DNA of 60,852 bases, filler included, from Nemertoderma westbladi (lineage: Eukaryota; Animalia; Xenacoelomorpha): the NCBI GenBank assembly GCA_032718475.1. It is 3 parts of 3 records of this genome, joined end to end, with 100 filler letters (N's around TTAATTAATTAA, not from the genome) between each part and the next. Parts side by side here need not be neighbours in the genome. Positions count along the whole stretch, not along the records: positions 1 to 18,977 come from JAUCBJ010008484.1; 2 more parts are not named here. One strand, 5' to 3'. The position numbers and the translations under genes are program-made. Of the stretch, positions 1 to 60,852 are shown in pieces. Position 1 is the stretch's first letter; each line of letters opens with the position of its first letter. The notes under the pieces were generated by a model that was not told where the DNA came from, searched no databases, and saw only the letters and a program-made list of their open reading frames with translations.

Positions 1-609
1 TTTAATTTAATTAGTTAGTTAATTTTAATAGCGCTCATAGTACTTTCTTTCACACCTCACATACTGTACTGATGTTACTCTTATTCCACTGTGCCACTGT
101 TTTAGTTGCATTCTTATACGTAGGCCTTATACGTAGGCCTTTCGTAGGTCAGTTTGACCTGAATTAATTAGTCTGTTGAATGTGTCAGTTTGTGTTTAAC
201 CCCTGTTTTTAGATCCCCCATCACCTCTGTCAGTAACGTCTTGGCTGTCAGGTTCCGATCTACTAGAGTAAAGTTCGGTGTGTCAGTGAGGAATGACAAA
301 GTATCCAAACTAAAGTCTCTAACATAGTGTTGTCAGTATTAAGTTCAGTAAAAGGCGTCATTAGGATGAGCCAATGGCAAACTGTAATTGTGGTATTGGT
401 ACCACCCCTGTCCCATGTCGTGCAATTTTGCCATTGGATCAGAGACTGTCACATGGTACAGTCGTCGCCCCCCACATGCAGTCCTATACGTCCTCTGTAT
501 AATACCGTGGTGTCCGTGGCAATGTCATTTGCTCCACAAATTCCAGACCTAGAAAGGCGTGGTTGGAAACGGATCGAGCAATATTGGATCTGATCTCTAG
601 AACAAGAGT

Positions 610-1145
610 CTCTGGGTGTTTAACAGCTGTGAAGAGTCCGTGGTGTAGTGTGGCTTATAACTTGCCTTGGCTAATGGCGGATAGATGTATACCACGCGAG
701 TCAAGGACGTTTCCACCCTCAACTTGCTGACTTAATGTGCCACCAATCCCAATAGCGGATCTATAGTATGATCTGTTTAACCACGCCATCATCCTCCCAT
801 TGACAGCCTTCCACCTGACATTGTATTCGATGTCGAAAGGTCTGCCCCATCTCTGTATCGCTCTGGGGAACATTTGAGCCAACAATACCAAGGAGGATCC
901 ATTGTCAGAATAAGCTTGCACCATAGTTTGTAATTTGGAGACAACAAAATCTGTATCGTTAGTACAGAGATCATTGGTTCCAAATAATATAACAGTGATG
1001 CAGGGTTCATTCTGCCATTGTTGGATAATCTCATGGGTATTGTGTTATGTGATATGTTATGGTGCAAAGTGGACTTCGTGTTCAGAATATACAATATACA
1101 AAAAAAAATTGTGGTCCGTCCGCAAATGTTACCCCAGCACACGGC
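610..1145 (-). pseudogene. Decayed SGNH/GDSL hydrolase ORF (copy 1), probably retroelement-derived
   Basis: Minus-strand translation gives CWGNICGRTT (block II-like), PCITVILFGTNDLC (block III GxND), LLAQMFPR and VLDSRGIHLS (block V-like His motif). In-frame TAA at 655-657; 5' part disrupted. Confidence 0.65.
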
Positions 1146-1556
1146 TGGAACATAAAAAGGCTAATTAAGAGCATGCGTTACAAGAGTGTGTTGATATATA
1201 TATAAAACACGTAAGGTAATATTGCCAAACACAAGAGGTATATTGATCATCTTCTATACTGCTGATCAGGTATAATTATATATCAAACTAGGTACGTATT
1301 ATGTATTAAAAACTACCTAGTAACAAAATCCTGCAGACCACGATTAAGAAACCTAAGATACCTCCCGTATCCCGGGGTCATTGATGGTCATGACGTACAG
1401 GTATCCTCCACCTCCCCTCTCTATATATGGGATCTGTCGATTTACGGAGATGGGTATATGTAAATAGCGGATATATTAAGTATAAGGCAATAAGTAGATT
1501 TAATTAAAGTTTCAACTACAACAATAACTGCATAGAGAGATTATTAGATTACATGT

Positions 1557-2668
1557 TCACTTGTGGTGATACTCACGAGCAAACGCCATGACACGTTCGG
1601 CGACCTCCTCCCCCTCGACATTAGCACCAGCCATTGCCGTGCCGGCATTCCTTATTTTGTCCTTAGCAGTTGTCAACCATGATCGAGCTCCAATAGAGAG
1701 TCGATCGTTCTTTCCCCCACGGTATCTCTCTTGAGACTCACTAGATCCTAAGGACCTGCATATGGTGAGTAGCTGGGGGTACATGGAAGATCGGACCAGG
1801 TTAGAGTGATCTGCCATATAGCCAATGTAGGGGCCATGCTGAATTAAGGCCCGGCAGGTCTTCTCTATGCCGGAAAACTCTGCGGGAAGGAGAGTCGCCA
1901 GCTGGGCCCAGTCTAGTATACCGAGCTCGCTCATTGCAGAGCAGATGATGCTGAAAGATGCCAGACCTTTATACTGCATCTGTTCGATCACGTTTTGTAT
2001 CGTGGGGCTCTCCGGTTCGGTCATAAGAGTTAACCTGTTCATAAGATCTCCCAGGTTGTCTGATATGTGAGCCCCAGAGATATGGGAGAACTCAGCTATA
2101 TCACTAGGGGATATGGTGATTCGAACCCCTGATGCATTGCACGCCTCTATGAATTTGGCACATCGAGCCTCTGTTATTGAGCCGCGAGATGCCACACAGA
2201 TACAGGCGGCTAGACCAACCCTTCTTGCGATCCTGTGAGCAACATCTGGCTCGGCTAGCCTGCCCGCCCTTAAAACCGCGGTACCTTGAACACCTGGATC
2301 AATGACCCCGAAGGGATCCGGAATTCCGGTAGCCTGAGCATCAACCTGAGCAGACTCGACTCAACCTGAGCATCCGTCAACTGAACAGCCGCCGTAGTGT
2401 TTATGGCACCATTTATCGGGAGAACTATGTTAACATATCCCGTCAGCGCCATTTGCACACCTCGGCTTCTAGTGAGGTTCGACAATGAAATCCTTGTGAA
2501 GATCCGAGGGATGGTGTTGTCGCGTTCTTGGATCTTCAGCTCGGTGATCCTATGTCCTTCCCCAGGGTTTCCAAGGAAGTCCCTAGGGTCGAAGTTATCT
2601 ATCGGCGCCCTTCTAGCGCGGTTATCGAATTCTACCCTTGCCTGAAGTTGTCCGAAATTAAATGCCAT
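1557..2668 (-). pseudogene. Endogenous viral element: negative-strand RNA virus nucleoprotein (chuvirus/Jingchuvirales-like), about 370 aa with one frameshift
   Basis: ORFs 2270-2668 and 1557-2195 join by one frameshift near 2355 (the second frame is open through ...SAQVDAQATGIPDPF...RVGLAACICVASRGSIT). The C-terminal lobe QMQYKGLASF..I..AM.....W..LATLLPAEF...GPYIGY.....RSSMYPQL.....ERYRG resembles the chuvirus/bornavirus N pattern. Intronless and GC-richer than its flanks. Confidence 0.7.
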
Positions 2669-3257
2669 TATTGATGCGGGTATCGGATGGGGTATAGAAA
2701 CAGTGATGTAAGGTCAAAAGAAAAACAGGTAGATAAATGCGATGAATATATAGTTCTTAAAATATTTATCTGTACCTTCAAAACATAACATTCGTGACTG
2801 ATGGCGACAGCCCGAAGTTGCATTCCGTTTGACTGTTTACAAAGCTCGATAGATGAACAGCATGGGAAGACCAAAATATATTAATCTCGTGTATGTAATG
2901 ACATAATCAATCATAAGTCGTAATAACAAATGCAAGATGGATTGACAAGGGGGAACGATAAGATAAGTGTGGGTCATTTTGAATATTATATATATTATTA
3001 GTAATAAGAACTGGAATTATATAGAATTATATAGTCGATTAAGTGTCGAAGTATATGATACCGCATTCCGTTTATATAGAAATGTTATACCATACTGTTG
3101 GTATAGCATCTGATAATTCACTGTATGTTGTTACATAATAAATGTGATAATTAGTTTTTGATATTGTTTGGTAATGTATTTCTTTGCTGGAAGGCTGTTA
3201 ATAGCACACCTCCCAATCTAATAATAATACCATATATGGTAATGATTCGGAGCTTAA

Positions 3258-4837
3258 CCCTATTAGTACCGGGCTATAAAATGTTGTACAAATACCGGGG
3301 GGGGGGGGGTCATATTGACCCCCCCCCCCCCCCCCCCCCCCCCTCTAAAATCTACAAATATTTACGAAAACGTCTGATTTTTTGTTTGTACGTAGGTATC
3401 ACTTGTCTGGATCCGACCGAAAAAAAAAATTTTCGAAAAAATGTACTGGGGTGGTTATATTGCAGCACCAAAATTACAAGTAGTGCCACAATTTTCCAAA
3501 ATTTGAAAGTTACATTTTCGGCTAATTATTTTTCAATACAGGTATTCTGGGGTGCAAAATATATTGGAAAATATTAAAAAATGATATGATTACTATAAAT
3601 GGCTGTTTAGTCCTCTCTGCGTAGGAAAAAAATGAAAAAAAAACAAGTAACCAGCACTTTTCAGTTAGAACACAAAATTTTTAATTCACTTATACGATGC
3701 TATAAATTCACATTTTCAGGTTTTCGAGGGCGCTGATTCTAATGGAATACATTTCTAATATGCCAGATCGTTGCTACTTGTATTTTTCGGCGTAATTTGG
3801 CAAATTTTGGTGCTAGCACCAAATTTCGTACCCATCACCAAAAAGTACAAGTTTGCGATGTCCAGTGCTGTTTTTATGATTCCATCGGATTCAGGACCCT
3901 CATATACCCGTATAACGCAAGAAACAAGGTGATACTATCTACTTATCAATTTGCATATTTTCCAAAATTTGGTGCTGGCACAAAAATTTTCACCCACCGG
4001 CGAAAAATACACGTTTGAGAACTCCTATGAAATTTTTACTGATTCCATTGAATTTAGAACCATCACAAACCCGTATAACGCAAGAAACAAGGTGACACAC
4101 AATCAATTGATATATTTGATGGTTTTCAAAATTTGGTGCTAGCACCACATTTTGCACCCACATCCGAAAAATACAAGTTTTAGATGTCTAGTTCGATAAT
4201 TATATTTTCCATTGAATTCAGAACAGCCATAAACCTCTAAAACGCAAGAAATAAATTGTCACAAGCAATTTTATCTATTGAATGGATTTTTAAAATTTCG
4301 TGCTAGCACCAAAATTTGCACACAGCACCGAAAAATACAAGTTTGATACGCTTGGTGAAACTCGTATATATTTCATCGAATCCAGAACCCCAAAAAACCC
4401 CAATTGCGTAAAAAACAAGTTTCAAACGATCAATTTACAAAATTTACTTATTTCAAAATTTGGTGCTGGCACCAAAATTTGGCACCCACCGAAAAAAACA
4501 AGTTTGAAATTTCTAAATCAATTTATATGAATTCCATCCAATTTCTAACACCAAAAAACCGGTGTAAATCAAAAATAGAGATGTTACAATTCATATTTAA
4601 TGAAATGTAATTTTCAAAAAACGTCTCAAAAAAAAAGTGCCAAAAGTAGGGTTAAAAAATGGTGCTATAACTCGAAAAGTACACAATATTTTTGAAAACG
4701 GTTTTCACTACTAAGAAGACAATAGATTTTTATGAAAAGTCATAAAATTTCAGATTCCCAACTGCGTTTGTTTCAGAATTATAATAAAAAAACCACGGGG
4801 GGGGGCATATTGACCCCCCCCCCCGGGTTTAATAGGG
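3258..4837. mobile_element. Non-autonomous piggyBac-type DNA transposon (MITE)
   Basis: TTAA target duplication at 3254-3257 and 4838-4841. Termini CCCTATTA...TAATAGGG. Gn-CATATTGA-Cn subterminal palindrome at both ends. Five internal 140-165-bp repeats (about 3820-4560). No transposase. Confidence 0.8.
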
Positions 4838-4964
4838 TTAACGAGGCCTAGTCATTGGTTTTTAGATTGCAATAATACAACTGTAGGTACTGGTACAACT
4901 GTATTCCCTAAATTTCTGGTGGGCTGTGTTTGGCTTACTATATCTAGCTTAGTGAGGTATATAT

Positions 4965-5220
4965 GAGTTACAGGTCTGTCATGAAAGGGTCACAGCTTGG
5001 TAACAAGTGAGTTACAGCTCGGTAACAAGTGAGTTACAGCTCGGTCACAAGTTTGATACTGCTGTGTCGCAAGTTAAGTACAGCTTGGTCACAAGTGAGT
5101 TACAGCTCAATCATGAATAGGTAACCGCTTGGTCACAACTGGGTTACAGCTCGGTCACGAGTGAGTTTCATCTTGGTCATGAGTGGGTTACAGCTTGGTG
5201 AGTTTCTACTCGACCATGAG
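4965..5220. repeat. Degenerate 22-bp tandem repeat (GTTACAGCTCGGTCACAAGTGA)
   Basis: About 10 imperfect units seen directly. Confidence 0.8.
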
Positions 5221-5575
5221 TGCGTTTTACTGTTTATAGATATAGATCCTCCTTCATCAGTAATCATGACGTAATTTACCTGTCTAAAATTCTCACCCAC
5301 AACCCCAGCCCCCACCCTCATGTCTCACCCCCACCCCCACCTCCCACCCCACACCCTCACGCTCTGCCCCCCACTTACCAACCCCACCCATCCACTCCGT
5401 TCTAATCTAACCATCAATTAACTCTGTCTACCCCCACATACACAGACCCACACTCCCACACACGGTTTTCTGCGGTAAGTTGTCTGCTATTTTCATTATT
5501 TGATTGTGGGGCCCTTATTTAAAAGAGCCACTCAGAAATAGGAATTACTGTGGGCACTAACCACAGCAAGTAGAT

Positions 5576-5599
5576 TGGCCCTTAAAAGGGCCGTTTGGG
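5576..5599 (-). terminator. Replication-dependent histone mRNA-type 3' stem-loop
   Basis: Minus strand reads CCCAAAC-GGCCCT-TTTA-AGGGCC-A (6-bp stem, 4-nt loop, CCAAA-like 5' flank), 20-30 nt after the SGNH ORF stop. A second degenerate copy lies at 5508-5530. Confidence 0.6.
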
Positions 5600-5610
5600 T
5601 TGTTAGGACT

Positions 5611-6199
5611 TAATGTGGGCGCTACACCACAGCAGGTAGAGCATGCTGGATAGTGCAATACAATTTACACTGTCCGACATCACTAAGGTGTATGCCATCA
5701 GAGTGAAGCAAGGCTCCTCCCTGCAGCCGATGGCATAGAGCACCTTTCATGGCTATGATGCGGCCATATTCGTATTACCTCAGCCACGCCGCCATCCTGC
5801 TGTTTGTAGCCACACGCCGCGAATCAAAATCGGGGTCCACAGGAATTCTCTTCAGGCGCATTGACCGCGGGACGATTTGTGCCCATAAATCGGAGGAGGC
5901 CTCATTGGGTGAATATTCTGTAATCATTGCCTTCAATTTGGTGACAACAAAATCTGTTTCTCACACATAGATCGTTGCCTTCAAACATTATAACAATGAT
6001 ACAGGGTTTATTCTCCCAATGTCTCATCACAGCTGAAAGTGAACTCGAGCAACTGCTGGATGCAGGCCAAAGTTACAATCAAAACTGCAATCATTATAGC
6101 CAAGAAACCCATATAGAAACCTATAGCTGGGTGAGATGAACCCATGATTCTGATTACGTGGATGTGCAGACGGCTGCAAACATGGACCGATTGAGACAT
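5611..6199 (-). pseudogene. Decayed SGNH/GDSL hydrolase ORF (copy 2)
   Basis: VIRIMGSSH (block I), NFGL..VHF, PCIIVIMFEGNDLC, ETDFVVTKL, AQIVPR, NSRMAAWL, LLHSDGIHLSDVGQCKL. Collinear with copy 1 at 610-1145; several stops and frameshifts. Confidence 0.7.
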
Positions 6200-6457
6200 T
6201 GCAATGTATAGATAGCAATAAATGATAGTATAGCAATATATTGGGGGTGATTGGGTAATTGTCGGTTAATATGATATGCCATTCCATTTATATAGAAAAT
6301 TTTAAACCATATTGATGGTGTAGACACATTCAGCCTGGGTGGATACTGGGTATATATATGTCATAATTAGTAATTGATTTTGGTTTGTAAATGTGCGGCA
6401 ATGCAGTTGTTCCCCGAAAATTATGCGAAAAGAACCATAGAGTGTTAGGTTGCCCTT

Positions 6458-8002
6458 CCCAGTTAAAAACAACTATGTGCATCATATGTGGCTGCATAAA
6501 TATTTTACACAAATGTGGCATACATCGAAATGAAACAGTCCAGACACATATGCAGTGCATATGTCTAAGCATATATGCTCCAAAAATTATAAACACAGTG
6601 GTTGCATATATGCATGTGCTGTGCATCCCAGCAAACAATGTACCCTGAGACAGTCTATCCAATCACAGGGCGTTCCTAGTGCATGCTGTGATTGAGAGAG
6701 GGGGGGTGGGGGTTAGCCTACCTTATCTTATGTCTATGTCTACACCCTACGGCCCTACACTTACTATACTCTATACATACTGTGATCTAATCGCTTGAGT
6801 ACATATGAAAATATATAATTCATTAAGACTGAGGAGTATCCTATATAACTTTCAGCGACGATCAAAAAATATTATTTCGAATATTAAAATCGATATAATT
6901 GATCTTCTTTTCAACTATATTAGATAATTCATAAGTATGAATTTACTAAAAATAGTACATTGTAGAACTGTTTAATATATAATTATAAACCATACATCTA
7001 TCCAATAATTTAAGTTTTTTGCAATTTAAGTCGGGGGTGGAGGGAGGGGTGGGGAGAAGGGGGGTGGTTGGTGTTTTGCTCTAGTTGAATTTTTGATCGT
7101 TTCATTTTTTATTTATGTTCACAGTATAAAATACTAAAAAACAGTATATAATGTTTTTTGCTAAAATGTATCCCTTGAGAGGGTTACATTATTTTTTCCT
7201 TTGATTGAGTTTAGAAAATATATCATAATCAAAAGAAAATATATCAATATGAAAAGTATTCTAATTGCGAAATGCTTTGTTGATAGGCTTATGTTGTAAA
7301 TAATTTGAATTATCAAACAATTGTAAAAACGACATTGGGATAGCTTTAATTATTGTAATCTCATTTTAGGTACTCTACTATCGGAATGGACGCAAAACGT
7401 AATGTGTCGGCAGGATGTACTATAGCTATATATTGACGTAGCTATTTCAATATCCACTTTTAGCTATTTCAATACAATATCGACCTTTAGCTATCTCAGT
7501 ATATTGACGTAGCCGTAGCTATCTCACTATATTGACTTAGCTATCTTAATATATTGACGTACTGTAGCTATCTAAGGCAACTAATGTGATGATTTTCATA
7601 CGCATAAAAGTGTTTGAGCCAAATAAACACACCGTTAGGTTAAAACAAGAGAAGGCGTGGGAAAATAGAGATATGTACAGAAGAACATAAGCTGTGACTG
7701 GCATATGTTTTGCACAAATTCCACACATATTCTCACCATAAATTTTCTCTCATGTTTACAGTAGCACATGTTAATCTTATGGGTATCTGATATGTCAATG
7801 CACAAATTATTGTGTGTCAAAGGCATATGTTTTAAATATATCAATCACAATTACATGAAACTGAGATTTAATGTGTGCCTTTACCACATTCTCTGCTTAT
7901 TTGCTGAAATTATGTTGCTGCATATATTTTTGTTGGGCATAAGTTTCCCACATGACACATGTAATTCACATATGATACATAATATTACCATTTTTAACTG
8001 GG
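6458..8002. mobile_element. Non-autonomous TIR element with CCCAG termini and 2-bp TSD (EnSpm/CMC-like)
   Basis: 12-bp TIR CCCAGTTAAAAA / TTTTTAACTGGG. TT duplicated at 6456-6457 and 8003-8004. Cleanly interrupts the RTE sequence. Confidence 0.7.
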
Positions 8003-8083
8003 TTCTTGGGAACTGGCACCAACTTATTTGTTTTCATTTCTTGTGGGACTCTTGTTGTTCAGTACATTTCTACTATGATGGGA

Positions 8084-8393
8084 CGCTATATAGCGAATGT
8101 GTGAACTGGGTGCGACGGCAACTGAGTTTCGCCTTGCTGAGGGCCTCGCTCATGTGCGTCCGCGGCTCTAGGTCTGCCCGTAAACGCCCAGCAGGCATAT
8201 ATCAGGACATCGCCCAAGCCTTCATCCGGTTGGCAAATGCCGATACAAGAATAAACTAATTTTGAAATACATTGTACAGTAGCGTGGTGGTGGGTGAGGT
8301 TTTTCTTATTTTTTATAACTTTTATGTGTCTTTTTATATATTTGTCAAGTTTGTCATTAAAAATAAAAAAAGCACTAAGCAGCCTAAAAAAAA
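8084..8393 (+). mobile_element. 5'-truncated 3' end of a CRE-like (RLE-type) non-LTR retrotransposon
   Basis: Encodes YSECVNWVRRQLSFALLRASLMCVRGSRS, then a 3' UTR with AATAAA and an oligo-A tail. 12-bp TSD ACTATGATGGGA at 8072-8083 and 8394-8405. Confidence 0.65.
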
Positions 8394-8714
8394 ACTATGA
8401 TGGGATAGATGAGCTTTAAACAATCAGGTATTTTAAAGGCCTCAGGGGGAACACCATCTACTCCACTGGCACGATTGGTCTTAATGCTCTTTGCAGCAGC
8501 CTTCACTTCTGCAATGGAGATATCGCCAATGGGAATATCTGGGAGTACAGACTCAGACACTTTTACTTCTATAAAGTTATTAGGCAATACCCTGTCATTG
8601 TTGAGGAGCTTTTCAAAGTGGGCCTTCCAACTGATCGGATGGTGATTCAGCCTTAACCTTGGTGGTTGGTTGGCTTTTCCAGTAAGCAAGTTGATCGATT
8701 TCCATGCCTGGGAT

Positions 8715-9344
8715 ACTACTACTACTACTAGGATCGGCATGCTGCATTGCAGCTGCATTTTTAAGAATGCTGTGCCGGCTTGTCAACAAAATTGCACTGC
8801 CACAACTCCCTATCACCCATGACATTTGCTAGATCATCCGCATCTTCAAGGCCAGTGTCCTTTAAGATGCGTCTCAAGAAAGTCATGGGCTGCCCACCAT
8901 GCTTATTCACTCCATGAGGCTGCCAAAGTACAAAATTATGCACTGGCTGGTCCTCACAGCGAAAGAAATGTCCTGCAAAGCGGAGGCGATTTTGTTCTAG
9001 TGTCAAGATTGGGGGAACCAATGAGAAGACACCTCCAATGTTATATAGTGTCTGGTTGGAGATGTGTGCATTGTACTTGACACAATGAACCCGGCGTGGC
9101 ATTCTTGTGTATGTGCCATCCAGAGATTTGGGGTCCTCAGCAGTTAGAGCCCAGCATGGACTCCCGTAGAGGAGTACTGGAACTACTGCTGCTCTAAATA
9201 ATCGGACCTTAAGTTTCCAATTAATTATCGGTGACTTCCAAATCCTGGAAAGTCTATTCAAGGCTGCCCATGCCTTTCCCTTACGTATTCGAAGGTCCTC
9301 ACCTGACTTCCGGATCCATGATCCCAGGTTACAGAAGTCGTCCA
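8715..9344 (-). mobile_element. 5'-truncated RTE LINE copy
   Basis: Near-identical to 49350-49977; (TAG)n tail; TSD CATGCCTGGGAT at 8703-8714 and 9345-9356. Confidence 0.9.
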
Positions 9345-10130
9345 CATGCCTGGGATGATTGCCTGCTGTCGTCAGCATCATTGATGGCATCAACCTGTTG
9401 GTTTATTAGCTCCTGTAGATTATCAGAGTACTGCCTGTTCAGGGACCTAGACGGTCAGGGCCCTAAACCGATTAGGTTCTCTGTTCGCAGAACACCGAAC
9501 ACTATTCCGGCCACGGAACTAGTCCAGCAGAATGCCTTTATAGAATCCTGGGATTTGTGGGACGAGAGGATCTCAGCAACTAAGCGAAAACGAACAATAG
9601 AATGTTCCTAGACCCCCCCCCAAAATTTATCCAGAAGACTTTTCGCCATACATAATGTGTTAAAAAAGTCTACGGTTCTCCAGCTAGGGCCAATTTGAGT
9701 CAAAAAGTCCGCTTCCCTAGCAACCACGTTGCTATGGAGATAAGTCCAGAACCGCTAATGCTACGGACTTGGGACCGGCGCCAATCGATAGGCAGCATAT
9801 GGGTTTACCTTCAAGAGATTTTTTTGGAGCGATCAGATCATGATCTTGACCATGATCAGCAAAGATCAGTTTTGATCAGCAATCGGACACTCAAGGCTTG
9901 CTCCAATCGAAAAACTTAACATTACAAAAAGATTCAGCGACCCCACATTAGTCATGATTCCCGTTAAAAGATTTAAAAAAAAGTGAATTCTTCCCGGTTA
10001 AAACGCAAGATCATGATCGCGCAAAGATCGGACTTCGTAAAATCGTAACTAAGCATTTTGGATATAAACAATTACTGCTACGTATTGTAGACTCAATAAC
10101 TTGCACATTTTCGCAGTCTGCCCCCAATTT

Positions 10131-10964
10131 ATGACTCAATGCCATCATTGTCAGTTTAAAGGACATGCAAGTTTTGATTGCCCTTTCAACCGAGATCTGG
10201 AAAGCGTAGATGAAATGATTACCTTACGCTACATTCGAGCCTGGGAAGCGAAAGCGGATCTACATTGTGAGTCACGTCATCAATACTACCCTGGACGTGC
10301 TTATGAAGGAGTTTATGCGTTTCACCCGTATCTATTCGCGTCCGTTGAACAAAAATCTCGCACACCGAGTTACGAACTAATGAAGCGTGTTGGCGAGAAT
10401 ATTTCGACCAAATTTGTTCGTAAATATCTCAGGAACATTAATCCCAATGATCTTAATTCCTATAACTTGATCAACTTCATCCATCAAGATCCGGAATATG
10501 GTGATTTGTTCATCAACTCGCATCCAGAACTACAGGAAGTTCATAGACGACCCTATGAATATAGAGCCCGAGAACGCGAGTTAGAAAGAACCATCAAACC
10601 GAGGAAATTTCTCACTACTCACGGTTCACCTACCGCTCTCGTGCAGACGACTCGTCAGGGACCAGTAAGAGCTGCTGTCTTGAAACACGCTCTGAAGGTT
10701 GTTCGACCTCGCTCCACTGAGGTTGATATCGATCAACCGGGTACCTCGACCGGCGGATGCACCGACGTAATCCTAAACCTTCCGATGCAATTGTATTGCA
10801 CCCTTCACCCAGGAGTTATAGCCCTCCTAGTAAAGTGGCTTGCCCCAAAGAGAAAAGGACTCTTGCTAGCCTCAAAAAACTGCGTAAACGCCATTCGCGT
10901 AAGAAGGACTAACTGTTTAGAGTATTTTTATATTTTAGAAACTGTGATTTTTTATATTTTATAG
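10131..10964 (+). CDS. Unknown ORF with N-terminal CCHC zinc knuckle, just upstream of an LTR
   Basis: MTQCHHCQFKGHASFDCP (C-X2-C-X4-H-X4-C); 277 aa open from ATG 10131; ends 26 nt before the LTR start. Confidence 0.55.
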   Translation: MTQCHHCQFKGHASFDCPFNRDLESVDEMITLRYIRAWEAKADLHCESRHQYYPGRAYEGVYAFHPYLFASVEQKSRTPSYELMKRVGENISTKFVRKYLRNINPNDLNSYNLINFIHQDPEYGDLFINSHPELQEVHRRPYEYRARERELERTIKPRKFLTTHGSPTALVQTTRQGPVRAAVLKHALKVVRPRSTEVDIDQPGTSTGGCTDVILNLPMQLYCTLHPGVIALLVKWLAPKRKGLLLASKNCVNAIRVRRTNCLEYFYILETVIFYIL

Positions 10965-10990
10965 AATTAAATCCCATTTTCTGGGAGCGG

Positions 10991-12155
10991 TGTAAAAGCT
11001 TTTGCGGACATAACAAGTCATTTTTCTCCGCAATATACCGTGTAGGTGCTTTAGCGGACATAACAAGTCATTTTCTCCACAATGTACCGTGTAGGTGCTT
11101 TAGCGGACATAACAAGTCATATTTTGCCGCAATGCGCCTAATCCTCTAAACAACTGGAACTCAGATGACGAAATCTGTCAGCTGATTTACTGTAAACGTG
11201 GAACCTCTCTTTGTTCTGCTCAGCCAATCAGAGCGATTTTCATTTTATGTTGAACAAGGGCCTAAAACCGCGCAATGCATTCCGGTCTTTGTTTACCTTT
11301 CTGAGCGAGAGAACTGCTTGGAAATCTTCTGTTACTTCTGTTGTGGAAGTTTCAGACTTTGCCTAAAGCTGATGGCTTTGATTACGGAATGTAAATCTAT
11401 TATCTGATGAACCTGCTGGACACTGCATATCATACTAAACCAATAAACTGACTTTTCACCGCATTATTTACTTCTGCTTACTGTCTGTTATTAATTGTTG
11501 TATATTGTTGGATATGTTGTTATATTTGGAGAATACCGATAAATAATCATAAAACCCCCAATCTTCTTGATTACTGAAGGTAAGAGGACAGTTTACTGGT
11601 AGCAACTGCGACTGAAATTATAGTGGTTTTTATGTGAATTAAATGCTATTTCATAATCCCTACAAGTGTCAGTTGCGATCTTCTTTATGATCAAATTCAG
11701 TGACGGTCGGCAGATCAATGTGCAGTAGTGTGAAGCAGTGTGAAGTCGTGTGCAGTAGTGTGACAGATAATAAAGCATCTCCTAAAGAATGCGCTATTTA
11801 CGAAACTCAGTAGCCATCTAGTTGTGATTAGTATAAGTCATAACTCTGTTTTTATACTTAAAGCGCCACGTCCTAAAGGAACTGTTAATATTTCCCCAAA
11901 AGTAAATATATTTGTCAGAGATTATATAGTAACGATCAATCGAATAATACTGTAGGTCTACACCGCAATAACGTCAAAGCACCCGAATCCAGTCTCCCTT
12001 AACCGTGGGTGAATGATCGCGCACAGACTGGCTTCGGCAGATGTAACTTCAGTACATTAAATAATTGGTCTAGGCTAAAGTCGATTTAATATTTATAAAC
12101 AAGAAGACAACTAAAATTGGCAGGTTAAACTGCTAAAGGTCTAAAAGTGCGAACA
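10991..12155 (+). mobile_element. LTR of about 1.16 kb (TG...CA), probably a 3' LTR
   Basis: Starts TGTAAAAGCTTTTGCG and ends GCGAACA. Collinear with 55822-56980. Preceded by purine-rich GGGAGCGG (PPT-like). No TSD. CCAATCAGAGCG at 11224. Confidence 0.75.
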
Positions 12156-13270
12156 ATGAGGGACACACATTAATCAGAGGCACAAACATTAATAGGGGTG
12201 AATGCTTGCCAATGGATATTAATATGAGCGATGGTGATGCTTGCCATCAGACGATCAGATAATAAGTGATAAACTGATATACTTGAAAAAATACTACCAT
12301 GGGAACGTGAGCTTCGATCAAAGTAGCGCCGCTTTGTATACATTCCATCTACCTAATTAAATGGAAATTAATTTAAAGCGACGTTTGGTTACGTTGTTCA
12401 GCTGCTGTTTTGCTGTTAACCCCCCCCCCCCCCCCCCCCCGGCTGTTATACCCCCATATTTTCAATTTACCTCCTACCCCCACCATTCATGTTACCCTCC
12501 ACCCCCCCCCCCCCCCCCCCCATTCCTGTCTCCCTTCATGTTCATCATTTTTTTACTCCTTCCCTTATTAGTAACAACATCGTTTATTGTTTTTGGTTAG
12601 AAAAACCATCTCTGTAACCTGATCCTTTCCCTCAATTGGTAATAACATAGATTATTGGTTTGGTCAGATTAATATGTTATTATTTATTGTTATTGTTATT
12701 TATTGTTATTGTATTGCTTGACAGTAATGAGCATTGTAATACTGTAATATATTGTATGTGTATGGGTGGTAACAGGAATCATACTAAGTGCCATGGGAGG
12801 TAACATGAATGGAATGGAATGATGGTGCCCATGATTTTTGTTTTTTTTGCCCTTGATTGATATCTGTCCCTCGTTTAATGTTTGTGTCCCTCATTAATGT
12901 TTGTGTCCCTCATTAATATTTGTGTACCTTATTAATGTTTGTGTCCCTCATTAATGTTAGTGTACCTCATTAATGTTTGTGTCCCTTATTAATGTTTGTG
13001 TACCTCATTAATGTTTGTGTCCCTCATTAATGTTTGTGTCCCTCATTAATGTTTGTGTCCCTCATTAATGTTTGTGTCCCACATCAATGTTTATGTCCCA
13101 CATTAATGTTTGTCCCCCTGATTAATGTTTGTCCTCCTGATTAATGTTTGTCCCACATTAATGTTTGTATACATTTATTATAGGAAGGGATCTTGGGGTC
13201 TTAATTAATTAATTTGATTAATGTTTGTGGCGCTGATAAATATCTGTCCTTCATTTAATGTTTGTGTCCA
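12156..13270. repeat. 19-bp minisatellite (TTAATGTTTGTGTCCCTCA) with inverted copies; possible foldback element
   Basis: Array at about 12870-13270; reverse-complement units at 12156-12193. Confidence 0.6.
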
Positions 13271-13789
13271 AGTTGCTATGGGGTTCCGGACGTCTTGGAT
13301 AACTTGGTCAGCAACAAGCAACTTAATTTGAGTAACCATTAACTTTTAGTCTCCATTATATGAGGCATCTTTTACAGCAACAAACTTCGCGTTTACATAG
13401 AGCAACTTGATCGGCAACCTGACATGCTCACCAAGTTGCTGATAGAGTTGCTCAAAATGTTGCCACGTAGTGTGGAAAAAACAGTCTTTAATTATTCGTC
13501 ATGACGTACTGTAAGTGAACTTTACTTTAACTTTAACCTAGCTGTATCCCTGTAGCTAGACTTTGTTCTTACTGTAGAGTACCACCCATGGCTATATTTT
13601 ATACTTAGAGTTCCGTTTGCTTGAATCTAAATTTTGTTCTTATAGTTCTGCATTTGGCTAAATTTTGTTCAATTTGTATTGATACATGATTCTAACTACA
13701 GTCCAGTACTTATTTTAGAAGCCAGTAATACCAAAATATCAAAAACTTATGGAGCACTTTAGAATTTTGAATTCCAAAATTTCCAACAT

Positions 13790-14345
13790 GTGCGCAAGTG
13801 TGTTAGCTATATTGTATGTGCTATCTACTGGTACTGGTATCCAAGCGCCGTGATAGGCTCTCAATAGCATTGGCTCTAATATGTACAAAGGATGGTAATC
13901 CAAGTAAGCTGCAGGTTAGCGACATACTTGTGGGAGTTGTGTCGTTAGCCATTCTCGGAATTTTAAAAAGCATTCGAATGCTACTGTTATATGCAGTGCG
14001 CAATTTGTTGTGGACAGACAGAATAGTTCGCTCTAGCCCACAGCGCGTTGCCATAAACATTAGTACAAACATTAGAAAAAGACGTATTTTTACATTCCTA
14101 GCACAATTACCAAAATTCCTAACCAAGTAGTTTGCTCTTGCATACAACGCACAAGTCTGGCGCTTTACATCATAATCATTGTCAGTAGACGAGTGGATTA
14201 CGTGGCCAAGAAATACAATTTTATCTACAATATCAATAGGAGTGCCTAATAAGTACACATTACCAAATAAAGACTTGCTACAGCATTTCGGGATAAAATA
14301 TATACATTTGGTCTTTTTTAAATTAAACTTAATTGAGAATAGGAA
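13790..14345 (-). mobile_element. Non-LTR retrotransposon RT C-terminal fragment (RTEX-like)
   Basis: FNLKKTKCIYF..IVFLGHVI..DVKRQTCALYARANYLVRNFGNCARNVKIRLF..KLRTAYNSSIRMLFKIPR. Confidence 0.65.
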
Positions 14346-14349
14346 AAAC

Positions 14350-16866
14350 TCAGTAGGTCCCTTTCTTCTGTGCTTGAATTCCAGTCAGCAGGTACTGTGA
14401 ATTTTGATACGGATATCAATATATCAAAACTCAATATACATTATATTTGACTGTTTGGGTGAAATGTCTACGGAATCGAGTAAGGATGATGATGAATGGG
14501 ATACTGTTTCTTGTAGCTCTTTGGAATCCGATTCAGACTTTGTTGTAGAGAATAATGCTGATGAATATTGGCTATCATCTGATGACACTGATGCTGCTAT
14601 AGATTCGGACACTAGTTTTGGAACAGTAGCAGCTGTAGATAATACGGATACAGTTACTTCTAGTCCAATTGAGTCCAGAAATGGTAAAGTCATATGGAAT
14701 ACTATTCCTCCTACACAATTAGGTCATCGCGCATCGGCAAATATAATAAGTGAAATCCCAGGAGTAACAAGGTATGCAGTTGCTAGAATTGAAAACATTC
14801 AGATGTCATTTCAATTGTTCAATACAAGTGAGATAATATAAACTATCGTGCAAATGACGAATATAGAGTTTAATAAAGCATGTGGCAACGATGTAGTTGA
14901 TTAGGATTCAATTAGAGCATTCTTAGGGCTAAAATTATTAGCTGGTTTATACCGTTCCAGAAACGAGTCATTGAAAACATTGTGGGATGATACATATGGA
15001 AGGCCTATATTCCGGAGTACAAGGTCATTGAAGAAGTTTTTTGATATATCAAGATATTTACGCTTTGATGACAAGGACACCCGTTCAGCGCAACGGCGAA
15101 CTGACAAACTGGCGCCAATTAGAGATGTATGGGACTAGCAAATTACCAATGATGTATAACATTGGAGAATGTGTAACAATCGATGAACAGTTAGTCCCAT
15201 TCCGTGGGCGATGCCCCTTCCGTCAGTATATCCCCAGTAAGCCAGATAAGTATGGGATAAAGATCTGGTTTCTGTGTGATGTGAAATCAAGCTATGGTTG
15301 GAAAGCAGATGTGTATCTTGGGTAGCCTGAAGGTGGTCCTAGGCAGACAGATTTGGGAAAGCAAGTTGTGTTGAATCTTTCGGAGGGACTAAAGGGCCGT
15401 AATATAACATGTGACAACTTTTTTTATATCTTTGGCCCTTTCAATCGAACTGACAAAGCGCCTCCAGACTATGGTTGGAACTATTAGGAAGAATAGAAAG
15501 GAGCTGCCAAAGAGCTTTTGTGAATCGAAGAGACGGGAACAGTATTCGACCTTGGAGGGGTATTCCACAGGAAATACATTAGTATCATACTGTCCAAGGA
15601 GAGGAAAAGTGGTTGTCCTTATGAGTTCAATGCACTCAAAGGTGACATACAGTACTGCAGTTGAGAAGAAGCCAGACATTATACTATATTATAATCAAAC
15701 CAAGGGAGGGGTAGACACCCTTGATAAGTGAATATCCACTTATAGGAGCAAGCGGCAAACGAAGAGATGGCCTGTAGCTCTCTTTGACAACATGGTGGAT
15801 GTGACGGCTTATAATGCTTATGTACTATGGCTGGAAGTGAATCCCGACTGGAACAAGGGTTAGAAATACAAACGGCGCTTGTTTATTGAGGAGCTTGGGC
15901 TGGAACTTATTAGCCCAACCATAGCGACACGAAAACGGCTACCGTATAGTTCAAATGCTCAGAGGTTGGTGAAGCGTTTACGTCAGGACATACCATCGGA
16001 TGCTCCATCAGCATCGATATCACAACCTACTCCGCATTCAAGAGGATATTGCCATCTCTGTACAGGAGCAAAGCAGAGAAACAAGGTATCAAAGGTGTGT
16101 GCAAAGTGTGATAGACACACTTGTAATGCACATGGCGAAGCCACATTTATGTGTCAGGAATGTGACAAATAGGCCTAGTAAAACTGTAGTAAACTAATTA
16201 TACAGTAGAATATTCAAACTGTCAAATGAAATAGGGACGATGGTTTAATTTACTAGTTATCACATCACACCTTACAAAGTTGAAATTGAATTTGAATTAT
16301 ATTACTTGTATATTGTTTTGTTTTTTGTATTTCTCCGAATTTTCAATTATCTGTAGATATGATTAATAAGTAGAATACTGGAATAATATAATACCCTCAT
16401 TATTTATCGAGGCCAGGATTTATTATTTTCACTGAGTGCATTGTTGAGTTGTGGGAGGTTTAGTTGCCTACTAATTGCACTAACAGACGCAGACATGAGT
16501 CAGACAGACAAACAGACAGACAACTTGATATAATACTATCTGCCTTACCTACAGTATAATAAAACTTACTAAAACATATATCATTATACTGCTGTATGTA
16601 TTGATATGGTAATCTTGATATTTAATCGCAATGACTTACTGGTATCATACCATTACATTACTAATTCTGATAACAGACAATGGACAGACAGACAAAAAAC
16701 AGACAACTAAGATAATACTACAGTCTAATATCTGAATATAAGTAGGCAACTTTCATTCCTAAAAGGTAACCACTGGATATTGAATCACAGTGCCTTCTCA
16801 TTTACATGAGGTCAAAATTGACCTCAAAGGAATCAAATGTTTGAGAAATGAAGGGGAACACAAGGG
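14350..16866 (+). mobile_element. piggyBac element; right end intact, left end not found
   Basis: Right terminus ...GAACACAAGGG|TTAA (TTAA at 16867-16870) with subterminal palindrome GAGGTCAAAATTGACCTC. Confidence 0.7.
14464..16172 (+). pseudogene. piggyBac (PGBD4-like) transposase pseudogene
   Basis: Acidic N-terminus; VTIDEQLVPFRGRCPFRQYIPSKPDKYGIKIW, NITCDNFF and YNQTKGGVDTLD (DDD triad); C-terminal Cys-rich domain CHLC..CAKCDRHTCNAH..CQEC. Multiple stops and frameshifts. Confidence 0.92.
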
Positions 16867-17134
16867 TTAAAATATAACATGCATTAAAAACAGAGCTTGA
16901 TAATTATCTTTACTGTTAGATTCATTTTACTTTTGGTGTCTGGTTACGATGGTTTTCAAAAGTGCCAGTCAAGATAAGACTAATTATTGGATTAGTTTAT
17001 TCCAGTGACGTACTAATCATATTTACAATACATTGATTTGAGAACATTATAAATTTAATTTTTATTTAACACTTTCCGTCTTATTGGTTTGAGTTTGGCC
17101 TGGTTGGATTAAAGAAGAATAATGTAGACTAAAA

Positions 17135-18423
17135 CTAACCTGATTTCCGGATGCTAACATCACACAACAAATGATGAGCGCGACGAACAGCTTCCTCCAG
17201 TTTTTCTTGGGTGAAATCCTTTGAATTCATATTTACATCCATCAGGACTTTGATAACACCGATTTCGATTAAGGAAATGTTCTTAGAGCATCCGTTCGAA
17301 CGTCCCGAATACGATGTCTCCCTGGCGAACTCTTTAGATAGGAGAAAGTTTAGCTGGCGTTTAACGGCTTTGCATAGGTCCGCCCCTTCTTGTCGTGACA
17401 GATAGACAATCAAGCGAGAATCTTCTAACATTGCTTTCAACTCAATGATATTACTGGCTGGGTTCATTATCGTTGGTCCTTGACTAGTGTTGATGTTGTC
17501 TTTGACGGTCTCTTCAAGACATAGACGTATCTCATCTCTCATGGCACCGCGAAGTTTTCCAATAGCAAGACCTTGTGCAGCAACGGCAGACCTGGTTTTG
17601 ACAAGGAGACCAAACTTCTGCTCCAACAGCTGATGATCAGATAGATCAGCTATATAATTGAGACTATTCTCAATAACTTTTCCACTTTGTTATTGTTATT
17701 AACAGGTGTATTATCGGAATAACTGTTATTTCTAGAATTCACTATGATGCTATGATGAGTTGGGGACAGAAACTTAACAGCACCAACATCTTTTCGTTGA
17801 CTGGTTAGAATTTGGCGATTGGGAGTTCGATCACTTGGTTTGTCGTTTATAACTGGGGTTTGGCGTTTAACAGTCTGATCGTCATCAGAACTATCAATGA
17901 TTTCTAAGGCTACTCTCTTCTGACCGTGAAATCTCGTTTTCGTTAGCTCGTACGTATCCTCAGCCGACACAAATGTCCATTTTATGCAACTCTTACACAT
18001 AAAATCCCTAAATCTACAACTGCGTATTTACGCATGGTGTACGCAGGTTTTGTTTTAATAAACGTGGCAAATTCGCATTCCGCATAAAAAACGCAAGCGT
18101 CCCGCATGCGGCTGTCACACTGGGATGTTCTTAATAGATAATTCATCAAACTTTTCAAACGGCACAAAGTGACGCGATCCAATGGTTTGATACTTGCAGT
18201 TGCTGCCGAGACTTTCGGAAAGTCGTTGAACTGTAATCCATGGGGGCACTTTTAAGTGCTTCTGCGACGCTTTCTTCGTTCTTTTTGAGCGAAGCCTTTC
18301 CTCTAGCTCCGTTATATCGAAATCAACCGCAGGTCTTGCCTTTTTAAAAGCCATATCATATCCAAATAATCGAACAGAAACAAAGTGTGAGGCGGCCAGA
18401 GAGTGGACTGCGGATTTGTCCAA
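17135..18423 (-). pseudogene. Disrupted unknown ORF, possibly a DNA-transposon accessory (DUF4806/BEN-like) protein
   Basis: Consecutive minus-strand ORF pieces; 18115-18423 and 17650-18000 share a frame. C-terminal LLSKEFARETSYSGRS motif is only suggestive. Confidence 0.3.
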
Positions 18424-18977
18424 TTAGCTAGGAGGTCCTATCAGCCTATAACTACTGCAGTACTGAACTAGAACTACAGAACTAAATAAAAGGTAATATG
18501 CACTTTCAGGCCCCCAAACCCCCGGAATATTAAATACAGAAATAATGCTAAAAATACTGCAGTGACGACTACCGGTAGTACTGTAGTACCGTACCGTTCG
18601 TTCTAGCTGTATGAAGATGAACATGCTGTACTGTAGATAACTAACTGACTGACTGACTCAGTTGATACTATTCGGCCACATAGTCTAAATTTGAAGGGAG
18701 ATGATATTTTTCGGGCAGGAATCGTTTTATGCGTTTTTTATAAAATTCACTGTCGCTGGCCGAATAGTATCAACTGCTTTTGTTTACAGTTACAGTGGAC
18801 GAAGAGTATCAGCGATTTATTTTTTCATTTTATTGTGATACTGATGGGCCATGGGCGAATCGTATCAATAATATTTATATTAATTATTGTGACGGGATCC
18901 GAGAATCCCGACCGGTGTTGTTTATGTACGCATCAGCCGCACCGTGTGATGGAAAAAAGGAGTTTGTTATTGTTCCG

Positions 18978-19077
18978 NNNNNNNNNNNNNNNNNNNNNNN
19001 NNNNNNNNNNNNNNNNNNNNNTTAATTAATTAANNNNNNNNNNNNNNNNNNNNNNNNNNNNNNNNNNNNNNNNNNNN
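18978..19077. other. Assembly spacer (N44-TTAATTAATTAA-N44)
   Basis: 100-nt gap containing a six-frame stop linker. Confidence 0.95.
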
Positions 19078-19394
19078 CGTACCCGAGGTACGGACGCTAC
19101 GTATCCTCCTGGTACGGCAAGCTCCTAAACGGCTTATTTATATCAAAGTTACCTTAATTTCAACTATAGTTATTTTATTGTCTCTTCTCTTTCTTTGTCT
19201 TACTTTCTCTGTGATAATGACTGACTCAAATAGCTCGCATAAACACAGTCTTGTGCCGGCTTGTACTTTACTGACTTTTACTTTTACAATCTTCTTACGA
19301 TAGTTCACAAACACAGTGATTTCTATTTTACAGATGTTATTAATGTCTTCCTTTTGGTAAATATAATTAGTATACTGTACGTAACACCATTGAA

Positions 19395-19745
19395 ATACCT
19401 CTGGGAAGAGGGAAAATGAGAAACCGGGTGAGGGGCGCTTTGGGTCCTTAAGGAGCCAAAGTAAGCCTAGTAATTTGTAAAAAAATAATCCAAATAATAT
19501 ACAAATCTATCGTAAAAATCTGGTTTAACACAATCCAAAAATACTATTGGAAAGATGTTTGCAGTGATAATAGTGAAAAAACACCAGGTTATTTCCATGT
19601 CCAAACAGGGATAACATTTGGGTGCAGGAAATTAGCTGCTACTTTTATCCTCAGAGCTCTACTGTCGGGCCTGTGTCGGACCGAAAAGGCAACGGGCAGA
19701 GTGTGCAAGCACTAGGGCTGGTTTAGCCAAAACTCGAGTTTTGCT
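19395..19745. repeat. Dispersed repeat homologous to about 53295-53880
   Basis: Shared blocks CCTCTGGGA..GAGAAACCGGGTG.GGG.GCTTTGGGTCC, ACACCAGGTTA..GTCCAAACAG and CAGAGTG..AGC.CT..GGGCT..CAAAACTC. Confidence 0.6.
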
Positions 19746-19794
19746 AGCTTAACCACACTAACATATGGCCTACATTTTGTAATAATATTCAATG

Positions 19795-20175
19795 TCTTTT
19801 TTCTCAATGTATTTGTTTTATTTCTCCTCTAAAACATTGAGAAAAAAATTACAATTAATTTTTTCTCGATGTTTTTTATCTCATCTTTTTTTTCTCAATG
19901 TTTTTTTCTCAAGTTTTTTCTCAATGTTTTTTTTTCTCAAGTTTTTTTCTCAATGTTTTTTTTTCTCAATGTTTTTTTCTCAATATTTTTTTTCTCAATA
20001 CTTTTTTTCTCAATGTTTTTTTCTCAATATTTTTTTTCTCAATACTTTTTTTCTCAATGTTTTTTTTCAATGTTTTTTTTTCAATGTTTTTTTCTCAATG
20101 TTTTTTTTCTCAATGTTTTTTTTCTCAATGTTTTTTCTCAATGTTTTTTTCTCAATGTTTTTTTTGTCAATGTTT
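19795..20175. repeat. T-rich minisatellite (TTTTTTTCTCAATG)n
   Basis: Seen directly; the Phe-rich ORFs here are artefacts. Confidence 0.9.
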
Positions 20176-20500
20176 TCGTCTTGAAGTTTGAGTTTGGTTT
20201 GTCTTTACATTATAGGCCTATCACAATGAACAACCTAATAATACCAGTATAGTGCATTGCCCAGACTGCATGTGCACTCCCTAAACTGAAAATTAAAATT
20301 TGAAATATGTATAGTAGGCCTATGGCGTACCGTAGGCCTACGCACAGTATATAACTGTTAATGATAATGTTCGATCAGTACCTTGAAGAATGTGACTAAA
20401 TGATTTTATAATAGGTCCCATTTACGCCACACTCATGGTCTACTCTACTAGTAGAGTAGGTCCTTGGTGACACATTATACGTCGCACACAATTTTTTTAG

Positions 20501-20662
20501 GAATCCTTCCTTGAAGATGTTTGTACAATATTGAATTCCGGAGATATTCCAGATCTCTTCGATAAAGATGAAATAGACAACATAGTAATGGATCTTAAAG
20601 GAACAGCTTTAGAGAACGATGTCCCAGATAATAAAGAAAGCATCTTCTCATTTTTTAACCAG
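20501..20662 (+). CDS. DNAH14: Dynein heavy chain exon (AAA4)
   Basis: [29 protein letters not shown]; AG/GT borders. Confidence 0.85.
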
Positions 20663-23600
20663 GTAGATCAATTTATCATGAAATATATTTTAAAATTATT
20701 TAATTTTGTTTAAAATTTTTTAAATAAATTAAAAAATTTATAATTATTGTTAAATTAATTTTATTTTATTTTTCGGTTAATTATATTTATTTATGTTAAT
20801 CAATTAATATAATTATATATCAAACAAAGTATCAAGAAACTATGATCATCCAAAATTAACGTAAAATATGTATAATTTCTATAAAATCAAACAAACTGTT
20901 AACAATAAAGGTTAAACTTTAGTTAAACAATTTAATCTGGCACGATACGATACTGTGATCAACCTGTCCTGAATAGAAAGCCCTAGTTGACTCGATGGCT
21001 TGGCCCTTATATAGTAAGCCTTGTCTGTGATACAGGTATCCAGAATGAACATATCCATATCCCTAACACATTTTTTTATCTTTAAAATGACTACTCTTAT
21101 AAAACTAATAATTATATTTATTTTGTAGAGGGTGCGGGCGTGTCTCCATGTTGTTATAGCAACGTCTCCAGGTGGTGGTTCGCTTAGGAACCGGTGCAGA
21201 CGGTACCCCAGTCTGGTTAACTGCTGCACCATAGACTGGTACGAAGAGTGGGGCGAGCAATCTCTACTCAGCGTAGCCAACCATCGTCTGTCAGGATTCC
21301 AGTTGCCGGTAATCTATTTATACGCCTAATCCACCTATCCCCCTTTCACTACTACAGTCACCCTTTTTTAGTATTATTTTATGTAACGGTATTGATAATA
21401 TAATTGATATTTGTTGTCTGAATATTATGCTTAGTACTGTAATAAATACTCGGGGGGGGGGGGGGGACTTTCGACTCAATAAAAATTCATCCCCCTCCAG
21501 GGGAAATTCGACGCAAATAACAGCTGATTACTCTCAAAAATAAAACTGTAACCTGTTCTATTGTGTTTAGTTTATTGTTTTGGTTAAAATGTCGTGCCAC
21601 TGAAACCTGCTCCTTTCCCTAAATTATGAATTTAACATTGAGGCGGGATATTAATTCGCCAAGATGGGATCTTAAATTGTAAATCTAACAATTCGTAAAT
21701 TTTCGTAATTTCTTAACTTTCTCAAAATTAAATTCTGTCAAATACCAGGATTTGACAAAATGTTTTATTGTGTTGTAGGATGAAAATACATTACAAACTT
21801 CAAAATCCTGTGTGGCTAGTCATATATGTATGGAGGATTGGTCTCTTAGACTGTACAAGGAAATGTCTCGTCGGTTCTACATCACTCCTACCACTTACCT
21901 TGAGTTCCTCCACACCTTTGTTGATTTCCTCCATAGTCAAGGCGAGAAACTCAACGGTAACAGGTTCGTCTTTGTTGGAAACATTAGAGAAATATTTATA
22001 TTAAAGTCCCCGCTATTACCTCGTGACAAAATCGAAATTTATCGAATCTTATTATTTTACAGGAATCGATTTAAGACGGGGCTTTCTAAACTTACTGAGG
22101 CCAACCTTCTGGTGGAGCAGATGCAGGTGGACTTGGTAGAACTCGGTCCACAAATAGAACAGCAGACGGTGGACACTGACATTCTCTTGGAACAGTTGAA
22201 GAAAGATCAGGATAGTGTGGACGAGATACACAGTATAGTTACTGGGGAAGAAGCCGTAATGAAAAGGGAGGCAGAGATTGTTGAAGAATACGTTGAGGTA
22301 AGTGGAGTTAGATACTACCGTGGAGTGGTCCATGTAAGTAATGGTTCTTGTAATTCATAGTCGCCATGTACGAGGGAACCATGTATGTGTAGTCTTTCAC
22401 CTGTGTATTCACGAAGTGCGATCAAGTGATTCATGTAAATAATGATCCATGTATATGTGGCCTGTGTAACTGTAGTCGATGTTTGTAGGATGTTATAGAG
22501 ATAAAGTTTGCTTTTCAGAAACTTCTGAGTGCAAAATATACAATATTAATGTTAATTTGAAGTGTTTATTATACAGCAAGCCTCGATCGAACTGCGTTCG
22601 GTAACACCGGCTTTAGAAGAAGCCATCGAACATCTGGATCAGTTGGACAAACGTGACATATCGGAGCTCAGGGTCTACACTAACCCGCCCGAACTAGTGT
22701 TCACAGTAATGAAGGGGGTCTGCACCTTGCTACAACTCACTCCTGATTGGCCAACAGCTAAACTAATCTTAGGAGAACAGGGATTCCTCAAGAGGTTGAC
22801 AAAGTTGAACCCTGACAGCATTCCCGACAAGGTAGATTGGCGTTACATACAGTAATGCCACGGCTATTTAATATGTACAAAACTTTTATGATCTCAAACT
22901 GGAAGAATTCGATAATTTCAGAATTTTTTTTATGAATCCCCGCAAGGCGAAGTTTGTGACGGTATATAGAAGTTACTCAAACCGCAACTCGAATAATCGA
23001 TTTTACTTTGGAGTTCATTTCACGATGAAATATTTCAATCAAATGCTACGAAATTTAGTATGTAGATAAGATGTCAAGTCAAGTAATAAAAATAATAATG
23101 ATGTCATGTTATACCAAGTGTAAATACCACAATACTCGCAGCGGTGGATGCCTAATCACATGACTAACGAGACCACGCACCCGTATATATAATGTGTTGT
23201 GCTGCTCACACACACTGATATCTCGGTTTTGTTTAATTTTAACAATTCTGCAATTTAGAATGATGTTAGTGATTATAAATATTTATATATTTTTTAGGTA
23301 ACGGTCGATAAAATATTATGTAGATGAGTGAATTTGTTTAATAAATGAATATCCAGCAACATAAAACCATTAAGTTTGTGTACGTCTACGTATCATCTTT
23401 GTTTCCAGGTGTTCGTTAAACTTCGACGGTTTACCAAGTCGGAGAATTTCAACCCCGACGCTGTGGGACTTGTGTCAGCCTCCAGTCGGTCTATGTGCAA
23501 GTGGGTTTTAGCGTTGGAACATTATCACAACGTCATAAAAATGGTAAAACCGCGAAAAGCAAAAGCCTCAGAAGCGAAAGCAGCTCTGGACATGGCCAGG

Positions 23601-26600
23601 TCTAATCTTATTGTAAAGCAGGCCAGTTTGACTAAGGTAAAAAACATATTTAATAAAAATACCTAATTGTATATGTAACTTGGGGTGAGCCACGTAGTGA
23701 GCCAATGCGTACGTATGGTAATAGTTATTAGTTGATGTCTAAGTTTTGGTCCTTTCCGTTTGACTTTGTCCTTCTGCCAGAACGTCTTTTTGCTTAAAAA
23801 TAATCGCGATTAATTCAATAAGCCGCCAGTTGGGGCATTAAAATTCACCCAAATCTCAATATCAAATTCTCCAAATATGTTGGTTGATGTGTGTGTTCCA
23901 ATGACGCCTTGTGATTATATTTTTAATGACGCGGAGACATTCTGGATATATGATAAATAATGTCGCACTGTGATATAAAATTGGAGAATAATATGTACTC
24001 AATACAAGGGCTGTACTAAACATCCTGGGTAAGATTACCTTACCTATCTGGAAACGGAATGTAGACAATTCGTGTCGTGATATATATATTATTAATATTT
24101 GCTTCTACATCAAGTATATGCCTTTCTGTTCTGAACATCGTTTATTGATTTAAATAATTATTTTCCAGGTTGAATACCACTTCTCTCTCCTCAAAGAACA
24201 CTTCAACGCTAGTGTCACGAGAAGAGATTCGTTGAAGCAGCAGAAAACAACAATTCATGAGAGATTGAAGCGGGCAGCCCAGTTAATTAGCGCTCTCGAA
24301 GGTGAAAAGGTTAGCTATTCGTAGCCGCCGATAGTTCTATTGTATTTATTATTTTTACTTCTAGTAAACACCCAGTTTGTTGTTATTGTTGATTTCCACT
24401 TTGCTTTTGCTCACTTGGTAGAACGTTGGATTTGGAATTCGAATTACCGGGTTCAATACCACACTTAGATGTAATGTTTTTTCGAAGAAAATATTTGAGT
24501 TTTGTAAAATTGGTTTAATTGAAACTCGAGAACATGATTCAGTTTGGTGGAAATTAATCCAAAGAGGAGACAGTTCATGCGTTATTTGACGCGGAACTTT
24601 GAGCTATTTTGCGCTTGTTTATGCTCCACTAATTAACAATGTTACATATATTTACTGACTTTGTCAAGTTGAAATTAAAGAAAATTCACAAACGTTGGGC
24701 AAATTTATTAGAAAATATATCTGAATATATTTTATGTTTATTTTTAGGTGCGATGGGCAAAATCCGTAGCAGATCTGGAAACCCAATTGCGGACTTTAGT
24801 TGGAGATTGTCTGGTGACCGCGGCTAATATCGTGTATTTCGGCCCCTTTACCGCCCAATACCGGACGGCAATGGGTAAACAGCTGGTTGACATCTGCGAC
24901 TCCAACGATGTTGAAATATCACCTGGATTCAAAGTTGTCGATTATTTGTGCCACTCAAATGAGGTCTGTAATACCGATAATTTAATGATAATCATCATTT
25001 ATGCCCATTACGCTAGGGAATGTCTGTTCACCACAATTGGTGATTTCCTACTGTTAACCCTTCCCCTATGTTTCCTAAAGGAATGCCTGTTCACCACCAT
25101 TGGTGATCTTCCACAGTAAACCCTTCCACTCTGTTTCCTAAAAGAATGCCTGTTCATCACCATGGGTGATCTTCCACAGTAAACCCTTCCAATCTGGTTC
25201 CTAAAGGAATGCCCGTTCACCACCATGGGTGATCTTCTACAATAAACCCTTCCACAGTGTTTACTAAAGGAATGCCTGTTCACCACCATGGGTGATCTTC
25301 CACAGTAAACCCTTACACTCTGTTTCCTAAAGGAATGCCTGTTCACCACCATGTGTGATCTTTCACAGTAAACCCTTTCCCACTCTGTTTCCTAAAGGAA
25401 TGCCTGTTCACCACCATTGGTGATCTTCCACAGTAAACCCTTCCACAATGTTTCCTAAAGGAATGCCTGTTCACCACATGTGTGATCTTTCACAGTAAAT
25501 CTTTCACAGTAAACCCTTTCCCACTCTGTTTCCTAAAGGAATGCCTGTTCACCACCATTGGTGATCTTCCACAGTAAACCCTTCCACAATGTTTCCTAAA
25601 GGAATGCCTGTTCACCACCATGAGTGATCTTCCACAGTAAACCCTTACACTCTGTTTCCTAAAGGAATGCCTGTTCACCACCATGGGTGATCTTCCACAG
25701 TAAACCCTTCCACAATGTTTCCTAGAGGAATGCCTGTTCACCACCATGGTTGATCTTCCACAGTAAACCCTTCCACAATGTTTCCTAAAGGAATGCCTGT
25801 TCACCACAATGGGTGATCTTCCACAGTAAACCCTTCCACAATGTTTCCTAAAGGAATGCCTGTTCACCACCATGGGTGATCTTCCACAGTAAACCCTTCC
25901 ACAATGTTTCCTAGAGGAATGCCTGTTCACCAACATGGTTGATCTTCCACAGTAAACCCTTACACTCTGTTTCCTAAAGGAATGCCTGTTCACCACCATG
26001 GTTGATCTTCCACAGTAAACCCTTCCACAATGTTTCCTAAAGGAATGCCTGTTCACCACCATGGGTGATCTTCCACAGTAAACCCTTCCACAATGTTTCC
26101 TAAAGGAATGCCTGTTCACCACCATGGGTGATCTTCCACAGTAAACCCTTCCACAATGTTTCCTAGAGGAATGCCTGTTCACCACCATGGTTGATCTTCC
26201 ACAGTAAACCCTTACACTCTGTTTCCTAAAGGAATGCCTGTTCACCACCATGGGTGATCTTCCACAGTAAACCCTTCCACAATGTTTCCTAGAGGAATGC
26301 CTGTTCACCGCCATGGTTGATCTTCCACAGTAAACCCTTCCACAATGTTTCCTAAAGGAATGCCTGTTCACCACCATGGGTGATCTTCCACAGTAAACCC
26401 TTCCACAATGTTTCCTAAAGGAATGCCTGTTCACCACCATGGGTGATCTTCCACAGTAAACCCTTCCACAATGTTTCCTAGAGGAATGCCTGTTTACCAC
26501 CATGGGTGATCTTCCACAGTAAACCCTTCCACAATGTTTCCTAAAGGAATGCCTTTCACCACCATGGGTGATCTTCCACAGTAAACCCTTCCACAATGTT

Positions 26601-29600
26601 TCCTAGAGGAATGCCTGTTCACCACCATGGTTGATCTTCCACAGTAAACCCTTCCACAATGTTTCCTAGAGGAATGCCTGTTCACCGCCATGGTTGATCT
26701 TCCACAGTAAACCCATCCACAATGTTTCCTAAAGGAATGCCTGTTCACCACCATGGGTGATCTTCCACAGTAAACCCTTCCACAATGTTTCCTAAAGGAA
26801 TGCCTGTTCACCACCATGGGTGATCTTCCACAGTAAACCCTTCCACAATGTTTCCTAGAGGAATGCCTGTTCACCACCATGGGTGATCTTCCACAGTAAA
26901 CCCTTCCACAATGTTTCCTAAAGGAATGCCTTTCACCACCATGGGTGATCTTCCACAGTAAACCCTTCCACAATGTTTCCTAGAGGAATGCCTGTTCACC
27001 ACCATGGTTGATCTTCCACAGTAAACCCTTCCACTCTGTTTCCTAAAGGAATGCCTGTTCACCACCATGGGTGATCTTCCACAATAAACCCTTCCACAAT
27101 GTTTCCTAAAGGAATGCATGTTCACCAGCAAGGGTGATCTTCCACAGTAAACCCTTCCACAATGTTTCCTAAAGGAATGCCTGTTCACCACCATGGTTGA
27201 TCTTCCACAGTAAACCCTTCCACAATCTTTCCTAAAGGAATGCATGTTCATCAGCATGGGTGATCTTCCACAGTAAACCCTTCCACTCCCAAATTTAATA
27301 ATATTTTATTTAAATTTTATTGGTGGTAGAATATCAAATCTACCAAATGTTCCGTAAACGGTGTAAAAATATAATATGTAACTAAAACTAAAACTGAAAC
27401 TATTCACCATAAACAATTTAATTAAACTACGGTAGAATTGTGAACTGTGTGGTAAAGGGTAATGATAATCTCGTTGCATCTGACTTACGTGGAATCATGA
27501 TAGGAATGTCAGAAACCAATCGCTACGGGATGACCGTATTGGAGATGATGATGACTGAGATGGGATGTTTCCGGAAGCCGACTACTACTACTAGGATCGG
27601 CATGCTGCATTGCAGCTGCATTTTTAAGAATGCTGTGCCGGCTTTCGCCGACAATATCTCGCTAATGACTTAGTGTCGGCTTGGGAGTGGTATCATGTTA
27701 GGGAGTGGTATAATTTAATTAATAATTTTCTTCCGTTTATATTTCAACTATAATTCGATTTCTAGGTATTAACTTGGTACAGTCAAGGTCTCCCACGCGA
27801 TTCTCATTCTGTAGAGAACGCCCTATACGTGACTAAAGGCAGACGATGGCCCCTGCTAATAGACCCACAAAGACAGGCGCGTCGGTGGATAGATCATAGC
27901 GAAGGGAATTCACTGCGAACTATAGACGCGAATAACCCCGGGTTAATTAACGCAGTTATAAACGCTCTAAGAGTTGGACAACCCGTTCTGGTTTACGTTA
28001 GTTATTTAATGCACATATTAGTCACATTATCATTATTATTAGTTTTATTTTGCACAGAGATATATAATTGATTAATGATAACAAACTACACTGCACTGTA
28101 TTCGCTCTAATACATTAATAGCTCTACAAAGGAAGCAACTATGTAGCACAAAGAAATATTATAAATATTGGCTAAGAAAGTTTTTCAGGTTCGAACAAAA
28201 AATAAAAAATATTTAATGGAAGTTATATTATGGGTTCTAGACACCTAGTAAATTATTCTAAAGTAATCACAGCGACTTACCAGTAAATTGAGTCATTCTC
28301 ATACAGGTGCCCATTCTAACCTAACAGCAGCCCTAGTGCCAACTCGGCTTATATTTTTTTAAACAGATTATCATATCAATTTGATAACAATTTTACACAA
28401 ATACGAGATATATTTTACATTTTTAAATTATCCAAATTTAAATAGGACGTATACCGAATCGGGTAGCCTATATGGATTGTTTGCAGTCAAATTTTGCACC
28501 CTTCATTTTTTTAAAGTTTGTGAAAGCGGGAGATATTATACTAATAAGTAAGTTATTGAGTATAGTTAAATATTGTTCGATTATACAATTTCTAATCTCT
28601 ACGAAGTTTTACGACCGTCTCTCAACACAATTATTTGTCGTTCTCCCCAGGGTGTCAGCGAGATTCTAGAACCAGCATTGAACCCGGTACTACTAAGGGA
28701 GACCATTATGGTTGCCGGGAAACCGATGATGACAATCGGGGATACTGAGGTTGAAGTTGATAGCAACTTCAGATTGTATCTGTGTTCCGACGCAAATAAC
28801 CCTGAGTTTCATGCTTCAGTCTCTATCAAAGTCACTCTCATTAACTTTACCGTCACTTTCGACGGCCTGGAAGAACAATTGTTAACGACGGTTGTAGGAA
28901 AGGTAATTACAACTCTGTTTCCTAATGATGTACAATTACGTTGTACAATATGTTTCTTTATCGTTTTACGTTTTACGTACATTTGTGCTTGTGGATATCT
29001 ACAGTGTATGAAAGTTAGATAACACTCGGTGTGAATTTCGCATGTTTGATGTTTATTGGAAATTGTATCCGCTGACAATGATAGTCTATTTTGTTTCCCA
29101 TTATTACTTGTTCAGACTTCCGAATGATCTACCAGACTTCCCGCTGACCCACCGATTGGCCGTGGCTGCGACTTATTGTGAGAGGCGCATTAAGTGTCAG
29201 GACTCTTTGATGCTTCTTATTCACAATTTTTCATGTCATCAATCAAATTGTTTACTGCTGATCGATGCGCACCAAACAGTCTATTTTCGCCTTTTCGTAT
29301 AAGTGTATCTCTGTAATAGAGTCAGCTGTCCGTCTGTCCAGGTGAGTCCGTTTCATTGATTGGTCTCACGTATTTTGTAGGAGGAAGCTGGTTTGGAAAC
29401 GGAAAGAACTGATATTCTGAAGGGATTGGCTTCTGATTTCAAAATGTTGCGCAATTTGGAAGACAGATCGCTTACAAGGCTACAAAATCTACAGGTGCGT
29501 TGTTTACTTTGTGTGATAGATTGACCAATGAAATAAAAAGTTTCATTATTAACATTAATTACCTCGAATAAATTATCGACGGTTACCATGGCACCCAAGG

Positions 29601-32600
29601 CGATAAACTTAGGATTTTATAATCCAAAACTATGATATATAAACCCTAACATTATGTTAGCTTCAACTGCTTGTACTCAGGTCCAAATTATCGAAGTTTA
29701 TATTGTATTCCATACTGTTTCTGTGGTAACAGCAACACTAAACTTGCTTTTAGGGCCACATCCTGGACGACCAAGAGTTGGTGGACGTTCTGTTCCAAAG
29801 CAAACTCATGTCCGCAGAAATAAACCAGCGAGTTGGTGAGAGTAAAGAGAACCAGAAGCGAATAGACGAAGCCAGATCCAAGTACCTACAGGTGAGTCGC
29901 ATTTAATTAATTAACTGTAATTACCGGTATATACGTATTCTTGCAACTTTATTTACCTCAACTACTTTTAATGATGTTTTTGATGAAATATTAGTTAATT
30001 GATTATTATTTTTTATTTAACAGGTGGCTACTAGAGGTGCCATTATATACTTTGTATTGGCGGACATGGCTTGCATCGATGTAATGTATCAATTCTCATT
30101 GGCTTGGTTTCAGTCACAGTTCAGTAACTGTATAGATACAAGTCTCCGACAACGTGGTAACAGTAAAGGTCAATAATTAATGTATATTTTTTATTTTGTT
30201 AATATATTTATAATTATAGACTAGGAGTAGGCCTACAGATTTATAGCGTTTTTACCTTACATTGTATTTAGGCACTGTAAGAAACACATATTATGGGTAC
30301 GTCGCAAGATACCACTAAATGTAGTAAAGTTGTACTACATCTTGGTTTCAGTTTGTCCCTGTTTCAAGCCAACTCTGTACTCAAGTACTACTTCCCTGAA
30401 GTACCACCCGCTGGACTATAAGGGCCTACATACTTGGCAACATGGTTGTAGAATGTCCAGTCAGGGGAGGAATCAGGAATCTACTTGTAATTGACAGCTA
30501 CACCATACTGCAAGCTGCACTTGCAATAGTGCTGTTGTGCGGTGCGTGATCTGGCAGCTGACCCTTTTCACCAAAGGCAGGCCGTGGTAAGCCGGGGGTG
30601 ATTGTCACACATGCTGCGACACATAATATATGTAATTTGTAATGTAATTTAGATTTTAATTTTTTTGCTATTTTTCCAGATAATGAGAATAACGATGCCG
30701 ATTTAGCTGGTCACTTTAAGAAAGTTGTTGACTTGCTAACAGACAGTATATACACAACTGCTAGCTATGGGATATTCTCCCGACATCTACCAACTTTTAC
30801 ATTTCTACTTTGCACAAGTATAATGAGAGTAAGTGAAGTACACTGTAGAATAAATATGTATAGATAAGAGGTTTTGATATATGTTATACTATTATAATTT
30901 TTAAATATTCATTCAATATTTCAATATCGCTATATATTCCCTAAAAAATAATATATTCCCACAAAATGATTCTAAAAATTTTCGACACAAAGTTATCATT
31001 ACGCGTTGTGGATTAAGTCCACTTGAGTAAGATCTGCTCAAATCCACTCATCCTTTCATTAAGATCACCAATTACTGTCTTCTAACATACTAAATGGTCT
31101 TCTATCACAGTTACTCTGATAAGGTACTGTATTTAACAACCTTGTTAACTTAGCTAATTAATGTAAATGTCATCAATCATCTTTACTAATTGCTACTCGA
31201 AATTCGTTTCAGTGGATTTGTGAAGTAAAAGTATGAGACTATAATAATATTAAAATAATTGTTTAACTGCAGCATAGTAGGATAGGTTTCCCATTGAGAG
31301 CACAATGCATTATGGGTAATCCAACTCTCATCAACCGCATTGGTTTGCTTTTACTTTCAGTTTCACGTACATCAATACAGCATTTATTTAATGGATACTT
31401 ATGATGTAATGCCCTATGTTTTCTTGTCCCAGCGTATTGGTGACGTAAGGCACCAGGTATCGACGTAGTGTCAACTGTGCGACTGTGACGTAATAGACGC
31501 GGAAGGGTGGTTGCGACTGGGTCTATATGACGCAATCCACTTGTTAGTCCTAGCGAGGTGGATCTGGTAGTGTTGTACATATTTTTGTTTGCGGGAAGTT
31601 TTAATAATCGTGAGGAACATTGAACTCCTGGAAGGAAAACACAGTACTAGTTAGGTATATTACTGTAATGTGAATAAATTATTTTCCAATTATATTTACT
31701 AAACTTACATACGTTGTATATACATATACCACGTGCAGTAATAACGCCCCGAGCCCTTACACACAAAGTAAACCTACCGTCTCTTTTCATACGAGATGTT
31801 AGGCACTTTCGAAATCGACATGCCTGGCAATTATTTCGCCGAAACACGTCAATGATGCACCGGTTATCCTTGTTGCAACTGTAATTGGCGCCGTTTCGTA
31901 CACTGCAAAACGTAAGGAACAGAGCTAGTTATGGTTTACACAAACTAACCTAACAGAGGCTATTTTTCTAACACTATACCTATAAAATATCATTTGTTCT
32001 GTTTCTAACACTGTACATATAAATTCACAGATGTTCTGTTTAATACTGGACATACAAAGTAACATATTATTCTGTTTCTAACATTGTACTTATAAAGTAA
32101 CAGTTTCTTACACCGTGCTACCGTGTAGTAACTTAGGTTATGTTTCTTACGCTATAAAGTTGGTCAACCTGCCACTTTTACAAACTAATTTTACACAATT
32201 CTTACCTTCTTTTAAAGAAACTTCTGCAGCCGTCACACGAATACTGTCCATAATGTCTTCCAGAACTCCTGTCTCCACAAACAGCGCATGGAATAATTTC
32301 CCTTTTTTTCTTAATTATTCTTCGTCTGAATTGAGTGGGATCTGTGGAGGTAATGGGATTCTTGTAGGTCTACTGTAGTTGGATACGCAAATGTCTTTCA
32401 AAGTTTATTATAAATAATACGTAATTAATGCAATAAAACGTACCTCCTCTTATTATACAAGGTTTAAACAAACCATTTCTCTCCATGTTTACAATATTAT
32501 TCAATTAGACAAACTTCAATAAATTAATAAATAATATATATTGTCTTACGACTATAGACTAAATTATTTCGGTTGTATCCGAAAATATATATATAATCTG

Positions 32601-32663
32601 ATAATAGAATTACTCAGTTACAAAATGTCCCGGAATATGGTGTCGTAATTCAGTGAATTGGAC

Positions 32664-32695
<32 letters not shown>

Positions 32696-35600
32696 AAAAA
32701 CACTTCACCCCTTTTCAATCGCTTGTAGCTAAAGAATAAAAATTATGGCTCACCCAGTCAGTGGTCGCTCACCCACGGAGCTCACCCACGGAGCTCACCC
32801 ACGGAACTCACCCACGGAGATCACCCACGGAGCTCACCCACGGAGCTCACCCACTAAGGAGGAGGGAGGTGAAATTATCTGTTTCAAATGGCATTCAATC
32901 CCGTTAACTCGTTAGCTGCGGATGAAGTGACGCTGCACAACTTTACTGCGGCAGGTTTTACTCCCTGTTAACTTCTAACTGCTGATTGTGCACCGGTGAA
33001 CATGAAATTTTGGCTTGGGTAGCCCTTACTACAGAGTCTATAAGTGGACGTGCTCAACGAATTTTTACTCGCGATATTTTTACTCGCGATATTTTCACTC
33101 GCGATATTTTCCTCGCGATATTTTCCTCGCGATATTTTCACTCGCGATATTTTCCTCGCGATATTTTCACTCGCGATATTTTCACTCGCGATATTTTCAC
33201 TCGCGATATTTTCCTCGCGATATTTTTACTCGCGATATTTTCACTCGCGATATTTTCACTCGCGATATTTAGATTTTTTCATCTCGCGATATTTTTACTC
33301 TCGATATTTTTTAAGCGCGATCTTCAATGCGAAATTCGCCAAGAACTGTTACTCCTCTCTAGTTTATTTTATAAAAAGGGATGGACTGCGAGGTGCTAGT
33401 GGCATAGTATTGATACCTTTGGCACACTCTAGAGGTCTGTGGCTGTATGCTTTGCATCGGTACCGGTATGTCCCCAGTTATTTATAACCATATGGTGGCG
33501 CGACCATTATTGTCACTGGACACCTTTGAAAGACTCCGCCAGGCAACTTTAGTGTTCCGAATAGTTAGAAGTACAGTACCCTGGAGCCCTTTTTGGCACT
33601 TAGTGGGTCATTATGATTTCATAGACTGGAGGTGTTTTATGCGGTTCTTAGAATATTATGTAAATTTCTTAGAATTTGTTTCCTCTGGAGACATACACTA
33701 CTATTACTAGTAGACATACATATTACCACCCATCCATTCGGATGGAATTATTGAATACGAATTAAATTCAGCGAATAGATTTTAATATTATTATGTCTTG
33801 AATGTTTTATATTCGAAGATTACACTTGTTGTACATGTGTTTACACGGGATGGGATTGAATCAGACGAAAAATATTATTGATATTTTAATTTAATTAATC
33901 AAGCAAGATATGTAAAAAAAAATGTTACCGGTAAATGTGCAGCAGATACAGTACAAAGCAACCGTGACCTAGATATTGCATGCAGTAATACCTATTCAGC
34001 TCATCGGTAGGTTTCAACCCACTCAGGTGGCTTTCTCAGGCAGCCAACTGCTATTGGGGCAGCCAAGAATAAAATACTATTTTCTACAATAAATATACTT
34101 TATGCGATGGAAAAACGCGAGGTCACTGCTGTCCATGCCGCATGGAATCGTACAAGTAGTATTCATTCATTCATTAAAAATGTATTTAATCAATTTAAAT
34201 TGACATAATTTAAAAAGTGCAAAACACATATAAAAACATACGAATATAGACAGTAAATGACATTAGCCAGTAATCAGCTATGATCGCATATCAACAAAAA
34301 GGCCCAAATAACATAGGCTACAACTCTAAGATATATTTATCTATTTAGATTCTAAATTGTTATATTGGTTTAAGATTGCGATTTCAGAGCAACTTTATTT
34401 TGAAATTGTCAACTATTATTCACTAAGTTAAATTATAATATTATTATAAAGTAATAAAGTAATAAAATGTAATCAATAGACTTCAGCCTAAATCTACCCA
34501 ACCCACTGACCTCCCTGTACACAGTGTATCTGATTTGTTCGGAATACTAATATTAATTAATTTAGAAAACGTCAAATCCGCTTGATAAAGACGATGTTAT
34601 ACAGTATTATTATTCATCTTCAGGTATTTCTTTCTCCTTATAAAGTCAGTTCCCATTGGACGTAAAAAAGGAAATTCTTTCTCCAAAATCAATGTTATTG
34701 GTTGGCTTAATAATTTGACTCAAAATTAATTTGCATCACAATGAAGTAACACCAAATGCCTTACAATTTGTACTCCAATTCGGAAAAAAATTGCATTCAA
34801 GGACATATTTTTTTATTTTCTTTATTATTTTAATTCAAAACTATTTCTTTTAGAAACGTTGCGATTCTATTGCAAACTGGAAGGAGGTTTCCAAAGAATC
34901 TACTCAATTCGCTAAACATTGCGTATCTGTGGAGGAATGGCGTCTATTCCTACATTGTGACGTCATGTCTAGTTTGAAATCGAGAATAAGCCGACATGGT
35001 AAGATGGTATGTAGGATAGTCAAATTTGAACAGAAGATGATAGAACAAATTACATAAAAGCACCCTCCACCTCCACCTCCACCTCCACCTCCACCTCCAC
35101 CTCCACCTCCACCTCCACCTCCACCTCCACCTCCACCTCCACCTCCACCTCCACCTCCACCTCCACCTCCACCTCCACCTCCACCTCCACCTCCACCTCC
35201 ACCTCCACCTCCACCTCCACCTCCACCTCCACCTCCACCTCCACCTCCACCTCCACCTCCACCTCCACCTCCACCTCCACCTCCACCTCCACCTCCACCT
35301 CCACCTCCACCTCCACCCCACCTCCACCTCCACCTCCACCTCCACCCCACCTCCACCTCCACCTCCACCCCACCTCCACCTCCACCTCCACCTCCACCTC
35401 CACCTCCACCTCCACCTCCACCTCCACCTCCACCTCCACCTCCACCTCCACCTCCACCTCCACCTCCACCTCCACCTCCACCCCACCTCCACCTCCACCT
35501 CCACCTCCACCTCCACCCCACCTCCACCTCCACCTCCACCTCCACCCCACCCCACCTCCACCCCACCTCCACCTCCACCTCCACCTCCACCTCCACCCCA

Positions 35601-38600
35601 CCCCACCTCCACCCCACTCCACCTCCACCTCCACCCCACCCCACCTCCACCTCCACCTCCACCCCACCTCCACCTCCCACCCCACCTCCACCTCCACCTC
35701 CACCCCACCTCCACCTCCACCTCCACCTCCACCTCCCACCTCCACCTCCACCCCACCTCCCACCTCCACCTCCACCCCACCTCCACCCCACCCCACCTCC
35801 ACCTCCCACCCCACCTCCACCCCACCTCCACCTCCACCCCACCTCCACCTCCACCTCCACTCCACCTCCACCTCCACCCCACCTCCACCTCCACCTCCAC
35901 CCCACCCCACCTCCACCTCCACCTCCACCCCACCTCCACCTCCACCCCACCCCACCTCCACCTCCACCTCCACCCCACCTCCACCTCCACCTCCACCCCA
36001 CTCCCACCTCCACCCCACCTCCACCTCCACCCCACTCCCACCTCCACCCCACCCCACTCCCACCCCACCTCCACCCCACCTCCACCTCCACCTCCACCTC
36101 CACCTCCACCTCCACCTCCACCTCCACCTCCACCCCACCCCACCCCACCCCACCCCACCCCACTCCACCCCACCCCACCTCCACCTCCACCCCACCTCCA
36201 CCCCACCCCACCTCCACCTCCACCTCCACCCCACCCCACCTCCACCTCCACCTCCACCCCACTCCACCTCCACCCCACCTCCACCTCCACCTCCCCTCCA
36301 CCCCACCTCCACCTCCACCCCACCCCCTCCACCTCCACCTCCACCTCCACCTCCACCCCACTCCACCTCCCCTCCACCTCCACCTCCACCTCCACCTCCA
36401 CCTCCACCTCCACCTCCACCTCCACCTCCACCCCACCTCCACCTCCACCTCCACCTCCACCTCCACCTCCACCTCCACCTCCACCTCCACCTCCACCTCC
36501 ACCTCCACCTCCCCTCCACCTCCACCTCCACCTCCACCTCCACCTCCACCTCCACCTCCACCTCCACCTCCACCTCCACCTCCACCTCCACCTCCACCTC
36601 CACCTCCACCTCCACCTCCACCTCCACCTCCACCTCCACCTCCACCTCCACCTCCACCTCCACCTCCACCTCCACCTCCACCTCCACCTCCACCTCCACC
36701 TCCACCTCCACCTCCACCTCCACCTCCACCTCCACCTCCACCTCCACCTCCACCTCCACCTCCACCTCCACCTCCACCTCCACCTCCACCTCCACCTCCA
36801 CCTCCACCTCCACCTCCACCTCCACCTCCACCTCCACCTCCACCTCCACCTCCACCTCCACCTCCACCTCCACCTCCACCTCCACCTCCACCTCCACCTC
36901 CACCTCCACCTCCACCTCCACCTCCACCTCCACCTCCACCTCCACCTCCACCTCCACCTCCACCTCCACCTCCACCTCCACCTCCACCTCCACCTCCACC
37001 TCCACCTCCACCTCCACCTCCACCTCCACCTCCACCTCCACCTCCACCTCCACCTCCACCTCCACCTCCACCTCCACCTCCACCTCCACCTCCACCTCCA
37101 CCTCCACCTCCACCTCCACCTCCACCTCCACCTCCACCTCCACCTCCACCTCCACCTCCACCTCCACCTCCACCTCCACCTCCACCTCCACCTCCACCTC
37201 CACCTCCACCTCCACCTCCACCTCCACCTCCACCTCCACCTCCACCTCCACCTCCACCTCCACCTCCACCTCCACCTCCACCTCCACCTCCACCTCCACC
37301 TCCACCTCCACCTCCACCTCCACCTCCACCTCCACCTCCACCTCCACCTCCACCTCCACCTCCACCTCCACCTCCACCTCCACCTCCACCTCCACCTCCA
37401 CCTCCACCTCCACCTCCACCTCCACCTCCACCTCCACCTCCACCTCCACCTCCACCTCCACCTCCACCTCCACCTCCACCTCCACCTCCACCTCCACCTC
37501 CACCTCCACCTCCACCTCCACCTCCACCTCCACCTCCACCTCCACCTCCACCTCCACCTCCACCTCCACCTCCACCTCCACCTCCACCTCCACCTCCACC
37601 TCCACCTCCACCTCCACCTCCACCTCCACCTCCACCTCCACCTCCACCTCCACCTCCACCTCCACCTCCACCTCCACCTCCACCTCCACCTCCACCTCCA
37701 CCTCCACCTCCACCTCCACCTCCACCTCCACCTCCACCTCCACCTCCACCTCCACCTCCACCTCCACCTCCACCTCCACCTCCACCTCCACCTCCACCTC
37801 CACCTCCACCTCCACCTCCACCTCCACCTACACCTCCACCTCCACCTCCACCTCCACCTCCACCTCCACCGCCACCTCCACCTCCACCTCCACCTCCACC
37901 CCCACCCCCACCCCCACCCCCACCCCCAAATTTAATTAACACAGGCGATTATAAATAATTTGTAAACACCTGTATGTAGTTTATTTCCAGCTGAAACGGA
38001 CCAGTATGGTATACTACTGGTCCGGTTAATCGGTGGGGGAAAAATCATAACATTTTACTAAAAATAACCAGTATTAATTAATAATAATACAATTATATAA
38101 CAGTATTTTAGACATTGTATATACATTTCCATTGTCTATAATTTTATTTTTATCGTAGGTTAATACCCTGTCCTTTCTTCGACCTTGTCTTATCTATAAT
38201 CTGATTTTTATGAATGGGTATTGTTAGTGTAAATGAATCGCCATTGGAATTTGATCACTGACCTTCATTATCTCGAAAACGACCGCAAATGATCGATACG
38301 ACAACAACAACATTTATGTAATTATTTATTTCTTTAATAATAACATTTTTTCAGATAATTATTCCAGCTCTCTTTGCGCAACATAAAACTGTAGCGAATT
38401 GTTTGTCCCCCTAATAGAGTTCACAGAGGATGGACGACCAATAAGCGAAGTGATGGATTGGCCATCAATTCCACAACTAAACCAATGCAGAGTGATAGAG
38501 GACGAATTGTCCCCATTTGTCAACCTCAATCGAAGTCTCTACAGATCCATTGATCAGTGGCAGCGGTTTCGCAGCAGTAACGATCCTTTCAGTCTTCTAG

Positions 38601-41600
38601 ATGAACCGATTGAATCCTCCGGTAAGTGGTGTTAGTTGGGGTCGTCAGTATTCCTTTTGTTTGCGGACGTTTAGTTCACTGTAATTATTTTTATTTTATA
38701 ACGGTAAGCGTTGCATTTGAGTGCGTGTACTGTATGTGTCTGGGTGTCCCAAACGCGTCGTATAGAGCGAGATTTGCAAAAGTTAGTTTCAACTGTTAAT
38801 TCACAATAATATTTTTAATAATAATAGTATATTTATAGCTTAATATTGATGAATTTATGCAATTAATGAGCTAACAGAACATCTGAGAATGTATTATAAT
38901 TAGTTATCACAGTGCTCCATATTAGTATAGGCAAATTATTGGACATTGATTGTACAGTAAAAGTATAAAAAAAAACACACAAGGAACTTATGGAACATAA
39001 TAAAGAATTATATTACAAAAGCACAATTCGCTCATTAGCATCTAAGTATTAGCAAAATGCGATGGTTTGTAAAAAGTTATTGCTAAAATGGAATGTCACA
39101 TTGAACAAAAAGTAGTAATAGCACGATTTCGAAGGCGATTGAATGTCTACCAACTGCTAAACTAATAAATGCACCGCTACGCTGGATATCTTCAATATAT
39201 ATTTAAAAAACCATGGATTAACTAAAAATATTATGATTACAAAATTAGTACAAACAATTATTTTGTGAAACATGAAACGTCATTCATGCCATCATGTTGT
39301 TCAACGAATACTTTTTTGCGTATATTGCTATCATGCGCTCAATATAAATTTCGATTAAAACCTTTAAAATATACAATAAACTATTCCAAATTGTAAAGGG
39401 AATTTTAAAATATAGCATTGGGTGCCGATAAAAAGTGCTAAAAAATGAAAGTTTGGTGTTGTTTAAGCAACGCATGCAATACAACATGAAAATAAATAGG
39501 TTTGTTTGTTGTGGATTTAGATTAATCCTCAACCAATTTATTTTGTAACAGTGCACATGGCTCCGCCCTTTGGTCGCAACGTACAATTGTCGAGAATATC
39601 GAAACTCTGATCCGGAACGGCTTCAAAGTTGAACCTTTGAAGGAGTTTAGTCAGAATAATTTTTGATTCAATCTGAGCGAAAACTTGGCCGATACAAATG
39701 CGGGCGCCCTGGGAGAAGGGGTAGTAAGCGAAATGGTTGACTTCTTTGGCGCGATCTGCTGAAAATCTGTCTGGATCGAATAACTCTGGATTTGGAAAGT
39801 ATTCCTCGAGACGACACGAAGACATAGTGCAGAGGAAGACTGTGGTTCCGTCCGGAATCTCGTAATCTCCGATAGCGAGGGGACCGTGCGTCTGTCTAGC
39901 TGTCCCTGTCACCGGTGGATACATCCTGAGCGTCTCCTTGAGAACTTGCTTCATGTAGGTCAACTTGCAGACATCCTGGTAGGTAACGTTCTTGCGATCC
40001 TCCATCACTTCATTAATTTCATCCTTCAATCGTCCGGAGATTTCTTTTGATTTCATAATCTCCAGCAGGGCGAAACTCAGGAGGTTCGCGGTGGTGTCTT
40101 GTCCGGCTACGAATAAAGTACAAAAGTCGTCGATTAGGACTTCAATGTCAACAACCTCTTGGGATATCGCGATGTCTTTCAATAAGCCCGTTAGCATGTC
40201 TTGTGGAAGATCATTGTCGTTTTGCTTTTTATTGTTGTTGATAGTTTCTATTCTGTCTTCTATGCACTTTCTACCGGTTTCCCGAAGGACTAACACATTC
40301 TCTTTCACAGCTTTCCTGAGCGAGTTGAAAGGGTTAAAGGCGAGACTCGGTCTGCAGTTTATTGCAGCTATCGTCCCCATAACCTGGGATATTGCCTTGG
40401 GAAAGGGGTTAGATTCTTCAAGGATGGAGTTGATATCCATACCGAAGGCTATTTTTCCAATGACATCTAGGGTGGTGCGCGTGAAGTATTCCACCATGGA
40501 GATTTGGGTATCTCCATTGGCGAAGTCCTGTATTTTATCACACAACACTTCGGCGCATTCATTCATCAGTGGAGTGAAGCCTATTAACTTTTTTCTCGTG
40601 AAACTTTTGTTGAATACAGAGCGACGTTTCTTCCAGGCAGTGTGATCCACCATTGTGAGCAGACCGTCTCCCATGAATCTGTTGCCGAGGACATAACCAA
40701 CCATATCGCGGATCCTTTTTGACTTGGTGTGTCGGTTGTCTGTCAGTATCTTCTTGGTACCCGTGGCGTCGAGGCATACGATAATCGGAACCCAGAAGAA
40801 CCAGAAGACGATGACCTTGTATTTGCCGTTTTGGGACCATTCGATGAAGATGTTGGGAACGAGTTGGCTCGCCTTCCGCGCTTGAAGTCTGGGAACGTTT
40901 CCGAGGAAGAAGTTGTCTCGTTTCGGGCCGGGAATATGGTTGTACCGTCGGTGGACGACCCAGACGTAAAGACAAAACATCCCAACAATTGCTGCCGCTG
41001 TAGCTACAAACACACCGAGAATTGACGCAACAAAAAAATACGACATAATTAACTTTTTTATTGATCAAAAAACCAGAGATAATGTTACGTTAGATGTTAC
41101 GTAATTAAGTACATTTGGAATACAGAAGGCTGAGTGGCAGTCAAGGAGAAGTGTCCTATTTATGGGACTCGATATCTGACAACACAATGACCGAATGGTA
41201 ACATAATGATCTTATCTCAGATTGTTATAGTATCTGGCTTGACCAAGAGAGCGAGGTCAACAAACTACAGTTTATCCATTACTATTTTATACCAATCACC
41301 CGCTGTTGGCAAAGACAACATAAAATAGATGGGCAAGGGCATAGGTTTCACATGCGTATATAATCGACATATATATTAGACAAAAGAGTAGACGACCTAG
41401 GTAAAACTCCTCTAGGGCGTTGAATGGTTTATCCTGACCCACGGGGGGTCAGGGTTCAAACTAGCTGACTTCGTGGAAAATAGATAATGTAGTATTGTGA
41501 GAAGATATGTTAATCCCAATTGTGTTTTCTTGGCGTTCACTTCGTGTCCCAGATTGTTTAACCGTCAACAACGTATTAATTATCAAGTCCAGGGTACTTC

Positions 41601-44600
41601 CTTTAATTGTGTCAGGAATTCCAGTTCACGCCCGCATTACTTACGCTACAATTAATTTGTTGTGCACTATTAAGGATTTAGTTAATTCCAAAGTGAACCT
41701 GGGAAGGGCGTATCCATCCAGTACTAAGCGGTGTGATAGGACTACACGTAGGCCCTACTCAATAATTATCAAGGTAAATTCCTTTATATTCCTTATCAGT
41801 TTATGTTGTATGCTGCTACTTATATGGCTTGTTATGATTCACATGAATGATTCACATGAAATGCTTTCAAATGTTTGACTTCACTGCGACATCTACATAC
41901 GAATATGAAAGTGAATCACACTTTTTGTAATCAGAATAGAAATCTTCAATGTTTGTGCACATGTTCGGAATAGTACCCAAACTCAGCTTAAAATAGGTTT
42001 AAAAATACGTTATAGTAAATATATATAATATGTTATGTTATGTTATGTTATGGTATGGTATATATAAATATATATGGATAAAGTAAATTAACTGATTAAT
42101 AACGCATTATATACTACTAATAAAAGAGTCTGTGGCAATCATTCCAAAAAATTTCGCTAATTTTTTTAGATTATAACATAGGGTTAGGGTTCATTTTTAA
42201 TTAGGGTTTGTGCCTGACCAACAAACCCAAGCCAAGAAAACAAACCTAACCTACTACCCAATGCGTGTTCTGCCTAAATGTAACTGTTACCGTTATCATA
42301 CTAATTTAAGTGAGATCTAAAGTCACATTCGGAATCTAAAGTAGACCGGGATCTAAAGTCCTGACACCATGGGCGCACTAAACATCAGCTGGAGACAACA
42401 CATGACAAACGCCGAGCTTTATGGTACAATACCGCCTGTATCAACCACCCTCTTTGGGAGTCCATGCTGGGCTCTAACTGCTGAGGACACCAAATCTCTG
42501 GATGGCACATTCACAAGAATGCTACGCCGGGTTCATTGTTTCAAGTTCAATGCACACATCTCCAACCAGACACTATATAACATTGGAGGTGTCTCATTGG
42601 TTCCCCCAAGCTTGACACTAGAACAAAATCGCCTCCGCTTTGCAGGACATTGCTTTCGCCGTGAGGACCAGCCAGTGCATAATGTTGTACTTTGGCAGCC
42701 TCATGGAGTGAATAAGCATGGTGGACAGCCCATGACTTTCTTAAGACGCATCTTAAAGGACACTGGCCTTGAAGATGCGGATGATCTAGCAAATGTCATG
42801 GGTGATAGGGAGTTATGGCGGTGCAATTTTGTCGATAAGCCGGCACAGCATTCTTAAAAATGCAGCTGCAATGCAGCATGCCGATCCTAGTAGTAGTATC
42901 AACCACCCTCCGTGAACGCAGATTAAGATTCAGTGGGAACTGCTGGTGAAGTAAAGACGAGGTCATACCAGATCTACTTTATAGATCAGTATAACTATAC
43001 CCCGACTATTAATTGATAGTCTTTTAACCGGTACCTTTTATTTGTCACTAATGTTAGAGCGGGAGCATTTACGTTAGAGATCTTATCAAACATAAGTAGC
43101 AGTTAATTGGATACAGAAATTAATTAATTAATAATTATTATCATATAAACTAAATTTTATTGCTTGCTAGTTTTAGTCAAATCTACCATATCATACTTAC
43201 ACCAGTCCATCTCGGTTGCTAAAGTTTTAAGGATAATTAGGACATCTTGCGTAGAAAATCTGTAGTAGAAGTTTCATTCAGAATTTGGGTAAAGCTGAGT
43301 TTAGAAAAAATACATATTTCTTCGTTTAGAAAACAATAGTTTCCTTTGGCAACGCCTAACACCTTTCCAACGACTTCTACTGATAAAGGTGTTGAGACCA
43401 GACTGTTTGATGATTTCATTGAAATCTTTTATCAGCAACGAGATGGGTGACCGTTACGTTGGAGTCCGAGTACAGAATCTCGAGTACATGCTGAGACAGG
43501 CGACCTCGTTGACTCCACTTATATTTGTTTTATCAGCGGGTGAATATTGATACATACATATTATACTAATTCCAGATGCAACTAATTAGTGCTGCTTATT
43601 ATGTAATTTGGATGTAAAATGATGTAGTTTGTGTTCCCATAGGTTCCGACCCGACCCACTATCCCAACTGTTTGTGTTCCCATAGGTTCCGACCCGACCC
43701 ACTATCCCAACTGTTTGTGTTCCCATAGGTTCCGACCAGACCCACTATCCCAACTGTTTGTGTTCCCATAGGTTCCGACCCGACCCACTATACCAACTGT
43801 TTGTGTTCCCATAGGTTCCGACCCGACCCACTAACCCAACTGTTTGTGTTCCCATAGGTTCCGACCCACTATCCCAACTGTTTGTGTTCCCATAGGTTCC
43901 GACCCGACCCACTATCCCAACTGTTTGTGTTCCCATAGGTTCCGACCCGACCCACTATCCCAACTGTTTGTGTTCCCATAGGTTCCGACCCGACCCACTA
44001 TCCCAACTGTTTGTGTTCCCATAGGTTCCGACCCGACCCACTTCCGACCCTACCCACTATCCCAACTGTTTGTGTTCCCATAGGTTCCGACCCGACCCAC
44101 TATCCCAACTGTTTGTGTTCCCATAGGTTCCGACCCGACCCACTATCCCAACTGTTTGTGTTCCCATAGGTTCCGACCCACTATCCCAACTGTTTGTGTT
44201 CCCATAGGTTCCGACCCACCATCCCAACTGTTTGTGTTCCCATAGGTTCCGACCCGACCCACTATCCCAAATGTTTGTGTTCCCATAGGTTCCAACCCGA
44301 CCCACTATCCCAAATGTTTGTGTTCCCATAGGTTCCGACCCGACCCACCATCCCAACTGTTTGTGTTCCCATAGGTTCCGACCCGACCCACTATCCCAAC
44401 TGTTTGTGTTCCCATAGGTTCCGACCCGACCCACTATCCCAACTGTTTGTGTTCCCATAGGTTCCGACCCGACCCACTATACCAACTGTTTGTGTTCCCA
44501 TAGGTTCCGACCCGACCCACTAACCCAACTGTTTGTGTTCCCATAGGTTCCGACCCACTATCCCAACTGTTTGTGTTCCCATAGGTTCCGACCCGACCCA

Positions 44601-46324
44601 CTATCCCAACTGTTTGTGTTCCCATAGGTTCCGACCCTACCCACTATCCCAACTGTTTGTGTTCCCATAGGTTCCGACCCGACCCACTATCCCAACTGTT
44701 TGTGTTCCCATAGGTTCCGACCCGACCCACTATCCCAACTGTTTGTGTTCCCATAGGTTCCGACCCACTATCCCAACTGTTTGTGTTCCCATAGGTTCCG
44801 ACCCACCATCCCAACTGTTTGTGTTCCCATAGGTTCCGACCCGACCCACTATCCCAAATGTTTGTGTTCCCATAGGTTCCAACCCGACCCACTATCCCAA
44901 ATGTTTGTGTTCCCATAGGTTCCGACCCGACCCACCATCCCAACTGTTTGTGTTCCCATAGGTTCCGACCCGACCCACTATCCCAACTGTTTGTGTTCCC
45001 ATAGGTTCCGACCCGACCCACTATCCCAACTGTTTGTGTTCCCATAGGTTCCGACCCGACCCACTATACCAACTGTTTGTGTTCCCATAGGTTCCGACCC
45101 GACCCACTAACCCAACTGTTTGTGTTCCCATAGGTTCCGACCCACTATCCCAACTGTTTGTGTTCCCATAGGTTCCGACCCGACCCACTATCCCAACTGT
45201 TTGTGTTCCCATAGGTTCCGACCCGACCCACTATCCCAACTGTTTGTGTTCCCATAGGTTCCGACCCGACCCACTATCCCAACTGTTTGTGTTCCCATAG
45301 GTTCCGACCCGACCCACTTCCGACCCTACCCACTATCCCAACTGTTTGTGTTCCCATAGGTTCCGACCCGACCCACTATCCTAACTGTTTGTGTTCCCAT
45401 AGGTTCCGACCCGACCCACTATCCCAACTGTTTGTGTTCCCATAGGTTCCGACCCACTATCCCAACTGTTTGTGTTCCCATAGGTTCCGACCCAACATCC
45501 CAACTGTTTGTGTTCCCATAGGTTCCGACCCGACCCACTATACCAACTGTTTGTGTTCCCATAGGTTCCGATCCGACCCACTATCCCAACTGTTTGTGTT
45601 CCCATAGGTTTCGACCCGACCCACTATCCCAACTGTTTGTGTTCCCATAGGTTCCGACCCGACCCACTATCCCAACTGTTTGTGTTCCCATAGGTTCCGA
45701 CCCGACCCACTATCCCAACTGTTTGTGTTCCCATAGGTTCCGACACACTATCCCAACTGTTTGTGTTCCCATAGGTTCCGACCCGACCCACTATCCCAAC
45801 TGTTTGTGTTCCCATAGGTTCCGACCCGACCCACTATCCCAACTGTTTGTGTTCCCATAGGTTCCGACCCGACCCACTATCCCAACTGTTTGTGTTCCCA
45901 TAGGTTCCGACCCGACCCACTATCCCAACTGTTTGTGTTCCCATAGGTTCCGACCCGACCCACTATCCCAACTGTTTGTGTTCCCATAGGTTCCGACCCG
46001 ACCCACCATCCGAACTGTTTGTGTTCCCACAGGTTCCGACCCGACCCACTATCCCAACTGTTTGTGTTCCCATAGGTTCCGACCCACTATCCCAACTGTT
46101 TGTGTTCCCATAGGTTCCGACCCACTATCCCAACTGCTACAACTAGCGAGAAAGGAACGCGATAGCATCCTCCATCTAGACATGCTCTCTCTCGGTCGCG
46201 CTCAAGGTCCGAAGGCCGAGGAACTTATCAATAAAGCCCAGATACTGAAGAACCGTTGGGTTTTGCTACAAAACTGCCATCTAGCGCCTTCATTCATGCC
46301 TCGATTACAATCTATAATAGAAGG
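20501..46324 (+). CDS. DNAH14: Axonemal dynein heavy chain, DNAH14-like (partial: AAA4, stalk, AAA5, start of AAA6), multi-exon
   Basis: GT-AG exons in consistent phase: 20501-20662, 21129-21308, 21779-21963, 22063-22297, 22577-22831, 23409-23636, 24169-24309, 24748-24963, 27766-27996, 28651-28902, 29381-29494, 29754-29891, 30024-30156, 30680-30828, 34854-34998, about 38395-38621 (acceptor uncertain), 43330-43539, 46114-46324; possibly 46859-46898. Motifs [66 protein letters not shown] and [32 protein letters not shown] (the last resembles DNAH14). Dynein identity is clear; the paralog call is less certain. Confidence 0.85.
21129..21308 (+). CDS. DNAH14: Dynein heavy chain exon
   Basis: [41 protein letters not shown]. 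Confidence 0.85.
21779..22297 (+). CDS. DNAH14: Dynein heavy chain exons 21779-21963 and 22063-22297 (start of stalk)
   Basis: [13 protein letters not shown]; [20 protein letters not shown]. Confidence 0.85.
22577..22831 (+). CDS. DNAH14: Dynein heavy chain exon (stalk/microtubule-binding domain)
   Basis: [42 protein letters not shown]. Confidence 0.85.
23409..23636 (+). CDS. DNAH14: Dynein heavy chain exon
   Basis: [37 protein letters not shown]. Confidence 0.85.
24169..24309 (+). CDS. DNAH14: Dynein heavy chain exon
   Basis: [17 protein letters not shown]. Confidence 0.85.
24748..24963 (+). CDS. DNAH14: Dynein heavy chain exon
   Basis: [30 protein letters not shown]. Confidence 0.85.
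25010..27290. repeat. 63-bp satellite (about 36 copies) in a dynein intron
   Basis: Unit AAGGAATGCCTGTTCACCACCATGGGTGATCTTCCACAGTAAACCCTTCCACAATGTTTCCTA. Confidence 0.95.
27581..27644 (-). mobile_element. Very short 3' tip of the RTE LINE
   Basis: Matches the RTE 3' UTR and (TAG)n tail at about 49913-49977. Confidence 0.85.
27766..27996 (+). CDS. DNAH14: Dynein heavy chain exon (AAA5)
   Basis: [29 protein letters not shown]. Confidence 0.85.
28651..28902 (+). CDS. DNAH14: Dynein heavy chain exon (AAA5)
   Basis: [43 protein letters not shown]. Confidence 0.85.
29381..30828 (+). CDS. DNAH14: Dynein heavy chain exons 29381-29494, 29754-29891, 30024-30156, 30680-30828
   Basis: LRNLEDRSL; [13 protein letters not shown]; [29 protein letters not shown]; [13 protein letters not shown]. 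Confidence 0.85.
31263..32340 (-). CDS. Nuclear receptor (NR2-like C4 zinc-finger DBD), no LBD visible, nested antisense in a dynein intron
   Basis: Exons about 32340-32206, 31902-31778 and 31627-31263 splice to [72 protein letters not shown] plus about 120 aa with no LBD signature. 5' end and start codon unresolved. Confidence 0.8.
32767..32853. repeat. 13-bp tandem repeat (GCTCACCCACGGA)
   Basis: About 6.5 units seen directly. Confidence 0.85.
33060..33320. repeat. 14-15-bp tandem repeat (TTTTCACTCGCGATA)
   Basis: Seen directly; overlapping ORFs are artefacts. Confidence 0.9.
34854..34998 (+). CDS. DNAH14: Probable dynein heavy chain exon
   Basis: AG/GT borders, phase fits the upstream exon, [10 protein letters not shown] motif. 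Confidence 0.65.
35064..37927. repeat. (CCTCCA)n microsatellite of about 2.86 kb with CCCCA variants
   Basis: Seen directly; the poly-G, VE and WR ORFs are artefacts. Confidence 0.97.
38395..38621 (+). CDS. DNAH14: Probable dynein heavy chain exon (5' border uncertain)
   Basis: [31 protein letters not shown]; the phase-1 donor fits exon 43330. Confidence 0.6.
39538..41046 (-). CDS. CYP46A1: Cytochrome P450, CYP46 (cholesterol 24-hydroxylase)-like, intronless, 502 aa
   Basis: N-terminal TM anchor, [14 protein letters not shown]-helix [12 protein letters not shown] (ExxR), FDPDRF and heme motif [12 protein letters not shown]-terminus [19 protein letters not shown] resembles CYP46A1. Confidence 0.85.
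   Translation of the reverse strand: MSYFFVASILGVFVATAAAIVGMFCLYVWVVHRRYNHIPGPKRDNFFLGNVPRLQARKASQLVPNIFIEWSQNGKYKVIVFWFFWVPIIVCLDATGTKKILTDNRHTKSKRIRDMVGYVLGNRFMGDGLLTMVDHTAWKKRRSVFNKSFTRKKLIGFTPLMNECAEVLCDKIQDFANGDTQISMVEYFTRTTLDVIGKIAFGMDINSILEESNPFPKAISQVMGTIAAINCRPSLAFNPFNSLRKAVKENVLVLRETGRKCIEDRIETINNNKKQNDNDLPQDMLTGLLKDIAISQEVVDIEVLIDDFCTLFVAGQDTTANLLSFALLEIMKSKEISGRLKDEINEVMEDRKNVTYQDVCKLTYMKQVLKETLRMYPPVTGTARQTHGPLAIGDYEIPDGTTVFLCTMSSCRLEEYFPNPELFDPDRFSADRAKEVNHFAYYPFSQGARICIGQVFAQIESKIILTKLLQRFNFEAVPDQSFDILDNCTLRPKGGAMCTVTK
42453..42895 (+). mobile_element. 5'-truncated RTE LINE copy inserted in an older RTE-like fragment (about 42369-42980)
   Basis: Near-identical to 49530-49977; 15-bp TSD GTATCAACCACCCTC at 42438-42452 and 42896-42910. 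Host reads [20 protein letters not shown]|[12 protein letters not shown]. Confidence 0.85.
43330..43539 (+). CDS. DNAH14: Dynein heavy chain exon
   Basis: [31 protein letters not shown]. Confidence 0.85.
43628..46136 (+). repeat. 43/38-bp satellite made of the dynein 3' splice site plus exon start (about 60 copies)
   Basis: Unit TTTGTGTTCCCATAG|GTTCCGA(CCCGA)CCCACTATCCCAACTG; the last unit runs into exon 46114; a 587-bp higher-order duplication is present. Confidence 0.95.
46114..46324 (+). CDS. DNAH14: Dynein heavy chain exon (AAA6)
   Basis: [49 protein letters not shown]. Confidence 0.85.
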
Positions 46325-46898
46325 GTAGGTGGGTTAGGTTAGGAGGTATCTTGAGGGTTAACAACATAAGTGCAAATGAGTCATTTTACATTACTACCAG
46401 GTCATATGATATTGTGTTGGCCCGGTGTTGACTTAATTAATTGATGTATACCAACCCTTACCGCACTTGAACCGTGTGACCATGTATATCCTATTGCGCC
46501 TGACATGATGTTTTTGTAACTAACTCTAACGTAAAGATATATTTGATATTACTAAGGATAGTTAATTAGATTAAGGGCCCCATAGTGATATGTAATAGGC
46601 CTAATTAATATACAAAGCATTGAATTAGTTTTTTGGCTTGTACAGGAGGTCACTAACCCTTATATGTACAGTATTACACTAGTATTACAGGTAGCCGATA
46701 ACCCTACAGTATATTAAATTGTATATAATTTAGTCTATATAACTTCAGTACATATTATTTATAACATTTCACAAACCTGTTTGTATATGAAAGTAACAGC
46801 AAGCGCGATAATCTTTAACTTCATACGAATTATTAATAATAATAGCATATAATTTCAGGTTGTGTACAAAACACAGACCCAAGACCCCAGACCCCCAG

Positions 46899-47447
46899 GT
46901 ACAAAACACAGACCCCCCCAGGTACAAAACACAGACCCCCCTAGGTACAAAACACAGACCCCCCCAGGTACAAAACACAGACCCCCCCAGGTACAAAACA
47001 CAGACCCCCCCAGGTACAAAACACAGACCCCCCCAGGTACAAAACACAGACCCCCCCAGGTACAAAACACAGACCCCCCCAGGTACAAAACACAGACCCC
47101 CCCAGGTACAAAACACAGACCCCCCCAGGTACAAAACACAGACCCCCCCAGGTACAAAACACAGACCCCCCCAGGTACAAAACACAGACCCCCCCAGGTA
47201 CAAAACACAGACCCCCCCAGGTACAAAACACAGACCCCCCCAGGTACAAAACACAGACCCCCCCAGGTACAAAACACAGACCCCCCCAGGTACAAAACAC
47301 AGACCCCCCCAGGTACAAAACACAGACCCCCCCAGGTACAAAACACAGACCCCCCCAGGTACAAAACACAGACCCCCCCAGGTACAAAACACAGACCCCC
47401 CCAGGTACAAAACACAGACCCCCCCAGGTACAAAACACAGACCCCAC
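46899..47447 (+). repeat. 23-bp satellite GTACAAAACACAGACCCCCCCAG (about 24 copies)
   Basis: Seen directly; follows putative mini-exon 46859-46898. Confidence 0.95.
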
Positions 47448-48218
47448 AGAGGGGGGGGGGGGGGGGGGGTGTGTCTGGGTGTAACTCTTGACACTGCCTG
47501 ACTACCTACCGTACAGTACAGCCGTGAGCTGGCATTGTTAGTGGTTAGTTAGTACACACACTTCAGTCAGTACAGTAGGCCTACGAGCCTAAGATTTTTT
47601 ATAAAAGATTTACATTAAATCAGTAAATAGGTATGACCTACAATTGCGCGGTGTAATTCATTTCATATTTAAGCATGTTCAATCAAGCTAATACTATAGG
47701 TAGTATGCTTTCATTTAATTTAATGGTACACCCACCGAGATGGGGAACTAAACTATGCTTACTATGCTATGCACACTCAGACACCTAGGCGTACTGTATA
47801 ATGTAGTAATATCATCACTAATAATGATTTACAAACTGTACAATTAAATGCCAGAATGCCAAAGTGCCTTTAGGGAACTCTTAAAGGATTTATACTACAG
47901 TTCCCAAAAAGCACTCTGGCATTTTGGCATTTACGCTGGTTGCAATTATTTAGGTACCTGGAAAAAATGCCAAAGTGCCTTTTGGGAACTATTCGTGTGA
48001 CTTAGCCACACGTGCTATATGCTACAGTGCTATAGCTGTATAGCGTATAGGCCTAGCACAGTTCCAATCCTTATCCTGTTATCTGGTTATCGTCGCTGTT
48101 GACTGGTTGACAGGTTGAAGACTGAACACATATACCGGTTGCCGCTACTGGCAGACTGGTAGTACCCGACCCGGTACCGACCCGGAAAAGTGTCAACCTG
48201 ATTACAGGATTATTAGGT

Positions 48219-48318
48219 NNNNNNNNNNNNNNNNNNNNNNNNNNNNNNNNNNNNNNNNNNNNTTAATTAATTAANNNNNNNNNNNNNNNNNNNNNNNNNN
48301 NNNNNNNNNNNNNNNNNN
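48219..48318. other. Assembly spacer (N44-TTAATTAATTAA-N44)
   Basis: Same linker as 18978-19077. Confidence 0.95.
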
Positions 48319-48541
48319 GCTCGTTTGTGAATAAAACATATTGGATCATATCAACACTGTAATTCGAGTTATAATAAGCGAACAAATATACCGACAGATT
48401 CTACAAAATTTAATATGTTATAGAATTTAAGAGCAGGAATATTCAATGCTTTATGCATCAGTGTATAAGATGAATGAAATATGTACATGGGCCTACAGTA
48501 TGAGTAATAATGGGTGGCCTTACAATCCTTGTCAAACTTTC

Positions 48542-49977
48542 CCACAAGAAATGAAAACAAATAAGTTGGTGCCAGTTCCCAAGAAGGGCAACCTAACACT
48601 CTATGGTTCTTTTCGGGGAATCTCATTGATCTCGATTGCTGCAAAACTATACAATAGAATTCTATTAAATCGCATCAGGGATCCCATTGAGAGACTGCTA
48701 CGTGGAAATCAGAATGGGTTCCGTAAAGGTCGTGGGACCATGGAGCCCATTTTGGCACTTAGAAGGATAATTGAAGAGTTATCAAAAAAGAAAGACAGGC
48801 ATCTGGCTGTTATCTTTGTTGACTTCTTCAAGGCCTTTGATTCAGTCTCTCGCTCACGTATGTTCAGCATACTTTCATTATATGGGATTCCTGATGAAAT
48901 TATTGCAGCAATCAGATCAGTATACAATGGTTCGACAACATTTGTGTCTACTGTTGACGGTGACACAGAACCATTTGAAGTGTTATGGGGCGTCCTCCAA
49001 GGAGACACACTTGCACCATTCTTGTTCATTATTGTGGTTGACTATGTTCTACGCATGTCCTTAGATCATCATAATGATGATGGGGTGATGATAACTCCAC
49101 CTACTGGCTCCAGAAGTCGAGGAAATCCTGCCAAGTACCTAACTGATCTAGACTTTGCTGATGACTTAGGAGTACTCTCAGAATCATTAGAGGGAGCCCA
49201 GCGGCTCCTCAGCTCATTAGAACATGCTGCTTCTAGTGTTGGTCTTTTTATTAACTCCAGAAAGACCAAAATTCTGACAGTTAACTTTGAAAGTCCTCAG
49301 CAAGTCTCTGATCGGATGAGCATAAGCTCAAAGGATGGTATGCTTGAGCATGTGGACGACTTCTGTTACCTGGGATCATGGATCCGGAAGTCAGGTGAGG
49401 ACCTTCGAATACGTAAGGGAAAGGCATGGGCAGCCTTGAATAGGCTTTCCAGGATTTGGAAGTCACCTAGAATTAATCGGAAACTTAAGGTCCGATTATT
49501 TAGAGCAGCAGTAGTTCCAGTACTCCTCTACGGGAGTCCATGCTGGGCTCTAACTGCTGAGGACACCAAATCTCTGGATGGCACATTCACAAGAATGCTA
49601 CGCCGGGTACATTGTGTCAAGTACAATGCACACATCTCCAACCAGACACTATATAACATTGGAGGTGTCTCATTGGTTCCCCCAAGCTTGACACTAGAAC
49701 AAAATCGCCTCCGCTTTGCAGGACATTGCTTTCGCCGTGAGGACCAGCCAGTGCATAATCTTGTACTTTGGCAGCCTCATGGAGTGAATAAGCATGGTGG
49801 ACAGCCCATGACTTTCTTGAGACGCATCTTAAAGGACACTGGCCTTAAAGATGCGGATGATCTAGCAAATGTCATGGGTGATAGGGAGTTGTGGCGGCGC
49901 AATTTTGTTGACAAGCCGGCACAGCATTCTTAAAAATGCAGCTGCAATGCAGCATGCCGATCCTAGTAGTAGTAGTA
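48542..49977 (+). mobile_element. 5'-truncated RTE-clade LINE with an open reverse-transcriptase frame (to stop at 49933)
   Basis: [66 protein letters not shown]; (TAG)n tail; TSD GTCAAACTTTC at 48531-48541 and 49978-49988. Confidence 0.93.
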
Positions 49978-50312
49978 GTCAAACTTTCAGATAGTGGCGT
50001 AAAATTAACCTCAAGTTAAGAAGTGATCTCCAGCGCAAATTTACCGCAAGTAAAATATAATTTCGGTTATTGTTTTGGTTAGAAAGCGCCACTGTAGCCT
50101 GCTGCTTTGCCTTTATGTTTTCAATAAAATTTTAACTTAATTTTCTAAACCCACCGTAAACACACATACCGGTAGTTGGAATTTGCGGTCATTTTGCGCC
50201 ATTAACTCCAAACTTCATATTAATTCATCAGTCCCTTAACATATTATTATTGTTATTTTTCATTATTGTTTTATTTTGTTGCAGGACATTTCGACTATTA
50301 AAAAAGCGGAAG

Positions 50313-52137
50313 ATGGGAAATCTATACACAGTGCCAGCACATGTATCATTTCCAGTTAATTTGTTCTATTTTTATATCTTTAAAAACGAAATGCTTAAGA
50401 CAGAGACCTTTATTAAAAATCCAACGGAAATCTATTCGTATTATTTCGATCTTACAAACAGGACCTACGATTATTGTCACGACCAGGCTCTAGAAGGCGA
50501 ACGAGTTATTACTAACCGTTTGTCCACTTTTTATTGGATAGCAACAATTCTTACTTGCATTGCCAATGCAGTTGTTATTTTTTCTATCAGTTTTAACAAG
50601 TCTATGAGGAATCCTTCTAACGTATTGGTTTGCTTGGTCGCCGCAACGGATTTAGTAATTGGCTTTATTGTGATGCCATTAATGTTATACTCCCGTTATT
50701 ACAAGATGTCGACTGAACATAACGCATTTACATGTCAGGTAAGCACATCAGTGGCCGAATGGATAGGCCTACAGCACCTAAACAGCTTCACAATAGTTTT
50801 TAGCGGATATTTCGTACAGTTTTATCACAAGTAAGTAAAGTTACTTTAGACCATAAGTATTCAATGGGAACCTGGATGAGTAGATAAATGGTTAGATATT
50901 TATTTTGTGTTCAACATTGGGAGTTAGCGTGGCGCCCTCAATCAATGCCTTACAGGTAACAGCCAAGAGAGAGAAGCCTTAGGGTTCGACGGTGTTTCTA
51001 GTTTCACACAAACCGATTACTTTACTTTTAAGGCAAACAATAATTTATAGGTTTTTTACAGAAATATTGACAAACTGTGTAACTCTTACAGGAAAACATG
51101 GAATTAGCACGCAAGAAATTTCTTTATTTATTAAGGATGGCAAATAGACACTTTAATCATGAAGATTGTCTTCTACTATACTTTTATTAGCAGTGCTGTT
51201 TACGTAGAAAAATATAATAATTAGCAAACCTTCCAGAACATGAGAGGTGGCAATGAGTGATTCTATTGGTTCCCGGTCTCCCTTGTCATGTCATAGACAC
51301 TGCGATTTAGTAAGAGACCAACAATCCCAACTCATAAATACATGAAGCCAAGGTTTATAAAATACATTTATATCTTATACTTATATTATTTTTCAGATGC
51401 CAGAATATATAGATTATTTCTCGATATATAGCAGTTCCTATCTCATGGTATTTATTGCTTATGATCGGTTCCGGGCCATTATCACACCGACACATCCGAG
51501 ACCTACAAACAAAGTTATAGCCGCATGGGCCATTTTCTGTTGGATAATTTCTCTTATATTTGCTCTAGAAATGTTTTTCTCTTATAAACTTAAAACTACA
51601 GACAAACTTATTGCATGTAATGATAATAATGTCAATGATTTCAGTAAGGATGTTGACATGGTTTTCGTTGGTTACGCATACGATTCTCCCGTAGCAACAA
51701 GGTGTACTGCATTTAATCCACTTGGGTTCAAAAATTCATTTAATTTGGAAAGCAGAGCTCTAAAAGTGTCCCATTCATTTCTCCTTTGCTTTTTGCCTAG
51801 CATTTTATGCATTATTTTTTACATCCCTATTATATTCAAATTATCAAAAACATCTCAAACAGGAAATAAGGCTAGAGATGCACAAAACAGAAAAATTGTT
51901 GCCACTTTAATTGCTATATTTGTTTGTTTCCAAGCAACCATTGGCCCCCAGGAATACACAAATACAGCTAAATCTCTGCTCCCAGAAGGCATGGGCATAG
52001 CGGTTGATACGAGATCGGTATTAACATTACTATTCCATTGCAACAGTTTTGTAACGCCAATTATTTACTGTTGCACAAACACAACATTTAGGAAATTGGT
52101 CATAACTAAGATTAGAGGGTTTGCTGCAAAAAAATAA
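50313..52137 (+). CDS. Rhodopsin-like (class A) GPCR, two coding exons (50313-50738, 51397-52137)
   Basis: TM1 ANAVV, MRNPSNVLV..AATDL..MP (TM2), TM3 Cys, IAYDRFRAI (DRY variant), TM5 FLP, TM7 HCNSFVTPIIY, helix-8 FRK; phase-0 GT-AG intron. Confidence 0.85.
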
Positions 52138-52311
52138 ATATTTGACCGTCATTGATGTAATCAGACTTTACATTATTTAATCTGGGTAGATTATATAATG
52201 TTAATTAAGTCTGATTACATCAATCACAACGACTGTGTTATATACTGCTGATATCAACAACTAATAATATGTTTTAATAATATATAAAAGATATAGGCCC
52301 TAATATATTTA

Positions 52312-52700
52312 TGTGATAAATTTGTGAAATAAATAAATATATTTGGTTTGATTAATATATATATATACTTGTGATAAATATGTGAAATAAATAAATATAT
52401 ATGGTTTGATTAATATATATATATACTTGTGATAAATATGTGAAATAAATAAATATATATGGTTTGATTAATATATATATATACTTGTATTAAATATGTG
52501 AAATAAATAAATATATTTGGTTTGATTAATATATATATATACTTGTAATAAATATGTGAAATAAATAAATATATTTGGTTTGTTTAATATATATATATAT
52601 ACTTGTGATAAATATGTGAAATAAATAAATATATTTGGTTTGATTAATATATACTTGTGATAAATATGAGAAATAAATAAATATATTTGGTTTGATTAAT
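52312..52700. repeat. AT-rich tandem repeat of about 58 bp
   Basis: About 7 units of TGTGATAAATATGTGAAATAAATAAATATATTTGGTTTGATTAATATATATATATACT. Confidence 0.9.
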
Positions 52701-53294
52701 AATCAATGTTTTAGATATTGCAACCACTTAAACTATTTATAGAAAAATTGAACGTGTTTGTTTAGCAAAAAAATGCTGTAGGCCTAATACTAGAACGCCA
52801 TCAAGATGGCTTTAAACGAACCTGTCTTACACGGACTCCAAGAAACAGATGGGATTGGAAGATGCAAACCAAGAATGACTTGCATCAACCAAAAAGCTGC
52901 CTCCCATCTAATGTAATACACATTCGCCTAGGCAAACAAATCATAATCACAATTATTGCGATGTGTGAAATGTTATCCTTATCCGCAACCTGGGAAATGG
53001 CCCAAAAGAGCTATAATGGATTTCTCGTGCTCCTTAGCACGATAAGCTCCCTAAACGGCTTTGTATCTCTAAAAGTTCCAAGGGGTGCTATATATTTCCC
53101 TTATTGTTTTGGTTCCCGGCTGATATAAAATTTCCCACTCGAACACGGTCCTTCAATGACTTGTTATTTACGGACAACCACAACCTTTCAATATAGTGCA
53201 AAAGCAAAGTGATTTCTGTTCTTCCCAAATGTATATTGCTCCCTTCTGGTGTTCTGGCATATAAAAATAGTGTACTGTATAACACCGTAGAAAA

Positions 53295-54200
53295 GCCTCT
53301 GGGATGAGGAAACAGGAGAAACCGGGTGGGGGTGCTTTGGGTCCGTATATTATTATCCAAAGTGATCAAAATAATCAAATAATCCAAAATATAGAAAAAT
53401 ACAGTATTTTTAGTCGTTTCGTTATGCTAAAAATACACTGAAAAAAAATATATATATAGGTTATAGAAAAAGGTCACAGAAAACATCTTAAAACAAAGGT
53501 TTTGGAAAAATCGTAGAACGTCTATAGGCAGTGAAAAAGTCGTAATAAACTTGGTGCAGCTTCACGCTATTGGAACTTGCCGATAGTGCAGAACACCAGG
53601 TTACCGTCTGAGTCCAAACAGAGTGGGACTGATTGGACGCAAACGGTTAGCTGTTTCTTTGCCCTCAAAACTATGCGGTTGATCCTGGTGAGCCTGGGAT
53701 AAACCATATAGCCAGCGGACAGAGTGCACCAGCACTACCGTAACTGACAGAGTCGAAGCCTATAGGGACACTGCTACTTTGCCCCCAAAACTAAATAGTC
53801 GGTCCTGAGACGAACTAAGTATCCAGTGGACAGAGTGCGCGAGCGCTCTGGGGCTAGTTAACCAGCAAAACTCAGTTCTTTAGGTGGAATCGTCTTACCT
53901 GCCCAGCGACCGCAAAGCCGTGTTAGGGCCTGGTCTGGGAACAAAGACGCGCCCTCTACCTTGGAGCAGAGCTCACTTTAAGGCTAGTCGCCAGAACTCA
54001 GTCCTTTAGGCGGAATCGTCTTACCTTCCCAACGACCGCGAAGCAGTGTTAGAGCCCGGTCTGGGAACAAAGACGCCCTCTACATTGGAGCAGAGCCCAG
54101 TTTAGCTGCCGAGGCGGCCAACTGTTAGGCTGGTTGTTGGGACTGACTTTTCCACCCAAATGCGGCCCCCTTTAAACCCGGTGTGGGGTCGATATGAAGT
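53295..54200. repeat. Dispersed repeat (homolog at 19395) with an internal duplication of about 125 bp
   Basis: Duplicated block AACTCAG..GGAATCGTCTTACC..GGTCTGGGAACAAAGACG..TTGGAGCAGAGC at about 53868 and 53995. Confidence 0.55.
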
Positions 54201-54214
54201 TGACCCCTGATTAT

Positions 54215-55030
54215 ACTAATAATAATAATAATACACAATTTCTTATTATGCGCCCTTTTCTCAAGGTTCAAAGGCGCAGTAGTAAAAACAGTTAGAAAGT
54301 CAGTTGGAGGCCCTTCTTTATTATAATAAAATGTTTTGAGTTGAGTTTTGAATGATTCTAAATTAGTGCAAGTTCTTAAGCTATGGGGCAGCATGTTTAA
54401 ATGCACGGGAACCTACCGTCTTTAAGTTGTATCTTGGGACCAATAAAGTCCACAGTTGTTGGGTTCTAGTCGGGTTGTATTTTGGAGTCAACAGTTCTAA
54501 AATGTAAGGCGGGGCGAGACCATTAAGTGCCTTCCACGGCATGAGTGTAATCTTGTACTCGATACGGAAGGTGACCGGCAACCAGTGAAGAGTTCGTAAA
54601 GAAGGGGTGATGTGAGACCGAACAGGTTGACCTGAAATAAGGCGAGCGCAGCTATTAAGTGCAAGTTGTAGTCTGTTGAGGGACACAGTTGGTAGATTAT
54701 ACAGGAGACTGTTGTTTTGATTGATACGTGATATTATTAGAGCATTGACAAGCTTCTTCAGATTATCAGAAGACAAAGTGTTCTTTAATTCGAAGTATGT
54801 TCCTGTTCCTGAGGTGAAAGTTAATAGATGCTGTGAGAGTTTTAATGTGATCGGCATATTTAGCTGACTATCGAAGCGAACTCCAAGGGTTGTTACAGTG
54901 GATAGGGATTGAATTATCTTGCCGCCTAGAGAGACTGAGAATTCTGATGCAAAGCTCAAGAAATCATTGCCGCGTCCAAGTAGTAGGATATCTTTCTTGT
55001 CATCATTCAAGAACAAGTGAAATGACAGCT
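54215..55030 (-). mobile_element. L2/CR1-group LINE 3' fragment
   Basis: LGVRFDSQL, LIISRINQNNSLL, RSHITPSLRTLHWLPVTFRIEYKI, LNGLAPPYI, GSRAF; (ATT)n tail. Confidence 0.85.
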
Positions 55031-55061
55031 GGATTTGAAATTAATACTCCATATCTCAAGA

Positions 55062-55158
55062 ACCTGTGGCCTAGTGGTTGTTGTCTCGGCTTCCACCTCG
55101 AGGTCCCAGGTTCGAATCCGACACCACGCTGATGAGACCCAGTAAGGTCGAACGTGGT
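55062..55158 (+). mobile_element. tRNA-derived SINE-like head followed by a degenerate hammerhead ribozyme core
   Basis: A box TGGCCTAGTGG (55067), B box GGTTCGAATCC (55109), then ACCACG-CTGATGA-GACC-cagtaa-GGTC-GAA-CGTGGT. Confidence 0.55.
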
Positions 55159-55349
55159 TTGGAGAAATATGAGATATTAATTTCAAGTAAAATTACGAGA
55201 TTCCTAAATTTGTACACTACCCGGTTAAAAAGTACACATGTGATGGGATTAGTCCTACAATTGTGCCAATAGAAGATAAGTTATTTTTGGTAAAATAAAC
55301 TTAATCATTCGAGGTTAAGACCCCTAGCCTTCCTATAATAAATATATAA

Positions 55350-55821
55350 GAACAGGTGAAGTTCGTCGAGTTGGAATTTGATGGCTTGAATGCAATTTGT
55401 TATCGAAGCTTTTAGTGCCAATGAGTCAAAGCAGTCGAAAATTATGAAGATCTGGTTGTCGTTAGTGTAGATGTGGTTATCACCTAAACAGAGTTTGTCT
55501 TTCTAGTGCAGAGATTTTACGTTCAAACCATGTAAAATATAATTAATACGTGCTTAGACTGACCAATAACTGATTATTAATGAACGGCAATCAAAACTTG
55601 TTTCAAAACTTTCGCCAATCATTCAAGGTTTATCCACAGAGGATGTATTATACTATTTGTCAAACATTTCTACAGTCAAATCAGTAGATTGTTCAACGGG
55701 AAGGTTAAATGTGGCGATTAACTAATCTGCCTGATATTATCTTTGGCGGTGTCTATATTCCACCGAAAGAGTCCCCTTATTTCGATGCTAATCTATTTGC
55801 GGAAATACACCGGAACCTCCA
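55350..55821 (+). mobile_element. Degraded LINE APE endonuclease fragment interrupted by the LTR
   Basis: WRLTNLPDIIFGGVYIPPKESPYFD (YIPP motif typical of LINE APE domains). Confidence 0.45.
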
Positions 55822-56980
55822 TGTAAAAGCTTTTGCGTCATTAACCGGTTATTTTCCCTTAAAGTACTCTATAGTTGGTTTGCCAGGCATAAAAAGGCCG
55901 TGTCCTTGCCGTACTGGTGTTTTAGAGGACATAAAAGTCATTTCTTCTGTATTTGTACTGTATTTGTACTTTAGAGGACATAATCCGCAATCTCGTGACG
56001 CGATAAGCTAGATACTCTTGAAAACAGTGTCGCTACCATGACGACGGCTAACAGCTGATATTGCCACGTCGACATTTCTTTGTTTCTTTGTTCTCTCGTT
56101 GTTCGGTTGACCAATCAGAGCGTTTTTTGTCTCTGTGTTGGAGGTGTATACAGAACTCAGTAGTTCAGTGTATTATGTTTTTGCCCAGAGCCTAAGAACA
56201 TCGGCTTTTGGCACCTCCGTATATCAGCATTCTTTAGCTTTACATTAGTAGGCTTAATTATAGAACGTATATCTGTTATCGAACCATATCTGTTACCAAA
56301 CGAATTCATACCTTAACTTTACTGCTTTTACTGTCGGTTATTCATTATATTGGTTGATGAAATATTATATCGGAATACTGATCGATAGTCAGATACCCCA
56401 CCTTCTTGATATACTAAAGGTTAGAGAGACCGGTTACAGATAAACGATTGCGACCAATGTTAAGTGGTTTGAAGTGAATCTAATGCTATTTCATATGCCC
56501 AACATAAATTGTCTGTTGCTCTCTTTATACGTGACTAAATTTAGTGAAGGTCGGCAGATTAGTGTGCAGTATTGTGCAGCATTGTGTATGAGTGTAACTG
56601 ATAACAAAGCATCTCCTAAAGAATGCGCCATATACGTGAATCTATAGCCTTTTAGTTGTGTCTAGTTTAAGTCATAACTCTGTTTACATATTTAGAGCGC
56701 CACGTCCTAAAGGAACTGTTGATATTTCCCGAAAGTGAATAATATTTGTCAGAGATTATATATTACGATCAGTCGAATAATACGGTAGGCTTACACTATC
56801 AATCATTAAGCTCCGAACTCAGTCTCCCGGGTATATCCAACGGGTGAATGATTGCGCATAGACTGGCTTCGGCTAATGTAGTGTATCAAATACTCGTAAT
56901 AAAGCTAAAGAATATATATCATCTAAAAGACATTCTAATTTGGCAGGTTAAACTGTCAAAGGTCTTCAAAAGCGCAAACA
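55822..56980 (+). mobile_element. 5' LTR (about 1.16 kb, TG...CA) of an LTR retrotransposon extending beyond the window end
   Basis: TGTAAAAGCTTTTGCG...AGCGCAAACA; collinear with 10991-12155; followed by a PBS-like site, a long leader and a gag-like ORF. Confidence 0.75.
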
Positions 56981-56992
56981 ATAACAGATATA
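56981..56992 (+). promoter_or_regulatory. Putative self-priming primer-binding site
   Basis: ATAACAGATATA is the exact reverse complement of LTR-internal TATATCTGTTAT (56268-56279); there is no TGG-starting tRNA PBS after the LTR. Confidence 0.5.
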
Positions 56993-57259
56993 GCTTCTGG
57001 ATTGCGGTGTAAGCAATCCAGTCTAAAGTACCGGTCGACCGGTAACCAGTAGGCCTGACTGCCTGATCATCCGAACCGGTACTTACAGTACTAGTACAGG
57101 TACAGCAGTATTATTCGATTTGATTATTATATGCCGGTAGGTCTTAATAATTAATCGGGGACGCCTGGTTTTTATTGGGATTTTACTTAGGCCCATTTCT
57201 GTCAGTTTTATTTATTTGTAGGCCAGTATTGAGCAGAAGGCGTGTAAGCCTGCTCAGAT

Positions 57260-57830
57260 TGTACAGATAATTTGTAGGCTTGACTGTTGGCTAACTGTTG
57301 ATTAGGTCTGAACGGATTGCAGTGCATGTAGAGTGTATGTCCGATAAAGCACGGTTAGGAAGTAGGGGCAGCCATAGCTGTAAGGTAAACCCCCATCTAA
57401 AGAATAAGTCGTACTACTGGGTTAGAACGCATACTACTTAACCATTTCGGAGTCTGCATGTCCTGTGGTTTATTTAGGCTTGATAGTAGTCTGCCATCGT
57501 TTAGTCTGTACTTTGTTTGTGTAGTCTGTACGGGTAGCGTATAATTTTATTTAGATAATTTGTAGGCTGGATAGTTGTCTGGCTGCTGTTGGGTTTGAGG
57601 AAATTTCGGTGTGTGTAAAGCATATGTCCGATAAAGAATGGTTAGAAAGTAGGGGCAGCCATAGCTGTAAGGTAAACCCCCATCTAAAGAATAAGTCGTA
57701 CTACTGGGTTAGAACGCATACTACTTAACCATTTCGGAGTCTGCATATACCGTAGTTTGTTTAGGCTTGATAGTAGTCTGTCAGTATTTGGTCTGCATTT
57801 TGTTTGAGTGGTTTGTACTCGTAGCGTAAT
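57260..57830. repeat. Direct duplication of about 290 bp in the retroelement leader
   Basis: AAGTAGGGGCAGCCATAGCTGTAAGGTAAACCCCCATCTAAAGAATAAGTCG... occurs at about 57360 and 57647. Confidence 0.85.
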
Positions 57831-59171
57831 ATTTATTATTCAGAGTTTATGCTATTATTCGCAACATTCATATCCCCAAGTTTATTCCTACAGTAATTGT
57901 GTTTGTTATACATACCGTTATAGTTAAACTAACCCCGGTACTACATCAGGGCTGCTCGGCGTAGGTAAAGACTGGAGATTTTGTGCTTTGGTCACTCCGG
58001 CAGATACCGTGGTTCTTTTAGCTGTTCAAGTATTTTTAACTACTGATTATTTGTTATACAAGTACTTGTACCTAATTTAGGGCTTAGTGTACAGTGCTTT
58101 CCGAAAGCAATTAGTGTGTAGGCAGTGTATTTGTGTTGTAAAGTGGTTAATAGGCACGTTGGTTCTGGTAGACCGCGGTAATTAATCTCTAGGTAGGGAC
58201 ACTCCGTGATACATAACGTAGTACCTATAGCGATATGGTTATAGGTCGTCAGGCGGTGGTATTTTCCTATCTGGACAACGCAGTATATTTACTACTACTT
58301 ATTATTTTCAAATACCGTAGTAACCTGTCCGTTGTAATAACCAGATATTCTAACCCTTTGTTAGGCTGGTTAGTAGACTTCTTGTAAAATTACCCTAAAA
58401 ATTCGTATTTGTGTATTTGTAATTAAATTTTTGTGTTTATTTAGATATTGTAATCTCAACCCGAATTGTACGTAATTTGTAGTATTAAGTAACTTAGGTA
58501 AATTAGAGTTATTTGTTTTAGTGTCTAACAAGTAGCACTCCACTGAGAGCGCACAGCTTATGTGTAGTGACTCCCCCAGAAATAATAACATTTATTTCAA
58601 ACATTGACAAAACCCATTAAACGGGTATATATATATTATAAATCAACTCAAACGATTTATAAATAGTAGGCCTGCCATACAACAATTAGGTCTCAATATC
58701 AGTTGGACTACTGCTCAAATAACGGCAATAAAGTAAGTTAAAGTAACCAAGTAACCCTTAAAATTCAGAAATTCAATTATTCTAAAATAATTGACATACC
58801 GGTATTTACAATAGGCTTATTATATTTATTTCTATAAATTTTAGGTTGAAATCATACCGGTATTCTGTAATTAATTCTAGTCTGTAATTATACTTATATA
58901 TATACATTATAAGTGTAAACTACATACCGGTATCCACGATAGGCCTATTATATATTTATATATTTGTGCTGAAATCATACCGGTATTCTGTAATTAACCT
59001 AGTCTGTAATAATACTTATATACCCTAAGTATACCGGTATTCTAATATTATATATCACGCTACACTGAGTAGCAGTATCGGTAATTAATTACTAGGCTAG
59101 CAGTTAAGGCTGAATTACTAGACTTGCTTAGACTGTAATATAGCAGTAGGCATTCAACTGTGCAAACAAAC

Positions 59172-60852
59172 ATGTCTGATACTAAGCAGAACCTGTCAGA
59201 CAGTTTATTAGATGTAACTATCTGCGACTCAGATAAGGGTGTAGAACCGTCCACACCTAAATTCAGTTCACCTCCCACTGTGAGGAAAGTCATCCCTCCA
59301 GTAGTAATAGCAGAACCTAGGCTAGTCCAACATCGTAGGTCTATCATAGGCACTCGAGCCCAGGTCAAGCGGGACCAAGAAGCAGCGGAACAGCAACAAC
59401 CCGCGAGCCAAAAACTTATTTCTCAGCGGCCCGACAGCTCCAGTAGTGAAGATACTGTAGAGCTGACACCCGAGCGCGGAGCAAGGATGACGGATGTGGT
59501 TTATTCGGATCCCCTTCTCATCCTTCCTGCAGCCGTACTCACTAGGTTATTGATCGCGGTGGAAGAACACCAGATCGATTGGGCGAGAAGTAAGCGATCA
59601 ACTAAAGATAGTTATGAGGGATACACAAGGGAAGAACTGAAGTCTATGGTCGAGTCGCAATGGAACTTCCCCGGACCCGGACTCCCGTTTGATTTATCAG
59701 AAGCTGCCTGGGAAGACATACACCGGATGGGAGTAGCCAAGGAAACCATCGATCCAGCTGTATGGAAGAGGTCCGCATCCGGATACACACAGGGATTCTT
59801 CAGCTCTATGGAGCGAGTAGAAAAACAACTGTTTCAACAACCTCAAGGACCTCAAGAGCAGGGACAACTGCTTTATCAAGTTAGATAAAGAATTCTGCGA
59901 ATTAGGGTAATCTTATCGGCCTTTGAGGAGGCTTCTAAAAGAAGACAAGACACGTCGTTGCAAGTTGCCGTAAAGACTTGGTTTCAACGGGTGAGTCGCC
60001 AGGTTCAAGGAACAGCTCAGTGGAAAGCTCAGCTGGAGGAGCGCTCAACCCATGGAGAATCAACAGACGCTACTTTTTCCCAAGTGGAAAGTGAAGCGAC
60101 AGCAGAGAAACCGCATAAGAGGGATGCCATTGACATCTATCTGTCAGACTATCAGCGTTTTTTGGGAGATGAAGAGTTAAGGAGAAGGCTAGATGGACTT
60201 AGCCCTAATAGTGAAGGAGCCCAGCGTGTGTTGGACGCAATCGATGTGGATAGGTTAGCTGCGAACCAAGCTAAATTCAATGAAAGCATCCGCATCGCTA
60301 AGGTTCAAGAAGAACAAGTAAAGAAAAAACGTATAGAAGATAGAAAGAAAGCGGCAGAGGCAGCGGCAGAGGCAAAAGCGGCAGCGGCAGAGGCAAAAGC
60401 GGCAGCTGCAGCAGTAGAAGCCGAAAGAAAGGCGGCCGAAGCGGAAAGAAAGGTGGCAGCTGCAGCAGTAGAAGCCGAAAGAAAGGCGGCCGAAGCGGAA
60501 AGAAAGGTGGCAGCTGCAGCAGTAGAAGCCGAAAGAAAGGCGGCCGAAGCGGAAAGAAAAATAGCAGTGGCAGAAGCAGAACGAAGGGCATCTGAAGAGA
60601 CAACCCAACTAGAGTTGGAAAATCTTCAAGAGAGACAAGACAACTTTAATAAACAGTTAACAGCTAGTAATATGCAGATGATGAATCGATCTACTCCCAA
60701 AAGACAGGGTTATACATCATCTGAGGAAGGCGATACCACCGACACTGAAGGCGGAGGAAATCGATCTCGCCTAAGCAGACGTAAAAGAACATCCCACCGT
60801 CAGAAATTGCCTGATTTGCCTCCAGCTGTTAGAAGGCAACTAAATAACAACT
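59172..60852 (+). pseudogene. Gag-like ORF of the LTR element with an Ala/Glu/Lys coiled-coil; one in-frame TAA; runs off the window
   Basis: ATG at 59172; the frame stays open after TAA 59886-59888 to the window end; three 54-nt repeats encode AAAAVEAERKAAEAERKV. The gag call rests on position only. Confidence 0.55.

What the first reader, a model, noticed from the sequence alone, without database searches (positions are those of the whole stretch)
1557..2668. Near full-length endogenised nucleoprotein of a divergent negative-strand RNA virus (chuvirus-like)
Seen: two minus-strand ORFs fuse into one intronless protein of about 370 aa through a single frameshift in a GCTCAGGTTGA micro-repeat near 2355. 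Known: ASRGSIT, QYKGL, W..L..LLP.EF, PYIGY, S.MYP.L and RYRG follow the motif order of Jingchuvirales (and more distantly bornavirus) N proteins. These viruses have no DNA stage and depend on retroelement RT to integrate. Inference: this is a fossil of a possibly unsampled virus lineage. The single lesion suggests a recent or retained insertion, for example as a piRNA source or restriction factor.
Basis: partly seen in the sequence, partly recalled or inferred. Interest (0 to 1): 0.8.

Follow-up and report, generated by a model that had tools for sequence, protein, structure and literature searches.

The report
Young chuvirus-like nucleoprotein gene fossil
An animal genome carries a broken, near whole-gene copy of the nucleoprotein of an unknown chuvirus-like RNA virus, sitting inside a host repeat between two 7-base duplicated ends, with several related versions in other samples; it is likely a young viral fossil of a familiar kind, from a virus lineage with no close relative in the databases searched.

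Summary
Observation confirmed. The 267-aa frame 1557-2360(-) is a Jingchuvirales-type nucleoprotein. It has 13 phmmer hits at 23-28% identity, one a named Nigecruvirus N. Its model matches chuvirus N best and solved Mononegavirales N next. No family can be assigned, and the tree gives it a long unplaced branch.

New here: the gene lies in a 1,626-bp insert flanked by an exact 7-bp direct repeat. The insert interrupts a multi-copy SGNH-hydrolase repeat, and empty-site joints appear in 3 of 4 runs. Those runs hold sister versions about 90%, 95% and 98% alike. The frameshift looks private to this copy. Differences from the 95% version are 16 synonymous to 7 non-synonymous (pN/pS 0.14).

Best reading (0.62): a young, decaying retro-copy of viral mRNA, one of several insertions from related strains, the selection signal being inherited from the virus. 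A host-maintained source gene (0.18) is not excluded. Expression and piRNA could not be tested. Chuvirus N fossils are published, and this scan noted similar N fossils on other DNA. New member of a known kind.

The parts
1557..2360 (-). C-terminal two thirds of the viral nucleoprotein gene (267-aa open frame ending at the stop at 1557); residues about 40-220 match relatives
2361..2668 (-). N-terminal third of the gene, from the ATG at 2668; in its own frame it runs on to a stop at 2270
   Evidence: no match to the relatives' profile; 6 of 7 listed differences synonymous in this frame; bridged by contigs (table 8)
2333..2372 (.). Break region: short repeated unit in which the frame shifts; sister versions differ from the window in length here
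   Evidence: table 4 (3 of 4 runs)
2669..2781 (-). AT-rich 5' untranslated tract (113 bp, GC 0.33), likely the viral mRNA leader; a sister version leaves the window at 2779
   Evidence: table 7
1156..1556 (-). AT-rich 3' tract (401 bp, GC 0.35), no poly(A); origin viral or host unresolved; 1407-1453 is shared with a higher-depth sequence family
   Evidence: tables 2, 3, 7
1149..1155 (.). Left copy of the exact 7-bp direct repeat AACATAA (likely target-site duplication)
   Evidence: table 5 (joint 1148 to 2782, 7 letters fit both sides)
2782..2788 (.). Right copy of the 7-bp direct repeat
   Evidence: table 5
623..1148 (-). Downstream part of the interrupted host repeat, coding a decayed SGNH/GDSL hydrolase-like frame (655-1044)
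   Evidence: Pfam PF00657 E 6.8e-4, below the curated cut-off; aligns to 5629-6022; multi-contig cover
2789..3177 (-). Upstream part of the same host repeat, holding the start of the hydrolase-like frame
   Evidence: joints across the insert (table 5); 8 of 13 residues identical to the second copy; 2990-3177 aligns to 6204-6394
5629..6394 (-). Second, diverged (about 70%) member of the same SGNH repeat family, without the viral insert

Best explanation
This is a frameshifted DNA copy of a chuvirus-like nucleoprotein gene inside a host repeat, likely made by reverse transcription of a viral mRNA by a host retroelement, and likely now decaying as one of several insertions from related virus strains. 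Shown: N homology and fold, the 7-bp flanking repeat, the empty form of the host repeat, sister versions with different ends, and a synonymous bias between versions. Inferred: that the template was an mRNA (the insert starts 113 bp before the ATG, and a sister version starts within 2 bp of the same point); that the 7-bp repeat is a target-site duplication made by a LINE-type enzyme or by repair of a staggered break; that the purifying signal arose while the sequence was still in a circulating virus; and that this copy makes no full-length protein.
For: N identity: 13 phmmer hits with E <= 1e-3 among 1.84 billion representatives, 23-28% identical. Of 10 looked up, one is named nucleocapsid protein of Periplaneta americana mononega-like virus, Chuviridae, one 'hypothetical protein', eight unnamed. 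hhalign 99.4%. Foldseek on viral models: 24 matches with E <= 1e-3, of which 19 carry jingchuviral names (6 checked in taxonomy; the rest recalled), 3 are unnamed, 1 is a qinvirus and 1 an unclassified mononegavirus. The top 14 of 48,161 solved chains are all Mononegavirales N, Z 7.0-9.4, next unrelated chain 5.4. Integration: exact 7-bp repeat at the junctions set by empty-site joints in 3 of 4 runs (chance about 8e-5 for a given pair); held by DNA runs of two studies. Several insertions: three versions overlap at 1924-1984 in one sample, and versions leave the window at different 5' points (2779, 2746, 2607; tables 7, 8). The 90% version has no gap over 734 bp. Window versus the 95% version: 16 synonymous, 7 non-synonymous of 23 listed, pN/pS 0.14, p 6e-6; worst case 16 of 29, pN/pS 0.26. 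LINE reverse transcriptase copies lie in the same window (RTE-type label recalled).
Against: No poly(A) at either end of the insert, unlike the LINE-1-made bornavirus copies described in PMC3205384. The purifying signal fits host-phase selection equally well. Only 31 coding differences could be classed, because the tool showed 40 of 172 rows and gave no contig sequences or flanks. Contig depth is not copy number, and samples may be pooled, so the number of loci is unknown. Part of the 3' tract (1407-1453) is shared with a higher-depth family, which a purely viral insert does not explain. No L or G gene was found nearby, so the order is inferred from N alone. VIA Z of 7-9 is within the range that helical proteins can reach by chance (tool note).
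Confidence: 0.62

Rival explanations
1. The host keeps a functional, domesticated N gene elsewhere (for example a dominant-negative restriction factor, as proposed for bornavirus N copies), and the window's copy is a pseudogene or retrocopy of it.
For: pN/pS 0.14 between the window and the 95% version. The break looks private to the window (table 4). The 90% version has no gap over 734 bp (table 8). The 3' tract shares a stretch with a higher-depth family, as a host-derived tail would. Precedent: inhibition by a squirrel bornavirus-like N and long chuvirus N/L frames in vertebrates (PMC11521997, passages).
Against: No version is shown whole: the 95% version leaves the window at 2607, inside the first codons (contigs of 2 runs), and the 98% version lacks two internal parts (tables 5, 8). 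Differences between virus strains give the same synonymous bias. In PMC11521997 the purifying selection listed for chuvirus orthogroups was on L, not N.
Confidence: 0.18
2. The 1.6-kb cassette is itself mobile cargo: N was picked up by a transposon (for example by template switching of the SGNH-carrying element) and spread as a unit, with internally deleted derivatives.
For: The insert has the same orientation as the SGNH frame. An SGNH frame is a part of amphibian Ngaro-like retrotransposons (bioRxiv 2021.08.05.455354, passages). A sister version ends within 2 bp of the same boundary but continues into other sequence, and has two internal deletions with filler letters (tables 5, 5c, 7). Chuvirus glycoprotein capture by BEL-Pao elements is published (PMC7642597, passages).
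Against: The insert destroys the SGNH frame and does not extend it. An exact 7-bp repeat at both ends is simpler as a target-site duplication. No terminal inverted repeat joins the insert's ends among those shown. No reverse transcriptase or recombinase family was detected next to the SGNH copies. Cover over N is several-fold lower than over the host repeat.
Confidence: 0.12
3. The source virus belongs not to Jingchuvirales but to a neighbouring group with the same type of N (Qinviridae, or an unclassified mononegavirus).
For: A qinvirus N and Umea virus (unclassified Mononegavirales) are among the 24 significant fold matches, at ranks 22 and 23. The tree does not place the window's protein. 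The order's tree is built on L (PMC10770922, whole text).
Against: All named matches in ranks 1-21 carry jingchuviral names, and the only informatively named sequence hit is Chuviridae.
Confidence: 0.06
4. Assembly artefact or contamination by an exogenous virus sequence.
For: The window has an N gap near 19 kb and long low-complexity tracts. No listed contig spans the whole insert.
Against: DNA runs of two studies hold it. It has clean junctions with a host repeat, and an RNA virus without a DNA stage would not appear in DNA runs otherwise (established knowledge).
Confidence: 0.02

Closest known systems
Chuvirus nucleoprotein-derived endogenous viral elements of vertebrates (92 N-like elements in PMC11521997; also PMC11089739)
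   Same: Single-gene DNA copy of a Jingchuvirales-type N in an animal chromosome; several related insertions per genome; thought to be retro-copied mRNA.
   Different: Host here appears to be an invertebrate-type animal (phylum not determined); only 22-29% identical to any protein found; sister versions 90-98% alike show a synonymous bias.
Endogenous bornavirus-like nucleoprotein (EBLN) elements (PMC3205384, passages)
   Same: N gene copy with flanking target-site duplication; proposed restriction-factor role.
   Different: EBLNs typically have a 3' poly(A), which this insert lacks; bornavirus N ranks far below chuvirus N in the viral fold search (not among the top 50 rows; rank 29 and lower).
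Nucleoprotein of Periplaneta americana mononega-like virus (Nigecruvirus periplanetae, Chuviridae; P0006)
   Same: Same motif series and C-terminal core; phmmer E 6.4e-5.
   Different: 23% identity over 176 residues; 566 aa against about 370 here; no supported clade with it.
Chuvirus glycoprotein capture by BEL-Pao retrotransposons in mosquitoes (PMC7642597, passages)
   Same: Chuvirus gene found inside a host mobile element.
   Different: There 409 of 428 elements are glycoprotein, one is N, and the gene is added to a working element; here N interrupts the host element's coding frame.

Membership tests
Monjiviricetes-type nucleoprotein (Jingchuvirales/Mononegavirales N fold) | Helical N core matching solved N structures | tested here: met
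   Model pLDDT 72, pTM 0.67; top 14 of 48,161 chains are N proteins, Z 7.0-9.4, 167-230 residues aligned, rmsd 3.8-12; Foldseek PDB best E 3.8e-3, Sendai N
Jingchuvirales N | Closest sequence and fold relatives are jingchuviral N | tested here: met
   19 of 24 significant fold matches carry jingchuviral names, 6 checked in taxonomy
Jingchuvirales (order) or any of its families | Placement by the L protein tree and a genome with L, GP and NP (PMC10770922) | not testable with these tools
   No L or G found in frames of window 1-21,800; no whole genome is held
Chuviridae (family level) | Supported clade with named Chuviridae N | tested here: inconclusive
   17-row tree has one named member; the window row has end branch 3.1 and no starred set; fold matches span Chuviridae, Myriaviridae and Crepuscuviridae
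Non-retroviral endogenous viral element | Embedded in host DNA, present in DNA runs, empty form of the target known | tested here: met
   dynein exons and a CYP46A1-like gene in the same window
LINE-1-type processed copy (EBLN-like) | Target-site duplication | tested here: met
   Exact 7-bp direct repeat at both junctions
LINE-1-type processed copy (EBLN-like) | 3' poly(A) tail | tested here: not met
   No A run of 5 or more on the mRNA strand of the insert, and none at the insert's other end
Domesticated viral gene | Intact frame, expression, purifying selection between orthologues | tested here: inconclusive
   This copy is frameshifted; pN/pS 0.14 between versions of unknown locus; expression not testable
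Ngaro-like (DIRS order) element, for the host repeat | gag, RT/RH, tyrosine recombinase, SGNH frame and split direct repeats | tested here: inconclusive
   Only a weak SGNH/GDSL match; no RT or recombinase family next to it; the copies are decayed

The most novel reading that the evidence does not exclude
An invertebrate has taken up and still maintains a nucleoprotein gene from an unsampled Jingchuvirales-like lineage as a small gene family under purifying selection, or carries it as cargo of a mobile unit, and the window's copy is a dead offshoot; it would be a chuvirus-type counterpart of the bornavirus N restriction factors.
Probability: 0.2. Interest if true: 0.72.

Novelty: new member of a known kind. 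Interest (0 to 1): 0.42.

Why it matters
Jingchuvirales are known almost only from sequence, with listed hosts being arthropods, fish and reptiles (PMC10770922). A chromosomal copy proves that a deeply divergent member infected this animal's germ line recently. The sister versions record the diversity of the virus population at that time, and they give a bait for finding the living virus in RNA data. N copies of chuviruses are rare in mosquitoes (1 of 428, PMC7642597) but common in vertebrates (92, PMC11521997), so the kind is not new. It would matter more if the synonymous bias proved to be selection in the host.

Tried and rejected
Searches that gave nothing: Pfam for both frames; PDB by sequence and by profile, which hit only designed helical repeats; word-based homolog search with the C-terminal frame, 0 of 1,180 candidates; ESM Atlas, no usable hit for the C-terminal frame and only weak unnamed hits at low recognition for the N-terminal frame. 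A single-sequence fold was unusable (pLDDT 43). Related loci: none in viral or metagenome contigs, and no exact match for a host-repeat primer in metagenomes. No homolog was found for the SGNH frame. No Rfam match in 1-8000. No second N copy in the window. No whole genome is held. No RNA holder was listed, which says nothing about expression. The DNA alignment of the right flank to the second SGNH copy did not beat shuffles (57 against a maximum of 61.5); only the short protein match, the 2990-3177 match and the contig joints support that link. The empty-site pattern is not in the window. Differences over 1560-1903 (3 synonymous, 5 non-synonymous) are not different from neutral (p 0.30). A cellular or gag origin was rejected. 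Paper searches listed no report of this element, but the library lacks most subscription journals and supplements were not read.

Full report
What is there. The minus strand has a frame from an ATG at 2668 that stops at 2270, and a second frame open from 2360 to a stop at 1557 (267 aa). A 12-base unit is repeated at 2341-2352 and 2361-2372, where the frames change. The coding span has GC 0.52, against 0.33-0.35 for the tracts on either side. The window is animal DNA: dynein heavy-chain exons from 20501, an intronless CYP46A1-like gene (E 7.7e-88), LINE and piggyBac remnants. The host phylum was not determined.

Identity of the protein. Pfam, PDB sequence search, the word-based search and the ESM Atlas gave nothing. 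The exhaustive phmmer search gave 13 proteins with E <= 1e-3, 23-28% identical. I looked up 10 of the 13: one is the nucleocapsid protein of Periplaneta americana mononega-like virus (Nigecruvirus, Chuviridae), one is called hypothetical, eight have no name. A profile of 10 relatives without the window gives hhalign probability 99.4% over 176 columns and 101 bits against at most 3.7 for 500 shuffles. A model built on the 14-row alignment (pLDDT 72) has 24 matches with E <= 1e-3 among viral models. Of these, 19 carry jingchuviral names (six checked; the others recalled), three are unnamed, one is a qinvirus and one an unclassified mononegavirus. The top 14 of 48,161 solved chains are Mononegavirales N at Z 7.0-9.4, the next unrelated chain at 5.4. 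The model leans on the relatives' alignment, so the fold matches are not fully independent of the sequence hits. In a 17-row tree (window frame plus 16 of the 22 proteins held; P0014-P0019, near-duplicates, left out) the window row has the second-longest end branch (3.1) and no supported partner. So it works like a jingchuviral N, but family membership is untested, since the order's tree rests on L (PMC10770922, whole text). The N-terminal 102 aa match nothing.

The insertion. The gene lies between two halves of a decayed SGNH/GDSL hydrolase-like frame (PF00657 E 6.8e-4, below cut-off). A diverged relative at 5629-6394 lacks the insert. Three DNA runs from two studies hold part of the stretch. 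Contigs in 3 of 4 runs laid join the left flank directly to 2781-2813, skipping the insert (table 5). These empty forms may come from other copies of the repeat and not from this locus. The junctions carry an exact 7-bp direct repeat, 1149-1155 and 2782-2788, around 1,626 bp (chance about 8e-5 for a given pair). The insert has 113 bp before the ATG and 401 bp after the stop, and no poly(A). Bornavirus N copies made by LINE-1 have both duplication and poly(A) (PMC3205384, passages), so only half of that signature is met. The enzyme is inferred, not shown.

Sister versions. One sample holds three versions that overlap at 1924-1984: about 98% alike with two internal deletions, about 95% alike, and about 90% alike with no gap over 734 bp (tables 5, 8). 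They leave the window's sequence at different points on the 5' side (2779, 2607, 2746), so at least two loci are likely if the sample is one animal. In 3 of 4 runs a contig bridges the break and differs from the window there in length, so the lesion looks private to this copy (table 4). None of the versions is shown whole, and no contig sequence was available. Of 40 difference rows shown (132 more were cut), 32 lie in the coding span; I classed 31 and left out one at the break. Nineteen are synonymous, against 27% expected (p 6e-5). Against the 95% version the count is 16 synonymous to 7 non-synonymous, pN/pS 0.14; if all six unlisted ones were non-synonymous, 0.26. Six of seven in the N-terminal frame are synonymous, which supports that frame as coding. 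Over 1560-1903 the count is 3 to 5, not different from neutral, and 3 of the 5 changes private to the window are non-synonymous.

How it most likely came about. A jingchuvirus-like virus infected the germ line; its N mRNA was reverse transcribed more than once and inserted, here into a repeat, with a short duplication; the copies differ mostly at silent sites because they came from different strains; and each has since begun to decay (0.62). Shown steps are the homology, the junctions, the versions and the bias. The template, the enzyme and the phase in which selection acted are inferred. A crustacean study met the same ambiguity between recent origin and exaptation (PMC4231630, passages). The main rival is a host-maintained source gene (0.18). 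A mobile cassette is possible (0.12): SGNH frames occur in Ngaro-like elements (bioRxiv 2021.08.05.455354, passages), and 1407-1453 is shared with a higher-depth family that I cannot explain. A piRNA role has precedent for a rhabdovirus-like N fossil in a whelk (PMC6085071, passages) but could not be tested.

Comparison and novelty. Chuvirus N fossils are published: 92 in vertebrates (PMC11521997, passages; PMC11089739, passages), one of 428 in mosquitoes (PMC7642597, passages), and chuvirus fossils mostly of G in horseshoe crabs (PMC12282059, passages). Chu-like viruses are reported from a sea anemone sample and a tunicate (bioRxiv 2024.12.15.628590, passages), so a non-arthropod host would not be a first. 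Supplements were not read and may list further elements. This scan has unchecked notes on similar N fossils in other genomes, one with a 14-bp duplication inside an old transposon, and nothing on this sequence. Verdict: a real, well-marked, young fossil of a divergent lineage; new member of a known kind; interest 0.42, rising to about 0.7 if the selection proves to be in the host.

Noticed in passing
window 3254-4841: Non-coding element with TTAA at both ends, terminal inverted repeats and an internal 164-bp tandem array; piggyBac-like non-autonomous element (label from recalled TTAA/CCC ends) with very high contig depth in all four runs.
   Followed up: partly
window 14401-16172 (+): Broken piggyBac-type transposase (PF13843 in three frames).
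   Followed up: no
window 20501 onward (+): Dynein heavy-chain exons; the first found matches AAA_8 from profile position 96, and no earlier exon was found among 143 plus-strand frames, so the viral insert may lie in a large intron or the gene is cut by the N gap near 19 kb.
   Followed up: partly
window 39538-41064 (-): Intact, intronless 508-aa CYP46A1-like cytochrome P450 (E 7.7e-88 to cholesterol 24-hydroxylase).
   Followed up: partly
window 8384-9402, 42357-42857, 48431-49933 (-): Three near-identical copies of one LINE family, the last with a 500-aa reverse transcriptase frame; a candidate source of the enzyme.
   Followed up: no
window 1045-1117: 73-bp stretch with an A run that other copies of the SGNH repeat lack; likely a small later insertion (table 5).
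   Followed up: no
window 1380-1453: Part of the insert's 3' tract, with a TATA-like run, shared with a higher-depth sequence family in three runs; origin unexplained.
   Followed up: partly
window 34900-37960: About 3 kb of CCA/CCT-type microsatellite with GC skew near -1.
   Followed up: no
window 25490-26979 and 46769-47548: Two minisatellites that give long repetitive open frames.
   Followed up: no
window 10068-10964 (+): 298-aa frame with a CCHC zinc knuckle (PF13917 E 0.053, weak), possibly a gag remnant.
   Followed up: no
window 50160-52137 (+): Two frames that read like parts of a class A GPCR (by eye).
   Followed up: no
window 59139-60851: A 249-aa plus-strand frame without Pfam match and a 321-aa frame open at the window end with an AEAERK-type repeat.
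   Followed up: no
proteins P0008, P0020, P0021, P0022: A well-supported clade of four unnamed N proteins from public assemblies, and further unnamed N relatives, pointing to more unsampled jingchuvirus-like lineages.
   Followed up: no
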